Positions 1 to 64,000 of a stretch of DNA of 64,000 nt are shown here, piece by piece. The position numbers were made by a program, and so were the translations under genes. The stretch covers positions 15,190-79,189 of the IMG/VR virus record IMGVR_UViG_3300042505_000794; one strand, written 5' to 3'. This DNA is from a virus. Within the stretch, counting starts at the first letter, position 1. Every line of letters begins with the position of its first letter. The notes beneath the pieces were generated by a model. The model did no database searches. It was not told where the DNA came from and saw only the letters and a program-made list of their open reading frames with translations.

Positions 1-1
1 C

Positions 2-505
2 GTAAACCCATTCATGTATGATAATTTTATCGATGTAGTCGTATCAATGGGCAAAGCTAAAAATATGTACGGTGATTGGTATAATACTCACTACGAAGAA
101 ATTGAACGTGCAAGAAAAGAAGCTGATCTCTTGAAAAAAGCAAGACGTGAACAGGCTAACACGGATAGATTAGCAGCTGAACAGCGTGCATTACAAAAAG
201 ATAAAAAATTAGATAGAGCAAGAATTGATGTACCTACAATTGAAACACTCGATGATAAAATTGCTAAATTAGAGCTTCTACGTACAAGAGCTACATCAGA
301 TGAAAAGTTAGCAACACTATTACCTGAAATTGAATCAAAACTACTATTCCTTAACGTTATGAACAGTCAAGAAAAAGGTGGGTATGTACTTAATGATATG
401 AAAAACCGGTATGAACAGATTCGGAAGTACCTAGGTACAAAAAATTACACTGCAGCAAATTCTATTTCTAGACAGTTAGATAGAGAAATTAAAGCTAAAC
501 GGTAA
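2..505 (+). CDS. Hypothetical helical/coiled-coil protein, probably 5'-truncated
   Basis: Frame is open from the window edge through the ORF-track start at 14; charged helical sequence; followed by a terminator. Confidence 0.6.
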   Translation, partial: VNPFMYDNFIDVVVSMGKAKNMYGDWYNTHYEEIERARKEADLLKKARREQANTDRLAAEQRALQKDKKLDRARIDVPTIETLDDKIAKLELLRTRATSDEKLATLLPEIESKLLFLNVMNSQEKGGYVLNDMKNRYEQIRKYLGTKNYTAANSISRQLDREIKAKR

Positions 506-514
506 TATACAGAT

Positions 515-545
515 AAAGAAAAGGGCGCATATGCGCCCTTTTTTA
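515..545. terminator. Bidirectional intrinsic terminator
   Basis: Palindrome AAAAGGGCGCATATGCGCCCTTTT between convergent genes. Confidence 0.85.
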
Positions 546-1289
546 TACTTCTATAGTACGTACATTGAAGATGTCAAAACAATCTTCAAATTTGTAACCT
601 CTTGAATTAGATCGAACTTTACAATCGTTGTAATCTATATCAACACTATCATGTAGATGCCCGTGAATCCAATATTTGATACCGTCCATATATTGTAACA
701 TATCTGAACAATAACAACCTTGTATTTCAAAGTTATCACCAATTTTTGATTTGGCAGTTGTTAAGTACGTTGGACTGTGGTGAGATATCGCTATATTAAT
801 ATATTTCGATTTATCAACCGATTTAAAAAAGTTAACATACTCAGCATGCTTTTCAATGATATCGTATATAGACAGCATTTCGTTACCGTTGCGTATACGT
901 CTGTAATCATTAATCGTTCTAGATGCTTGTTTCATTGTACCAGCATCTAAATTGTTAAAATGTGTCCAACCTGTACCTCCAATAAATTGCACACCGTCGA
1001 TGATTTTTGTTTGGTTGTCCAACAAATAAATGTTCTTATACGAGTTACAAAACGTACGTAGGGATTCAATTATGTTAATATCACTATCGTAATATTCATG
1101 GTTGCCCGGTACGTATATGACGTGTTTGTATTTTTTTGATATATCTTCGAAAAATCCTGAGATGTTGTAATCAAACAACGATACATGATATATATCACCT
1201 GCTAGTATTAAAACATCACTAGTCGGTTTTTGAAGTCTCAGGGGTGATTTTTCAAGATGTAAATCTGACATGTAATCTATTTTCATCAA
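543..1289 (-). CDS. Calcineurin-like metallophosphoesterase
   Basis: Motifs SDLH, AGD, GNHE, SHH, HGHLH. Confidence 0.9.
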   Translation of the reverse strand: MMKIDYMSDLHLEKSPLRLQKPTSDVLILAGDIYHVSLFDYNISGFFEDISKKYKHVIYVPGNHEYYDSDINIIESLRTFCNSYKNIYLLDNQTKIIDGVQFIGGTGWTHFNNLDAGTMKQASRTINDYRRIRNGNEMLSIYDIIEKHAEYVNFFKSVDKSKYINIAISHHSPTYLTTAKSKIGDNFEIQGCYCSDMLQYMDGIKYWIHGHLHDSVDIDYNDCKVRSNSRGYKFEDCFDIFNVRTIEV

Positions 1290-1380
1290 TCACCTTAAAC
1301 AATTTGTGTAAAACTCTATTATATATTAAAATGGCTAAAACCATCAAAAATAAATATCTATTTAATACGGGAACTTTAAT

Positions 1381-1569
1381 ATGGAACAGATTAAATCTTG
1401 GTACGATAATTTATTACATTGTGCAGCCAGTGTAACCTGCGCACCCCTGGTTATAATATTAGCAGTCGTGTTTACAGCGTGCATGGCTGTTATGGTAGCA
1501 TTAGGCATAGCAGCTATCAGCATAATGTTTTTCGTTGATTATTTTTATAAACTATTTGTAAATCATTGA
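1381..1569 (+). CDS. Small membrane protein
   Basis: 62 aa with a long hydrophobic stretch; TAAATA and GGGA upstream. Confidence 0.55.
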   Translation: MEQIKSWYDNLLHCAASVTCAPLVIILAVVFTACMAVMVALGIAAISIMFFVDYFYKLFVNH

Positions 1570-1594
1570 TATAAATTCAAAAATATATTATAAT
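1566..1594 (+). promoter_or_regulatory. Sigma70-type early promoter
   Basis: TTGATA-N17-TATAAT. Confidence 0.65.
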
Positions 1595-1621
1595 AATATT
1601 TTTTATGAAAACTATACTCAT

Positions 1622-2059
1622 ATGGATACAGAAAAACTTAGTATATTTGATGTTCTTAATCAAATAAACAACAAAAACTTTAATTATTTAGATACGTTAT
1701 CTGATGATATGCGTAAACAATTTAGTCCGTATGTGGTATACCAGTGGTTGACATGTACGGACAACCCTGAACAATATATGTTATTAGCGCATTATGTTAA
1801 TGAAAATATCTTAGCGTTATCGAACCATCCTGAATTGTTGTATAAATTGTTGTGTACAACTTCATGTGGGAGCCGTACAAGATATAATTGGATGTACAAA
1901 AAGAAAGAATCATCGTTACCAATTACAATAATCTCTGAATATTTAAAATGTTCAAAGCGTGTTGCAAAAATGCATCTACCAAGTTTTAACCATGACGATA
2001 TAGTCAAGATGGCAAAAAAGCTTGGTTATCAAGATGCAGATATTAAAAAACTTTTATAG
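1622..2059 (+). CDS. Clamp-loader small subunit (T4 gp62-like)
   Basis: LSIFDVLNQIN...KQFSPYVVYQWL pattern and size match gp62-like proteins of T4-superfamily phages. Confidence 0.65.
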   Translation: MDTEKLSIFDVLNQINNKNFNYLDTLSDDMRKQFSPYVVYQWLTCTDNPEQYMLLAHYVNENILALSNHPELLYKLLCTTSCGSRTRYNWMYKKKESSLPITIISEYLKCSKRVAKMHLPSFNHDDIVKMAKKLGYQDADIKKLL

Positions 2060-2071
2060 CAAAAGGAAATT

Positions 2072-2371
2072 ATGTTAATTACATCAGCAGCATCAACAGC
2101 CATATTATTTGTCAATTTGACAATTCCTAAAAAAATGTTTAAATCAATGAGTGAGTGTGAATCGTTTAAACACACTATTGAAAAACAAATATCAACTCAT
2201 TATAATCCTGTAGATTTATTTCATCGAATGCCTACACTATCTTGTGTACTTAAACCATCTAAACCAGTTAAAGCTAAACCTGTAAAACCAAAAATCGTTA
2301 AACCTTTTAAATCAAAAATCGTTAAACCTGTTAAACAAGATCCTAAACCGCACAACAACCTAAAGAAGTAG
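2072..2371 (+). CDS. Hypothetical protein with Lys/Pro-rich repeat tail
   Basis: AAGGA RBS; KPVK/KIVKP repeats. Confidence 0.6.
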   Translation: MLITSAASTAILFVNLTIPKKMFKSMSECESFKHTIEKQISTHYNPVDLFHRMPTLSCVLKPSKPVKAKPVKPKIVKPFKSKIVKPVKQDPKPHNNLKK

Positions 2372-2374
2372 CCT

Positions 2375-3043
2375 ATGTTCTATGAATGTCGTTTTTGTTC
2401 AAAACTCTTTAAACGAGAAACGTCATTTCTAAGACATAATTGTAAAGAACGTCAACGTCATTTCGAAGCATCTACCGTTGAAGCGCAGACAGCTTTTACT
2501 CTGTTTAAACGGTGGATGCTATTAAAGCATAAACGTGATGTTAATTATGATTCGTTTAAATTGTCAAGATTTTATAATGCATTCTTAAAGTTTGCAAAAT
2601 ATTATAGACTTATCAATGGGTTATCACAACTTGATGAATTTTTATTGTTAATGATCAAACGCGATATTTCTCCAGCATATTGGTTAAATGAGCGAGTATT
2701 ATCGTTTTATATAACGCAAATGGATCTTTCCACGCCAACCTCAAAAATCGGTAAATCTATTAAATCGATTATAAAGCTATGTAACGCATATGATTGCGAA
2801 ACTTCAAACTTTTTCAATTATATTGAATTTGATGTAATGCTATCATTTATTAAACTTCATAAGTTGTCTCCTTGGGTGTTATTAAATAGTAAACAATTCA
2901 TGGTATGGGTAGAGAACCTGACAGATGAGCAACAGTATATCATGGATAATATTATTGATAGTGAAAAATGGATTTATGTTTTTAAAGAAAATACAAAAAC
3001 TGTCGATTTTGCTAAACAATGCGTCAAGGAACTTGAATTATGA
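2375..3043 (+). CDS. Hypothetical protein with N-terminal zinc finger
   Basis: CRFC-x12-HNC at the N-terminus. Confidence 0.7.
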   Translation: MFYECRFCSKLFKRETSFLRHNCKERQRHFEASTVEAQTAFTLFKRWMLLKHKRDVNYDSFKLSRFYNAFLKFAKYYRLINGLSQLDEFLLLMIKRDISPAYWLNERVLSFYITQMDLSTPTSKIGKSIKSIIKLCNAYDCETSNFFNYIEFDVMLSFIKLHKLSPWVLLNSKQFMVWVENLTDEQQYIMDNIIDSEKWIYVFKENTKTVDFAKQCVKELEL

Positions 3044-3243
3044 TTATTAATTGCCCTGAGTTTAATAAAAAATATACAGCAACGCAACACGATGATGCGA
3101 TTTATATTCATCGCAAAGACAGCGATTATTGGAAAATATCAGAACAAAATGGCATTTATCGGCTTGTAGCATGGAATCGCAATTACAAATACGATGTGTA
3201 TTTTGATAATTTTGATAATTTAATTAGCTACATTACAAAGTAG
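3040..3243 (+). CDS. Hypothetical protein
   Basis: ATGA overlap with the upstream gene. Confidence 0.55.
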   Translation: MIINCPEFNKKYTATQHDDAIYIHRKDSDYWKISEQNGIYRLVAWNRNYKYDVYFDNFDNLISYITK

Positions 3244-3272
3244 TTGATTTACATTTAGATTTAATTTATAAT
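3244..3272 (+). promoter_or_regulatory. Sigma70-type early promoter
   Basis: TTGATT-N17-TATAAT upstream of the sirtuin gene. Confidence 0.75.
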
Positions 3273-3304
3273 ACATTCATAGATTAAATTAACAGGAGTT
3301 GTAA

Positions 3305-3970
3305 ATGAAGGTAGTAGTATTATCAGGAGCTGGTATTAGTCAAGAATCTGGAATTAAAACTTTCAGAGATAGTAACGGTCTATGGGAAGAGCATGATATT
3401 CATGAAGTTGCTCACCCCGAAGGTTGGGAAAAAGATCGTACTCTAGTTAATCGATTCTATAATGCACGTCGTAAACAATTGCATGAATGTGTACCAAATG
3501 CTGCACATCATGCATTAGCGGAACTTGAAGATAAACATGATGTTACAATCATTACTCAAAACGTAGACGATTTACATGAACGTGGTGGTAGCTCAAACGT
3601 TGTACATTTACACGGTGAAATGTTTAAAGTACGAGACGAAGTTACTGGAGAGGTATATGAATGGAAGGACGATTTAAAAGATGACGATTTAAGTCGTAAA
3701 GGTAACCCGTTACGACCGCACGTTGTATGGTTTACTGAACCGGTACCTGCTATGGATTTAGCAATTGAGTTAGTAAACGAAGCTGATTTAATTTTAATTA
3801 TTGGGACTTCATTAGAAGTATACCCTGCTGCAAATTTATATCGATATGCGAAACCTGATTGTGACATCCACGTGTTTAACATGGATGAATTATCTGAGTT
3901 TACTGCAGGTGAACAACATATCGGTAAAGCTGGTACCACGGTACCTAATTTCATTAAAACTTTGATTTAG
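3305..3970 (+). CDS. cobB: NAD-dependent protein deacylase, Sir2/CobB family
   Basis: GAGISxESGIxTFRD, FYNARR, TQNVDDLHER, HLHG, LRPHVVWF, GTSLEVYPAA. Confidence 0.93.
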   Translation: MKVVVLSGAGISQESGIKTFRDSNGLWEEHDIHEVAHPEGWEKDRTLVNRFYNARRKQLHECVPNAAHHALAELEDKHDVTIITQNVDDLHERGGSSNVVHLHGEMFKVRDEVTGEVYEWKDDLKDDDLSRKGNPLRPHVVWFTEPVPAMDLAIELVNEADLILIIGTSLEVYPAANLYRYAKPDCDIHVFNMDELSEFTAGEQHIGKAGTTVPNFIKTLI

Positions 3971-3982
3971 AGGAAGTCAATC

Positions 3983-4171
3983 ATGTTAGAAGTTGTAGGT
4001 TTAAGTTGGGCATTAATTATTTCGTATCCAACTATGGTATCACCACCAACGGTTGTTTATGTAGAGAGCGAAGCAGTATGTAAAAAAAATAGTGAGCATA
4101 TCACTAAAAATATTATTCATTCAGTTGTCACCTGTATTCCTATTCGCGCAGATGTACCAGGTAAAAAATGA
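3983..4171 (+). CDS. Small hypothetical protein
   Basis: GAGG RBS; ATGA overlap with the next gene. Confidence 0.55.
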   Translation: MLEVVGLSWALIISYPTMVSPPTVVYVESEAVCKKNSEHITKNIIHSVVTCIPIRADVPGKK

Positions 4172-5091
4172 AAATTGTAGCTGAAACAGAATTTGGTAGT
4201 CATCTATATGGATTACAAACGCCAGCATCTGATCATGACTATAAAGGTATAATTCTACCTACTAAACAAGAAATTTTATTAGGTAGATCAAAATATCATT
4301 CATCGTCTACCACCGGTAATACTACAACAAAAAATACCTGCGATGATGTAGATAAAACTTATTACACTCTATCATACTTCATTGAGTTAGCTTGTAAAGG
4401 TGATACAACTGCAATGGATATGTTGCACGCACCGATGGATAAAGTAATAGTTAATTCTAATATTTGGAAATTTTTGCAAGATAACCGAACAAAGTTTTAT
4501 ACAAAGAATATGAAAGCTTATGTAGGTTATTGTCGTAAACAAGCTGCTAAGTATGGGATTAAAGGTTCACGTTTAGGTGAGTTAGAGCGCGTTATTAACA
4601 AGTTAAATGAGTATCCAATCAACCGTGGTATAGGTGATATCGTTATTGAAGAAAGTGATGTTGTACGTTGGATCGTTTATAAAGGTAATAGGTACCTCGA
4701 AGTATGCGGTAGCAAGTTTCAAGATAACCTAAAACTATCATACGCTAAGGAAACGTTAGAACAAATCTTTAGTCAATACGGTGAGCGTACAAGATTAGCA
4801 AAAATCAACCAGTCTATTGATTGGAAAGCTTTAAGTCATGCATTTAGAGTTGGATATCAAACGTTGCATATCTTAGAAGATGGTGGGTTTGAATACCCAT
4901 TAAAAGAATCACCTTATTTGATGCAAATTAAAAAAGGTGAATTACATTTCTTAGATGTAGAGTTAGAACTAACTGAACTGGTTAATAAAGTTAACGAGTT
5001 AACTAAAACATCTAACTTACCTGATGATGTCGATAGAGTATTTTGGGATGAGTATATAGCTAAGATACATCTCGATACCGTTAACTATTGA
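4168..5091 (+). CDS. Pol-beta-superfamily nucleotidyltransferase (phage type)
   Basis: GSHLYG-x5-SDxD motif; GYCRKQAAKYG; DWKALSHA. Confidence 0.85.
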   Translation: MKIVAETEFGSHLYGLQTPASDHDYKGIILPTKQEILLGRSKYHSSSTTGNTTTKNTCDDVDKTYYTLSYFIELACKGDTTAMDMLHAPMDKVIVNSNIWKFLQDNRTKFYTKNMKAYVGYCRKQAAKYGIKGSRLGELERVINKLNEYPINRGIGDIVIEESDVVRWIVYKGNRYLEVCGSKFQDNLKLSYAKETLEQIFSQYGERTRLAKINQSIDWKALSHAFRVGYQTLHILEDGGFEYPLKESPYLMQIKKGELHFLDVELELTELVNKVNELTKTSNLPDDVDRVFWDEYIAKIHLDTVNY

Positions 5092-5103
5092 TTATCATCA
5101 AAT

Positions 5104-5133
5104 AAAGAAGCCCTCGAAAGAGGGTTTTTCTTT
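5104..5133 (+). terminator. Intrinsic terminator
   Basis: GCCCTC-GAAA-GAGGGT hairpin plus T tract. Confidence 0.8.
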
Positions 5134-5186
5134 GTCTCTTTGTTCCATTAACCGATAAATACTTTTAAAACAAAGGTGTTACCACA

Positions 5187-5462
5187 ATGGAATATATCAA
5201 ACTAATTGACGCTGTTGGCTTTCCAATCGCCGCTGCTTTAGCAGCTGGTTTCTTTGTGTTTATGTCAGTAAAATTTATACTATCAAACGTATCTGAAAGT
5301 GTCGATATGATTATCAGTATTCTAGAAGGTCTTGATAAACGTATTGATTACATGACAAACGATGTTAAGAGAATTGATATTAAAACGAGTTTAGAGTTAG
5401 GTGTTCGACCTGATTATAATCTTATTGTCCGTTCTAAACCTGAAGATATACGGAAGGATTAA
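5187..5462 (+). CDS. Single-TM membrane protein (GFPI motif), paralog 1
   Basis: VGFPIAAALAAGFFVF TM segment followed by a coiled coil. Confidence 0.7.
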   Translation: MEYIKLIDAVGFPIAAALAAGFFVFMSVKFILSNVSESVDMIISILEGLDKRIDYMTNDVKRIDIKTSLELGVRPDYNLIVRSKPEDIRKD

Positions 5463-5752
5463 TGGACTATGATATTGATAAAATCGCTGAATTAGTCGCT
5501 AAGCACGGCTTTCCTATTGTATCTGCTATAGGTATGGCATGGTTTGTATATTATGTATGGGTATGGGCTACAACCGACATCAAACCGAAACTAACACAAA
5601 CCCATACATCTGTAATTGATTTGCTAGATAGAATTCGAAAATTAGATTTGGACATTTGCAGATTACACGAAAAAGTCGACGTTGCTATACAGTTTAGACA
5701 CAAATATGAACCGCGTCAACCTGACAATCAAGATTCAGAAAAATCAAACTAA
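5462..5752 (+). CDS. Single-TM membrane protein (GFPI motif), paralog 2
   Basis: HGFPIVSAIGMAWFVYYVW; TAATG coupling to paralog 1. Confidence 0.7.
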   Translation: MDYDIDKIAELVAKHGFPIVSAIGMAWFVYYVWVWATTDIKPKLTQTHTSVIDLLDRIRKLDLDICRLHEKVDVAIQFRHKYEPRQPDNQDSEKSN

Positions 5753-5862
5753 CCATAAAAGTGCATTATAAATAACCATTTTCGATACGGTTATCTAAAT
5801 ACACGTATATGTTTACCACTAAATAAACAAATACATATAAATTTCAAACCCGGGAGTTTTAA

Positions 5863-6780
5863 ATGAACGAAATTTTAAAAAAATTACTTGAATCAGAAAT
5901 TTTATCTGATGAAAGTAAACTGGAGCTAACGGAAGCATTTGACGCTCATATTGCTGAAGTTGTAGAAGAAGCGAAAGCGAATGCAATCGCTGACACTAAA
6001 GTTGAATTGCATGAGCAATTTGCTCAACAAAAAGAACAATTAATTGAAGCTGTTGATAAAACAATTAATGAATTCATTATTGCTGAATTCGCTACATTAA
6101 AAGATGACATTAAAGCTTTCCGTGATTTAGAAGCAGAAAAAGCAATCGAATTAGCAAAAGAAAAACAACAATTAGGCAAAACTTTAAAAGAAGATATGTC
6201 AAAATTGGTTGCTAAACTTGACTCATTCTTAGAAGAACGCTTTGTAGCTGAATTCAAAGAAATGCGTGAAGATTTAATGGAAGCTAAAAAAGCTGACGTT
6301 GGTAGACGTATGGTTGAAGCTTTTGCTCATGAATATCGTAAATATTGCGTTAATCCAAATGAGATTGAACGTGAATTGAACGAAGCAAAAATTAAACTCA
6401 ATACATTATCTAAAAAATACAAAAACGTTAAAAAACAAAAAGAAGATTTGTATCGCAAAGTACGCGTTGAATCTGTTTTATCACCTTTGAGTGGTTCAAA
6501 ACGCGATTTAATGGATAGTATTTTATCTTCTGTTGCTACAGAAAAATTAGAAGAAGCATACAAATTGTATTTGCCACGTGTTTTGAAAGAAGGTTCTGAT
6601 GTAGTTGTTGAACCAAGCAAAGCAATCAATGAAGCTATTGAAGAAATCAATGCTAAATTAAAAGATGTTAATAATACACACATCGTAACTGGTGATACAA
6701 GTGCGCCACGTATCGATGAAAGTGCTGAACAAACAAAATCGGTTATCAGTGATATGACACGCTTAGCTGGTATTCGATAA
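5863..6780 (+). CDS. Prohead core scaffold protein (T4 gp22-like)
   Basis: Acidic coiled coil directly upstream of the MCP; GRRMVEAFxxE; GGAG RBS. Confidence 0.85.
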   Translation: MNEILKKLLESEILSDESKLELTEAFDAHIAEVVEEAKANAIADTKVELHEQFAQQKEQLIEAVDKTINEFIIAEFATLKDDIKAFRDLEAEKAIELAKEKQQLGKTLKEDMSKLVAKLDSFLEERFVAEFKEMREDLMEAKKADVGRRMVEAFAHEYRKYCVNPNEIERELNEAKIKLNTLSKKYKNVKKQKEDLYRKVRVESVLSPLSGSKRDLMDSILSSVATEKLEEAYKLYLPRVLKEGSDVVVEPSKAINEAIEEINAKLKDVNNTHIVTGDTSAPRIDESAEQTKSVISDMTRLAGIR

Positions 6781-6798
6781 ACCGCTTTAGTATTTTCT

Positions 6799-6806
6799 TA
6801 TAAATA
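6799..6806 (+). promoter_or_regulatory. T4-type late promoter
   Basis: TATAAATA just upstream of the MCP RBS; TAAATA recurs before many structural genes. Confidence 0.7.
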
Positions 6807-6838
6807 CAAATAATTACAAAATTTAACGGAGTTATATA

Positions 6839-8290
6839 ATGAAAGAATTAGTTGAAAATTGGGGCGAGGTTAAGTCGGCGCTTTTGCACGGTTTGAGTGC
6901 ACAAAAACAAGCGATCGTTGCACCTTTATTGGAAAACCAAAAAGCACAAATGTTATCTGAAACCGCATCTGCTGGTTCTGTAGATACATCTGCAATCGCT
7001 GGTTTCCGTAAAATCATGTTACCAATGATCCGCCGTGTTATTCCAAACTCAATCGGTACAGAATTAGTTGGTGTTCAACCAATGACTGGTCCAGTTGGTC
7101 TTATCTATTCAATGCGTTATACATATAACGAAGCTGTAACTGCACAAGCAGCTGCATCTACAGCATTGACATTTGATGCTGTTACCGGTAAATATGTTTC
7201 TGGTGGTATGGATGGTGGTGTTGCAAACATCAATCCTGTTACTGACCCTGAAGCATTTGGTAACTACAACATGATTCGTAGATTCTATTCAGGTGCTACA
7301 TCAACAGGTGCTCAAGCTGCTGGTGCATCTGGTTTTGCTCAAGGTACTATTGCTAATATTACTGGCGATGCTACTGGCGCTGGTTGGGGCTCTGCATTAG
7401 ACGCTTCTACAGTTGCTTTAAACGGTGCGGGCGGTTCATTATACGGTGGTGGCGGTTCATTCTTAGAAGGTTCAGGTGGCCGTAAAATGGGTTTGCAAGT
7501 TGTTTCACAAGCAGTTGAAGCAAAATCACGTAAATTGCAAGCTAGCTGGACTGTTGAAGCTATGCAAGATCTTCAAAACCAACACGGTTTAGATATCGAA
7601 AATGAATTGACATCTGTATTGTCACAAGAAATTACACAAGAAATTGACAACGAAATCATCACTGATTTGTTATCACTTGCTGGTACAGTTTCAACATTTG
7701 ACGGTTCAGTTCCTGCTGCAGCTGGTTATTACAAACCAACTTTCGTTGGTGATCGTTTAGCTAACTTAGGTGTTCAAATCAACTTCGTAGCTAACGAGAT
7801 TGCACGTAAAACACGTAAAGGTGCTGGTAACTTCATCGTTGTTTCACCAATGATCGTATCAGTATTACAAACAGCTGCTAAATCAGTATTTGCTCCTGCT
7901 GTTGAAGGTTCTTTCCAAGGTCCTAACAACACTAAATTAGTAGGTACTTTGAACGGTTCTATCAAAGTTTACTCATACTTGTACAATTCTGCATTACCAA
8001 CAGATATCTATAACACTACCAACACACCAACACAAGGTTTTGGTACAGGTAATGACTTGATCTTAGTTGGTTATAAAGGTGGTAATGGCGAAACCGATAC
8101 TGGTTACTTCTACTGCCCATACATTCCATTGATGTCTTCTGGTACAATTATGAACCCTGTTACTACACAACCAGTTATCTCATTGATGACTCGTTATGGT
8201 AAAGGTATCTTAAATGACAGAACTACATCGTTAGGCAACTCAGCTGATTACTACGGTAAAATTGCTGTTAAAAGCTTAAGCTTGCTATAA
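6839..8290 (+). CDS. Major capsid protein (T4 gp23-like)
   Basis: LLENQ, PMIRRVIP, GVQPMTGPVGLIY, AKSRKLQASWT.EAMQDL, GYFYCPYIPL, MTRYG. Confidence 0.97.
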   Translation: MKELVENWGEVKSALLHGLSAQKQAIVAPLLENQKAQMLSETASAGSVDTSAIAGFRKIMLPMIRRVIPNSIGTELVGVQPMTGPVGLIYSMRYTYNEAVTAQAAASTALTFDAVTGKYVSGGMDGGVANINPVTDPEAFGNYNMIRRFYSGATSTGAQAAGASGFAQGTIANITGDATGAGWGSALDASTVALNGAGGSLYGGGGSFLEGSGGRKMGLQVVSQAVEAKSRKLQASWTVEAMQDLQNQHGLDIENELTSVLSQEITQEIDNEIITDLLSLAGTVSTFDGSVPAAAGYYKPTFVGDRLANLGVQINFVANEIARKTRKGAGNFIVVSPMIVSVLQTAAKSVFAPAVEGSFQGPNNTKLVGTLNGSIKVYSYLYNSALPTDIYNTTNTPTQGFGTGNDLILVGYKGGNGETDTGYFYCPYIPLMSSGTIMNPVTTQPVISLMTRYGKGILNDRTTSLGNSADYYGKIAVKSLSLL

Positions 8291-8311
8291 TCGTTAGATT
8301 TAGCAATAAAG

Positions 8312-8338
8312 ACCCTAGCTTAGGCTAGGGTTTTTTTT
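8312..8338 (+). terminator. Intrinsic terminator after MCP
   Basis: ACCCTAGC-TTAG-GCTAGGGT hairpin plus T tract. Confidence 0.85.
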
Positions 8339-8408
8339 GTTCAATTGAATCTCAAAAATCTATATTCAAATAAATATATAAAATAACAAATTTGAATAGG
8401 ATACTTTA

Positions 8409-9143
8409 ATGAAAAAAGCTTTATCAGTTGCTATCAACAAATATGTAGGTGCACCATTGCGTGGGTGTATTAACGATAGTAACCATATTAAATCATGGCT
8501 TGAAACAAAGGAATATGAAGTTGTAACTCTTCACGATGATCAAGCAATTAAACAAAATATAATTAACAACCTAACAGAAATTTTAGGTACATTAACACCG
8601 GACGACCAATTTATATTCCATTATTCCGGTCATGGGTCTCAAATACCGACCAATGACGTTAATGAAGAAGATCATTTAACTGAAATATTATGTCCATTTG
8701 ATCTTATCGATGCTACCGGTAATTGGACATCAAATTATATTACTGATGATGAACTTGCTTCAATTTTTTCTAAAGCATCCTGCAAAATAGAATGTTTTAT
8801 GGATTGCTGTCACTCAGGTTCATCTACTAGAGAGTTTAGACCGAATATTGCATCCAGATATATTCAATCTCCTATTGAAAAAGAATTAACGATTACGAAA
8901 TTTGAGCTAGGTCCAAAAAGTTCTGTAATTTGTTGGTCAGGATGTAAAGATGATCAAACATCTGCTGATGCATATATCAATGAAAAATACCAAGGTGCAT
9001 TCACCGCAGCATTACTTCAAACATCTGGTTCACGCGACCAAAGAAAATACAACATTGTTGAATATATGAGAACAAATGGATTTACCCAAATTCCTCAATT
9101 ATATTGCCCTGGTGAATTTTTAGCTAAAGATATTTTTATCTAA
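8409..9143 (+). CDS. Metacaspase (peptidase C14 family)
   Basis: KKAL..INKY, LRGCIND, FHYSGHG (catalytic His), DCCHSG (catalytic Cys), SGCKDDQTSAD, GAFT. Confidence 0.93.
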   Translation: MKKALSVAINKYVGAPLRGCINDSNHIKSWLETKEYEVVTLHDDQAIKQNIINNLTEILGTLTPDDQFIFHYSGHGSQIPTNDVNEEDHLTEILCPFDLIDATGNWTSNYITDDELASIFSKASCKIECFMDCCHSGSSTREFRPNIASRYIQSPIEKELTITKFELGPKSSVICWSGCKDDQTSADAYINEKYQGAFTAALLQTSGSRDQRKYNIVEYMRTNGFTQIPQLYCPGEFLAKDIFI

Positions 9144-9202
9144 AGTGTTAATCAATGTCCATAGATAAATACTTTATTTGCAATTAGTTTAGGAGTGTTA
9201 CT

Positions 9203-11482
9203 ATGTTGCCACAGGGTAACGATAATCAAACAGTAATAGAGGTGGATGCAAGTGTGCAACCACATAAACACTATGCAAGCGATATTATTAACATACAATC
9301 AAGACTTGATGGTGTACTCAGCCAAATCAAAGGTCGAGTTCCAACTGAAGGTGATACATTAGAAAAACTGTACAATTTATTAATATCTAGTACTGTTGAA
9401 ATTATTGTACCTAATATTGAAGCTAGAGACGCATTAGATATTCAAAATACGTTTACAAATGTATTTGTATTAGGTGATGATAGCTGGGAATTATATAAAG
9501 CAACTTCAATTGGGACTAACGCGTCGTTTGTTAAATTATCTGATTCAACAATCATTAATAATATTATAGGTGCCGATGTTTTAACCAAAAATATGTTACC
9601 TACAGGTAATATATCAAATAGCGATCAATTAGTTCTTGGAAACGATTCAAGGTTAATGGATAGTAGATACCCTCTACCTCATAAACATAATATATCAAGT
9701 TTAACAGGGGTTGATTCATTAATTGATACTAAAATTAATAGCAAATTATCTAATGTTAATGTAGGTGTATTATCGATTAATTCAAAAACTGGTGATGTAG
9801 ATATACAAAAAACAGATGTCGGGTTAGGTAATGTCGATAATACTGCTGATATTAACAAGCCGCTGAGTACTGCTCAAATAGCTGAATTAAATAGAAAAAT
9901 TGACGTAAAATATTTTCCAAAATTTACGACAGCATCTGAAACCGAACTTGTACTAGGTAGTGATCCGAGATTATCAGATAGTCGATATCCTAAACAACAT
10001 ACACATGTGCTGCAGGATATCAATAACTTTAGTTCAAGCTTACAGAACATTTTAGTGAATTTGTTTGACGTAACTGATATTACCGTTAACTCTATTAATG
10101 GTCGCAAGGGTGCTGTATCGTTAACTGCTACAGATGTAGGTTTAAAATATGTAGATAATACTCCTGATATTGATAAACCTATAAGTAGACCACAACAAGC
10201 TGAATTAAATTTAAAAATTAATAAGAGTCTATTACCAGTAGCAAACATAGCTGAATATGATCAGTTAGTAATGGGTAGTGATCCACGTCTTAACAATGCA
10301 AGACACCCACTACCACATACAACCGACTCTATTACAGATTTTAATGAATCAGTTACAGCGTTATCAAAATCTGTATTCGGTGCATTAGTTAATTTAGATG
10401 AATTGAAAGTTGCAGATATTCCTTCGCTAGTACCAGGTACATATTCAAAAATAACTATCAATTCAAAAGGTCAAGTTACCGAAGGTATTAACACTTCTAG
10501 TATACGTGATTTAGGAATTGAAGATGTATACACTAAACCAGAATTAGATTTAAAATTATCTAGGTTCGACATTGATAATCCAACTACACCAGGTAGTTTT
10601 GTAACTGTCAACGAGTTTGGTAAAATACCTGATGTTGTTTTACCTGACGCAATACAAACATTTACACACACTGGATATTTCCCTCATATTGGAAGTAAGA
10701 ATGCACTATACGTTGATGAGTCACATAACACTCTGTACGCATTCACCGGTACCGAATATGTTCCTGTTTCTACTCAACAAGAAACAAATTCTATAGACTT
10801 ACCTAAATTTGCTAGCGTTGCTACATCTGGAGATTACAATGATTTATCTAATATTCCAAATTTAGCTAAAGTAGCTAGTACTGCAAACTATTACGATTTG
10901 AATGATATTCCTGCGTTATCAAAAGTAGCATCATCAGGTGATTATCGTGACCTAACTCATCGTCCAACATTTGCAAAAATTACTACGACCGGGTCATATA
11001 ATGATTTAAATGATCGTCCTACGTTTCAGGATGTAGCTCTATCGGGTTCATATTTAGATTTACACAATAGACCTGATTTTACAACTGTAGCTTACACTGG
11101 AAACTATAACGATTTAACAGAGATACCTGATTTAAATCAATTCATTACAAAAACCGATAGTGTATTTACACAAACAAAAACATTAAATTTTGTAGGGTAC
11201 CTTAAACCTGTTACAGGTAGTTCAAGATGGTACCCTGAACGCAATATCACATTACTGTACGCATATTTGACGGTATCTGAACCATCATCAAACAATATAC
11301 TATGTGATTTGAATATGAATTCTAGTTCAATATCTAATATTACAATGGTCGTACCTCAGAACAAATTTAAAAGTATTAGATATGATTTTAATGTTAATGT
11401 ATCAGAAGATGATTACTTAACATTAGATATTATTCAAGCTGTTGACGGTCGCAATTTAGCATTAACTATTGTTTATAGGTAA
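9203..11482 (+). CDS. Fibre-like virion protein with repeats
   Basis: VGLGNVDNT.DI.KP fibre repeats; about 7 tandem VAxSGxYxDLxxxP repeats; TAAATA and GGAG upstream. Confidence 0.75.
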   Translation: MLPQGNDNQTVIEVDASVQPHKHYASDIINIQSRLDGVLSQIKGRVPTEGDTLEKLYNLLISSTVEIIVPNIEARDALDIQNTFTNVFVLGDDSWELYKATSIGTNASFVKLSDSTIINNIIGADVLTKNMLPTGNISNSDQLVLGNDSRLMDSRYPLPHKHNISSLTGVDSLIDTKINSKLSNVNVGVLSINSKTGDVDIQKTDVGLGNVDNTADINKPLSTAQIAELNRKIDVKYFPKFTTASETELVLGSDPRLSDSRYPKQHTHVLQDINNFSSSLQNILVNLFDVTDITVNSINGRKGAVSLTATDVGLKYVDNTPDIDKPISRPQQAELNLKINKSLLPVANIAEYDQLVMGSDPRLNNARHPLPHTTDSITDFNESVTALSKSVFGALVNLDELKVADIPSLVPGTYSKITINSKGQVTEGINTSSIRDLGIEDVYTKPELDLKLSRFDIDNPTTPGSFVTVNEFGKIPDVVLPDAIQTFTHTGYFPHIGSKNALYVDESHNTLYAFTGTEYVPVSTQQETNSIDLPKFASVATSGDYNDLSNIPNLAKVASTANYYDLNDIPALSKVASSGDYRDLTHRPTFAKITTTGSYNDLNDRPTFQDVALSGSYLDLHNRPDFTTVAYTGNYNDLTEIPDLNQFITKTDSVFTQTKTLNFVGYLKPVTGSSRWYPERNITLLYAYLTVSEPSSNNILCDLNMNSSSISNITMVVPQNKFKSIRYDFNVNVSEDDYLTLDIIQAVDGRNLALTIVYR

Positions 11483-11490
11483 ACTAATAT

Positions 11491-11565
11491 ATGGAAGATA
11501 TTGTTGAGTTTTGGGGAGATGTCGGTGATTCAGATTCCCAAGATATAATTGAATATTGGGATTAA
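11491..11565 (+). CDS. Putative 24-aa acidic micro-protein MEDIVEFWGDVGDSDSQDIIEYWD
   Basis: AGGT upstream; internal repeat DIVEFW/DIIEYW; ends just before a terminator; absent from the ORF track. Confidence 0.4.
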   Translation: MEDIVEFWGDVGDSDSQDIIEYWD

Positions 11566-11577
11566 ACACTTCATACA

Positions 11578-11604
11578 GAAAGGCTGATATTTTATCAGCC
11601 TTTC
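11578..11604 (+). terminator. Hairpin terminator
   Basis: GAAAGGCTGATA-TTT-TATCAGCCTTTC. Confidence 0.65.
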
Positions 11605-11685
11605 CACTATTATTCTAACGATAAATAATATATCCGCGAACAACTACACAGTTGATATTCAATACAAATTCAGGAGTTTTAATAT

Positions 11686-14600
11686 ATGTTGTCAGATGGC
11701 GTACGATACCTCGAAGGATCATCGATTGTAAATCTGGTTTTACCAAATTTTGAAGCAGATGATAAAGTAAATATTCAATCTCCTGATCCAGGCGAAATTA
11801 TTTACCAAACCACCGGTACTAAGGGTGTATATTATTACACTGGTTCATCGTGGGTAAGATTACGAGCTTCATCTGACGGTCAAACAATTGCGATTTCTGA
11901 TTTACCAGCATTCACAGGCGATGTTGAGTCTTTACCAGGAACAAACGTACTCACACTGAATAATATTACAACTGCTGGTAGCTATACGAAAGTTTCCGTA
12001 GATGCAAAGGGACGAGTTATTTCAGGTACATCTCCAACAATACTTAGTGAATTGGGTATTACTGACGTATACACTAAATCATATATTGACAGTTTACAAA
12101 CTGTTAAATCGATAAACGGTAAATCTGGGATAATTCTTAAATTAGATGTAACAGATATTAACGGTTTAGCATCTAGTGCTACAATAGATACCACGAACGC
12201 GAGTAACATCACATCCGGTACACTACAACGAGCACGACTACCGTTATATACCGGTGATGTCATTAGCTCAGCGCTTACATCAGATTTAATTTTAAAATCT
12301 GTTGTATCGGCAGGTACATACAATAAAGTTCAAGTTAACACTAAAGGTTTAGTTGTCAGTGGTACACAAGAATCTACGTTAGCAGGTCTAGGTATCACAG
12401 ACGCCGTTGGCGCGAGTATGCTACCTCGAGGTAATGCAACACCAGCTCAATTGGTTCTGGGTAACGATACACGTTTAACAGACGCGAGAACACCAAAAGA
12501 ACACACCCATACAGTTGATCAAATTGTTTCATTAGATGAAACTATATCTAATGCTATAGATTTAGCGCAATCGACCACAAACTCTCAACTTGCACTTAAA
12601 GAAGATAAAATCAATAAAGGTGCTGCAGGTGGATATGTTGGTTTGAACGCTGAGCAAAAAATTGATAGTATTTACTTACCTTCATTAACATTGAATAATG
12701 TATTCACAGCGACAACACTTGAGCAGCGAAATGCCTTAACCGCTAATAAATCTGATATAGCTATCGTAGCCGGTAGCATTAATAAAACATTTATATTGCA
12801 ACAATTACCTGCTAGCGATAGTAACAATTGGCTTGAAATGTTAAACCCTACTGGTGGTGTTACATCTGTCAATGCGCAGACAGGTGCAGTTTCAATATCA
12901 TTAGCGTCATTACCAGGTGTATTAAATCTTACATCATTTCCTAATTCTGGAGTTGCAGCTGGGTTATACAATTCTATATCAGTTGATGTAAAGGGTAGAG
13001 TTACATCAGGTACATTTGCACCGGTATATAATAAAGATGAAATCGATACTAAATTATCATCTAAGTTAGATACTATCACAGCTAACGTTGCAAACGGTTA
13101 CGCATCTCTTGATAATCAGGGAAAACTTAACCCGTCGGTTTTATCTAATATTGCGTTAAACAATAGATACGTGGTACCTTCACTTCAAGCTAGAAATGAG
13201 CTAGTAGCAGCTGTTGGCGATATTGTTATTGTTACAGGCAATATTAATAAAACGTACGTACTTAATGTGTTACCTACAAGCAGTAACACAAACTGGCTAG
13301 AACTTTTATCATCTACAGGAAGTGTAACATCAGTAAACGGGTATGATGGATCTATTAATTTATCGTTATCTGATATTCCTGGCGTGTTACCTATTAGTTC
13401 ATTTCCTGTTGTTAGTGGTGATGTGTTATCTCAAGAAGGTACTGCTGTAATTAGACTGAAAGATATCACGACAGAAGGTACTTATTCTAAAGTAACGGTT
13501 AATTCAAAAGGTCTAGTAGTTAGTGGAGAATTAACAGATGCATCGAGTTTAGATGCTACCAACATAACACAAGGCACGTTAAGTGATGCTAGATTAAGCT
13601 CTAATGTGGTTTTATCAACAGATCAACGACTCATCAATGCAAGAGCTCCATTACCGCATACTACAGACGCTATTACTAATTTTACAGCTGCTGTACAAGG
13701 TGTAGTAAATACTTCTGTCGCTGATTTAGGAAATATAGTTCATACTGTTAACGGTGAGTACGGTGATGTAAATATTACCAAGACCTCAATTGGTCTTAAC
13801 CACATTGATAACACTGCTGACATAAACAAACCAGTGAGTGCAGCGGTTGCAGCTGAATTAGCATTAAAGGAAACACCAACAAATAAAGGAACTGCCGGCG
13901 GTTACGTTGGATTAAATTCAAGTACCAAAATTGATAGTATATACTTACCAGCTCTACCTTTATCAAACCGGTTTGTTGTTGAAAGTTTATCAGAGCGTAA
14001 TGCACTAACGGTATCAGTAGGAGATATTGTTGTCGTAGCTGACGGTGTTAATAATTCATACATTCTTAACGCACTACCATCGACGTCTGATAGTAACTGG
14101 ATTCAATTACTTACACCAGCTAGCGCAGTTACCTCAGTAAATGGGAACGTAGGTGAGATCATATTAGACCATGATAATATTCCCGGTATAGTACCAACTT
14201 CAAAACTACCGGCATTCACAGGTGACGCTATTTCGTCTACTGGGTCTAATATATTGTCGTTAACAACATCCGGAGTATCACCAGGTACATACAATTCTGT
14301 AACTGTTGATGCAAAAGGTCGAGTAACCGCTGGTTCAAATATTAATTCAGGATCATCAAGTTTCGAATCAGGTAACGCTAGCTTATTAAATGTTGGACAG
14401 TTACCAGTTGCAAGGTTACCAGCTTTCACAGGAGATGTTGGAGCGCCAGCTGGTACAGGTCAGCTATATTTGTCAGCTACCGGTGTTGTTGCTGGAACTT
14501 ATAATTCTGTTACAGTTGATGTTAAAGGACGTGTATTATCTGGGACTAACATATCGATCGATGTATCGAATGCGGCAAATTTAACTGTAGGTACCCTAAA

Positions 14601-17600
14601 CAAACAAAGACTACCAGCTTTCACTGGAGATGTAGTATCTCCAATTGGTACCGGTAACCTAACGCTAACCAATACAGGTGTATCAGCTGGTACCTACAAT
14701 TCAGTAACCGTAGATACGAAGGGACGTGTATTATCAGGTGTAAATACATCAATGTACTCTTCAACCGAGGTTGATGCAAAACTAACAGCAAAAATAGATG
14801 CATCGAAAATTAATTCACCTAATGGTGTAGTAGGATTAAACGCTAATAGTAAAATTAATCCAGCTTACTTACCAGCGGTAGCAATAAACAACAGATATGT
14901 ATGTGAGACCTTAAACCAACGTAACTTATTAAACGTTGTCATCGGTGATATCGTTATAGTAGCTGGATCGACAAATAAATCGTATATATTAAATGCGTTA
15001 CCCGCTGATACTAACGAAAATTGGTTAGAAATATTAAACCCAACAGGTGGTGTACAATCATTTAACGGTACGGTAGGTGAAATTCTCTTTTCAGCAAACG
15101 ACCTAACAGGGACCGTACAACCAGGTACATTACCACCATTCGTAGGTGATGTATCATCTGCTGGTGGCACCAATCAACTAACACTACGTACAGTTGTACA
15201 ACCTGGTACGTACAATCGAATTACGGTTAATGAAAAGGGTTTAGTTGTTGATGGTCACACTGTTAATTACGCAGCTGATGCAACCCAAATCACTGAAGGT
15301 ACATTAGCTGATGCAAGATTAAGTTCAAATGTAGTGCTTACTAATGATGTACGCTTATCAGATCACCGTATACCACTACCACATACAACGGATGTTATTA
15401 CGGATTTTGAAGCTGCTGTTACCGATATAATATCAACATCTATGGTAACTTCAGCAAATAGTGTAACATCTGTTAACAGTAGATTAGGCGATATAGTACT
15501 TTCCAAAGCAGATGTAAATTTATCAAACGTTGATAACACATCTGATGCTAATAAACCCGTTAGTACAGCTGCCCTAGCAATGTTATCTCTTAAAGAAGAT
15601 AAATCGCGTAAAAACGTCGCTGGTGGATATGTAGGGTTAAATGACTCTGGTAAAATTGATACCAGTTTATTACCAGCAATGGCAATTAATTCGAGATTTG
15701 CAGTATCAACATTAGTACAAAGAAACGCACTATCAGCAACCGTCGGCGATATTGCAATAGTAGCTGGTGTAATCAACAAATCATATATATTAAATGAATT
15801 ACCTCCAAGTGTTAATAATAATTGGATGGAGTTACTTGCACCTACTGGAAGTGTAACAGCAGTTAATAACCAAACAGGTAACGTTGAAATATCATTAGCT
15901 AATATTTCAGGTAACTTACCTGTAACTAAAATGCCTGCACTATCAGGAGATATTAGTTCAATATCAGGTACCGGGACTCTCACATTAGTTAATACAGGTG
16001 TTGCAGCTGGAACATACAACACGGTTACAGTTGATAAAAAGGGACGTGTAATATCAGGTACATTAACATCAAGTGTTAATAATGCAACAACCTTAAACGC
16101 TAATAATTTAACATTAGGTACTGTACCAATTGGTAGATTACCTGCGTTGATTGGTGATGTTGTTACAACTATTGGCAGTAATATCACTACATTATCTAAT
16201 ACCGGTGTTGAACCAGGTACATATACATCTGTCACAGTCGATAATAAAGGTCGAGTTATAGCGGGTACAGTATCTACATCAAGTGCAACAGACGCATCCA
16301 ACTTAACATCGGGTACTGTACCAATCAGTCGGTTACCTGCTTTCATAGGTGATGTAACGTCTACGGTTGGAACAAATTCATTAGTATTAAACGCTACAGG
16401 TGTTGCGCCTGGAATATACAATTCCGTTACAGTAGATCGAAAAGGTCGTGTTACCGCAGGTACATCTACGTCAATTTACTCATCTAATGAAATTGATGTA
16501 AAATTACAAACTAAATTAGATACTAATAAACTCAACCAACCAAACGGGTATGTAGGGTTAAACACCAATAGTAAAATTGACCTACAATATTTACCATCTA
16601 TCACACTCAATGAAAATTACGTTGTTAATGACTTAATTGAACGTAATGCAACATCAGCAAGTGTAGGTGACATTGCTATTGTTTTAGGTTACGTGAATTC
16701 GTCCTTTATGCTTACAGCTTTACCTGCATCAGACGATAACAATTGGGTTGAACTATTAAATCCAAGCGGTGGTGTATTAGCAGTTAACGGTAGCACAGGA
16801 ACTGTGTCAATAACCCTAGCTAATATACCTGGTGTACTTCCTGCAAATAAACTTCCGGTACTCACAGGTGATGTTAGTTCTGTTAACGATGTAGTTTCTT
16901 TATCATCTACTGGTGTATCACCTGGTGCATATAATTTAGTCACCGTGGATGCTAAAGGTCGAGTTACACAAGGTAATAATGCAACTACAGCTGCTGGGTT
17001 AGGAATCACTGACGTTGTAAACGTTAATATGTTGCCTAGTGGTGATGCAACATCATCTCAGCTTGTTAAAGGTAACGATAGTCGGTTAACAGATTCTCGG
17101 AATCCAACATCACACGTTCATATTTCAAGTGAAATTTCTGATCTAGAAGATGCAATTACATCAGCTATAAACAATTTAAAAGATGGTGTTGATACACAAG
17201 CTGATACACTTAAAAAATTATATGAGCTCATAATAGCTGGTACAACCGAAATTATAGTACCAAATATTACAGCAAGGAATGCATTGGTAATATCTAATAC
17301 CAAAACAAACGTGTTTGTTCAAGATGATGGTGATGGACAGTGGGCATTATATAAAGCTGTTACTCTAGGTGTTAACGCTACCTACGTTAAATTATCAGAT
17401 CCTACTATAATCAACGATATCGTCGGGTTTAGCGCAGAATCATCAGCTAATAAAGATGCAGATAACACGTTGTCATCAAACAGTGATGTTAAGTATCCAA
17501 CACAGAAAGCTGTAAAATCATATGTTGATACTGTAACCGCTACAAAAGTTGATGGGTACGCTTTATCTACGCTATTATCTGAAAAAGCAAGTTTGTTATA

Positions 17601-20154
17601 TGTTAATAACAGTCTCGATTCAAAAGCTAGCGTTGAATACGTAGATACCGCATTAACTTCTAAACTCAACACCTCGTTATTACCTGTAAATGATAATGCA
17701 TCTGTTTATCAAATTGTAATGGGTAACGATACTAGACTATCTGATGCACGTGCACCTCTCCCTCACACTACGTCATTGATAACTAATTTTGATACATCTG
17801 TATCTAATTTAATTGCAGATTCAGTTGAATCAGCTATGTTGAGTTATGCAGGTGGTGTTACATCGATTAACAGTCTAACAGGTGACGTAACATTCAATGC
17901 TGCTTCAATAGGTTTATCAAATGTTGATGATACATCTGACATCAATAAACCTGTAAGCACAGCTGTCGCGGTAGCATTAGGTAGTAAAGAGTCAATAACT
18001 AATAAAAACATTGCTGGTGGATACGTAGGGCTTAACAACCAAGGTAAAATTGATTCTAATTACATACCTTCAATGTCCATCAACACAAAATATGTACGTG
18101 AAACATTAGCTGAACGTAATGCGGTGTCAACTGCAAATATTGGCGATATTGTAGTGGTGACAGGACTTGTAAACTCTACATATATATTATCCGCGTTACC
18201 TCCAAGTGTTGATAATAATTGGTTCGAGTTAACTAATACGTTAGGTGGTGTAAATACAATTAACGGAATGTCAGGTACGGTATCATTATCGTTATCATCA
18301 TTACCAGGTACCCTACCAGCTGCTAAATTCCCAGCATTCACTGGAGATGTAACATCAGTAGTTGGATCTAATGTACTTTCGTTAGCTGTTACTGGTGTTG
18401 CTCCAGGTACATACAATTCTGTAACAGTTGATGCAAAAGGTAGAGTAACTGCTGCTGATGTGGTTTCAACAACTACTGTGAATGCAAGTTTATTAACAAC
18501 AGGAACATTAGCTAAAGAGCGTTTACCTGCTTTCGCAGGTGATGTAACAGCATCGCCAGGTACAGGTACATTATCATTGAAACCGTCAGGTGTCTCAGCT
18601 GGTACATATAACTCTGTAACAGTTGATGCAAAAGGTAGAGTAACCGCAGGTTCAATAATATCTGTTGGATCTTCTAATGCGAGTGATTTAACAAATGGTG
18701 TTCTACCTGTTGGACGTTTACCAGCATTCACAGGTGATGTTACTTCACAACCTAGTACAAATAGCTTAGTGCTATCTAATACTGGCGTAGTAGCAGATAC
18801 ATATAATTCTGTTACCGTTGATAGAAAGGGACGAGTATTATCTGGTTCAAAAATTCCATCATATACCGCTGCACAGATTGATTCAGCTTTATTTACAAAA
18901 CTAGATATAACAAAAGCTAATCAACCAGACGGGTATGTGAGTTTAGATTCAAACTCAAAGATAGATCAAGCATTCTTACCATCGATAACGTTAAACAACC
19001 GTCACGTTGTAACTACGTTAACCGAACGTAACGCACTGGTCGCTAACGTCGGTGATGTTGCAATAATAGCTGGTGAGATTAACAAAACCTACGTTTTAAA
19101 TCTATTACCAGTGAGCATAGATGACAATTGGTTGGAATTGGTTAACCCAGTAGAAACTGTTACGTCTTTGAATGGTCTCACAGGTGTTGTTTCGTTGACA
19201 GCTGGTGACTTAACTGGTACCCTGGATCATAGCGTACTACCTGCATTTGAAGGTGATGTGAATTCAGTTGAGGGGTCCAATATTCTTAACTTAAGTAACA
19301 GTGGTGTTACATTAGGTACATATAACACTGTTACAGTTAATGCAAAAGGTATAGTAACCTCTGCGTATAACGCATCTACAATTGAACAATTAGGTTTAGA
19401 AAACGTATATAATAAAATTGAAATTGCAAATTTATTACATTCGAAACACGATGATAGTAGTGAACTGAATGCATCTAAGCTCACGTCAGGTACTGTATCA
19501 TCAACCGTATTACAAGATGTTGTAGAATCTGGAACATATTTAACAGTTACTGTCGATACCAAGGGTCGAGTGATCGGTGGCGTGACTTCAACGAACACTG
19601 CTGCACCAGGTCAAGTATTTGTATCATTAGATGCACAAACAGGTGAATGGCAAGATGTACCATCAGGTACTAATGCAAGTTCACTTGTAACAGGTACTAT
19701 TAGCGTTGATCGTTTACCGGTATCAGGTGCAGCTGCAGGTAACTATGGTACAGTTACCATTGATAGTAAAGGTCGTGTAACTGGAGGGGTGTCATCAACT
19801 AATACTGCTAGTGCCGGTCAAGTATTTGTAGCTTCTAATTCAACCGTAGGTACTTGGGTAGATGTTCCATCAAGTACAGATGCAGGTACACTAACAGAAG
19901 GTGAATTAGATCCTAATCGACTTCCAAATACAGGTATATCAGCTGGTACGTACGATATGGTATCTGTAGATACAAAGGGACGAGTTGTTGGAGCAGCCGT
20001 AACGAACAAGCTCCCAGTAAGTGTATACAGAAGAAACAAAACTACAACGGACCATTTAGTAACTGTACAGATGGGTGAAACAGGATTCGATGTACTACCT
20101 ATATCAGTATATAAACGAAACACTGTAATTTCATCTTACAATATTATAGTGTAA
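11686..20154 (+). CDS. Giant modular fibre protein (2822 aa)
   Basis: About 19 GTYxxVTVDxKGRV fibre repeats and 8 GYVGLN...NWxEL modules (manual count). Confidence 0.85.
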   Translation: MLSDGVRYLEGSSIVNLVLPNFEADDKVNIQSPDPGEIIYQTTGTKGVYYYTGSSWVRLRASSDGQTIAISDLPAFTGDVESLPGTNVLTLNNITTAGSYTKVSVDAKGRVISGTSPTILSELGITDVYTKSYIDSLQTVKSINGKSGIILKLDVTDINGLASSATIDTTNASNITSGTLQRARLPLYTGDVISSALTSDLILKSVVSAGTYNKVQVNTKGLVVSGTQESTLAGLGITDAVGASMLPRGNATPAQLVLGNDTRLTDARTPKEHTHTVDQIVSLDETISNAIDLAQSTTNSQLALKEDKINKGAAGGYVGLNAEQKIDSIYLPSLTLNNVFTATTLEQRNALTANKSDIAIVAGSINKTFILQQLPASDSNNWLEMLNPTGGVTSVNAQTGAVSISLASLPGVLNLTSFPNSGVAAGLYNSISVDVKGRVTSGTFAPVYNKDEIDTKLSSKLDTITANVANGYASLDNQGKLNPSVLSNIALNNRYVVPSLQARNELVAAVGDIVIVTGNINKTYVLNVLPTSSNTNWLELLSSTGSVTSVNGYDGSINLSLSDIPGVLPISSFPVVSGDVLSQEGTAVIRLKDITTEGTYSKVTVNSKGLVVSGELTDASSLDATNITQGTLSDARLSSNVVLSTDQRLINARAPLPHTTDAITNFTAAVQGVVNTSVADLGNIVHTVNGEYGDVNITKTSIGLNHIDNTADINKPVSAAVAAELALKETPTNKGTAGGYVGLNSSTKIDSIYLPALPLSNRFVVESLSERNALTVSVGDIVVVADGVNNSYILNALPSTSDSNWIQLLTPASAVTSVNGNVGEIILDHDNIPGIVPTSKLPAFTGDAISSTGSNILSLTTSGVSPGTYNSVTVDAKGRVTAGSNINSGSSSFESGNASLLNVGQLPVARLPAFTGDVGAPAGTGQLYLSATGVVAGTYNSVTVDVKGRVLSGTNISIDVSNAANLTVGTLNKQRLPAFTGDVVSPIGTGNLTLTNTGVSAGTYNSVTVDTKGRVLSGVNTSMYSSTEVDAKLTAKIDASKINSPNGVVGLNANSKINPAYLPAVAINNRYVCETLNQRNLLNVVIGDIVIVAGSTNKSYILNALPADTNENWLEILNPTGGVQSFNGTVGEILFSANDLTGTVQPGTLPPFVGDVSSAGGTNQLTLRTVVQPGTYNRITVNEKGLVVDGHTVNYAADATQITEGTLADARLSSNVVLTNDVRLSDHRIPLPHTTDVITDFEAAVTDIISTSMVTSANSVTSVNSRLGDIVLSKADVNLSNVDNTSDANKPVSTAALAMLSLKEDKSRKNVAGGYVGLNDSGKIDTSLLPAMAINSRFAVSTLVQRNALSATVGDIAIVAGVINKSYILNELPPSVNNNWMELLAPTGSVTAVNNQTGNVEISLANISGNLPVTKMPALSGDISSISGTGTLTLVNTGVAAGTYNTVTVDKKGRVISGTLTSSVNNATTLNANNLTLGTVPIGRLPALIGDVVTTIGSNITTLSNTGVEPGTYTSVTVDNKGRVIAGTVSTSSATDASNLTSGTVPISRLPAFIGDVTSTVGTNSLVLNATGVAPGIYNSVTVDRKGRVTAGTSTSIYSSNEIDVKLQTKLDTNKLNQPNGYVGLNTNSKIDLQYLPSITLNENYVVNDLIERNATSASVGDIAIVLGYVNSSFMLTALPASDDNNWVELLNPSGGVLAVNGSTGTVSITLANIPGVLPANKLPVLTGDVSSVNDVVSLSSTGVSPGAYNLVTVDAKGRVTQGNNATTAAGLGITDVVNVNMLPSGDATSSQLVKGNDSRLTDSRNPTSHVHISSEISDLEDAITSAINNLKDGVDTQADTLKKLYELIIAGTTEIIVPNITARNALVISNTKTNVFVQDDGDGQWALYKAVTLGVNATYVKLSDPTIINDIVGFSAESSANKDADNTLSSNSDVKYPTQKAVKSYVDTVTATKVDGYALSTLLSEKASLLYVNNSLDSKASVEYVDTALTSKLNTSLLPVNDNASVYQIVMGNDTRLSDARAPLPHTTSLITNFDTSVSNLIADSVESAMLSYAGGVTSINSLTGDVTFNAASIGLSNVDDTSDINKPVSTAVAVALGSKESITNKNIAGGYVGLNNQGKIDSNYIPSMSINTKYVRETLAERNAVSTANIGDIVVVTGLVNSTYILSALPPSVDNNWFELTNTLGGVNTINGMSGTVSLSLSSLPGTLPAAKFPAFTGDVTSVVGSNVLSLAVTGVAPGTYNSVTVDAKGRVTAADVVSTTTVNASLLTTGTLAKERLPAFAGDVTASPGTGTLSLKPSGVSAGTYNSVTVDAKGRVTAGSIISVGSSNASDLTNGVLPVGRLPAFTGDVTSQPSTNSLVLSNTGVVADTYNSVTVDRKGRVLSGSKIPSYTAAQIDSALFTKLDITKANQPDGYVSLDSNSKIDQAFLPSITLNNRHVVTTLTERNALVANVGDVAIIAGEINKTYVLNLLPVSIDDNWLELVNPVETVTSLNGLTGVVSLTAGDLTGTLDHSVLPAFEGDVNSVEGSNILNLSNSGVTLGTYNTVTVNAKGIVTSAYNASTIEQLGLENVYNKIEIANLLHSKHDDSSELNASKLTSGTVSSTVLQDVVESGTYLTVTVDTKGRVIGGVTSTNTAAPGQVFVSLDAQTGEWQDVPSGTNASSLVTGTISVDRLPVSGAAAGNYGTVTIDSKGRVTGGVSSTNTASAGQVFVASNSTVGTWVDVPSSTDAGTLTEGELDPNRLPNTGISAGTYDMVSVDTKGRVVGAAVTNKLPVSVYRRNKTTTDHLVTVQMGETGFDVLPISVYKRNTVISSYNIIV

Positions 20155-20207
20155 AAATACACATTAAATATAAGTTACAACCAAATAAATGAACGGAGAA
20201 TTTAATA

Positions 20208-21296
20208 ATGAATTTTGACGGTATCAAGCTCGTTGAGGGATCAGCTAACTACAATATTGTAGCTACGACTCTAACACAGTCTCAACGACAATCCTTGCAA
20301 ACCCTTGAACTAGGTGAAATTATATATGTTACAGATGGAACTGCCCCAGGTATACAAGTGTATAACGGTTCCGGATGGAGTAATTTATCATTAGTGACAG
20401 CTACAAATACTTCAGTTACACCTACCGGTGGTATATCAGCAACTAATGTTCAATCTGCGTTAGCAGAACTAGATACAGAAAAAGCATCTGCAAGCTCATT
20501 ATCAACTGTTGCAGTATCTGGTCTATATGCTGATTTATCAAATAAACCTGATTTAGCTTTAAAAGCTGACTTAGTAAACGGTAAAGTCCCATCATCGCAA
20601 ATACCAGATTCAGTATTAGGTCAACTTGAATACCAAGGTGTTTGGGATATGTCTGTTGCTATGCTACCCGCCGCTCCAGAAAATAAAGGACATTATTATG
20701 TAGCCAATGCGGCAGGTAATGGCTATAATGTCGGTGATTGGGCTGTAAGTAACGGTATGACTTGGGATAAAGTAGATAATACTGACTCTGTTTTCTCGGT
20801 CAACGGGTATACTGGAACTGTAACTATTACAAAAACTGATATAGGTTTAGGGAACGTTAATAATACGTCAGACGCAAATAAACCAATTAGTACCGCTGCA
20901 CAAACAGCATTAGATCTTAAAGCTAATCTAGCTGGCGCTTCATTTACAGGAAATGTTGGTACCTCAGGTACAATATCGGATGGCATAGGTAATGTTCGAG
21001 CTATTCCTCAAAATCTACAATCAGCAGCGTACACATTAGTCGCATCAGATGCTGGTAAACATATTAATCTTACGACAGGCGGAGTAACAATACCTGCAGG
21101 TGTATTTGCTATTGGAGACTGTATCATTATTTACAATGATAGTTCGACAACTCAAACGATAACTTGTACAGCTGTTACTGCGTACGTTAGTGGTACTAAT
21201 GCAGTAAAATCTACGGTTATTTTAGCAGCTAGAGGGTTAGCGACGTTAATGTTTAACAGATTAACAGATGTAGTTATCTCAGGTGACGTTACCTAA
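20208..21296 (+). CDS. Fibre/structural protein, paralogous family
   Basis: Shared N-terminal LxEGS..N domain; GDWAVSNG module; IPQN..AYT C-terminal domain. Confidence 0.8.
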   Translation: MNFDGIKLVEGSANYNIVATTLTQSQRQSLQTLELGEIIYVTDGTAPGIQVYNGSGWSNLSLVTATNTSVTPTGGISATNVQSALAELDTEKASASSLSTVAVSGLYADLSNKPDLALKADLVNGKVPSSQIPDSVLGQLEYQGVWDMSVAMLPAAPENKGHYYVANAAGNGYNVGDWAVSNGMTWDKVDNTDSVFSVNGYTGTVTITKTDIGLGNVNNTSDANKPISTAAQTALDLKANLAGASFTGNVGTSGTISDGIGNVRAIPQNLQSAAYTLVASDAGKHINLTTGGVTIPAGVFAIGDCIIIYNDSSTTQTITCTAVTAYVSGTNAVKSTVILAARGLATLMFNRLTDVVISGDVT

Positions 21297-21350
21297 TGTA
21301 TCAGGTATATAAATAAAACGATGTTATATAATTAAATCAGGAGCTATACA

Positions 21351-23465
21351 ATGTTAGCAGATGGCTACCAATTAGCAGAAGGTACCTCAATAACCAATTT
21401 GGTACTAACCAACGTTACCGAAATTCAAAAACTAGCTTTACCTACACCTAGCATAGGTGAAATCGTATATCAAACTAATAACAATAACGGGGTATACGTT
21501 TATACAGGTACTGAATGGGTTAAGACCGCAACCGGTAGTGGTAATTTAACTTTACCCGCTTTTACTGGAGATATTGTATCAGATGTCGGGTCAAACGTAC
21601 TACGATTATCCAATATTACAACCGCAGGTACATACACTAAAGTAACAGTTGATGCTAAAGGTCGTATATACTCAGGGCTATCACCAACACTAATAGCTGG
21701 GTTGGGTATTACGGACGTATATACAAAAACTGAAATAGACACTCAAATGAGAGTAACATCTATTAACGGTAAAAAAGGAGTAATATCTAAATTAGCTCCC
21801 ACAGATATCAGTGGACTTTCCGCAAGTGCTACAACTGATACTACGAATGCAGCAAATATTAGTACCGGTGTATTATCTCCAGCTAGAATGCCAGTGTTTA
21901 CAGGTGATCTTCTCAACTCCCGCGATGATACATCCGTTGTATTGAGATCTATTACATCTAGTGGTACCTATAATAAAGTATCTGTTAATTCAAAAGGTTT
22001 AGTCACCAGTGGATCTGTTGAAACAACGTTGGCTGGATTAGGTATAACAGACGGTGTTAGCTCCAGTATGTTACCATCAGGTAACGCAACTACCTCACAA
22101 TTAGTAAGAGGTAACGATACACGGTTAAATGATGCAAGACCACCTACAGCACATACACATTACGCTACCGACGTCGTCGACTTATCATCCTTGATAATTG
22201 ATTCTATTTCGACAGCTATACAAAATAATAATGACGCTCTTAGAAATGGTGTATCATCCAATGGAGATACATTAAGAAAATTATATGATTTGATTACTGC
22301 AGGTACAATTCAAATTCCGGTACCTAATATTGCTGCAAGAGATGAATTGAATATTACCTCGATGTCTGTAACAGTATTTGTTGAAAATGATACGAATGGT
22401 GCATGGGCTGTATATAAGCCTACGTCACTCGGTATCAATGCAAATTATATGAAGCTTACCGATAAAGCTAGTTTAACTACTGCTACCGGTACATCTGTAG
22501 AAATCGTAGCAAATAAAGATACAGATGGTACGTTTAGTATGAATAGCGATATTCGGTACCCCTCTCAACGCGCTGTAAAAACTTACATTGATAACCGTAT
22601 ACGAGCAGCTGGACCGCAAACAACTGGAGCTATAGCATCTAGTGTTCATTCTATCAATGGTTATACACCAGATTTAACCGGTGATGTCGTTTTACCAAAC
22701 GTTTTATCAATTAACGGGTATAGTCCTAATGTTAACGGGTATGTATCAATACCTATCATTGAATCTATCAACGGATTGTCTCCAGATATTAACGGTGATA
22801 TTACACTATCAAGTATTCTAGCTATTAATGGTTTCGTTCCAGATGGTACTGGTAGCATTAATTTTGATTATATATCTAGTATCAATGGACGTACCGGAAC
22901 TATTAGTAAAATCTTACCTGGTGATACGAGTGGGATTTTCAACTCATCTACCGGAAAAGTTCTTTCATCGTTGATGCCTGCTTTTTCAGGAGATGCTACA
23001 TCTAATCCTGGGACTACGACACTAACCTTAAAAGATATGCCTAATTTATCAGCTGGTATATACAATGCGGTATCCGTTGATACCAAGGGTCGTGTTGTAG
23101 CTGGGCAATTTGTCAATTATGTAACATCTGATGCTAGCACGTTACAGTCCGGTACTATTAGCGGTGAACGATTACCCGCATTCTATGGTGATATCACAAC
23201 CGATGGTAGTACAGCTGAATTACGATTAACCCCTGTACCAAACTTAACACCTGGTACATATAATAGTGTGTCTGTAGATAATAAAGGTCGGGTCACACAA
23301 GGTGGTGTATTGGATACACTACCTGTAACCGTTGTTCGTCGTGGTAGACCTAATGTATCGTACAATATACCTATTGGAAATTTAGCAGGTTATGATTCTC
23401 TACCACTGATAGTAAGACGTCGCAATGGGTCTATTATGAATTATACTGTACCAACTAACTTATAA
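21351..23465 (+). CDS. Fibre protein, short paralog of the 2822-aa protein
   Basis: Collinear with the first ~300 aa of the giant protein and shares its C-terminal LPVxVxRR doublet; SINGxxPD repeats. Confidence 0.8.
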   Translation: MLADGYQLAEGTSITNLVLTNVTEIQKLALPTPSIGEIVYQTNNNNGVYVYTGTEWVKTATGSGNLTLPAFTGDIVSDVGSNVLRLSNITTAGTYTKVTVDAKGRIYSGLSPTLIAGLGITDVYTKTEIDTQMRVTSINGKKGVISKLAPTDISGLSASATTDTTNAANISTGVLSPARMPVFTGDLLNSRDDTSVVLRSITSSGTYNKVSVNSKGLVTSGSVETTLAGLGITDGVSSSMLPSGNATTSQLVRGNDTRLNDARPPTAHTHYATDVVDLSSLIIDSISTAIQNNNDALRNGVSSNGDTLRKLYDLITAGTIQIPVPNIAARDELNITSMSVTVFVENDTNGAWAVYKPTSLGINANYMKLTDKASLTTATGTSVEIVANKDTDGTFSMNSDIRYPSQRAVKTYIDNRIRAAGPQTTGAIASSVHSINGYTPDLTGDVVLPNVLSINGYSPNVNGYVSIPIIESINGLSPDINGDITLSSILAINGFVPDGTGSINFDYISSINGRTGTISKILPGDTSGIFNSSTGKVLSSLMPAFSGDATSNPGTTTLTLKDMPNLSAGIYNAVSVDTKGRVVAGQFVNYVTSDASTLQSGTISGERLPAFYGDITTDGSTAELRLTPVPNLTPGTYNSVSVDNKGRVTQGGVLDTLPVTVVRRGRPNVSYNIPIGNLAGYDSLPLIVRRRNGSIMNYTVPTNL

Positions 23466-23477
23466 GGAGTTTAATAT

Positions 23478-24992
23478 ATGGCAGAGGCCCTAAGCTTGAT
23501 CGAAGGATCTGTAAATGCAAATTTAGTATTTACAAATGTAACCAAAATACAGAAAGAAGCGTTAATTAATTTAGAAAAAGGTGAAACTGTTTATCAAACA
23601 GATGGATCGCCAAGCTTACAACTATATAACGGAACACAGTGGATTGCTATTGACGCAAAAAACGTGGTTGAGTATTCTGACAGTTCTGGTTTCCCTGCAG
23701 TTGGTAGTACTAACACGTTATATATCGACAAAACAAAAAATCTGGTGTACCGTTGGTCAAATTCTCAATACGTAAACATGTCATCTGGGTATGGTAAAGT
23801 TGGGTATGCTGGATTAATTGGTAACGGTGGTGTATCAAGTTTACCTATACCAACCGTAGATATAAAAGGTGTGTATTATGTAGCATCGTCATCAATCACA
23901 TCTCAAAATATTTCACTAAAAAGTGGTGACTGGGCAGTATGTAATGGTACGTCATGGGATAAAATTAACAACAATAATGCAGTTGTAACTGTAAATAGTG
24001 TATCTCCTGATATTAGTGGTAACGTCATGTTAACTGCTAATGATATCTCAGGCATTCCAGGTCTATATCAAAATACATTCATCGGTAACCAAACAGCACC
24101 AATATTTGTATCTACTGTGACAACCGGTACAGCACCATTCACCATTAATTCTACCACGGTTGTACCAAATTTAAACGTAAATTTGATAAACGGTGTGACG
24201 GTTTCAGGTACAGCAACCTTAGGACATGCGTTAATAGCTACCAGTGGTACTCAAGCTACTTGGCAAACCTTAGAATCAAAAGCTGATCTTGTTAATGGAA
24301 AAATACCTACTGCTCAATTACCTGATTCGATAGCTGGACAACTACATTATCTAGGTGTACGAAATATGTCAACCGCTTTACCAGCTGCTGCTGGATTAGC
24401 TGGAGGGTATTATATAACATCAGTAGCTGGTAACGGTTATGCTGTAGGTGACTGGGCTATCAGCAATGGCGCATCATGGGATAAAATAGATAATACAGAT
24501 GCGGTATCATCGGTTAATGGAAAAACTGGTGCTGTAACATTAACAAAAGCCGATATTATTTTAGATTCAGTTGACAACACAGCAGATATTAATAAGCCTA
24601 TTAGCACACTAACACAAGCTGCTCTAAACCAAAAAGCGAATTTGTCAGGAGCTACATTTACCGGAGATGTGAATGATAGTAGAGGTAATCTACGAGCTGT
24701 TCCTCAAAATAGTAGAACATCTGCATATACCTTAGCTCTGTCTGATATTGGTAAACATATTAGTATAACAACCGGTGGTATTACAGTACCATCAGGGATT
24801 TTTAGTGTAGGTGATGTTATAGTCATTTATAATAATAGCTCAACAGCTCAACCTATCACTTGTTCATCAGTAACCGCATATATGTCAGGTGTCGACGTTG
24901 TTAAAACCTCAATGTCTATGTCTCCTCGCGGTTTATGTTCTGTTCTATTTTATAGCGCTACGAGTGCTGTTATTTCTGGCGATGTTTATTAA
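23478..24992 (+). CDS. Fibre/structural protein, paralogous family
   Basis: Shared N- and C-terminal domains; two GDWAxxNG modules. Confidence 0.8.
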   Translation: MAEALSLIEGSVNANLVFTNVTKIQKEALINLEKGETVYQTDGSPSLQLYNGTQWIAIDAKNVVEYSDSSGFPAVGSTNTLYIDKTKNLVYRWSNSQYVNMSSGYGKVGYAGLIGNGGVSSLPIPTVDIKGVYYVASSSITSQNISLKSGDWAVCNGTSWDKINNNNAVVTVNSVSPDISGNVMLTANDISGIPGLYQNTFIGNQTAPIFVSTVTTGTAPFTINSTTVVPNLNVNLINGVTVSGTATLGHALIATSGTQATWQTLESKADLVNGKIPTAQLPDSIAGQLHYLGVRNMSTALPAAAGLAGGYYITSVAGNGYAVGDWAISNGASWDKIDNTDAVSSVNGKTGAVTLTKADIILDSVDNTADINKPISTLTQAALNQKANLSGATFTGDVNDSRGNLRAVPQNSRTSAYTLALSDIGKHISITTGGITVPSGIFSVGDVIVIYNNSSTAQPITCSSVTAYMSGVDVVKTSMSMSPRGLCSVLFYSATSAVISGDVY

Positions 24993-25008
24993 TTATCGGT
25001 AAATATTA

Positions 25009-26184
25009 ATGATTTATGAAAATTTAGTTTTAATTTCCGGTTCTGCAAATGCAAACTTAATTTGTACCAGTATTTCGTATGCTGAACGAATAGCATTAAT
25101 GGATTTAGAGCCTGGTGAAATCGTATACCAGTACAATACTTTTGGAACCAATACATCAGGGTTATATATCTATAACGGTACTAACTGGATTCAATTAGGG
25201 TTAAAAGGTGATGGGTTTACAGCTACATTAGCAGATTATAATATCAATAACGCGTATACCGTAACCGATATTAATACTCTGTTACAATCTAAAGCTAGTT
25301 TGGTAAATGGTAAAATACCTGAATCGTCGCTTCCGGATTCGGTACTCGGGCAGTTAAGCTACCAGGGTACATACGATATGGCTGTGGATCTACCAACAGC
25401 TACATTAGCCAATAAAGGTGATTTCTATATTGCTAATAATACAACTACTCAACGTGGGTATTATACCGGAGATTGGGCAATTAGTAACGGCGCAGCTTGG
25501 GAACGGATTGCCAACTCAGGTTTAGTTAGTTCTATTAATAATAGAACAGGTGCAGTAACATTAACCAAATCTGATTTAAGTTTAGGAAATGTAGATAATA
25601 CTGCAGATGTATCTAAGCCTCTAAGTGTAGCAGCTACTAACGCTCTAGCAACAAAACTTAACCTATCCGGTGGTTCACTTACAGGTCCATTAACATCATC
25701 AAGTACCATATGTGACGCTTCAAGTACTGAAATAAGCTATTTAGCAGGTGTGACTAGTTCTATTCAGTCTCAGCTAAATTCAAAAATCAATGGAAGTAGT
25801 CCAACCATTACCGGTACACTAACTGCTCCTACAATCTCTAGTACAACTATTAATTGTACTACAATTTCTGACGCAGCTGGTAATTTACGTAAAATACCTC
25901 AAAATTCACAAACGAGTGCATACACCGCTACATTATCGGATGTAGGTAAACATATTTCTACACCGGTAAGTGTAAATATACCAGCTAATGTTTTTAGTAC
26001 AGGTGACACTTTTATTATTTTTAATAATAGTATCTTACCTCAACTTGTTTCATGTTCAAACGTCACTGCTTACGCTTCTGGAAACACTACCGTACGTACA
26101 TCAGTAACGGTAGCTGCAAAAGGGTTATGTACCGTTCTTACAACTGGCACAAATGAATTTGTACTCGCTGGCGATGTAACTTAG
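25009..26184 (+). CDS. Fibre/structural protein, paralogous family
   Basis: Shares N- and C-terminal domains with the 20208 and 23478 proteins. Confidence 0.8.
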   Translation: MIYENLVLISGSANANLICTSISYAERIALMDLEPGEIVYQYNTFGTNTSGLYIYNGTNWIQLGLKGDGFTATLADYNINNAYTVTDINTLLQSKASLVNGKIPESSLPDSVLGQLSYQGTYDMAVDLPTATLANKGDFYIANNTTTQRGYYTGDWAISNGAAWERIANSGLVSSINNRTGAVTLTKSDLSLGNVDNTADVSKPLSVAATNALATKLNLSGGSLTGPLTSSSTICDASSTEISYLAGVTSSIQSQLNSKINGSSPTITGTLTAPTISSTTINCTTISDAAGNLRKIPQNSQTSAYTATLSDVGKHISTPVSVNIPANVFSTGDTFIIFNNSILPQLVSCSNVTAYASGNTTVRTSVTVAAKGLCTVLTTGTNEFVLAGDVT

Positions 26185-26193
26185 GCTAATATA

Positions 26194-27624
26194 ATGATCA
26201 TTTCAAGTTTTTTTAGTTCAAATTTACGTAGAACTCTAAACTGGGTTACCGCTACGAACCTCGGTAACCAAACAGATAGCACTATAACCCTTGCGTTACA
26301 AACAAATAGATCTTGTACATTTACTATCGTTTCAGTTACACCGAATGATATCAATGTATCAATTTCAAACGGAATATTAACCGTTTCGAATAATCCGAAA
26401 AACAACGTATCTTATTCGATTACCGTACTTGCATCATCAGGTCTTATTAGTGTTAGTAGAACTTTTACGTTTATTGCGTATAATAACCCTCCTACCTGGG
26501 TTACACCTAATAATGTTGTTTTTCCTCCTGTAACCCCTATATCGTATCAGTTACAAGTATCTGACTCTGATACGGCAGCCATTGCATATAGAATAACAGG
26601 CGGTGTATTCCATAATAATGTTCAAATGAGCATTAGCGGATTAATTACCGGTACTAATACGTTTGACAATCTTGATAGAATTGTATCCATTGAAGCTACT
26701 GATGGTGTTACATACCTATCTCGAACTTTCACATTTTATATGTCGCCGTACCAAGTCACTTTATCTTTCCCTACAGCTACTACGGTACCGACATCATCTG
26801 CAACCGGTATGGGACCCATTAATATTAATGATTCGTGGCTTAACGGTTCAACATCAGGTTGGATAGGTGGACGTAAATCTGATTTAATTGTACGGTACCT
26901 TGGAAATAGATCATATCCAGGACCTCAGGGTTATTTGAATGAGGGACTTGGTAATGGCAGTGAACCTACGGTTACCGTCAATCTAACCAATTCTAATATT
27001 AATACACTGTCAGTTGAATTTAACGGTATTATTGCTGGTCCATGGGGTAGGAAAGGTGAAAATCATAAGTATGCAGGTGATTACTATTTCCCTGGTAATG
27101 ATTTTTCTGGTACAAGCGGTGGTACAGGTCTCGCAATATATTGTCGAGGGAATTATGTTTTCACCGGGGGAGTATTTGGAGGTGCAGCTGGTGGGGGAGC
27201 GGGGGGCGGTGGCTTAAACTCCGGTACATATCCTGGAGGTGGTAACGGTGGTAGTGGTGGACCAGCTATTGTAATTTACAGTCAAGGTGTTAACATAATC
27301 AACAACTCCCAATTCGGTATCGGTGGTGGCGGTGGCGGTGGCGGGGGTGGTTGGGGATCATCAATTGATGGCGCAAGCGATGGAGTGTCCGGCGGTAACG
27401 GTAACCCGTATTACGGTGATAGTGGTAGTGGAGGTGGTGGTACCGGTACTGGAGCTACAGTCGGTGGTGCGGGTGGGTCATACGGCAATCCAGGTTCCAA
27501 CGGTGGTTTACATTCTAGCGGTCAATATTCTCGAGGTGGTGCAGCTGGTCCTGCTATAATGTCACCGTATGGGTATCCGTATACAATAACAGGTACTGGT
27601 GCAGTATTTGGTACAGTAGCGTAA
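26194..27624 (+). CDS. Glycine-rich fibre tip/adhesin with Ig-like N-terminal region
   Basis: Beta-rich N-terminal repeats; polyglycine C-terminal half resembling gp38-type adhesins. Confidence 0.65.
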   Translation: MIISSFFSSNLRRTLNWVTATNLGNQTDSTITLALQTNRSCTFTIVSVTPNDINVSISNGILTVSNNPKNNVSYSITVLASSGLISVSRTFTFIAYNNPPTWVTPNNVVFPPVTPISYQLQVSDSDTAAIAYRITGGVFHNNVQMSISGLITGTNTFDNLDRIVSIEATDGVTYLSRTFTFYMSPYQVTLSFPTATTVPTSSATGMGPININDSWLNGSTSGWIGGRKSDLIVRYLGNRSYPGPQGYLNEGLGNGSEPTVTVNLTNSNINTLSVEFNGIIAGPWGRKGENHKYAGDYYFPGNDFSGTSGGTGLAIYCRGNYVFTGGVFGGAAGGGAGGGGLNSGTYPGGGNGGSGGPAIVIYSQGVNIINNSQFGIGGGGGGGGGGWGSSIDGASDGVSGGNGNPYYGDSGSGGGGTGTGATVGGAGGSYGNPGSNGGLHSSGQYSRGGAAGPAIMSPYGYPYTITGTGAVFGTVA

Positions 27625-27633
27625 AAAATAACT

Positions 27634-27670
27634 AAAACTCTAATGTCCCTAACGTTAGAGTTTTTATTTT
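27634..27670 (+). terminator. Intrinsic terminator
   Basis: AAAACTCTAATG...CGTTAGAGTTTT hairpin plus T tract. Confidence 0.7.
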
Positions 27671-27761
27671 TATACTAAATAGATACGTAACAGTTTAAAA
27701 ATTAAACTTTTACAACAATTAAAAACCCCTTTCCAAACAAAATAATATTAAGGAAAATATT

Positions 27762-28712
27762 ATGGCATGGGACGAACCAATAAAATTTAATCATGGAGTT
27801 GATAAAATGGTCGATACAGTTATAGCACAACCTTCTCAAGACGGTATGTTCGGTGGTGGCACTTTAGGTGCTGTTCTTTTAGGTTCATTATTACCTCGTT
27901 TAGTAGGCAATGGTGCTGATGCAGCTGCAGTCGCAGCTTCACAAAACAATGCTGGTACTAACCAAATCTTACAAGCTTTAAATCAAGGTCAAAACGCTAC
28001 ATCAACACAAATCATTACACAAGACGTTAACCGTTTAGGTAAAGATATTGCTACTAGCGCAGCAGCTACTCAAGCTACTGTTGCGGCAGGTAATTTAAAT
28101 AATACCGTTGCAATGTTACAGGGCCAAAATAGTTTATCTAATACTATTCTTAATACAGCTGCTGATCTTACTGCTGGTTTAAATAATTCACGCAATGGCG
28201 TTATTGATGCCGTAAATCAAGCAACTAATATGCTTGATGCAGATTTACACGGTATGGCTAGTAACATGACCGCTGGTTTTGGAGCTATTACCGATAACTT
28301 AAATCGTTCTACTCTAGCTAATTTACAAGCTGCGCATGACAATGAAGTTGCTACTTTAACATCTGCGTACGCAATTCAAACAGCAATTACAAATGACGGT
28401 TCAAAAACTCGTGATTTGATTAACGGTTATAATGTTGCTGATTTGAATCGTCAAATCGTTGTAGCTGAAAATCGTGTTGCTGAATTATTAGGTGACAATC
28501 GTCATGCAAGAAGTACTGCTGATATTATCATCAATAACAACAACAATGCTACTGCAGTTGCAACCGCAATGCAACAACAACAGCAACAACAACAAATCGG
28601 TGCATTAACCGGTACTTTACATACATTGTTAGGTCATGTTCAATCTATTAACCAAACAGTTGTTAACACAGGTACAATGCGCGGCAATGCTTTAACTCCG
28701 GTGCAAGCGTAG
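27762..28712 (+). CDS. Ala/Asn/Gln-rich coiled-coil protein with an N-terminal Gly-rich hydrophobic segment
   Basis: GMFGGGTLGAVLLGSLL; long heptad region; DGSKTRDLI; second in-frame start with GGAG RBS at 27807. Confidence 0.75.
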   Translation: MAWDEPIKFNHGVDKMVDTVIAQPSQDGMFGGGTLGAVLLGSLLPRLVGNGADAAAVAASQNNAGTNQILQALNQGQNATSTQIITQDVNRLGKDIATSAAATQATVAAGNLNNTVAMLQGQNSLSNTILNTAADLTAGLNNSRNGVIDAVNQATNMLDADLHGMASNMTAGFGAITDNLNRSTLANLQAAHDNEVATLTSAYAIQTAITNDGSKTRDLINGYNVADLNRQIVVAENRVAELLGDNRHARSTADIIINNNNNATAVATAMQQQQQQQQIGALTGTLHTLLGHVQSINQTVVNTGTMRGNALTPVQA

Positions 28713-28865
28713 AAAGATCTTTTACAGGATACTCTAGACCTAAGTATGGGTTACGTCTGTTAAGATAGTATGCCAATGGTGACTAAGCAGCTTGCGCTTA
28801 GTCATCGTATATGACTTATTACAACATGTAATAAATACCATATTTGATTAGTAAAGGGAATTTTT

Positions 28866-29255
28866 ATGTATAATCCGAATATTGACACAACAATTGCATC
28901 AATCCAATCGTTATTAGGCAACCTTAAAACAGCTGCACAATCACCGTACGCAGCTCCAACCTCACCATTTCCAAACAATTTTCAGGAAATGATAGACTCA
29001 GCTGTATCGAAATCTCTTGGAAATATCGCTAATGTTATTCCAAAACCTGAACAAGCTTTGACACCCCAACCAGATCCAAACTCTTTAGAAGCAAAAATTA
29101 ATCAATTCGCTGAAATGTTGCTCACACCTGACCAAATTAAATGGTTAAGTGACCCAACAATTATCAGTGGCTTGCCATTGTTTTTAAAATCTGAGAAAGG
29201 TAAGGCAGCTGTAGGTTTGCTATTTTCAGAGTACCAGGATTATGTAAATAGGTAA
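28866..29255 (+). CDS. Hypothetical Pro/Gln-rich protein
   Basis: AAGGGA RBS; TAAATA upstream. Confidence 0.65.
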   Translation: MYNPNIDTTIASIQSLLGNLKTAAQSPYAAPTSPFPNNFQEMIDSAVSKSLGNIANVIPKPEQALTPQPDPNSLEAKINQFAEMLLTPDQIKWLSDPTIISGLPLFLKSEKGKAAVGLLFSEYQDYVNR

Positions 29256-29293
29256 CACTAAATATAAATTGAAAACGTTAAAAGGAATTTATC

Positions 29294-29509
29294 GTGAAAA
29301 AAACAGCTACAAATAACACACAAACAATTCAGTACACAGTCATCGAAGATGTTAATTTACCATCAACCGTAATTGTAACTGACACAGAAGGGAATCAATA
29401 TTCTGTTTGCTCATCAGCACAGGTAGGCGACGTTTTAGTATTTACTGATACCGTTGAACAACCTACATTTATGTCCCTTGAATCTTTTTCGGTGGGACGG
29501 ACACTTTAA
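29294..29509 (+). CDS. Hypothetical protein
   Basis: AAGGA RBS, GTG start. Confidence 0.6.
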   Translation: MKKTATNNTQTIQYTVIEDVNLPSTVIVTDTEGNQYSVCSSAQVGDVLVFTDTVEQPTFMSLESFSVGRTL

Positions 29510-29531
29510 AGATTAAAAAGGTATAAAAAAT

Positions 29532-29654
29532 ATGACATTTGATAATACTGATACTTCAAAATTGTTATCATGCAATGGTGATATTACCAGTTTAACCGTA
29601 GCATACACATGTAATGCTACATTGAAATATATGTTAAATACGGAAACAGTCTAA
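29532..29654 (+). CDS. Putative 40-aa protein
   Basis: AAGG upstream; TAATG overlap with the gp13-like gene; absent from the ORF track. Confidence 0.35.
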   Translation: MTFDNTDTSKLLSCNGDITSLTVAYTCNATLKYMLNTETV

Positions 29655-32449
29655 TGTCAAGTTATGGACCACATAAAGATTCACCAAATAACATTGTTAT
29701 TGAAGGCAATACAATTTCGGTTGAGTTAAAAGTTTCAGGATCAACTGGCACAATTAGTTGGTCCATACCTACTAATATTAATTCCGATGCTTTTTTACCG
29801 GATTCGTACGACGGTATTTTATTGGTTGTAGATACCAAACCGATAGAAAAATCACCTGTTAGTAATAAATTTTACCAAGCTGACAATACCGTTGATACAG
29901 ATAAACATGTCGGTGACAGACTAGACAATGGTCTAGTCGTTGCTGCAATTTATAATGATAAGCGTACCAATTCAGTTGAAATAACTGACTTATTACCAAA
30001 TACAAATTATTATGTAGCAGCTTTTGCTTGTGATAACGTACGTAGATATGCACCAGGTGTTTTTAGTTATTCGTTACCTTACGAAACAAAAAGATTATCA
30101 TTAGATACCGCTGGATATCATAAAGTTAAATTAGGTGTTTTACCGGAAGATGAAACCGGTATAGTAGATGATAAAACGTTAAAAGTAAATATTGATGGTA
30201 CAGACTATACACTGTCGATAGCTTCAATGCCTACATATAGTGATCTTATTGAACAGATCAATTTGAAATTAGCTATGTTGAGTAATCCATTTGTTATTAC
30301 AAGACCGCCTAATACTAATAGTTACACAGTCATTAATAAACAATTAGCAAAATGGGATGGAGGTAAATCTATACCGTTGGAATGCTACTTTGGTAAAACC
30401 GCTCCTGATTTTATTCCTGAGAATACGTATTGGTATAACGACAATACATTATGGCAATGGTATGCTGGTTCATGGAATTCAAATGAACTATTTACCTTTA
30501 TTCACTCTGTTGATAATTTAGTATGTGGTGATGTTTGGTATGAACCTGATACCACATTATCTCATATCTGGAATGGATATAATTGGAACAAATTTAAAAC
30601 ATTTGTTAATAATGTAGATCCCAGTATATGTGTCGAACCTACTTGTAAAAATGTATGGTTTGATGGTACTAACTATTACAAATATAAAAGAACTTGGAAA
30701 AAACTAAATGTTTTTGCATCAACCGTTGACCCTCTTACCTACTATAACGGGTATTACTGGTACAATAATAATAAAATTTCACAGTTAATCAACGGTGAAT
30801 GGACTGATGTTGAGGTTACAGTTTCTGAAACAGAACCAACAGATTTAACTGTTACTTGGTACAAACCATCTGATAATCAATTTAGACAATCAGTTAATAG
30901 TATTTGGGGTGTTGTCACTGCTAGTATCATTAATGTACAGTTTAATGTTTTGTTACCTGGTGAATGGTATTGGTTTGATGACACTAATTTATATACCTGG
31001 GATGAAATCAATAATGAGTGGGATGTGGTTACAGAAATTACTACAAGTTTCACTGATCCTAAACTTAGTCCTGTAAAAACTAACGATTTCTGGCTAAATG
31101 GTACAGCATTAAAACAATGGGATGGTAGTCAGTGGGTTGATATAGCTCAATATATCAATCAAGTCGGTGAACCGACATTAACAACTGGTACAATTTGGTA
31201 TAACGGTACCAATTTTAACCAGTGGGATGGAAATAGTTGGATTTCACTTGAGGTTATTACTACATTAACTTCTACTTTTACATCACTAACTATTGGTCAA
31301 TTTTGGTTTGACACCTTATCTGAAACGTTAATGATGTGGAATGGTACAGATTGGGTACCATTAATGTATTCTGAAGCAAGTGCAGCTCCAGCCGTAGGTA
31401 CATTATGGTACGATATGCACGATATGCATGAATGGAATGGTACAGAATGGGTAGATTCTCCACCAAAAGGTATTGCTGAACTTGTAGACGGTGTTATTAA
31501 ATTTACCAGTTCTACATTAGGTAGTAAATCTAAATTTGTTATCTATGAATACGACGATGATGAGAACCCTAACCTGTTTCACTATACCTCGCCACTAGGT
31601 CAATTTGAAAAATATGTTATAGGTACTGACCATATTTCAACAGTACCAATGTATAAGCAGACTGGTGTAGGTACTGATGGTACACCAGATGAACGTAGAG
31701 TGTTAGCTAATAATATTTTGATGTATTTGGGTTATCCATCTATTCAAATTGAACTCGATAAAGCGCAAGTTGATTTATGTATTGACATGGCTTTAGCATC
31801 ATTCAGAAAAATGTCTGCAAGTGCTTACGAAAGATCTGTTTTCTTTTTAGATTTAGAACCAAATATTCAATCTTACTTATTAACAGATGGTACTGTTGGA
31901 TTAAATAAAATTGTTGATGTACAGGCTGTGTATAGACGTAATAGCTCGTTTATGAGCGCTAGTGCTGGTAACGGTATATACGCACAACAATTTTTGCAAT
32001 GGTTGTATGCACCTAGTGCTCAAATGGATCTAACATCTTATCATATTATATCACAATATATTGAAACGATGGAAATTCTATTTGCTGTTCGATTAGTACA
32101 TCGATTCAACGAAAGACAAAGACGTCTTGATTTTTATCAAAACATCGGTGTTCCTGAACGTGTACTCGTGGATTGCACGATTGAACGTACTGAGCAAGAT
32201 CTGTTTACAGATAGAACCTGTAGTAAATGGTTATTGAATTGGGCATCTGCTGAAGCGTGTCATATGTTAGCTAATATACGTGGTAAATATGGTACAGTAC
32301 CAGGTGCGGGTGGTAGTGTTTCATTGAATGCAGGTGATATGCAATCAAGAGCTGACGCACTATTTGAAAGATGTCATTTTGAAATCGATAATTATATTGC
32401 TAACGAACCAGAGAATATTGGTTTAGAAAGTACATTAGTTTGGGGGTAA
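29654..32449 (+). CDS. Neck protein (T4 gp13-like) with large N-terminal FN3-like/Trp-repeat extension
   Basis: C-terminal LGYPSIQIELD...LANIRGKY..VPGAGGSVSLN is gp13-like; preceded by Trp-rich repeats. Confidence 0.85.
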   Translation: MSSYGPHKDSPNNIVIEGNTISVELKVSGSTGTISWSIPTNINSDAFLPDSYDGILLVVDTKPIEKSPVSNKFYQADNTVDTDKHVGDRLDNGLVVAAIYNDKRTNSVEITDLLPNTNYYVAAFACDNVRRYAPGVFSYSLPYETKRLSLDTAGYHKVKLGVLPEDETGIVDDKTLKVNIDGTDYTLSIASMPTYSDLIEQINLKLAMLSNPFVITRPPNTNSYTVINKQLAKWDGGKSIPLECYFGKTAPDFIPENTYWYNDNTLWQWYAGSWNSNELFTFIHSVDNLVCGDVWYEPDTTLSHIWNGYNWNKFKTFVNNVDPSICVEPTCKNVWFDGTNYYKYKRTWKKLNVFASTVDPLTYYNGYYWYNNNKISQLINGEWTDVEVTVSETEPTDLTVTWYKPSDNQFRQSVNSIWGVVTASIINVQFNVLLPGEWYWFDDTNLYTWDEINNEWDVVTEITTSFTDPKLSPVKTNDFWLNGTALKQWDGSQWVDIAQYINQVGEPTLTTGTIWYNGTNFNQWDGNSWISLEVITTLTSTFTSLTIGQFWFDTLSETLMMWNGTDWVPLMYSEASAAPAVGTLWYDMHDMHEWNGTEWVDSPPKGIAELVDGVIKFTSSTLGSKSKFVIYEYDDDENPNLFHYTSPLGQFEKYVIGTDHISTVPMYKQTGVGTDGTPDERRVLANNILMYLGYPSIQIELDKAQVDLCIDMALASFRKMSASAYERSVFFLDLEPNIQSYLLTDGTVGLNKIVDVQAVYRRNSSFMSASAGNGIYAQQFLQWLYAPSAQMDLTSYHIISQYIETMEILFAVRLVHRFNERQRRLDFYQNIGVPERVLVDCTIERTEQDLFTDRTCSKWLLNWASAEACHMLANIRGKYGTVPGAGGSVSLNAGDMQSRADALFERCHFEIDNYIANEPENIGLESTLVWG

Positions 32450-32450
32450 T

Positions 32451-32945
32451 ATGAAATTGTTTGAAATACTCAATACAAGTATTCAATATCGATCTCCAAC
32501 TGCACATGACGCTGAAAAAATTGTTGATTTAAAAACACAATTATATATGCAAAATGGCGATAACATGCCTACCCCTCCTCGCTTAGAAGGTGAGCATACA
32601 AATATCAACGTATTAACATCTAAAAATAATTTTTATAAAATAGTAGTTAATGGTGAAGATATTGTTGGATATTGTTCTATGAAAGAATATAAACCATCAG
32701 AAGGTATTTTCGGTATAGGTATTTTAAATTCGTATAGTGGTCATGGAATAGGTAAAGCATTAATGACTGATCTTATTTCACATACAAAATTACATGGTAT
32801 CGATTCACTAGATTGTTATGTTGGTAAGACTAACGCACCTGCTATTGAATTATATAAAAAATTTGGTTTTGCAATAACTGGTAAAGAAGGTAATAATTTC
32901 ATTATGAAACTTTCATTCAATAATCGATTAACAGGTTTAAAATAA
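32451..32945 (+). CDS. GNAT-family acetyltransferase
   Basis: Motif A YSGHGIGKALM and motif B NAPAIELYKKFGF. Confidence 0.88.
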   Translation: MKLFEILNTSIQYRSPTAHDAEKIVDLKTQLYMQNGDNMPTPPRLEGEHTNINVLTSKNNFYKIVVNGEDIVGYCSMKEYKPSEGIFGIGILNSYSGHGIGKALMTDLISHTKLHGIDSLDCYVGKTNAPAIELYKKFGFAITGKEGNNFIMKLSFNNRLTGLK

Positions 32946-32946
32946 C

Positions 32947-34452
32947 ATGGTATATAACCCTAATCGAGTAGTACCTCCAGAAACCCATAACAACGGCGCA
33001 TTCCAATTATGGGATGAACCATTATCGAACCGGTTGATGAACGATTATGTTACCGAGAATTTAAATATCGGTGGATGCGTAGTAAACGTTCATAAACTGT
33101 TAGGTGTACATGAGCAAAAAACGTTATCGCAATTAGCGGGTACCCCTATTTGCAACGGACAATACCCTGAATTCCCTGTTAATAACATTAGTGAGAATAA
33201 CAATTATGAATGGCATTCTATCAAATATTGTGGAGTACGTGACCCAAACACCTTTATCGGTTATGATTTTGGTCCTATTATGTTACCAAACGGTCAGGAC
33301 AAATACGCGATACCAACAGAAGTTAAATACCACATTCGTTCCGTTTTTATTCAACAAAGTTCATTAGAAAAGAATAGAGTTTCTAAAGTACGTGTCGAAA
33401 ATTCAAATAACGGCACTGAGTGGAAAGGAGTATCATTATTAAATATACCTAACGATGATGCAGAACATTGGCTAGATATTAAAGCGAGTTACCCTGCTAG
33501 ATTTTGGAGATTAGTTCCAATCAACTATGTCGGTGATGGATTGTGGGGTATTAAAAAGTTTGCTTTATCAGAATACGATTCTACTCAACTAAGCAATGTA
33601 CAAGATGTGATCTTGCTTGAAAATAGAGATAGAAATTATTCAACCGATCCAATACCTATTAAAGCTTATTTTGATCAAAATGATATCTCTACTGATTTAT
33701 CACAATTCGGTATTAATCTGAACGACAAGTACACTTTTAAGTTTGGATTTAATTTAACTATTCAAAAAATTAAAAGACCTATCGTGGTCGGTGATATATT
33801 AGATGTACTTGCTGAAATACAATTTGATCCAAATTTGACACCAGTTAAGAAATATCTTGAGGTAACTGATGTAACTTGGACTGCTAGTGGATACACTCCT
33901 AACTGGCAACCTACATTATACACCGTTACAGCTCAACCAATGTTTGCTAGTCAGGAAACTCGTGACATTGTCGGAGAGTTGAATAATGACTTCTTTGATG
34001 CATTAACAGATGGGTTTAATACTACTGCGTTAAAAGTTAGTAAAGCTATTCGCGCTGAATCAAATACGTTAGTACCTGAGTTTGGATCAAGTTTAAATGA
34101 TTCATACGAGATACCACCTGAATTAGTAGATATTGGTAAAAAACATGGCGTTAACTACAATAAATTAAATGTTGGACCAAAAAGATACCCATTTGAAGAT
34201 GCAATGCCTCCAAACGGGCTACCATACACTGAAGGTGATACGTTCCCTGAGAATCCAAAAAATAAAGATTATCATCGCATGACGTACAGTCAATTAACTG
34301 ATCCGATACCGCCTAGGTTGTACCAATACTCAAGTGTTAAATCACGTTGGATATATCTTGAAACAGATTTACGATTTGCTGATAACGGTAAAAAACCAAC
34401 ATTAGATCAACATATTGCTGGTAATGTTGATGTAAGTAAATTAAAAGGTTAA
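32947..34452 (+). CDS. Neck/head-closure protein (T4 gp14-like) with discoidin-like insertion
   Basis: VNVHKLLG, QDVILLENRDRNY, DLSQFG, RPIVVGDI, GYTPNWQP; insertion containing ARFWRL. Confidence 0.75.
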   Translation: MVYNPNRVVPPETHNNGAFQLWDEPLSNRLMNDYVTENLNIGGCVVNVHKLLGVHEQKTLSQLAGTPICNGQYPEFPVNNISENNNYEWHSIKYCGVRDPNTFIGYDFGPIMLPNGQDKYAIPTEVKYHIRSVFIQQSSLEKNRVSKVRVENSNNGTEWKGVSLLNIPNDDAEHWLDIKASYPARFWRLVPINYVGDGLWGIKKFALSEYDSTQLSNVQDVILLENRDRNYSTDPIPIKAYFDQNDISTDLSQFGINLNDKYTFKFGFNLTIQKIKRPIVVGDILDVLAEIQFDPNLTPVKKYLEVTDVTWTASGYTPNWQPTLYTVTAQPMFASQETRDIVGELNNDFFDALTDGFNTTALKVSKAIRAESNTLVPEFGSSLNDSYEIPPELVDIGKKHGVNYNKLNVGPKRYPFEDAMPPNGLPYTEGDTFPENPKNKDYHRMTYSQLTDPIPPRLYQYSSVKSRWIYLETDLRFADNGKKPTLDQHIAGNVDVSKLKG

Positions 34453-34471
34453 GCGCACTAGGTGCGCTTTT
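34451..34471. terminator. Terminator between convergent genes
   Basis: AAGCGCAC-TAG-GTGCGCTTTT. Confidence 0.7.
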
Positions 34472-34478
34472 CCCCCGT

Positions 34479-35210
34479 CTATACTAATGTTTCCATTACA
34501 TTAATTTCTGTCATTTGTAATTCACTATCTGGGATTTCTGATATCAATGATACGTCTGACACTTTTGCCACACGTATTTTAATATCTTTAATACGGTCAT
34601 CTCTTATTTGTGATGGTGCTACCAAGTATATTATTAGTTCGAATGTTAATGTATCTACTATAATTCTACGGTCCGTACCCAATGGCATGTTTTCACCGCT
34701 TGTAATGCCCGTCAAATCAACTTTTGTTATTTTACTACCGTCAAACTTAGAATCACTCGTTTGAATTTGTATACTTGGATTAAATAATACTAATATCTGT
34801 TCTAATATTTGCCAACGTGTGTCTGTATTGTTTGAAAAAATATGCAGCTCCATTGACATAGTAAACGGTACCGCTGTTATTTGACTGACTGTAACCGTAT
34901 CATGTGGAAATACACCACCTAACGGCGTGAATGCTGTCGTTTTTTCAGTATCTATACCTTTAAATCTGTCTTGCGCTAATGCCATTCCTGTCATAACAGC
35001 TGACATGATAGGTAACCGTAATGGTACGTTTTGTGTATTGTTCGTCATTATTGCTGCTACAGATCTATCCATTGACCCATACATGATTGGCACTTCAATT
35101 GTCTCAATTTCACCAGATTTGTTTATTCCTGTTTTTACCTCTGTTCCTCGAAATATCTCCATAAATTGGACAACATGTTTTTTTATTTGTTGTTGACAGA
35201 AATAAGCCAT
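34479..35210 (-). CDS. Tail terminator/sheath stabiliser (T4 gp15-like)
   Basis: YF..QQIK, VPIMYG, LPIMS, QILEQILVLFNPS. Confidence 0.88.
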   Translation of the reverse strand: MAYFCQQQIKKHVVQFMEIFRGTEVKTGINKSGEIETIEVPIMYGSMDRSVAAIMTNNTQNVPLRLPIMSAVMTGMALAQDRFKGIDTEKTTAFTPLGGVFPHDTVTVSQITAVPFTMSMELHIFSNNTDTRWQILEQILVLFNPSIQIQTSDSKFDGSKITKVDLTGITSGENMPLGTDRRIIVDTLTFELIIYLVAPSQIRDDRIKDIKIRVAKVSDVSLISEIPDSELQMTEINVMETLV

Positions 35211-35236
35211 GTATCACCTCGTTATTCTAATTTGTT

Positions 35237-35244
35237 TATTTATA
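35237..35244 (-). promoter_or_regulatory. Late promoter for the gp15-like gene
   Basis: TATAAATA on the minus strand, followed by a GAGG RBS. Confidence 0.65.
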
Positions 35245-35252
35245 ATATAAAA

Positions 35253-35320
35253 ACCTATGTATATTCCTTTGTTCCCTTTGGGAGATCATTGGACCATTAT
35301 TTTTTAATATCTAGGTATAT
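35253..35320. repeat. Conserved non-coding element, copy A
   Basis: TTTGTTCCCTTTGGGAGATCA (21 nt) and ATATCTAGGTATAT (14 nt) are identical to copy B at 56324-56393. Confidence 0.8.
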
Positions 35321-35383
35321 TAAAACTGGGTCATTTGTTCTCCTCAATTCTCCAATGTTCTACAGCTATACATATAAACGGTA

Positions 35384-35407
35384 GGAAAGAGCTGTTAAGC
35401 TCTTCCC
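35384..35407. terminator. Hairpin downstream of the sheath gene
   Basis: GGAAAGAGC-TGTTAA-GCTCTTCC; weak U tract. Confidence 0.5.
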
Positions 35408-35432
35408 TTGTTGTAGATAGTTTTTAAAACTA

Positions 35433-38400
35433 TTACATTGTCATTGGATCACCAGTTTTAACTAAAGAGATTGGAACATAAATGAACTCAATCGTTTTAG
35501 TTGGTTTCAATGCAATCTCAACGTACAACTCATTACGGTCAATGCTATCTGGTAAGTTATTTGTTTCATCACACAAAATAGCAAAATCGTATAAGCCGTT
35601 ATTAACACGAATATTGTTCAAGTACCCTGAGATAACTGAAACGATATTTTTGCGAACTGTATCAGTGTTTGCTTCCATCAAATATTGCATCATCATTTTT
35701 CTGATGCCTCTACGGATATGCATAACCATACGAGCAACGTTGATACGATCTAATGATGAATTAAACGCAACATTTACGCGAGTTTTTTGTCCCCATACCG
35801 CAATCCCGTGTTGTTCAGAATCATGAATTGGGTTAATGTTGCACAAATTGTATAAACTGTCACGCATACCATCATTTAAACGTACACGATGGAACACTGC
35901 TTGTGATGTACCTAATGTAGCCGCATCAACGTAACCTACTTGTGTTACACCTACTAAGCTTGAAATGATACCTCTATTAGGACCACCAGGAGCTGTCCAA
36001 ACATGACCAACATTATCGTTATATGTAAATGCCGCTAACGCTAAGCCAGATGAAGCACACATTACATCATATCCATCTAAGTTAGATACAACACCATGCG
36101 GATAGTAATAAGCAATCATACCACGGTTATCAGATCTGATATTTGCAGCTGTCGATACAATTGTATTTTCATCAACTGAACGTCCCCATTGAATCACTTC
36201 ACGAGGTGACATCCAATATGGTGTATCAGCAATTACAAATGCTTCTTGTTTAACGCGATCTGCTAACTCTAACATCTCATCTGCTAACTCAGGGTAACCT
36301 GGGCATAAGATAAGGTTAAATTCATATGCTTCAGATGTAATATCACTGACATCATCAAAATCACTTGAGATGTTGTAGTTTAATGTAGTGTTCGCTTTAA
36401 TAATCTGACTTAATTTTAAAACAATACCTTGTCTACGTACCGCATCAGATGTTGTGTAAACAGATGATTTACCTTTTGGATGTGTATTGTTATACCAGCT
36501 ATAAGTTTTAACAAACTCTTCACAACCAGCACGAACAAGATTTTTAAATGCTGTTAAATCAATACCACTAAACGGATTAACTAATGTTTTTGCAATTTTT
36601 GGTTTGTTTACAACATTAATTGTTAAGCGTGTATTAGCTGTATCTAATTCTAATGTATCTGTACCATTATCATCGTGTAAAAATTCAACAGCTGGGTTAG
36701 CAGTACTATTAGTAACTGTAATCGTAGCAGAAGTGGTTGCACCTGTGACTTCAAACACTAATGTTGATTCTAATGTACAAACCGGTGACGCTTGATTAGC
36801 ATCATAGACAAATGTACCGTAGCTGAAACCTGTGCTTTGTACTGCTTCTACTGAAGTTTTACCAACGTAGCTTAGTTTTGCATGTAAGCGATAGAATGTA
36901 TCCCCAGAAACTGTATCAATAAATTCATCTGCTGATAAAACTTCACCTGTAACCAAATTAGCATTATTTCCAGTAGCTGTTAAATCTAAGGTTACAGCTG
37001 TACCAGTTGAACCAATTGCAGTAACATTTAGATCTGTTTCTAATGCAGTAGTGATTGGTAACGTAATATCTTTGCTCAACACTGGTGTGAAGGTATGTAA
37101 AAATTCTTCACCTGCTGATAATGTATACTTACTAGCTGTTACGCTTGCACCAATTGTAACTGTTGAATTGAAAACAATAGCACTTACTGTTTCAACAGAA
37201 CTAGCTATACTAGCGGTTGCTGGCGTATACAGAATATTACCTGTAGCTGTACCAACTACTGTACCAGGTAGTTTTGGACCTGTCGCTGGTGTCGTAATAG
37301 TGTTTCCAGATAATACAAAATTTGTTTTACATGTGTAATTTACAATTTGTTTAGTTACTGGATCCATATTAGGTGTAATCGAATCAATAACACCACTAAT
37401 TACCAAATTATCACTACCTTGTGTGGCAATCGTTGTCAATGCAGGTAATGTTGAGAAATTAACATTTGCTTGAGCAGCATTGTATTTTAAAATTGTACCA
37501 CCAATTAACGATGTTTCGTCAATAAGAGCTTGATGTAATTTACCAACTATTCCGCGGAATAGTAAGCTATTATCAGTCTCACGTTGTAATGGATTCAACA
37601 CTGACGCTGATGTTGGTATAGCACCTTGTATTTTTCTTGCTCCGCTCGATACTAACAGGTTATATAATGTATCTTTTCCTGTAGTAACTGGATCTGTATT
37701 TTCTGCGTACGCTTCATACGCATAAACTTCATGACTACCGCCATTAACATCGTACTCAATAACAGCGTTTTCAACATCAACAAAGTTACCAGTAAGTACA
37801 TCTGTAATGTTGTACATTTTTGAGTTTGGATATTGATTTCCAAATGTACTGGTAACAGATGCTAGGTCTGTAGCCGCAGCACGTATAATCTCTGCTAATT
37901 TACCATTTTCACTGTGTACACGAACAACATTAGCGTAATACTCAGTCATTGCTTGCGCTGCTAATACTGGTGACATACCAGTTAAGTCTGGTTTTGCTAC
38001 AAATCCACCTAAATTAGTAACAACTGTTGGGTCAATATCATCGACACTTGCAAGGTATGTTGAAAACATTGCAGATGCTGAGTTAACAATTTTGTCAATC
38101 GCTAATGACCATTTATCTTGTAAATTTTCAATACTGTCATCTAAATCAATGTCAGCACGGATTACGTAAGCTCTGTTACCTAATTTCAAGAATTGGTTTA
38201 ATGCAAGCAAACCGTATTCATTACGAGCATCACCGTGTTGCGGTTGATCATACACGTCACGATAAAATACCGGAATGCCGTACATTTCGATACTTTCGCG
38301 CAATGATGTGATTAATCTAGGCATACCTGCTTCGATCGTACCTTTTGCAACAGTATTTGAATTGGGTAGTAATTTGCCGTATTTCGTGGCAATGAAAAAT

Positions 38401-38483
38401 AATGGTACGGTTGTTGCTGCTGCTGGCAAATACATCGATTTGTCAGTAACGGTAACTTGTACACCTGGGCTAAGTAATGCCAT
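35433..38483 (-). CDS. Contractile tail sheath (T4 gp18-like) with large insertion
   Basis: LLSPGVQVTVTD, NEYGLLA, FNLILCPGYPEL, WTAPGGPNRG, LDRINVAR, KPTKTIEFIYVP. Confidence 0.95.
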   Translation of the reverse strand: MALLSPGVQVTVTDKSMYLPAAATTVPLFFIATKYGKLLPNSNTVAKGTIEAGMPRLITSLRESIEMYGIPVFYRDVYDQPQHGDARNEYGLLALNQFLKLGNRAYVIRADIDLDDSIENLQDKWSLAIDKIVNSASAMFSTYLASVDDIDPTVVTNLGGFVAKPDLTGMSPVLAAQAMTEYYANVVRVHSENGKLAEIIRAAATDLASVTSTFGNQYPNSKMYNITDVLTGNFVDVENAVIEYDVNGGSHEVYAYEAYAENTDPVTTGKDTLYNLLVSSGARKIQGAIPTSASVLNPLQRETDNSLLFRGIVGKLHQALIDETSLIGGTILKYNAAQANVNFSTLPALTTIATQGSDNLVISGVIDSITPNMDPVTKQIVNYTCKTNFVLSGNTITTPATGPKLPGTVVGTATGNILYTPATASIASSVETVSAIVFNSTVTIGASVTASKYTLSAGEEFLHTFTPVLSKDITLPITTALETDLNVTAIGSTGTAVTLDLTATGNNANLVTGEVLSADEFIDTVSGDTFYRLHAKLSYVGKTSVEAVQSTGFSYGTFVYDANQASPVCTLESTLVFEVTGATTSATITVTNSTANPAVEFLHDDNGTDTLELDTANTRLTINVVNKPKIAKTLVNPFSGIDLTAFKNLVRAGCEEFVKTYSWYNNTHPKGKSSVYTTSDAVRRQGIVLKLSQIIKANTTLNYNISSDFDDVSDITSEAYEFNLILCPGYPELADEMLELADRVKQEAFVIADTPYWMSPREVIQWGRSVDENTIVSTAANIRSDNRGMIAYYYPHGVVSNLDGYDVMCASSGLALAAFTYNDNVGHVWTAPGGPNRGIISSLVGVTQVGYVDAATLGTSQAVFHRVRLNDGMRDSLYNLCNINPIHDSEQHGIAVWGQKTRVNVAFNSSLDRINVARMVMHIRRGIRKMMMQYLMEANTDTVRKNIVSVISGYLNNIRVNNGLYDFAILCDETNNLPDSIDRNELYVEIALKPTKTIEFIYVPISLVKTGDPMTM

Positions 38484-38523
38484 ATGTAAACTCCTAATTC
38501 GTTATCATTTCTGTAAGTTATAG

Positions 38524-38547
38524 TATTTATGTAAATACCCATAAATA
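38524..38547. promoter_or_regulatory. Divergent late promoters for sheath and tube
   Basis: TAAATA on minus (38524-38529) and twice on plus (38532, 38542). Confidence 0.6.
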
Positions 38548-38584
38548 CACAATATCAAAATATAATTAGGAGAGTCTTAATAAA

Positions 38585-39232
38585 ATGGCTACTATTCATG
38601 ACATGGGTATTGATGCCCTTAATACAGGCATCTACCACCCTAAACACAAAAATAGATGGAAAGCAACGTTTACAGGTTTAGGTGGATCTCGGATGTTGCC
38701 TAATCCTGCTGCTGCGATCAGTTCTGCAGGTATTTCTAACGCTGTAACAATGCAAGTGGTAAAAATGTCTCGCCCAAGTTTATCATGGGAAGAAACATCT
38801 TTGCACAGATACAACTCAATCGCATATGTTGCTAATAAACACTCTTGGGAACCAATCAGTATTACGCTTGAAGATGATGTTAATAGTAGAGCGTCATTAG
38901 CATTGCAAAATCAAGCTGAGAAACAACAATTATTGTTAGGCGGAGCGGGTGGTGTTGCAATCGGTGGAGCACTTCAAGGTAGTCCCAACTTCTTACAACC
39001 AGCTGCTGTAGCTAGTGAATATAAATTTGCTTGCGAATTAGCTATGTTGGACGGTGGTAACCAAATCTTAGAAACATGGGTTTTACAAGGATGCTGGTTT
39101 AAATCAATTAACTACGGTGATGTTGATTATAGTGCTGGTGATCAAGTTACTATTGATGTTTCGTTAAGATATGACCATGCTTATCAAATCATTGAAGGTA
39201 CTGATTACGGTACTGCTATCGGTGGTTACTAA
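38585..39232 (+). CDS. Tail tube protein (T4 gp19-like)
   Basis: PKHKNRWK, RPSLSW, KHSWEPISITLEDD, LETWVLQGCW, LRYDHA. Confidence 0.92.
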   Translation: MATIHDMGIDALNTGIYHPKHKNRWKATFTGLGGSRMLPNPAAAISSAGISNAVTMQVVKMSRPSLSWEETSLHRYNSIAYVANKHSWEPISITLEDDVNSRASLALQNQAEKQQLLLGGAGGVAIGGALQGSPNFLQPAAVASEYKFACELAMLDGGNQILETWVLQGCWFKSINYGDVDYSAGDQVTIDVSLRYDHAYQIIEGTDYGTAIGGY

Positions 39233-39242
39233 TTAAGTAACT

Positions 39243-40736
39243 ATGAGCTCATATAACGCGCTCAATTCTGCAGATGCTGCAGATGTACAGTCATTCATCA
39301 GTGGTGTTATTAAACACACCGCTGATGGCAACTACGTTCTAGATTCCGCAATTAACCCAATAACAGCAACTACCCTAGCTTCAGATAGTAGTATGTTGTT
39401 ACTGAGAATGGGGTTAGATGAAACACCTGAAAATGTTAGTGCGGCAACCACTATCGCTAGAAATATTGCAGATGGTACTCTTCGAGGTGAAGAGCTATCA
39501 AACTTCAATGACTACGATGCAAATACATCTACCAGTTTTGTTTTATCACCTTTTGGTAATATCGCAAACGCTGTTAATACATTGTATGATTCACAAGCAT
39601 CACAAATACTAGAACCATCTCAAAAATCTGTATACAACGCTACCTCAGGTATCAGTACACCTAGTACAACTGCTGAATCGTTAGCTAAAACATCTCAAAC
39701 AAATGGGAAGCAAGCTACAACAAACCCTGCACAAAAAAATATCAGTACTATTACAAGTCCTGATTATTATGCTAAACCGTTGATCGACTTTCAACCGAAA
39801 TTTAGATATACGTTTATTGCGCAAATAAATTTATATGGTGAATATCAGCGTGATATTCCAACCAGTTGTGCATTTCTAATTAAAAAATTCGATAAACCAA
39901 AAACGACTATTGAGTACGAAGAAGTTAATTTTTATAACTTTTTTTCGCAAGTTCCAAAAAGAACAAAATTTAGTCCTATTACGTTAAATCTACATGATGA
40001 TATTAAAAATGAATCAATGAATTTCATTGTATCGTATTTGCGACGTATATGTCCTATCTTCAATCAAGAACAATCGATGAATTTCGAAGAACATGGGATG
40101 GAGTTTCAAAATGCAAATAGCTCGTATGGTTTGCATACCACCACTAGTGCACTGAATATAATACAATCAATTAAGATATTTGATATCTATAATGGTAGTC
40201 GCACCATGGACGTGTATACTTTTAATAATCCAAAAATTACTGAAATCTCATTAGATGATTGGAATATGGAGAGTATGGACCCAACAGAAGTTACTTTAGA
40301 TATTGTATACGATAATTGGTACGTTAATGTCGGTGTAGCTCCTAGTATACCTCAAAATGTTTTAGGTGTTTCTGAATTGCTTGCTGGTCCAGCAGCAGAA
40401 CTTACAGCACCTGGTGCAAAATATGATAGTAAATATACTAACTTGTTGGTAACTGATGAGCAAGGTAGAGGATTAGATAATATCGATCAGCTTGATATTC
40501 AGGACGGTCAAGTTGGTGATAATGTATTATCACCTGAACAACTTAATACAGTATCAAATGAACCGTTTAATCTACAGAAAGAGATTGCAAACCTTAACGT
40601 ACAGAAAAACGACCCCATAACTGCACCTGCAGCAAATACATTCAACGATTCATTTAAATCTTTACCACCTGCTAATGAACAGGTACCAGGTCTTAATAAT
40701 GACCAGTTAATGAATGCGTTAGCACCTATCTTCTAA
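39243..40736 (+). CDS. Tube-like baseplate protein (gp48/gp54-like)
   Basis: Central tube-fold region PKFRYTF...DKPK...FSPITLNLHDD...IVYDNW. Confidence 0.7.
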   Translation: MSSYNALNSADAADVQSFISGVIKHTADGNYVLDSAINPITATTLASDSSMLLLRMGLDETPENVSAATTIARNIADGTLRGEELSNFNDYDANTSTSFVLSPFGNIANAVNTLYDSQASQILEPSQKSVYNATSGISTPSTTAESLAKTSQTNGKQATTNPAQKNISTITSPDYYAKPLIDFQPKFRYTFIAQINLYGEYQRDIPTSCAFLIKKFDKPKTTIEYEEVNFYNFFSQVPKRTKFSPITLNLHDDIKNESMNFIVSYLRRICPIFNQEQSMNFEEHGMEFQNANSSYGLHTTTSALNIIQSIKIFDIYNGSRTMDVYTFNNPKITEISLDDWNMESMDPTEVTLDIVYDNWYVNVGVAPSIPQNVLGVSELLAGPAAELTAPGAKYDSKYTNLLVTDEQGRGLDNIDQLDIQDGQVGDNVLSPEQLNTVSNEPFNLQKEIANLNVQKNDPITAPAANTFNDSFKSLPPANEQVPGLNNDQLMNALAPIF

Positions 40737-40738
40737 TT

Positions 40739-41218
40739 ATGGCTGGGTTTACACAAGGCTATTATAATCCAAAGTTTCCTGAGAAATATGTCGGTAATAA
40801 TATTTCTAAAATAAGATATATGTCATCTTGGGAGCTATCTATGCATAGCTTCTTTGATAACAATGTCAATATATTAAAATGGAGTTCTGAAGGTTTAGCT
40901 ATACCTTATATTAAACCAACAGATGGAAGATTACACAAATATTACCCAGATTACTATATCGAATATATGGATAAAACAGGTAATTTACGTCGTGAAATTA
41001 TTGAAGTTAAACCTGATAAACAAACAAAAACATCTCGAGCACGCACTGCTAAAAGTAAATTGTATGAAGATATACAATATTCAATTAATATTGCTAAATG
41101 GCAAGCATGTCAACAATTTTGTGACGCTCATGGCATAGTCTTTAAGATAATTACTGAAAAAACTATGTGGGGTGATAAAAAGTCTAATAAAAAAGCGAAG
41201 TTACAACGAAAGTCTTAA
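40739..41218 (+). CDS. Head completion nuclease (T4 gp4-like, TnsA-like fold)
   Basis: YMSSWE, WSSE, YYPDY, IEVKP, NIAKW, FKIITE. Confidence 0.92.
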   Translation: MAGFTQGYYNPKFPEKYVGNNISKIRYMSSWELSMHSFFDNNVNILKWSSEGLAIPYIKPTDGRLHKYYPDYYIEYMDKTGNLRREIIEVKPDKQTKTSRARTAKSKLYEDIQYSINIAKWQACQQFCDAHGIVFKIITEKTMWGDKKSNKKAKLQRKS

Positions 41219-41363
41219 AACGTTAGAGATTATAGTATGATAGTTTAATTTTTATTAATTATCTTCTATAGTTATACAGTATAACATCATTATTACCAAT
41301 AGTTTACCTTTTATATTACGCGTATAAATATTTCCGTTAATATCCACTACCATAAGGATACAA

Positions 41364-41789
41364 ATGGATAAAGATTATATAGAACATCCTTTTGAACAGA
41401 TGTTCGAGATTGAACCAGGTACCACCATATTACATAAACCGGATTATGATGACAACGGTATGGTTTTATACGATCAGTACGATGAAAAAGAGCAAGAGAT
41501 TGAAGCTCAATATCAAACAATCTATACAGCTGCATTCGCAGCATTTACAGATCAAGTAATGTCTACACAACGAGGTGAGAACCCCGGAATGTACGGTAAG
41601 AACTTAGAAGCAGCTGCTAAATTTTTATCAACAGCTTTAGATGCAGTTAAAGAAAAAGCTGAACTTAAACATAAAAAAGATAAAACAATTACTAAAACTG
41701 TTACAGCTACTAATGTTACAAATAATAATTTAATTATGGATCGTGAAGATCTTATTAAAATGTTACAAGGTAAAGCACTAGATGGCTAA
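41364..41789 (+). CDS. terS: Terminase small subunit (putative)
   Basis: Directly upstream of terL; C-terminal VTNNNLIMDREDLIK; TATAAATA at 41323. Confidence 0.7.
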   Translation: MDKDYIEHPFEQMFEIEPGTTILHKPDYDDNGMVLYDQYDEKEQEIEAQYQTIYTAAFAAFTDQVMSTQRGENPGMYGKNLEAAAKFLSTALDAVKEKAELKHKKDKTITKTVTATNVTNNNLIMDREDLIKMLQGKALDG

Positions 41790-42381
41790 AAATACAAGAT
41801 TAAAAATGCCGGGTCCTCCGGAAGAGTTTACACCTGACCAAGCATTAGAGTATTTGAAATGTTTGCAGGATCCAGTATACTTTATTGAAACTTATTGTAA
41901 GATTACTCACCCTACTAGAGGTATGGTAGGTTTCAAATTATATGATTTTCAACGTGAATTAGTAAATTCATTTCATCAAAATAGATCATCAATCGTATGT
42001 GCTAGTAGACAGGTAGGTAAATCTCAAACATCATGTGGTTTCTTATTATGGTATGCATGCTTTAATTCACATAAAGAAATCTTAATCATATCTAATAAAG
42101 CAAAAAGCGCTAAAGATATGGTAAAACGTATCGTGTTTATGTACGAGAATTTACCTAATTGGATTAAACCAGCTATCAATCCAAATAACTGGAATAAGTT
42201 AGAAATTGAGTTTGCTAATAAAAATCGAATTGTATCAGAATCAACAACAGATCAGAGTGGACGGGGTATGTCCGTATCCTTACTGTTCTGCTTAGGTGGC
42301 AATACAAAGGTAACAATACGCAATAAACAAACCGGTCAAATTGAACATGTAAGCATGGAAGAATTGTATGATAGAATGTAA
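41782..42381 (+). CDS. terL: Terminase large subunit, N-terminal part, fused to split-intein IntN
   Basis: DPVYFIETYC, LYDFQ, Walker A SRQVGKS, GRGMSVSLLF, then the intein start CLGGNT. Confidence 0.92.
   Translation: MAKNTRLKMPGPPEEFTPDQALEYLKCLQDPVYFIETYCKITHPTRGMVGFKLYDFQRELVNSFHQNRSSIVCASRQVGKSQTSCGFLLWYACFNSHKEILIISNKAKSAKDMVKRIVFMYENLPNWIKPAINPNNWNKLEIEFANKNRIVSESTTDQSGRGMSVSLLFCLGGNTKVTIRNKQTGQIEHVSMEELYDRM
42289..42378 (+). other. Split intein N-fragment (30 aa)
   Basis: CLGGNTKVTIRNKQTGQIEHVSMEELYDRM is intein block A starting at Cys1 and is followed by a stop codon. Confidence 0.88.
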
Positions 42382-43558
42382 TCGTATTAGTTATGCACCG
42401 GGTACATCATACCCAGATATATTTTTAGATAACAAGTATGCAAAAGTATATTTCAAATTAGTACATTATCGATTGTTAACTCCAGCTACCGATGGTCATA
42501 TTGAAAAACATCATATTATTCCAAAATCGTTAAATGGTGCAAATTGTGGGCTAAATATTGTGTCTTTATCTATACGTGAGCATTTATTTTGTCATAAAAT
42601 ACTACTAAAAATGATGACTTCTAAAAAAGGATATCATAAAATGTGTAGAGCAGCTTTGTTCATGTATGGAAAGTTTAAATGTTCTACTAATACAAAATTT
42701 ACTGCAGTGTTAATAGCATCATTAAAATGCACTGCTCGTGAAATGTTAATTGAACGTAACCAAACGACTAACCGTGACCCTGAAAAAATTCGTAAAACCG
42801 CTGAATTTCACCGAGGTAGGAAAAGACTTGAATCAACAAGAGCTAAAATATCAGATAAACTTAAACGCTCTATTGAGAAACGTGGTCATGGTTATTCTAA
42901 AAACTCTAAATCGTATTACAATCCGTTAAATCCAAATGAAACAAAACTTTGTTTTACAGATGATGATATACCTAAAGGTTGGGTTCTAGGAAACCCTAAA
43001 ATAAAAGGGCTTGTTAGTTATTTTGACCCTGCTACAAATGTAACAAAAAGATTTGTAGCGGGTTCACAACCTAATACTTGGGTTAAGGGAAGTCCCGCTA
43101 CTAGAAATAAATCTCATTACTTTAACGTTCATACCGGTAAAAGAGCACGGTTCCAACCAGGTACAGAACCAGAAGGTTGGTCAAAGGTATTACCAAAACC
43201 AAAAATTGAAAAACAATCAAGACGTAAAATAACATATTTTAACCCACTCAATTTTAAAGATACCTTAGTGTGTTTAGAAGGTTTAGGACCTGAAGGTTGG
43301 ATCTCATATAAAGAGAAAAACCTTAAACAACTTGATACGTATTACGACCCGAATGATTATTCTCGTAACGGCGTGTATTCTCCTTATACAGCTCCAGATG
43401 GTTGGGTAATAATTAAATCAAATAAAGGTTCAAAAAAATATATTAACACGGTAACCGGTGAATCAAAAAGATTTGGTATACATGATGCAGTTCCTGCTAA
43501 TTGGAAGATGTGGTCATGGGCTGCCAATTCTGATAAAAGTAAATGGAAGGCAGCATGA
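42368..43558 (+). mobile_element. Free-standing HNH homing endonuclease gene between the split-intein halves
   Basis: EKHHIIPKS..G.N...NIVSLSIREH..CH; NUMOD3-like segment; C-terminal Y(Y/F)(N/D)P...PxGW repeats. Confidence 0.88.
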
Positions 43559-43884
43559 ACGTTAAACAAAATACAGAATGGGAAATTTTAACTCCGGACG
43601 GGTTTAAAGATTTTAATGGTATATCTAAAACATATAAAAAACTTCAAAAAATCTATATTCAAGGTCATGATCCTATTTGGGCCTCTAAAAAACATTATTT
43701 CTATGTAGGTGGGCGTAAAACTAGAGTATCAGATCTTAAGAAATCAGGTTATATTGATTCAGTAGAAGGACCTAAACGGTATCGAAAAACAACCGTTTTT
43801 GAAAAACAGCATGCGTACGACATTATTGAAGTTAAACAAGAGAATCATCAATATCTTGTAAATGGTTGTTTTACAACAAAAAAT
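43555..43884 (+). other. Split intein C-fragment (~110 aa)
   Basis: ILTPDGFKDFNGI; block B SKKH; block F AYDIIEV..HQYLVNG; ends TTKN before Cys+1 of CDEFAF. Confidence 0.88.
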
Positions 43885-45381
43885 TGCGATGAGTTTGCGT
43901 TCGTTGAGCCAAATATAGCTGAAGATTTTTGGACCTCAATTTCTCCTACATTATCAACAGGTGGTAGTTGTATTATTGCTAGTACACCAAATGGTGATGA
44001 TAATAAATTTGCTGAATTATGGAGAGGAGCTAACCTTAATAATAATGGGTTTGTTCCGTTCTTTGTGCAGTGGGATACTGTACCAGGTCGGGACGAAACA
44101 TATAAACAACAAGAGATTGGTAAAATCGGACTTCAAAAATGGGAACAAGAATATGAATGTTTGCGTGGTGATAGTTTAGTTAATTTATTAATCGATAACA
44201 AAGAACGTATTGTTACAATTGAAAAATTACATCAGTTGTCAGCAGTAAACCACCATAACTATTTACACAAAAACACGTTAGATTATAAAATTAAAACACC
44301 TAATGGGTGGGAATCTTTTGCAGGTGTAGCTTTAATGGGTACAAAACCCGTCAAAGTTTTAACATTCGATGATGGTACCAATATTAGCGGTACAGATAAT
44401 CATATTTTATTTACTTCAGATAATGTAGAAATTCTTTTAAAAGATGTAGCAATCGGTACTACATTACGTGGTAAATCTAATAAGACGGTTGTAAATATTT
44501 CCAACGGTGAGATAGAAAAAGTGTATGATGTTATTGAAACAGAATCTCATACGTTTTATGCTAATGATATTTTATCTCATAATTGTAAGTTTATTTCTTC
44601 TGATCCATTATTGTTTAGTTCTACGTACATAACAAACTATTATTGCGATACTAAGGCTGAACCAGATGCAAGAGATATAACCTGGTTCGATAAAATTACA
44701 CCTGGTATGAGTTATGTAATAGCTATTGACCCAGCATCAGGTACAGGATCAGATTACACTGTTATGATTGTATACAGTTTTCCTGAATTAAATCAAATTG
44801 CTCAGTTTAGGTCAAATACCACATCTACACCTTTAGTGTACAACACATTTAAACACATCTTGCGTACTATTCAAGCAGGTGGTGCAGAAAATTGCTATTG
44901 GAGTTTTGAAAATAATGGTATAGGTGAAGGTTTGATTAGTATGTATGAATCAGATGAAAAACCTATTGAGTTCGGTGATCTAATTTCTGAACCTGGTAAA
45001 CGACGCATCGGGTTCTTTACTGGTAAAAATAAAACTAATGTTTGTTTGCTGTTCAAACAGATATTCGAATCAGGTAAAATGACGATTAAATCACCTACAG
45101 TTATTTCTGAGATGAAAAATTTTGTTAGACGTAGTGGATCTTTTTCTGCTCGTACCGGTAGTAACGATGATACAATATCTGCTCATCTTATTCTCGTTCG
45201 TATGTTACAAGAGTTAGTACAATATGAAGAACGTGCATACGATGTTGTGTTCCAACATAAAGAAGGTGAAGATATCTTTAACGATGATGATTATGACGAT
45301 TATGAACCACCTTTACCTGTGTTTGGTAACAATGGTGGACATGACATTAATTTTGATCAGTTTTTTACTGATGGTTGGTAA
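43555..45381 (+). CDS. terL: Terminase large subunit, C-terminal part (IntC, ATPase C-part, mini-intein, nuclease)
   Basis: ATGA overlap and GGAAGG RBS favour start 43555; CDEFAFV, STPNG, IDPASGTGSDY, ENNGIG, NDD. Confidence 0.92.
   Translation: MNVKQNTEWEILTPDGFKDFNGISKTYKKLQKIYIQGHDPIWASKKHYFYVGGRKTRVSDLKKSGYIDSVEGPKRYRKTTVFEKQHAYDIIEVKQENHQYLVNGCFTTKNCDEFAFVEPNIAEDFWTSISPTLSTGGSCIIASTPNGDDNKFAELWRGANLNNNGFVPFFVQWDTVPGRDETYKQQEIGKIGLQKWEQEYECLRGDSLVNLLIDNKERIVTIEKLHQLSAVNHHNYLHKNTLDYKIKTPNGWESFAGVALMGTKPVKVLTFDDGTNISGTDNHILFTSDNVEILLKDVAIGTTLRGKSNKTVVNISNGEIEKVYDVIETESHTFYANDILSHNCKFISSDPLLFSSTYITNYYCDTKAEPDARDITWFDKITPGMSYVIAIDPASGTGSDYTVMIVYSFPELNQIAQFRSNTTSTPLVYNTFKHILRTIQAGGAENCYWSFENNGIGEGLISMYESDEKPIEFGDLISEPGKRRIGFFTGKNKTNVCLLFKQIFESGKMTIKSPTVISEMKNFVRRSGSFSARTGSNDDTISAHLILVRMLQELVQYEERAYDVVFQHKEGEDIFNDDDYDDYEPPLPVFGNNGGHDINFDQFFTDGW
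44158..44583 (+). other. Contiguous mini-intein (142 aa) in TerL at QEYE|C
   Basis: CLRGDS...GTDNH...VYDVIE..HTFYANDILSHN|C; no endonuclease domain. Confidence 0.92.
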
Positions 45382-45436
45382 CTGGTTGATTTATATAGTT
45401 ATTTATAATATACTATAATAAAAACGGAGGATTATT

Positions 45437-47029
45437 ATGGACTTAAAGACACAAGCATTAGTATCGAATAAATCACAAACGATCAAAGTTATTGATTTAT
45501 TCGATTTAACCAACACCAACAAATATATCGTATTAAATGTATACGGGTATGCGAGCGGTTCTACAAGTGGGATATTATACGCTAGCAATAAGGTGGTACC
45601 GTATGCAAAGCTATATTCAAATGTTTTAAGTAAAACAATTATTTTTGAATTAACAAACGGTGAATACGTTAATAGTGTGCACGGTAAGTTAACTGATGTT
45701 AAGTTTAAAACATCTGCTACAACGAATGCGTTAAACGTTATTACTATGGGTACAGTTAGCTCAATTGACCCAAGTTATTATTCCGATAACGTTATTGGAA
45801 ACATTCAAACGTTAGTTAATAAAATACTACCTACTGAGTATAGCGCAGCAATATTGACATCACCTACTGTACTCGAAACATCAGTAAAAAACTTAATTGA
45901 TGTTGCTAAGTCGTATGTAGGCTTAAGTTGGGATGTTCAAAAACCATGGGCTCTAATTGAAACGATGGCTGCTAAAATAGGAACATCTTTGCCTATTGCT
46001 AGTATAGGTCATACAAATGACGCCATATCAAACGGTAACTGGGTTTTAGAATATAACGGAAACAAACCCTTTGGTGATTGGAAGCAAATGTTAGATCCAG
46101 GTGATATTGTCATGATGACATCACCAGACAGGTTAACCGATACTGTAGCTGTTGTAACCGGTGGGAAAAACGAAACAGCTTTAGTTATAGATACAGCTGT
46201 AAATTCAAAAAACTTAACAAAAAATATTGTAAAAATATTACCCGAACATTTACTATCTTCTGAAGATGTGTATAGTAAAACTGATCAATATCATGTGTTT
46301 ATATATACATTAAAAAATTCAGCGTATACATCACCTACTAATACATCAACCGTTATTAATACCACATCGAATTATAACACACCATCGACCCCGTATAAAA
46401 TAAGCGGTTCTTACACTGATGCATACGTTACACCGGTAAATGACTTAACCTTTGGTATAAATCAAGTATTCAAAGTTGTATTACCTAAAATATTTACACC
46501 TGTATCTAAAACAGGTAGTATAACTACAGGTAACAGCTACCAGTCAATATCTCAAGCAGTGATTAATTTACCATCATGGGCAAAGTACGATCCATATACT
46601 GGAGCGCTAACAGGTAAAACACCAGGTGCACCAACTCAAGCTCACTTATCTGTTGTAGGGACTCTGGGTAACCAAAAATATACAGATTTCCTTGATATTA
46701 ATGTTACAAAAAACTTAACGGTTAATATTAGTGATACTATTTGGACAGCAGGATATAATCATACACTACAAGTAAATACCGGACTAAAAACACCATATTT
46801 TATGTCATATAACGGTAAGTCAAACCTAACATGGTTACATATCAACAAAACAACCGGTGAAATATCAGGAATCCCACCGTTATCCCAAATAGGTCAATCA
46901 TTTGACGTTACTGTATATCAAAAAGCTTCAGCGCAATCAGCACAATCATATACCGATAGTTTTACGTTAAGTATTTCAAATCCTATTAATTTAGTTGGGT
47001 CACCGTTAAACGTAGATTATTATCCATGA
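45437..47029 (+). CDS. Putative Ig (He_PIG-like) repeat protein with degenerate NlpC/P60-like region
   Basis: LPSWAKYDPYTGALTGKTP and WLHINKTTGEISGIP; AKSYVG...PGDIV; TTGATT-N17-TATACT promoter at 45386 and GGAGG RBS. Confidence 0.65.
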   Translation: MDLKTQALVSNKSQTIKVIDLFDLTNTNKYIVLNVYGYASGSTSGILYASNKVVPYAKLYSNVLSKTIIFELTNGEYVNSVHGKLTDVKFKTSATTNALNVITMGTVSSIDPSYYSDNVIGNIQTLVNKILPTEYSAAILTSPTVLETSVKNLIDVAKSYVGLSWDVQKPWALIETMAAKIGTSLPIASIGHTNDAISNGNWVLEYNGNKPFGDWKQMLDPGDIVMMTSPDRLTDTVAVVTGGKNETALVIDTAVNSKNLTKNIVKILPEHLLSSEDVYSKTDQYHVFIYTLKNSAYTSPTNTSTVINTTSNYNTPSTPYKISGSYTDAYVTPVNDLTFGINQVFKVVLPKIFTPVSKTGSITTGNSYQSISQAVINLPSWAKYDPYTGALTGKTPGAPTQAHLSVVGTLGNQKYTDFLDINVTKNLTVNISDTIWTAGYNHTLQVNTGLKTPYFMSYNGKSNLTWLHINKTTGEISGIPPLSQIGQSFDVTVYQKASAQSAQSYTDSFTLSISNPINLVGSPLNVDYYP

Positions 47030-47076
47030 GGTAATACATAAATAACGATGTATTCACATTTTAATGAGTGTAATAA

Positions 47077-48039
47077 ATGTCCGCTACATCGTTTAAAATT
47101 CATTTTTCTGATAGTGTTGTTTCAAAAAAGAAAAATATAACCATATCTCCAAATTCTGTTGATGCATCTTCTACCTCATTGGTGTTGTATGGTCCAGGAG
47201 CAAGCAATTATGCAGAAGATTTATGGTCTAATATGCTCCATTTAATGGAGCATTTTTGTTCACCTATCAAACCTCTGAGCCCAACTGAAGGTCAGTTGTG
47301 GTATAACCCTGTCGATAAGACCTTAAAAATATATTCAACATCTAATACGGATTACGCTTGGTATGATTTATTCATAAACAATCCAACGAGTAAAAGTCCT
47401 AAGATGCAATTGGATCCAGAATCATTAAAAATTCTTGAAGGTATGCTAAAAAAATCCGGCGGTACAATGACCGGTATGTTATACTTAGTTCCTGAAGAAT
47501 TTAATAGTGATGGAACACCAATTTCATCAGCGGACGCTGATCCAAACGCTGCTGTTACGCGCCGTTACGTAGATGGAGCGATTTTAAAAGCATTTTTAGA
47601 ACGTGGCACATTTGCAAGTGGTAATTCCGGAAGCGGTGAGCAGTCATACAGCATTATTGGTAATGTTGCAACTGTAGCTGGTATATCTAATAAGAGTGAC
47701 ATTAAAACGACAAAATTATACTATACTAGCGGTACCCAGTACGGTAACATATTTACATACGATGTTGATCTTCCTGATGCAGTTAAACCGTATAGTCTTG
47801 ATAGTGATGGTTCACCAAGATATACAGTAAACGCATCGTGTGAATTATTCTATAATGATCCAGTTTATAATGGGTATCTACGAGATAACAAGTCCGCTTA
47901 CCCTGTCGAAGTTATTAATAGAACTCATAGCAAATTTACGTTAAAAGCTACCGTTGGATTAATTTTTGACGATGATGCAATAAATAGACTAATATCAGTT
48001 TCAAGTTTCAAATATACAGTCGTCGGAACTAAGCAATAG
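47077..48039 (+). CDS. Baseplate/fibre protein, tandem paralog 1 of 6
   Basis: SLxLxG...Y...W.N..HL.E.F...EGQLWY N-terminal domain. Confidence 0.75.
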   Translation: MSATSFKIHFSDSVVSKKKNITISPNSVDASSTSLVLYGPGASNYAEDLWSNMLHLMEHFCSPIKPLSPTEGQLWYNPVDKTLKIYSTSNTDYAWYDLFINNPTSKSPKMQLDPESLKILEGMLKKSGGTMTGMLYLVPEEFNSDGTPISSADADPNAAVTRRYVDGAILKAFLERGTFASGNSGSGEQSYSIIGNVATVAGISNKSDIKTTKLYYTSGTQYGNIFTYDVDLPDAVKPYSLDSDGSPRYTVNASCELFYNDPVYNGYLRDNKSAYPVEVINRTHSKFTLKATVGLIFDDDAINRLISVSSFKYTVVGTKQ

Positions 48040-48048
48040 AGGAATCAA

Positions 48049-49506
48049 GTGAATACAACTTACAATATAAATTTTTCCGATGTATCTATAGCAGGAAAAA
48101 CAACATTACAATTATTACCAAACCAAAAAGACGATACATCAACGTCGTTGATACTACATGGTTACGGTTCACTACAGTACGGTGAACATTTATGGGAGAA
48201 CATGGTCCATTTAATGGAACATTTTTGCTCACGTAATATTGAACCAACAAAACCAACTGAAGGTCAGTTGTGGTACAACGCAGCTAATAAATCGTTAAAT
48301 TTACGCACAATAGGTTCAGATGGTGTACCAGCTTGGGTTAATATTATACCTAATTATGGTTTTGATGCTACTGCAGGAACGTTAGCCGATGATAGTGTAC
48401 CAACTATATCAACTATCAAAAATGTATTATTGCAAGATTATGTTAAAACCTCTGACGGCGATTACACTCTATCAGGGACTTTAACTTTAAACGATTCTAC
48501 ATCTAACTATACTGTATCATCAATTGGTGCTATACCTAATGCCACCACAACAACCAACAGGTTTAATGCAGCATCGAGATATTATGTAGATAATAAAGCT
48601 GCTCAGCTAGTAGCGGCAGCTATTGCATCGGTGACCCCTTCATCGGTACCTGGCGTAACAGCTAAATCGGTTGCAGATGTACTTAAAAAATCAAATGACC
48701 CAACATTAGTTCCGTTTTTAGCACGGTCTGGTGACGCTGGTTGGCGCACAATGACTGACTCATTGATATTGAGATCAATGACGAAAGACACTATAAACGT
48801 TAATATAGATGAAGCTGTATCAAAAAGATACCTTGATTCGGTGTTATCTGGTAGTAATAATATGGTTAGTGCGACAAGTGTAACTACAGCTATCAATGCT
48901 GCCGTCACAACAATAGCTAACCCTACAAATCTCATATCAAAATTTGGTGGTACGCTAACAGGTGATTTACTTTTACCTGTTATTGATGATGATACACCCA
49001 ACCAAGCTGCTGTATCAAAATTGTGGGTTTCGAATTTAGTTAATAAATCTACACCATCTACAGTGCTTAGCAGTACAGAGAACGTATCGTATACTCAGTT
49101 GCCTGACTTAACAAAAATGATATACGGGCTAGGTAGAGGTAAAATTACACAATCAGTAACAACAGGCGCGAACGCAAATAACGCACCAACAAATAAAACA
49201 TGGTATAACGCTAATATTGTGTTTCCAGTCGATATTTCATTTACTAACCGATATTATTCTGTTACAGTCACAGAAGATGTACCGTTGCATGGTACAGAAA
49301 CTGCAGCACCATATCCAAAAACAAGAACATTATACAGCGCTGGTGAGTTGACCACGTTAACCAACCAAACCAGTTGGCCGTTAACGTTCTCTGTATATAA
49401 CAAAACAGAAACAGGTTTTAGTGTTTGTGTATTCTCTCCTAGCGGTATTGATATTACATATGCACCTACTTCATTGTCGTTTAACTTTATTGCTATCGGT
49501 AGATAA
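48049..49506 (+). CDS. Baseplate/fibre protein, tandem paralog 2
   Basis: Same N-terminal domain; C-terminal YSV...NKTETGF. Confidence 0.75.
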   Translation: MNTTYNINFSDVSIAGKTTLQLLPNQKDDTSTSLILHGYGSLQYGEHLWENMVHLMEHFCSRNIEPTKPTEGQLWYNAANKSLNLRTIGSDGVPAWVNIIPNYGFDATAGTLADDSVPTISTIKNVLLQDYVKTSDGDYTLSGTLTLNDSTSNYTVSSIGAIPNATTTTNRFNAASRYYVDNKAAQLVAAAIASVTPSSVPGVTAKSVADVLKKSNDPTLVPFLARSGDAGWRTMTDSLILRSMTKDTINVNIDEAVSKRYLDSVLSGSNNMVSATSVTTAINAAVTTIANPTNLISKFGGTLTGDLLLPVIDDDTPNQAAVSKLWVSNLVNKSTPSTVLSSTENVSYTQLPDLTKMIYGLGRGKITQSVTTGANANNAPTNKTWYNANIVFPVDISFTNRYYSVTVTEDVPLHGTETAAPYPKTRTLYSAGELTTLTNQTSWPLTFSVYNKTETGFSVCVFSPSGIDITYAPTSLSFNFIAIGR

Positions 49507-50190
49507 ATGAGCTACTCAATTTTATTATCCGATTTATCGAAAACACGGTCTATCGTTATTCAAGACTCTGTACCCAATAATGAAACGTCATTAACACTAT
49601 CAGGACCGTCAACGTTTACATTTGGTAAGTATTTTTGGGACAATTTGTTGCATTTATTGGAAAATTTTAGTAATGAAACGTCACCTATAAATCCACTTGA
49701 AGGTCAATTGTGGTATAATAGCGCTACACAATTGTTAAATGTATGTACATCAGTAATTAGGACTGTACCGACATGGGTACCAATTGAAGGGTCAGGTATT
49801 GTTGACTTATCTAATTATATCGATATGTCAAAACCTGCTACAGCTAAAAATTTAAAATTAGGTATACCTGAACCTACAGTTACAATATATTCAGGTGTAA
49901 CTAAAAATGATTTGAATGCATGTACCAAAAAATTCGTTGATGATTGGCATGGTGGAGTTAAAACTGGTTCAGCTAATAATATGAGTTGGGTAATTTACCC
50001 AAACAAATTTACCATCATACAAGGTATTAAAAACGGAAATGTTATACTTCCGTTTGAAATGCGTGATGTTAATTATAGTGTAGTTCTTACAAGTGCAAAT
50101 AGACACGTACATTATAAAGTGTTTAATAAAACGACTAAAACTTTTACAACAAACAGTGAGAACTGGGTTGCTGTAGGAATTGCATTGTGA
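49507..50190 (+). CDS. Baseplate/fibre protein, tandem paralog 3
   Basis: Same N- and C-terminal domains. Confidence 0.75.
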   Translation: MSYSILLSDLSKTRSIVIQDSVPNNETSLTLSGPSTFTFGKYFWDNLLHLLENFSNETSPINPLEGQLWYNSATQLLNVCTSVIRTVPTWVPIEGSGIVDLSNYIDMSKPATAKNLKLGIPEPTVTIYSGVTKNDLNACTKKFVDDWHGGVKTGSANNMSWVIYPNKFTIIQGIKNGNVILPFEMRDVNYSVVLTSANRHVHYKVFNKTTKTFTTNSENWVAVGIAL

Positions 50191-50852
50191 ATTATATAAC
50201 GTACAAAACAGATGGTACACCAATACTGGTTGATTCTAACACTGTAGATGTAAGTACGTCCCTAAGCTTATCAGGCATCAATTATAATCAAGAATATGAT
50301 TCTTCGTTTTGGTCTAATGTGGTACATCTTCTTGAAAATTTTAGTAGTCCATATGAACCATACGGTGCTATATCAGGACAATTATGGTACGATAATTTAA
50401 CTCAACGGTTAAATGTGTTTGATGGAGCTGCTTGGGTTAATTTATCACCTCCAACAGGTGATTTATCAGCATACACTAATACATCTAGAGATACCGTTAC
50501 TGGTAATGTAATCGTAAAAAGTCCAACAACCACAAAATCCGTTACTAATCGTAAATACGTTGAATCAATTACAGCAAAATATACATTTGATAATGGGCGG
50601 TCTCCATATATTGTTTTAGATAACAAGTATGCTGTATTTCAACTAATATTATCAAATAGCGATAAAGAAGTTGTATTACCTATAGCAATGCGAGATACAA
50701 GATACTCAATACTATGTACTCCTAATAGCACCTCTGATATTGTAAATAATGTATACGTAACATTTTTCAATAAAACAACTACTGGTTTCAAAATTTCATC
50801 TTCTGGTGTGTTTGAATCCTTAGCTTGCGTCATTACAGGCTTTACATTATGA
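50187..50852 (+). CDS. Baseplate/fibre protein, tandem paralog 4
   Basis: Same domains; GTGA overlap. Confidence 0.75.
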   Translation: MNYITYKTDGTPILVDSNTVDVSTSLSLSGINYNQEYDSSFWSNVVHLLENFSSPYEPYGAISGQLWYDNLTQRLNVFDGAAWVNLSPPTGDLSAYTNTSRDTVTGNVIVKSPTTTKSVTNRKYVESITAKYTFDNGRSPYIVLDNKYAVFQLILSNSDKEVVLPIAMRDTRYSILCTPNSTSDIVNNVYVTFFNKTTTGFKISSSGVFESLACVITGFTL

Positions 50853-51619
50853 CATATAAAATAGAATTTACAAATAAATCAAAAGCGCCAATTTTTGTAA
50901 AAGATACAGGGTATAACAATCAAACCTCTATGACTATGTTTGGTGTAGCTACGACAGATTATGGGTCAACACTATGGACCAATCTTTTACAGTACATGGA
51001 ACATTATGCAAATACGACTCCACCTGATCACTCCATTGAAGGTCAAATTTGGTACGATACTGCTACTAGCACGTTAAAAATTAATAAAAGTAAAATTGTA
51101 GAATCACCTAATTGGGTGCCAATTGCACCTAAACCTGTTGCTAATACGGCTAACTTGCTGTTACGCACTGGAGGTACACTAACTTATGATTTACAACTTA
51201 CAGATGATATTACTTTAGATAATCAGTTTGCTACCAAAGAATACGCTGACGCTAATGCAAATGTTACATTTGAATCAAAAAATGGAAAGTATCAATATAA
51301 CTTGATGAATTTTAATGGGTTTATCACATTAAACGGTACAGTACAATATCAGGAATTCATTAGTGGTGCGGGTGGTAATTCCGTTGAAATAACAATTCCA
51401 TTCGAAATGAAAGATAGTAATTACTCTGTTATTGTTTCAGTTGGTTCTAAATCTGTTACCTATACACTGGCAAATGAAAATCCTTTTGGACATCATTATT
51501 ATATTGTTGATAAAACACCGCAGTCATTCAGTATACACCTACAAAAACCGGTAGACTTACCTAGTGACGGTGAAATATATTTTTGTTTAGTTGGACTTAC
51601 TTCTTCTACGACGCTATGA
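50849..51619 (+). CDS. Baseplate/fibre protein, tandem paralog 5
   Basis: Same domains; ATGA overlap places the start at 50849. Confidence 0.75.
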   Translation: MTYKIEFTNKSKAPIFVKDTGYNNQTSMTMFGVATTDYGSTLWTNLLQYMEHYANTTPPDHSIEGQIWYDTATSTLKINKSKIVESPNWVPIAPKPVANTANLLLRTGGTLTYDLQLTDDITLDNQFATKEYADANANVTFESKNGKYQYNLMNFNGFITLNGTVQYQEFISGAGGNSVEITIPFEMKDSNYSVIVSVGSKSVTYTLANENPFGHHYYIVDKTPQSFSIHLQKPVDLPSDGEIYFCLVGLTSSTTL

Positions 51620-53871
51620 CATATACAATAAAATTTACTGACGATACAAAAACAACCTTCACAATACCGACATATCAATTTGATGGTCCGGGTGCACCTG
51701 GTGGCCAACATACATCATTAATGTTAGTTGGAAAGGGTTACGCTGACTACGGTGAAGAGTTATGGACAAATTTAGTTCATATGCTTGAGAATCACAGCAA
51801 TTCACTACCGCCTCAATCACCAATTGAAGGTCAAATTTGGTATGATAATTCTTTATCAGAGAATCTAAAGATTTATAAGCGTGGTCCAGGTGTACAATCT
51901 CGTTGGGTCGATATTGTCGATACTGAATTATTACGTAAATTATTGTATAGTTCTGATTTCTTTCCAGAATCAATTTTACAGTATGACGTACGTATACCTG
52001 CAGGTGTTACAAATTTGCATGGGAATGTACATATAACCGGTAAGCTTGAAGTTGACGGTGGAATATTCTCATATAAAGCTCCTGAATCAATGAGTGAAGT
52101 TGTAACATTAGGGTTCTTGAACAATAAATTATCTGATATAACTTCCAAATATGTACCGTTAGTTTCTCCGCCTAGCGGTTCAACTATTAAAGGTGCTTTA
52201 TCTATCGATGGAACGTTTACAGCTTTAGAAACGATTATAATTAAAAATGTACCAGCTGCTGATTACGAAGGAGCAAATAAATTATACGTTGATCAAGCTA
52301 TTAAAAACGGGGGTGTAGGTTGGCCAAGTAAGAAACCATTGACTGTTTTACTCACAGCTAACGGTAAAGATGTAGAGTTTAGTGATCTAACACCTGAGTA
52401 CATCTGTAAATATTCGGGAACTATATCATCTGACCGTACACAATTTATGGTAATTGCAGGGGATACAACTACAGATAGAGCGTATTGGAAGAACCTAGAT
52501 ACCGATTATGTATATGTCGGTGATAATAATTCTAGTGATCAAGATATTATTGGTGCAAAAACGTTTAATAAATTAACTTTAAACGGTGAAGTAAATGATG
52601 CAGATGGACCTGGAGCAGCGGGCGAGGTACTAACATCTCAGGGTGTCGGTTTACCTCCTATTTGGTCGTCTGTGAGTGGGGGAGGAGGTTCTACCCCGTC
52701 CCCGGGATTCACTGGGCTGTTTGATAATGGAACCAATGAAACTGTAACTGTAACATCTGGAACACGATCTATAACGTATCAGCGTGGGTACATGCGGTTG
52801 CCAAATAATCTTATTGCGCAATGGATTATTGGGTACCCGTTATCTGATGATTCAGCTATATATGCAGGTTTTAAAACAACCAACACATATACATTTACTG
52901 AAAATCAAGATGATTTAAAATTCTTATATTCATCTTTACTCGTGGACGATAATATATTAAGTCGATATTCTTGGAAATACCCGTTTAGTAATATTAATTT
53001 TAAAAGTGTTACATCACAGTTATCAGATAACATAGGTGTTTTTTCACCGTCAAAAAACAATTATAAATGGTCTGAGTTTGGATCATCTAAAACAAATGCT
53101 TGTGTTTCGTTTCAACAATTTGATACCAGACATTGGTATGAAGGTACATCTAATCCTCCATTCATTAAAGTTGCACCTTTAATATTTGCATTAGGTACTG
53201 AAGATATTACTTCACCTTATGTACCTGAAAAACCATCACGCTTAGTGTTTAGTACTAATGGTGATACTTGGACCATACCTAGCAATGCTACAGCTGTTAG
53301 ATTCACTCTCATTGGAGGGGGCTCAGGTGGTACAAAAGGTGTTAACGATAACGACTGGGAAAACGGTGGTGGGGGAGGTGGTTCAGGTGGTATTAAAATT
53401 TACGATGCATTACCTGCAGATATCGGCACAGAAGTTAAATTTTACATAGGTAGCGGTGGAGCGTCAGATTACCCTGGCACCCAAACGAGCATTAACGTAA
53501 AGACCCTTGCAACCGGAGCAAATTTTAATAAACCATTAGCAGTAGCGGGTGGTGGTCTCAAAGGTAAAGGTATAAAAGGTGGGTTAGGTGGTATTCCCGG
53601 CGGGAACAATGGTACAAACGGTGCTCAAGATAAATCTAGTGATTCGACAGTTGGTGTAAGATCTGGTATGGGTGGAGCCAGTCCACTTGCTCTAGGTAGT
53701 GGTGGTCTCAGTGGTAGTGGTTCAATTTTACAACCTGATATAGCTGGTGTAATGGTGTACGGTGTAGGTGGTCCAGGGTTATACTGGGGAGCGGGCGGAG
53801 GGGGTGGACGAAATGGTAAATTAGGTGGAGCTGGTATGAAAGGTGTAGTGATAGCTGACATAACATACTAA
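51616..53871 (+). CDS. Tail fibre with glycine-rich C-terminal domain, tandem paralog 6
   Basis: Same N-terminal domain; GEVLTSQG..PP.W; LIGGGSGG glycine-rich domain; ATGA overlap places the start at 51616. Confidence 0.8.
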   Translation: MTYTIKFTDDTKTTFTIPTYQFDGPGAPGGQHTSLMLVGKGYADYGEELWTNLVHMLENHSNSLPPQSPIEGQIWYDNSLSENLKIYKRGPGVQSRWVDIVDTELLRKLLYSSDFFPESILQYDVRIPAGVTNLHGNVHITGKLEVDGGIFSYKAPESMSEVVTLGFLNNKLSDITSKYVPLVSPPSGSTIKGALSIDGTFTALETIIIKNVPAADYEGANKLYVDQAIKNGGVGWPSKKPLTVLLTANGKDVEFSDLTPEYICKYSGTISSDRTQFMVIAGDTTTDRAYWKNLDTDYVYVGDNNSSDQDIIGAKTFNKLTLNGEVNDADGPGAAGEVLTSQGVGLPPIWSSVSGGGGSTPSPGFTGLFDNGTNETVTVTSGTRSITYQRGYMRLPNNLIAQWIIGYPLSDDSAIYAGFKTTNTYTFTENQDDLKFLYSSLLVDDNILSRYSWKYPFSNINFKSVTSQLSDNIGVFSPSKNNYKWSEFGSSKTNACVSFQQFDTRHWYEGTSNPPFIKVAPLIFALGTEDITSPYVPEKPSRLVFSTNGDTWTIPSNATAVRFTLIGGGSGGTKGVNDNDWENGGGGGGSGGIKIYDALPADIGTEVKFYIGSGGASDYPGTQTSINVKTLATGANFNKPLAVAGGGLKGKGIKGGLGGIPGGNNGTNGAQDKSSDSTVGVRSGMGGASPLALGSGGLSGSGSILQPDIAGVMVYGVGGPGLYWGAGGGGGRNGKLGGAGMKGVVIADITY

Positions 53872-53880
53872 ACAAACAAT

Positions 53881-53908
53881 AAAAAAGCCTCTTTCGAGGC
53901 TTTTTTTT
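53881..53908. terminator. Bidirectional intrinsic terminator
   Basis: AAAAAAGCCTC-TTTC-GAGGCTTTTTTTT. Confidence 0.88.
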
Positions 53909-54383
53909 AGTTATATTGATTTAAATATTTCTGTTTTAAATCTTCCATTAAATCTGTATACTCACGATAATCTTGTTTATTTTTCCGTAAATCCATATAC
54001 ACATTATACGCATCTGTCATTGCTGAAAAATCTACAGGCGATATTCTAATCGATACCCAGTTCATATCATCGATACACCCGCGATTATTTCCTAATAACG
54101 AGTTAGCATATATTTTACCAATAACCTCACCTACCGACACTTTAGGTTGTGCATCTAATGATGTGTTTACTACTGAAATTTCAATTGGGAACGATCCATG
54201 AACCTTACCACAATTTGAACAAACAGAAAATGATAGTGTGTTGCCATCGTAGTTGATACCGCAGTTTTCTGGTACATATGATAGTAATTCAGAATTAGGC
54301 TTATCGGTGTAAATCCAAAAATTATCATAGCACTTTGACTCAACTGTCAATAACAGACCGTTACATAAGTTACATTGTTGCAT
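53907..54383 (-). CDS. Hypothetical protein with two CxxC pairs
   Basis: CNLC and CSNC. Confidence 0.6.
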   Translation of the reverse strand: MQQCNLCNGLLLTVESKCYDNFWIYTDKPNSELLSYVPENCGINYDGNTLSFSVCSNCGKVHGSFPIEISVVNTSLDAQPKVSVGEVIGKIYANSLLGNNRGCIDDMNWVSIRISPVDFSAMTDAYNVYMDLRKNKQDYREYTDLMEDLKQKYLNQYN

Positions 54384-54627
54384 GTGTTTTCCTATCCATT
54401 AAATCTTGACATCCAGCGCAATAATCGCAGGACGTTTTAATTGTTAAAATTATCTGTTGTCTTTCTACGGGTATAATAGACCTACAAATTATACATTCTA
54501 GACTTACATCAATTAGCGCGTCGATATCTCTAACCAGTGGAATATTATTTAATATTTTAGTAATTCCTGATCTACGTGTATCTTCTTCACATATAAATGC
54601 AGCATCATTACCTCTATAGTTGAGCAT
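54370..54627 (-). CDS. TraR/DksA C4 zinc-finger paralog lacking DxxDxA
   Basis: CIIC..IIPVERQ...YCAGCQ. Confidence 0.75.
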   Translation of the reverse strand: MLNYRGNDAAFICEEDTRRSGITKILNNIPLVRDIDALIDVSLECIICRSIIPVERQQIILTIKTSCDYCAGCQDLMDRKTHATM

Positions 54628-54898
54628 ACAGTTTGTCCTGCTTGTCCATTATATCTTGACATCCGACACAATATTCACATGTTTCTTTTATTGTCAACAC
54701 TAATCGTTGACGCTCAACCGGGATTATCGTACCGCATATATCACACTCCAATCCTTCGATTGTTACGATATCTTCAATTTTGCGGTTTCTAGGTACACCA
54801 CTCAAGATTCTTGCTATACTGATATTACGTTCATTTTCTTCAAATGCAGACGCAATATCACATTCATCCAATACCTCGTTATTAGTTATATCTACCAT
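54614..54898 (-). CDS. TraR/DksA C4 zinc-finger protein
   Basis: DECDIA (DxxDxA) plus CDIC..IPVERQ..YCVGCQ. Confidence 0.85.
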   Translation of the reverse strand: MVDITNNEVLDECDIASAFEENERNISIARILSGVPRNRKIEDIVTIEGLECDICGTIIPVERQRLVLTIKETCEYCVGCQDIMDKQDKLYAQL

Positions 54899-54907
54899 TC
54901 GTTATCC

Positions 54908-55528
54908 TTAAAAATAGTAAGGGTTGTGCGTATTGTTAAATTCACTTACCTTATTATACACTTTGTTCTTAATATCCAACTGGTATATAGCATTATTTTC
55001 AACCATATTAGAGTTTAAAAACTTTGTAGAACTAAGATTAGCTTCACTGTCCATATACAAAGGTGATATTGCATTTCTGAACACAAATAACTCATTACCT
55101 TTGATACACCCACAAGCAAACGATCCTTCTATCTCTGACAATTTTGTAAAATCATCTTGAATATATTCCGCTAGTGCTTGAGTATCCCAAATATACTCTG
55201 TACCTAATTCACAGTTAATACGACCGACTTCAGCATCTTTGATTATACCGTTATGTAATAACGCTACTTTTCCTTGATATGGATGAATTCGATCGAATTC
55301 TTGCACTAACCCGTTCGTTGGAGCTTGACAGTGACCTAATATGTAATCTCCCTCTTCATAGAACTCCGTATTAAATAAGTCATTATTAAATGGACCAAAA
55401 CCCTTATATACTTCATAGCTATCTGGTTTGATAATAGTCAAAGAATGACTAAACGCGCCACGATATGTATTGAGCTTGATCAATTCAAGAAATTTTGTTT
55501 TTGAATAGCTTCCAACAATAGAGCACAT
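54908..55528 (-). CDS. Class II (Ntn) glutamine amidotransferase, stand-alone, next to queC
   Basis: N-terminal MCSIVG (Cys2), GHCQAPT, IHP, LLHNGII, WDT, IEGSFAC. Confidence 0.85.
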   Translation of the reverse strand: MCSIVGSYSKTKFLELIKLNTYRGAFSHSLTIIKPDSYEVYKGFGPFNNDLFNTEFYEEGDYILGHCQAPTNGLVQEFDRIHPYQGKVALLHNGIIKDAEVGRINCELGTEYIWDTQALAEYIQDDFTKLSEIEGSFACGCIKGNELFVFRNAISPLYMDSEANLSSTKFLNSNMVENNAIYQLDIKNKVYNKVSEFNNTHNPYYF

Positions 55529-55533
55529 ATCAT

Positions 55534-56250
55534 TTACCAGTTAATATCAATTAAATATTCAATAGGATCTTTTTGTCCTAAATTTTTAAATGCTCTTATT
55601 CTTTCTGCACATGATGGACATGTACCGCATGATTTACCATCGACGGGATCGTAACATGTGATAGTTTTTGAATAATCGCATCCAAGCTCTAAACCAATTT
55701 TAAGCTCTTCGGTTTTGTTTAAACTAACTAACGGTGTCAATACTTTAATTCCATGTAGTCTGTTTAACTCAACAATTCCAGATAATCGTTCAACAAACTC
55801 GGGCGTTGTATCCCAATAATTATACTGGTCGTTTGAATTTAAACCTAACGCTATAGCATCACACTCATTAGCTTCAGCGAATGATAGCAGCATAGATGAA
55901 AATAATAAGTTTCTAAATGGAACGTAGGTTATTGGTTGTGGGTTACCTAAAATATCAACAATGGTTGGCATTTCAATATCAGACCCACTAATATTCGTAC
56001 TAACTTTACGTGCTATATCACCTAAAAATGATATATCTACCGTTTTATGTACTACACCTAATTTTTCACACGATGCTTTTGCTAAATCTAGTTCAATGCT
56101 TTGTTTTTGCTGATAATAAAATGAAATAGCGTAAACGTTTTCGCTACCGTATTTGTCAGCTAACATATACAATAACGTTGTACTGTCTAATCCACCTGAT
56201 AACGAGATTGCTATTTTTTTGATGTCATCGTCTAAATTATTCATCTTCAT
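55534..56250 (-). CDS. queC: 7-cyano-7-deazaguanine synthase
   Basis: SLSGGLDS, TYVPFRN, C-x8-C-x2-C-x2-C. Confidence 0.95.
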   Translation of the reverse strand: MKMNNLDDDIKKIAISLSGGLDSTTLLYMLADKYGSENVYAISFYYQQKQSIELDLAKASCEKLGVVHKTVDISFLGDIARKVSTNISGSDIEMPTIVDILGNPQPITYVPFRNLLFSSMLLSFAEANECDAIALGLNSNDQYNYWDTTPEFVERLSGIVELNRLHGIKVLTPLVSLNKTEELKIGLELGCDYSKTITCYDPVDGKSCGTCPSCAERIRAFKNLGQKDPIEYLIDINW

Positions 56251-56323
56251 CCTTTTTGAGTTAAAAAAATTACATAGATATTATATATTATATCATTATA
56301 ATAAATCAATAAATATATGTTTT

Positions 56324-56393
56324 ACCTGTATGTTGTTCCCTTTTGTTCCCTTTGGGAGATCAAATGATCAGGCTAACATATATCTAGGTATAT
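56324..56393. repeat. Conserved non-coding element, copy B
   Basis: Shares identical 21-nt and 14-nt blocks with 35253-35320. Confidence 0.8.
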
Positions 56394-56461
56394 AAACTCT
56401 ATTCTCATTGAGTACCCCTAAGGGATTCAAAGGGATCATACATGTTCCATTTGAGGTTAAT

Positions 56462-56755
56462 ATGAAATTGCAAGACCTTTTTGAAAGTAAGATTGAATAT
56501 CTCGTAAGTCAAAAAATAATGAAGGAAATTAAAAAAGCTGCTATGGATCCAGCAACTGTTGTTAAACGTGCTGTTGAACTTGTACAACAGGTATACAATC
56601 AAAACAATGTAACTATACCAACTAACCCTACAAAAATGTCGTATAAGCAATATATCGATCACTGTACATATGCTGTAAAACAGCTACATGCAGCTACCGC
56701 TAAAGGTGTTCGTGACGATTCATGGAAGTTCACACCTGATAAAGAACCAATCTAA
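56462..56755 (+). CDS. Hypothetical late protein (MKLQDLFE N-terminus)
   Basis: GAGG RBS favours start 56462 over the ORF-track start. Confidence 0.7.
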   Translation: MKLQDLFESKIEYLVSQKIMKEIKKAAMDPATVVKRAVELVQQVYNQNNVTIPTNPTKMSYKQYIDHCTYAVKQLHAATAKGVRDDSWKFTPDKEPI

Positions 56756-56820
56756 AAATAATTTGTTATCATTATCATTTTATATTATAATATTCATTTC
56801 TAAACTTTATGAGGTTTGAG

Positions 56821-57672
56821 ATGAGCGAAAAAGCGTACAAATTAGGTGAAAAACCTTTTTATTCGATTCAAGGTGAAGGACAGTTTGCTGGTGTACCTAG
56901 TGTATGGGCTCGAGTATTCGGTTGTAACTTTCAATGCCCTGGGTTTCCATGCGATACTGAATATTCATGGGGTAAACAATATAACTCATTAGTTAACTCT
57001 TATACCGTATCAGAAATAATTAACGAATTTACAAATTTAGTCGTGTCACCGTCAAATCCAAAAGGGTTAATGGTACACCCTGTTACAAAAAACCAAATCC
57101 ATGTTGTTTTTACTGGTGGTGAACCATTATTACCGAAATATCAAACACTCATCAGTGAATTCATCGTTGAAGTTAATAAACCTGAGAACATTGATAGATG
57201 GTTTCCAACTATTCCACAATCAGCAATAGCTTGTACAGCTGATGATAGATATTCATTGAATATTACGATCGAATCAAACGGTTCTCAGAAGTTAACTACA
57301 TTGTTAGCGGATACAATTGATTATTATGATAATATTGATGTGCTATTCTCATTGAGTCCAAAATTAAAATCGGTTAGTGGTGAACCCAACGGTGTTAATA
57401 TTGAAAACGTTAATAAACTAATCAATGATTACGGTGTACAATTAAAGTTTGTTTGTGATGAATCTGATGAATGTGAACAAGAATTAGACGGTTATGTTTC
57501 ACAATTGTATCGTGGTCCATATGAAGAGAATTTATTGTGGGTCATGCCTAAAGGTACAACTCGTGAAGACCAACTAGATATTGCTGGCGTGGTTGAAAAG
57601 TATCAAGCTAAAGGTTTTAGAATTGCTACAAGAAACCACACCTATATTTGGTCTGACTCACAAGGTCGTTAA
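56821..57672 (+). CDS. queE: 7-carboxy-7-deazaguanine synthase (radical SAM)
   Basis: FYSIQGEG...GVPS, GCNFQCPGFPCDT, FTGGEPLL, IESNG, SLSPKL; GAGG RBS favours 56821; TTGTTA-N17-TATAAT upstream. Confidence 0.92.
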   Translation: MSEKAYKLGEKPFYSIQGEGQFAGVPSVWARVFGCNFQCPGFPCDTEYSWGKQYNSLVNSYTVSEIINEFTNLVVSPSNPKGLMVHPVTKNQIHVVFTGGEPLLPKYQTLISEFIVEVNKPENIDRWFPTIPQSAIACTADDRYSLNITIESNGSQKLTTLLADTIDYYDNIDVLFSLSPKLKSVSGEPNGVNIENVNKLINDYGVQLKFVCDESDECEQELDGYVSQLYRGPYEENLLWVMPKGTTREDQLDIAGVVEKYQAKGFRIATRNHTYIWSDSQGR

Positions 57673-58352
57673 TTAACCTTAATCATTACACAGTTAGATT
57701 TTATCTCGTTGCTTGCGTGCGGTAAGTATGTTTTAATTACGATAAGTTTGGTATCATGTTTTACTTTAATGATTAAACCTTGTTGTGCAGACATACTATA
57801 CACTTGCGCAAACTTAACATAAAAATCTTTACTGTTTAAAAAATTGATTTTGTCTATAGCTTCTTTTAATATCTGCTCTATATGATCGTGTGTTACATAT
57901 TTTTGTAACCCACGATCTTTCACTTGGTCTAAACTATGATAACTACTATCTTCTCTAACCGTGAACTCACGGTACTTCATTGGTGATGAATTATCAAAAA
58001 CTTCATAGATATTGGACATTTTCACTACCGATAAACTATTGTTAGACGCTAAAATACTCGAGTCGTGCTGTGTATTGAGAAATATTGTACCAGATTTGAT
58101 GTTATGAGCGCAAAAAAACACAACGTTGTATTGAGTTAAATGCATATAAAACGCTCGAACCTCTATACCATCTCTAATGATCAGTTCTAATCTATCTGCA
58201 AAATTTCTACACGCAGATCTTAAACTCGTAATAGTTAACCCAGCTGGTAAATCACCAGCTTCATGTTTTAAAATAAATTTAAGTCCACCTACCACACCTA
58301 ATCTTGTATCACCGCTTACGTGAGTCTGGGTATGTATCTCAGTTAATTTCAT
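57669..58352 (-). CDS. Hypothetical late protein (MKLTEI N-terminus)
   Basis: 227-aa ORF; AGGA RBS and TAAATA upstream on minus. Confidence 0.65.
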   Translation of the reverse strand: MKLTEIHTQTHVSGDTRLGVVGGLKFILKHEAGDLPAGLTITSLRSACRNFADRLELIIRDGIEVRAFYMHLTQYNVVFFCAHNIKSGTIFLNTQHDSSILASNNSLSVVKMSNIYEVFDNSSPMKYREFTVREDSSYHSLDQVKDRGLQKYVTHDHIEQILKEAIDKINFLNSKDFYVKFAQVYSMSAQQGLIIKVKHDTKLIVIKTYLPHASNEIKSNCVMIKVN

Positions 58353-58391
58353 ATATGTATCCTGTATATCACTGTATTCTTTATTTATCTA

Positions 58392-58436
58392 TTGATTTTT
58401 TTAATAAAATTTACTATAATAACAACTGTATAAATA
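58392..58436 (+). promoter_or_regulatory. Tandem early and late promoters
   Basis: TTGATT-N17-TATAAT (58392-58420), then TATAAATA (58429-58436). Confidence 0.7.
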
Positions 58437-58464
58437 ATAATGATATTGTAAAAACTAAAGGAAA

Positions 58465-58628
58465 AACGTAGTCCAGGATCATTTCGATTCTAACTTCTCA
58501 GGGTATTAGAGAAGTACGTTCTAACAATAGTGTATACTGGTTGGGTGAAAATCCCAACGGCAAGCCAGTTCACTATCAAATTTATAGTGTATGAGTTTTT
58601 TATTATAAGGTTGTTACACTCATATGCG
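58465..58628 (+). ncRNA. Candidate structured 5' leader RNA
   Basis: Stems AACGTA/TACGTT, ACTTCTC/GAGAAGT, ATAGTG/CACTAT, ACTGG/CCAGT, TTGGG-TGAAAAT-CCCAA, TATGAGT/ACTCATA. Confidence 0.45.
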
Positions 58629-58643
58629 ACGAAGGAGATAATA

Positions 58644-59099
58644 ATGGTAAAAAAATTATTCGCGTTAATGTTTGGTTTATCATCAGTTGTTGGTATAGCA
58701 CACGCTGATCATTTAAAGAGTATTGATAAGGAAACACTCGAATGTATGGTTCGAGTATCCTTAGCGGAAGGTGAAAACCAGACTAAGAAAACAAAAATTG
58801 GGATTATGTATACAATTCATAATCGTGTAAAGGATAAAGCCTTTAAATCCAAATCACATTGTACCATCGCAAATTCGAGAGGGCAATTTAGTCATAGAAA
58901 GGTAAAACGTTCAAAAAAACATATTGAACTGATGAACCTTGCTAAATTGGTGGTATTGGAGTATATTAAAGACCCCACAGATGGGGCAACATTTTTTCAT
59001 GACGATTCATTAAAACGGAATCCATTTCGTCATACAGCACGGACGGTACAATTAGATAACATGCTATTTTATAAACGCGTCGGTACTTCTAGCGCGTAG
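58644..59099 (+). CDS. SleB/Hydrolase_2-family cell wall hydrolase with Sec signal peptide
   Basis: AAGGAG RBS; MVKKLFALMFGLSSVVGIAHA; LAEGE, NRV, GQFS, DPTDGATFFH, NMLFYK. Confidence 0.85.
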   Translation: MVKKLFALMFGLSSVVGIAHADHLKSIDKETLECMVRVSLAEGENQTKKTKIGIMYTIHNRVKDKAFKSKSHCTIANSRGQFSHRKVKRSKKHIELMNLAKLVVLEYIKDPTDGATFFHDDSLKRNPFRHTARTVQLDNMLFYKRVGTSSA

Positions 59100-59140
59100 G
59101 TTTAGGAAAGAAGACAATATCATTTAAAGTTTTTCCTATT

Positions 59141-59173
59141 AAAGAGATGTAGTATTTTGCTGCATCTCTTTTT
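59141..59173 (+). terminator. Intrinsic terminator
   Basis: AAAGAGATGTAG...CTGCATCTCTTTTT. Confidence 0.75.
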
Positions 59174-59227
59174 ACCTGTTAGAAGTACTATAAATATTAT
59201 ATCTATACTCATTTTATGGAGATAAAC

Positions 59228-59365
59228 ATGAAACTTTTACAAGAATTATATGAAAAATATTCCGGTTATGTACCGGTAGCTAAAGAAACTATTGCTAAAG
59301 TGTATCATAATGATTACATGAAGCAGAAAAAGAAACATGCAAAAAGAAAAACTGCTAAAAAATAA
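59228..59365 (+). CDS. 45-aa basic late protein MKLLQELYE...KQKKKHAKRKTAKK
   Basis: TATAAATA at 59189; GGAG RBS; absent from the ORF track. Confidence 0.7.
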   Translation: MKLLQELYEKYSGYVPVAKETIAKVYHNDYMKQKKKHAKRKTAKK

Positions 59366-59393
59366 CCATTTTTAATCTAAATATTATTATTAT

Positions 59394-60269
59394 ATGAAAC
59401 AATCGTTTAGAGAAAATAAAATGGAAAATATAACAAGTGATATTTTAAGATTAGCAGGTGTACCTGCAGATCGAATTAATCTTGTACATCCTGTACCTCA
59501 AGTTCAAGCACCATGTAACAATAGTGTAAAATATGTACTGGTAGATGTAATTGACACCTATACAGATCACTACGATAAATGCACAGCTATTAATGTTAAA
59601 TCTGTGTATAATGAAATCATTCAACAATTAGATGAACTCGTTGGTTGTTTAGCCAGACATTGTGACGAACAAGCGATTGATAAATTTAATAGATTAGATG
59701 ATAAAATTAAACGTGATATCATGAAGGCAGATTGTGGCGGTGTAGCTAAAGCGTTTTTTAAATGTGGTAGTTGTACAGACACACATGGACAGGAAGAGCA
59801 AGAACATCCTGAACCTAGTGAAGAAGAGTTAAATGATCCTGAGGATCAAGCTTCTGCATCACCTGCAGTTACAATAATCAAATTAAAAGAATCTGATGAA
59901 CCTGAAGAATGTGAGACAGCCACATGTGATATTCCAGATGTTACAGTTCCAGCTGATGTCATATCAGATATTAAGTTGAAGATTAAAGAACTTGATGATG
60001 GGAACAACTTCCAGTATTATAAACACTTAGCTAACGCAGATGATGTTCAACAACACTACAGTCGCGTAAAAGAAGCGTTGGAATCGTTGTTGATGTATTT
60101 AACTGATGCGAATGAAATTTCTGTTAAAAATGCAGCAGTGTATATGTCTTCTTTGGATTCAGCGACAGCTCATAAGATTCCTGCATCTGTATGGAAATAC
60201 TTATCGTTAACGTTCTATAACAAAAATTATGTTTCTATCCGTGATAGAATGAAAGAAATTAAAATATAG
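59394..60269 (+). CDS. Hypothetical acidic late protein
   Basis: TAAATA upstream; ILRLAGV motif; acidic linker; the start may be 59421. Confidence 0.7.
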   Translation: MKQSFRENKMENITSDILRLAGVPADRINLVHPVPQVQAPCNNSVKYVLVDVIDTYTDHYDKCTAINVKSVYNEIIQQLDELVGCLARHCDEQAIDKFNRLDDKIKRDIMKADCGGVAKAFFKCGSCTDTHGQEEQEHPEPSEEELNDPEDQASASPAVTIIKLKESDEPEECETATCDIPDVTVPADVISDIKLKIKELDDGNNFQYYKHLANADDVQQHYSRVKEALESLLMYLTDANEISVKNAAVYMSSLDSATAHKIPASVWKYLSLTFYNKNYVSIRDRMKEIKI

Positions 60270-60279
60270 GTACATTGAA

Positions 60280-60792
60280 ATGAATCTAATTAAAGAGTTG
60301 AATGAATCGTATATTCATGAATTAGAAGAAGTAACTAATGATTTAGTTAACTTATCTGAAAACTGTCTTCTTATTTTAGAAGCTGATGAAAAGAAAGTTG
60401 CGCATACCGCGTCATCTTTTTTATCACACTTTGCTGACGGTATTAAGCATCATACACTTGGTAACATGTCATCTGCAGCTGTTAAAAATAAATTTGGTAT
60501 TTTAGCTGTATTACATTTAATGTTACATTCAGCAAAACCACAAACATTAGAAAAACCGTCAATTAAAAAATATCTACATAATGACCCTGATCTCACATCT
60601 AGTGAATCATCTAGTGCTGAAAAAACAATTTTAGGTGCATTATCAAAATTACAACACGGTGAATTAACTGGTGCAAAATGTAAACAACATTACCTCGACA
60701 TGTTTAGTGACGACCCGGATAAACTTTATAAAGAAGTGATGGCACTGAAGCGAAAATATTCTAAAATTGTAAAATATACAGAAAAAGAATAA
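60280..60792 (+). CDS. Hypothetical late protein (MNLIKELNE N-terminus)
   Basis: 170-aa ORF continuing the operon. Confidence 0.7.
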   Translation: MNLIKELNESYIHELEEVTNDLVNLSENCLLILEADEKKVAHTASSFLSHFADGIKHHTLGNMSSAAVKNKFGILAVLHLMLHSAKPQTLEKPSIKKYLHNDPDLTSSESSSAEKTILGALSKLQHGELTGAKCKQHYLDMFSDDPDKLYKEVMALKRKYSKIVKYTEKE

Positions 60793-60819
60793 AAAAAGGC
60801 CTCATATGAGGCCTTTTTT
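60791..60819. terminator. Bidirectional intrinsic terminator
   Basis: AAAAAAAGGCCTCATATGAGGCCTTTTTT. Confidence 0.88.
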
Positions 60820-60820
60820 A

Positions 60821-61489
60821 TTATTTACAAGTTGATAAGAACTCTTGTCGAATTTGTGGATCTGATATAAATCTTCCAGACATTGCGCAAGTTGCCATAA
60901 AGCTGCTTGTATCTTCAACTCCTCTTAATTCAACACACATGTGGTGAGCGTTAACCACTACCGCAACATGTTCTGTATCTAAAATACATTTTAACGCTTC
61001 CATTATCTGATGGTTTAGTCGTTCTTGTACTTGTGGACGTCTACCAAAGAAATTAACTACACGGTTAATTTTAGAGGTTCCAATAACTGTTTTGTTAGGA
61101 ATATACGCAACATGGATACCACCACCTTGTTTATTGATGATAGGTAGTAAATGATGTTCACAGAAACTTTTTGTTTCAATGTTGTGAACAGCAATGTATT
61201 CATCTGGACACGACATTTTATTTTCAAATGTGCTACATTTAGGAAAATTATCATAATTTAACCCGTTGAACACTTCATTAACATACATTTTACTAACACG
61301 GTGACTTGTTTTTTCTAACGAATCATCTGTTGTATCTAAATGTAATAATTTTAAAATTGCTTCAACGTGTGGTTCAATTTGTTCAATTTGTTCAGTCGGT
61401 GTTAGTACTTTTGCTACCATAGGAGTTTCAATACCAACAGCTACTAAATGCTCGTGTACTTTTTTACCTAATTCAGGATCTTTCTTCAT
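60821..61489 (-). CDS. folE: GTP cyclohydrolase I
   Basis: SFCEHHLLP, HVAYIP, GxSKINRVV, RRPQVQERL, HMCVELRGV. Confidence 0.95.
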   Translation of the reverse strand: MKKDPELGKKVHEHLVAVGIETPMVAKVLTPTEQIEQIEPHVEAILKLLHLDTTDDSLEKTSHRVSKMYVNEVFNGLNYDNFPKCSTFENKMSCPDEYIAVHNIETKSFCEHHLLPIINKQGGGIHVAYIPNKTVIGTSKINRVVNFFGRRPQVQERLNHQIMEALKCILDTEHVAVVVNAHHMCVELRGVEDTSSFMATCAMSGRFISDPQIRQEFLSTCK

Positions 61490-61533
61490 TATACTGCTCC
61501 TTTACGTTAATATCTAGTTAATTATAACATATA

Positions 61534-62004
61534 TCAATTAGGTAATCCACTTATTTTCATAATTTGTCTATCGTTACATGTCCAAAGTTCATAAGTTTGT
61601 TCACCGTTAACGGACGCGCCTAACCGTTGATCGATATCGGTACCATCTAATATTGCTGATCTTACTTTTTCTTCTGATCTATGATTAGAACCAACTTCAT
61701 ACATCCACATTTCGGAATACATCCCATCACGACTTGCACGTTTATAAATTAAATGTGCTCCAGTTACAGTACGGATTAACCCTTGTCTATCTGGATCTTC
61801 CGGTTCTTTTTCATCCTCGTCGGTATGTTCTTCTCTATTATGATTACCTACTTCATCGGTGATATCTTTGATTCCATGCTCATTATCAATGTCTTCCTCA
61901 GGTTCGTCCTGATCTGAATCTTCTCTATCTCTAGCATCTTGATTTAATTCGATTAACTTAAACTTTGCTTCGGATAAATAATAATCACTAAACGTGCTTT
62001 TCAT
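61534..62004 (-). CDS. Hypothetical acidic protein
   Basis: DPDRQGLIRTV.GAHLIYKR...WMY after an acidic stretch. Confidence 0.7.
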   Translation of the reverse strand: MKSTFSDYYLSEAKFKLIELNQDARDREDSDQDEPEEDIDNEHGIKDITDEVGNHNREEHTDEDEKEPEDPDRQGLIRTVTGAHLIYKRASRDGMYSEMWMYEVGSNHRSEEKVRSAILDGTDIDQRLGASVNGEQTYELWTCNDRQIMKISGLPN

Positions 62005-62038
62005 GATTGTACCTATAATTTAAAATATACGAGGCTAT

Positions 62039-62428
62039 ATGCAAATAACACTTACTAATATCTCACATAATAGCGCTAATATTGATGAGTCCTACCCGTA
62101 CGTTACAACAATATGTTTTAAGAATAATTCACAGGTGTCAGGAATTATTGATAATGTTTACGGGAAAACATTGTGCATGTATTTAATAGATCCTAAAATA
62201 CAAGGAGACTATTTTGATTCAATTATACAAATAGCAGAGCAATGGTACAATAACAATTTTGTTAACCCTATATCGGTTACATTCGAACAAGCTGGGATTA
62301 AACAATACGCTGCACCACTGTGTAAAATGTATAGTCTATCTAATATAACAGGTATAGACGGACCTGTTTTTTCTTTTTATGATAAACCAATTTTAATCAA
62401 GAAACAGCAAATCCGAGTTGAGAAATGA
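62039..62428 (+). CDS. Hypothetical protein
   Basis: GAGG RBS; YPYVT...GIIDN. Confidence 0.65.
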   Translation: MQITLTNISHNSANIDESYPYVTTICFKNNSQVSGIIDNVYGKTLCMYLIDPKIQGDYFDSIIQIAEQWYNNNFVNPISVTFEQAGIKQYAAPLCKMYSLSNITGIDGPVFSFYDKPILIKKQQIRVEK

Positions 62429-62761
62429 TTTAAAAGATACCCACTCGGTCACTGAACTATTTTGCACCAGTGCTTGAGCTTCTTGTGTTAATTGTTGGGA
62501 GTCATCAATGATTCCCTCCATTTTCAATAATTCAACGCTTTCTTCGTCAATTGTAATTGTATTATCTTCGTACGAATATTCGATGATACCTAATTCATCT
62601 AATATATCTCTTGCAGCTACTAGCTGATCTGTACGTAAACTAACTCTAGCTGGTTCATTTAACGCACCAACTAATACAGCTTTAGCTAATACAGTTTTCT
62701 GTGCATCTGTTAATTCAATACTGCTTAATGTGTTTTTGCGGTCTTCAAATATGTTAATCAT
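62393..62761 (-). CDS. Hypothetical protein
   Basis: ATGA overlap with the upstream gene. Confidence 0.6.
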   Translation of the reverse strand: MINIFEDRKNTLSSIELTDAQKTVLAKAVLVGALNEPARVSLRTDQLVAARDILDELGIIEYSYEDNTITIDEESVELLKMEGIIDDSQQLTQEAQALVQNSSVTEWVSFKSFLNSDLLFLD

Positions 62762-63339
62762 AAAATATTAGCCTGAATTAAATGTAATTGTAGTACCACT
62801 ATATGCGCATACGCTACCGCATGTGATTTTTTATAATCACTACTACTTTGTTTTTGGTATATTAGTAATCTTGTTGATTTTTTATCTGTTAAGTATTTAT
62901 TCAATAAAATCATTTTCCCTGGTCGTATTAATGCTATACAATCTGCAAGTTCCATAATGGTTTTAGGTTTTACCTGAGATAATAATTTATAATGTTTATT
63001 TAATTGAAATAATTTGTGTGTTTGATTAGGGTCTAATAATATATTCCAATTAGGTTCTTTCTTGATTAAAGTTTTAATTTGTTTCTTATCGGTAAACATA
63101 TCTAGCACTGATACGTGCAACATATCAATTTTAAAATACCCGTATTCAGATATATGATCGTAAGGTATTGCAGAGAACTTTGTAACAGGATCAACCGGAA
63201 TGTTTTGAAAGTGTACACCAACAGGGTGTTTTACTAATTCATTATTGTGTATACGTGAAGCGTAGACACATTCAGGAAATATATTTTTAGGTATAAAATC
63301 ACTCGTAGTATCAATATCAATATCAGCATAGTGTTTCAT
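62758..63339 (-). CDS. Miniature DNA polymerase III alpha (DnaE)-like protein
   Basis: ADIDID, KHPVGV, FKIDML, ALIRPG, YKKSHAVAYA within 193 aa; GGAGG RBS. Confidence 0.8.
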   Translation of the reverse strand: MKHYADIDIDTTSDFIPKNIFPECVYASRIHNNELVKHPVGVHFQNIPVDPVTKFSAIPYDHISEYGYFKIDMLHVSVLDMFTDKKQIKTLIKKEPNWNILLDPNQTHKLFQLNKHYKLLSQVKPKTIMELADCIALIRPGKMILLNKYLTDKKSTRLLIYQKQSSSDYKKSHAVAYAHIVVLQLHLIQANIL

Positions 63340-63458
63340 CTTGATGTCCTCCCTTAATCATTATATAATATCTCATGAAAAATAACTATTGTTTTTTGCA
63401 TGAAAATACTATATACTATATAAGATTGTTATAGATTACCTAAAAATGAGGACTTAAA

Positions 63459-64000
63459 ATGCTATTAAACCCACAAGAAATTGTCAAAAATCAAATCGTT
63501 AAAGGTACCGTAAGTGTTCAACCAAACGCAATTGATTTTGATATTGATAGTGTCAATATGATTGAACCATCACTTGCATATATTTCAAACGATAAACAAC
63601 ATGTTCAGCATGCAGCACAACGTACTATTGATTTAACTGATGCAATGGATTTACAAAAAGTATACGGTGTTACACATCCTGATCGTGAATTAGAAAGAGG
63701 TGAATGTTTAGGTTGGTACTTAGAACCTAATCGTGCATACGACGTTACCAGTAGCGCATATGTAGAAGTACCTGAAGGTGCAGCAGCATTTTTAATTCCT
63801 CGTTCTACATTTACACGTAATGCTGTATCAATGTCATCAGGACTGTATGACTCAGGTTTCAAAGGTAATATCGGTTTCGTATTGAAAACAGGCAACGTTC
63901 CGGTTTTTGTTGAAAGAAATACATTTGTCGGTCAAATTTATTTCACTGATTCACAAAATGCCAGTAGTTACAAAGGCGGTTACAATACTAAAGACGGTCA
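63459..64000 (+). CDS. dCTP deaminase/dUTPase family protein (3'-truncated)
   Basis: GAGG RBS; VQPNAID, PRSTFTRN, SGLYDSGFKG, VGQI; runs off the window. Confidence 0.85.
   Translation, partial: MLLNPQEIVKNQIVKGTVSVQPNAIDFDIDSVNMIEPSLAYISNDKQHVQHAAQRTIDLTDAMDLQKVYGVTHPDRELERGECLGWYLEPNRAYDVTSSAYVEVPEGAAAFLIPRSTFTRNAVSMSSGLYDSGFKGNIGFVLKTGNVPVFVERNTFVGQIYFTDSQNASSYKGGYNTKDG

Follow-up and report, generated by a model that had tools for sequence, protein, structure and literature searches.

A dyad-symmetric, multi-copy intergenic element at transcription-unit boundaries of a lake T4-like jumbo phage

Between the tail sheath and gp15 genes of an uncultured phage lies a sequence that recurs 21 kb away, in a second intergenic gap. 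A preliminary description, made from the letters alone, took it for a non-coding element of ~70 nt and left it between a small RNA family and a bipartite protein-binding, origin, or packaging site. How far does this element extend, how many copies are there, and does it act as RNA or as DNA? The window, i.e., the whole stretch of 64,000 nt analysed here, corresponds to bases 15190-79189 of a 79,189-bp IMG/VR virus record (35% G+C), the completeness of which is estimated at 23%. Positions below are those of the window unless the record or a contig is named.

The record is a fragment of a T4-like jumbo myovirus from lake water that is uncultured. It carries T4-like myovirus genes for the major head protein, tail sheath, tail tube, gp15 sheath stabiliser, gp14-type head closure protein, small and large terminase, and prohead protease. 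The nearest cultured phages by gp15 are jumbo phages, with Ralstonia phage RsoM2USA the closest (47%), followed by Xanthomonas phages XacN1 and Xoo-sp13, Stenotrophomonas phages, and Pseudomonas phage PA5oct. Near-identical sequence is present in DNA runs from lake-water and estuary metagenomes.

Copies of the element in the phage and its relatives

The 20-mer TTGTTCCCTTTGGGAGATCA was present on the plus strand at 35269-35288 (copy A) and 56343-56362 (copy B) with 0 mismatches, as had been reported, and gave 0 matches in 100 dinucleotide-preserving shuffles. The 14-mer ATATCTAGGTATAT was likewise exact at 35307-35320 and 56380-56393. On its own and with 2 mismatches allowed, ATATCTAGGTATAT is unremarkable (3 found vs 1.78 expected); therefore, the significance is carried by the 20-mer and the linked arrangement. 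The spacer has diverged while keeping its length, as described: 18 nt in copy A and 17 nt in copy B, with unrelated sequences. Both copies proved to be intergenic, copy A in the sheath–gp15 gap and copy B in the queC–ORF97 gap, and copy A does lie between the sheath hairpin (35387-35404) and the gp15 promoter (late promoter, 35237-35244). The gene names "sheath" and "gp15" were also right (Pfam T4-gp15_tss, E 1.7e-35; PHROG tail sheath, E 1.2e-128). The features around the two copies are as follows.

35433..38483, minus strand, tail sheath gene; its stop side faces copy A
35387-35404, sheath 3′ hairpin; neighbour of copy A, outside the repeat, and the only terminator-like site near A, plus strand
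35237..35244, minus strand, gp15 T4-type late promoter TATAAATA; ~68.5 bp from the copy A dyad axis
34479..35210, minus strand, gp15 gene; its start side faces copy A
55534..56250, minus strand, queC; flanks copy B
56275-56302, plus strand, candidate promoter TAGATA-16-TATAAT near copy B
56280..56309, minus strand, queC sigma-70-like promoter TTGATT-18-TATAAT, outside the element
56462 onward, plus strand, ORF97 (97 codons, conserved) and then queE; the other flank of copy B

Sheath and gp15 (34479-38483) are the sole minus-strand genes in a 50-kb run of plus-strand structural genes.

Three points of the preliminary description had to be revised, the third being the closing stem treated below. 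The true element is ~100 bp long and has a right arm that had gone unnoticed, the ~70 nt covering the left two thirds; and the copies are more than two, since a third lies in the same record outside the window and a fourth locus in a relative. The search for additional copies that had been proposed found both by profile. The profile was built from six copies; copy C was absent from it and was detected with E 4.4e-07, and locus D was detected, also with a profile excluding it, with E 5.4e-12. Copy C (positions 7249-7357 of the record) is inverted relative to copies A and B. It is flanked by a topoisomerase II subunit gene and a 76-codon ORF on one side and by the prohead protease (gp21) gene with its TATAAATA promoter on the other. 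Locus D lies between a clamp-loader/HNH endonuclease/92-codon ORF group, of which it adjoins the HNH gene and the small ORF, and a DNA ligase gene with the promoter TTGATT-17-TATAAT. The ORFs of 76 (C), 97 (B), and 92 (D) codons were unlike by eye and matched no family, and the idea of an associated small ORF was dropped.

All copies are in long intergenic gaps at transcription-unit boundaries. The order is late gene, hairpin, element, and late promoter at A; early genes, terminator-like hairpin, element, and late promoter at C; and early genes, element, and sigma-70-like promoter at D, while copy B is placed between divergent early genes. In relatives with 60% identical gp15, gp15 directly follows a different gene, so copy A is at a synteny breakpoint.

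The element was found at the sheath–gp15 site of relatives with the same gene order, namely four IMG/VR contigs with 75-76% identical gp15 and one at 57%, in which it was still recognisable (E 1.3e-21, with a profile that included that copy). Copy B is carried by a contig with 93% identical QueC. The orthologue of copy C is on a contig with an 88% identical protease, and the same contig holds locus D. A 55-kb contig with 75% identical QueC gave no significant copy (best E 0.21, in the queC upstream region), and neither did the 39 kb examined of a 133-kb contig with 72% identical QueC. In the former (L009, 2320-2420), the gap upstream of queC retains a GAGAT-bearing left box and an AT-rich centre, and the right box is missing; this gap resembles a degenerated or half version of element B.

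Searching all of IMG/VR with a degenerate 21-nt pattern of the arm gave 5 stretches on 4 contigs, all of them already-known relatives. A looser pattern, box-N14-18-TAGATAT, matched at least 120 IMG/VR stretches, one of which among those listed (L130) was element-like. The single IMG/VR match of the Box 1 17-mer fell in a coding region of an unrelated GC-rich contig and was discarded as a chance match, as were the only matches of a distant blastn of the element (26-38 nt at E 0.5). Megablast of the region against GenBank phages gave no match; a scan of metagenome contigs with the gp15 alignment found 1 relative, in which the element is absent; and RsoM2USA has no gap before gp15. The element family is thus limited to a narrow clade of lake jumbo phages, where its loci number at least four. 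As the completeness of the genomes is 5-23%, further loci probably exist.

A selfish MITE- or REP-like miniature inverted repeat, spread to intergenic sites and functionless for the phage, would account for inverted arms, for multiple intergenic copies in both orientations, and for the restriction of the 21-nt pattern to this clade. Such a repeat is highly improbable here. The copies are stable at orthologous sites with flanking proteins 57-93% identical and diverge in step with their loci, and their right arms are locus-specific. Additionally, no target-site duplication was seen at the flanks, no presence/absence polymorphism among synteny-sharing close relatives, and no transposase was found in the fragments.

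Architecture and conservation of the element

The whole element spans 35264-35363 in copy A and 56336-56437 in copy B. Read on the plus strand of the window, it consists of Box 1, an 8-bp box, ~12 bp, a near-palindrome, ~11 bp, an inverted box, and a right arm. Box 1 is a TTCC(C)TTTG direct repeat leading into a short palindrome of the type TTCTCC-TTA-GGGAGA. Across copies, the left 8-bp box is of the type CAAATGAC and its inverted partner of the type GTCATTTG, and the central CTAG near-palindrome ATATCTAGGTAT sits on the dyad axis. The right arm holds two or three further (A/T)TCTCC motifs. In the outer arms, two or three G(A/T)TCTCC-type motifs are arranged partly as inverted pairs 3-4 bp apart and partly as direct repeats 10 bp apart. 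The parts of the two window copies are as follows.

35264..35287, plus strand, copy A Box 1: TTCC(C)TTTG twice, running into TCCC-TTT-GGGA; the part most common to all loci
35287..35294, plus strand, copy A left 8-bp box CATTGGAC; conserved at columns -21/-20 of the gapless stack
35307..35318, copy A central near-palindrome ATATCTAGGTAT; dyad axis between 35312 and 35313
35330..35337, plus strand, copy A right 8-bp box GTCATTTG, an inverted counterpart of the left box at a distance of 35 bp; conserved at columns +20..+25
35338..35363, plus strand, copy A right arm: TTCTCC/TTCTCC/TTCTAC, direct repeats with an exact 10-bp period
56336..56361, plus strand, copy B Box 1: TTCCC-TTTTG-TTCCC-TTT-GGGAG-ATC
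56361..56368, plus strand, copy B left 8-bp box CAAATGAT
56380..56391, copy B central near-palindrome; dyad axis between 56385 and 56386
56404..56437, plus strand, copy B right box CTCATTGA and right arm, the arm being an inverted Box 1 (CCCC-TAA-GGGATTC-AAA-GGGATC)

Since its right arm is an inverted Box 1, the whole of copy B is a long imperfect inverted repeat, and in the relative G001 the repeat formed by copy B is nearly perfect (-49.9 kcal/mol, z -7.8).

Nine copies were stacked without gaps, anchored on the central palindrome alone; they come from about five genomes, and several are orthologous. Both 8-bp boxes fell in the same columns of this stack, and the conserved columns were -45/-44, -38..-35, -32/-31, -21/-20, -4, +6/+7, +20..+25, and +35. 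Read off the rows, the boxes are spaced by 35 bp in copies of the A, B, and D loci and by 36 bp in those of C. The spacing script permitted 35-36 bp only; therefore, constancy is claimed from the gapless stack and its conserved columns, not from the script. The box centres are ~43 bp apart, equal to 4 turns. A periodicity peak of ~10 bp appeared in the right arm only, that of the left arm being ~8 bp, and the GC profiles of the two halves mirrored each other with a moderate correlation (r 0.48).

The TCTCC-type motifs keep their positions while their orientation flips between copies. A-type right arms have three direct motifs and B-type arms one direct and two inverted, and in the 57%-identity relative every such motif is reversed. 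In one relative, Box 1 is a perfect 18-bp palindrome with two 7-bp half-sites 4 bp apart, which is a dimer-operator form.

The copies are kept at orthologous sites in relatives with flanking proteins 57-93% identical. A elements of three genomes were 76-80% identical over 100 bp despite gp15 proteins of 75-76% identity, which indicates that the gap is under purifying selection. The left arm (Box 1) is common to different loci of the relatives, at 0.62-0.88 identity (A vs D, 0.86-0.88), and the right arm is locus-specific, at 0.85-0.91 among A orthologues vs 0.21-0.52 between loci. Box 1 variants go by genome: copies A and B of the window have CCC-TTT-GGG, and both copies of G001 have CTCC-TTA-GGGAGA. 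This hints at exchange between copies or at co-evolution with one binding factor. The left-arm identity of window A vs B was 0.70 (gapped), no higher than the 0.72 among A orthologues, so concerted evolution is supported by few positions only.

The explanation that we tentatively favour, at somewhat less than an even chance, is that the element, placed at transcription-unit boundaries, works in cis as double-stranded DNA: it would be bound by an oligomeric sequence-specific protein that acts on adjacent promoters. Inverted half-sites at a fixed spacing are kept across the nine copies irrespective of gene orientation, which is the mark of a dyad site, and the architecture is constant while the sequence varies. 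Copy C is inverted, yet it too is upstream of a minus-strand late gene, which argues for orientation independence. A DNA site readily tolerates the flipping of TCTCC-type motifs, which a fixed RNA helix would not survive. The dimer-operator-like palindrome of Box 1, the purifying selection, the independent detection of C and D, and the lack of an RNA signal (described below) also count for a DNA site. Several findings count against it: long-hairpin folds that beat shuffles in 7 of the 9 copies, a 10-bp period in the right arm only, a GC mirror of r 0.48, a variable distance to the promoter, the association of the element with only 2 of the 9 TATAAATA sites, and the small sample. The anatomy and placement are established, a solid description that overturns nothing; the steps of a mechanism are putative, being read from the sequence. 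In outline, the ~100-bp dyad-symmetric cassette would assemble an oligomeric DNA-binding protein, encoded by the phage or the host, of which a dimer or tetramer may read the boxes and the palindrome on one helix face. The arm motifs would supply cooperative or wrapping contacts, and the complex could then modulate the adjacent promoter or promoters or insulate the neighbouring units.

Promoters, transcription and RNA structure

Downstream of each copy, at 60-100 bp, is a separate promoter of the late (TATAAATA) or sigma-70-like type. Relative to the gene downstream, the element is reversed in A and forward in C and D. By manual count, the distance between the dyad axis and the start of the late promoter is 68.5 bp at A and likewise at C of the record, 69.5 and 67.5 bp in A orthologues, and 59.5 bp in the C orthologue. 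The -10 element of the sigma-70-like promoter is ~82 bp from the axis at D and 99-101 bp at B, and the distance thus varies with the promoter class (-10 elements at ~68, 82, and 100 bp). The T4-type late promoter has 9 sites in the record, the majority directly upstream of structural genes. Only 2 of these 9 sites have the element, which is therefore not a general late-promoter component.

T4-type phages are known to carry promoter-early stem-loop cassettes (PeSLs; Arbiol et al. 2010, PMC2839356; Comeau et al. 2014, PMC4122927), which the available text of these papers defines as a near-consensus sigma-70 promoter (TTGACA-N17-TATAAT or close) with a terminator stem-loop and describes as clustering around ORFans in hyperplastic regions. 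As far as that text goes, the present element is alike in being a short, repeated, clade-specific intergenic cassette of T4-like myoviruses with a stem-loop at unit or module boundaries, with a sequence that varies between phage clades. It differs in that its conserved core has no near-consensus promoter; in being dyad-symmetric, with a fixed box–palindrome–box frame followed by a separate promoter; and in adjoining core genes (gp15, gp21 protease, ligase, and queC). The copy number, 3 in 79 kb, is that of a genome ~23% complete.

A PeSL-like cassette, in which a stem-loop and a weak promoter end one unit and start the next and which serves as a substrate for recombination and module shuffling, is unlikely. 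Several observations are consistent with such a cassette. The four loci are at unit boundaries and several are at synteny breakpoints (gp15 in the 60% relatives; D beside the HNH gene); the Box 1 stem-loop is followed by a -35-like box; and PeSLs themselves, in the available text, combine a sigma-70-like promoter with a stem-loop in T4-type phages (PMC2839356, PMC4122927). On the gp15 strand, ATGACN-17 nt-GATAT(T/A), weakly sigma-70-type at 8-9 of 12, is kept in all four A orthologues. ORF97 starts ~20 nt past the copy B element in two genomes, so its mRNA must begin in or before the element and at least part of copy B must be transcribed. The within-genome Box 1 variants (window vs G001) would fit copy exchange as well.

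Other observations speak against it. Promoter scans of A and B reported no near-consensus sigma-70 promoter in the conserved core on the forward strand, where the box-to-TATA spacing is 21 bp; the gp15-strand candidate of copy A (ATGACC-17-GATATT) reaches 8 of 12; and a whole-genome search for box-N17-GATAT gave 5 sites with 1 inside an element, indicating that this is not a promoter class of the phage. Every neighbouring gene but ORF97 has its own separate promoter. The element hairpins have no T-run. Finally, the A–B left-arm identity of 0.70 does not exceed the 0.72 among A orthologues. As to a terminator or attenuator role of the Box 1 hairpin, the terminator scan gave only the separate sheath hairpin at A and nothing at B.

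A further group of promoter-bearing repeats is that of halovirus HF2, which carries promoters in its intergenic repeats (PMC8707807). In the available text of that source, these too are repeats specific to the virus that lie between genes at the borders of gene clusters and bear AT-rich motifs, and they differ from the present element in belonging to an archaeal virus with an archaeal promoter type, in lacking a dyad-symmetric frame, and in having an unrelated sequence.

An alternative is that the element is a structured RNA: either a small RNA that is made from the plus strand of copy A and has its end at the sheath hairpin, or, on read-through transcripts, a 5′ leader or processing site formed by a long hairpin (e.g., an RNase III target). 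We consider this quite unlikely. In its favour, long imperfect hairpins are predicted on both strands, and whole-element folds beat mononucleotide shuffles in 7 of 9 copies (z -2.4 to -6.8), so that some members of the family may form a hairpin RNA or a cruciform. A plus-strand TATAAT precedes both A and B. The one near copy A, reported earlier, does exist (35241-35246) and overlaps the minus-strand late promoter TATAAATA; it lies ahead of the sole terminator-like site on the plus strand (35387-35404). At copy B, the plus-strand candidate TAGATA-16-TATAAT (56275-56302) would make the element the ORF97 leader. Two metatranscriptome runs cover the sheath gene; they are stored as contigs, so neither ends nor strand are visible.

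Against a structured RNA, consensus folding yielded nothing: RNAalifold gave 0 consensus pairs for forward and reverse alignments of eight copies each. The family had not been recognised from the letters, and an Rfam search of the whole window likewise gave 0 matches at the gathering threshold. At E up to 1, Rfam returned no rows for copy B and three rows far below threshold for copy A, all of eukaryotic or plant-virus families. In single-sequence folds, the shared box pairs in different registers in A and B. The Box 1 hairpin is present in 6 of the 9 copies, marginal in 1, and absent in 2, and its A/T variation breaks pairs without compensation. The asymmetric T..G pair of the central palindrome becomes C..A in a C orthologue. 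In the 57% relative, the arms are direct, not inverted, repeats and there is no long hairpin; moreover, the orientation of the element to its flanking genes varies. The closing stem ACCT/AGGT, proposed around the Box 1 hairpin, does pair in copies A and B of the window, but the aligned positions of orthologues are unpaired, leaving it in 2 of 9 copies. Thus, between the two kinds of role first proposed, a DNA site for protein binding or a related function is the better supported, and the RNA role is not borne out by a consensus fold or an Rfam match. The idea of a mini-ORF (a box ATG after GGAG in several copies) was also rejected, as the Shine-Dalgarno-like motif is inverted in two copies and the 4-23-codon peptides are unrelated.

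Other possible DNA-site roles and related observations

A multi-copy replication origin or other DNA-transaction site, for initiator or helicase loading, packaging recognition, or a topoisomerase, is decidedly unlikely. Such a site would fit the dyad symmetry, the AT-rich 35-bp core (8/35 G+C in copy A), the inverted boxes and short repeated motifs, and the presence of several copies per genome between transcription units. We take the design to resemble that of dyad-symmetric viral origins, with an AT-rich centre and inverted initiator boxes, and of the pac sites of P1 and SPP1, with which it shares short motifs that flank a centre and are partly phased at 10 bp. GATC-containing motifs are present in several copies; copy C has none, and the idea of a GATC/Dam role was set aside for this reason. 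However, cumulative GC and AT skew track gene orientation and have no turning point at any copy, and no initiator gene was recognised in the fragment, whereas dyad-symmetric viral origins are tied to a known initiator. Pac sites are single-copy per genome, and three copies per 79 kb are too many for one. T4-type origins are promoter-dependent, unlike the element, which was counted against an origin.

A related and similarly doubtful proposal, to which we would give slightly less weight, is that the cassettes are sequence-specific loading sites for the replication or clamp machinery, either as a multi-copy dyad-symmetric origin, with inverted initiator boxes around an AT-rich core like that of some eukaryotic DNA viruses, or as a dedicated entry site that couples DNA transactions to nearby promoters. 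In the latter version, the promoters served would include two late ones on the minority strand, those of gp15 and the prohead protease, which both start ~68.5 bp from the axis. Either version, if true, would be a mechanism undescribed for T4-like phages.

In design alone, the element is also like BIME/RIP-type elements, in which inverted REP units flank an IHF site and which occur in bacterial chromosomes in hundreds of copies with their own REP sequence. They are likewise mosaics of ~100 bp with inverted hairpin-capable arms and an AT-rich central protein site, and are dispersed between genes, at operon ends, in both orientations. The centre of the present element differs in showing no IHF consensus by eye.

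Lake jumbo T4-like phages are uncultured, and, to our knowledge, their cis-regulatory signals are known only as promoters inferred by T4 analogy. The element is a conserved dyad-symmetric multi-copy boundary cassette specific to this lake jumbo phage clade; it marks the boundaries of early and late units and is symmetric, precise, and under purifying selection. If it is an operator or enhancer, it points to a DNA-binding regulator of the phage and offers a way into the timing of gene expression in the group; if it is an origin or loading site, it would change the view of how replication or late transcription starts in T4 relatives. In either case, it is a short, specific clade marker, and the profile can be used for finding copies in complete genomes.

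Several other features of the window were recorded. Two pieces in the same reading frame (41782-42381 and 43543-45381) make up the large terminase gene, and between them is an ORF in another frame (42368-43558) with a homing-endonuclease match (PHROG 655, E 1.1e-26). The Rfam search of the window found no group I intron at this site; what splits the gene may be a free-standing endonuclease gene or an intron that escaped recognition. Ahead of the large terminase gene is a small-terminase-like ORF (41364-41789). The region 54908-62004 holds a 7-deazaguanine (queuosine-precursor) set of queC, an amidotransferase-like gene, queE, and GTP cyclohydrolase, which suggests a modified guanine in the phage DNA, and two DksA/TraR-type zinc-finger ORFs lie within the queC operon (54370-54898). 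An ORF of 2822 codons with repeated tail-fibre-type domains (11686-20154) is followed by smaller paralogous tail-fibre-like genes (region 9203-27624), and a GNAT acetyltransferase gene (32451-32945) is located among the virion genes. A Sir2-like gene adjoins a nucleotidyltransferase gene (3305-5091). Tandem paralogous small genes of 91 and 96 codons, both PHROG 18771, are at 5187-5752, with a late promoter directly after them at 5767.
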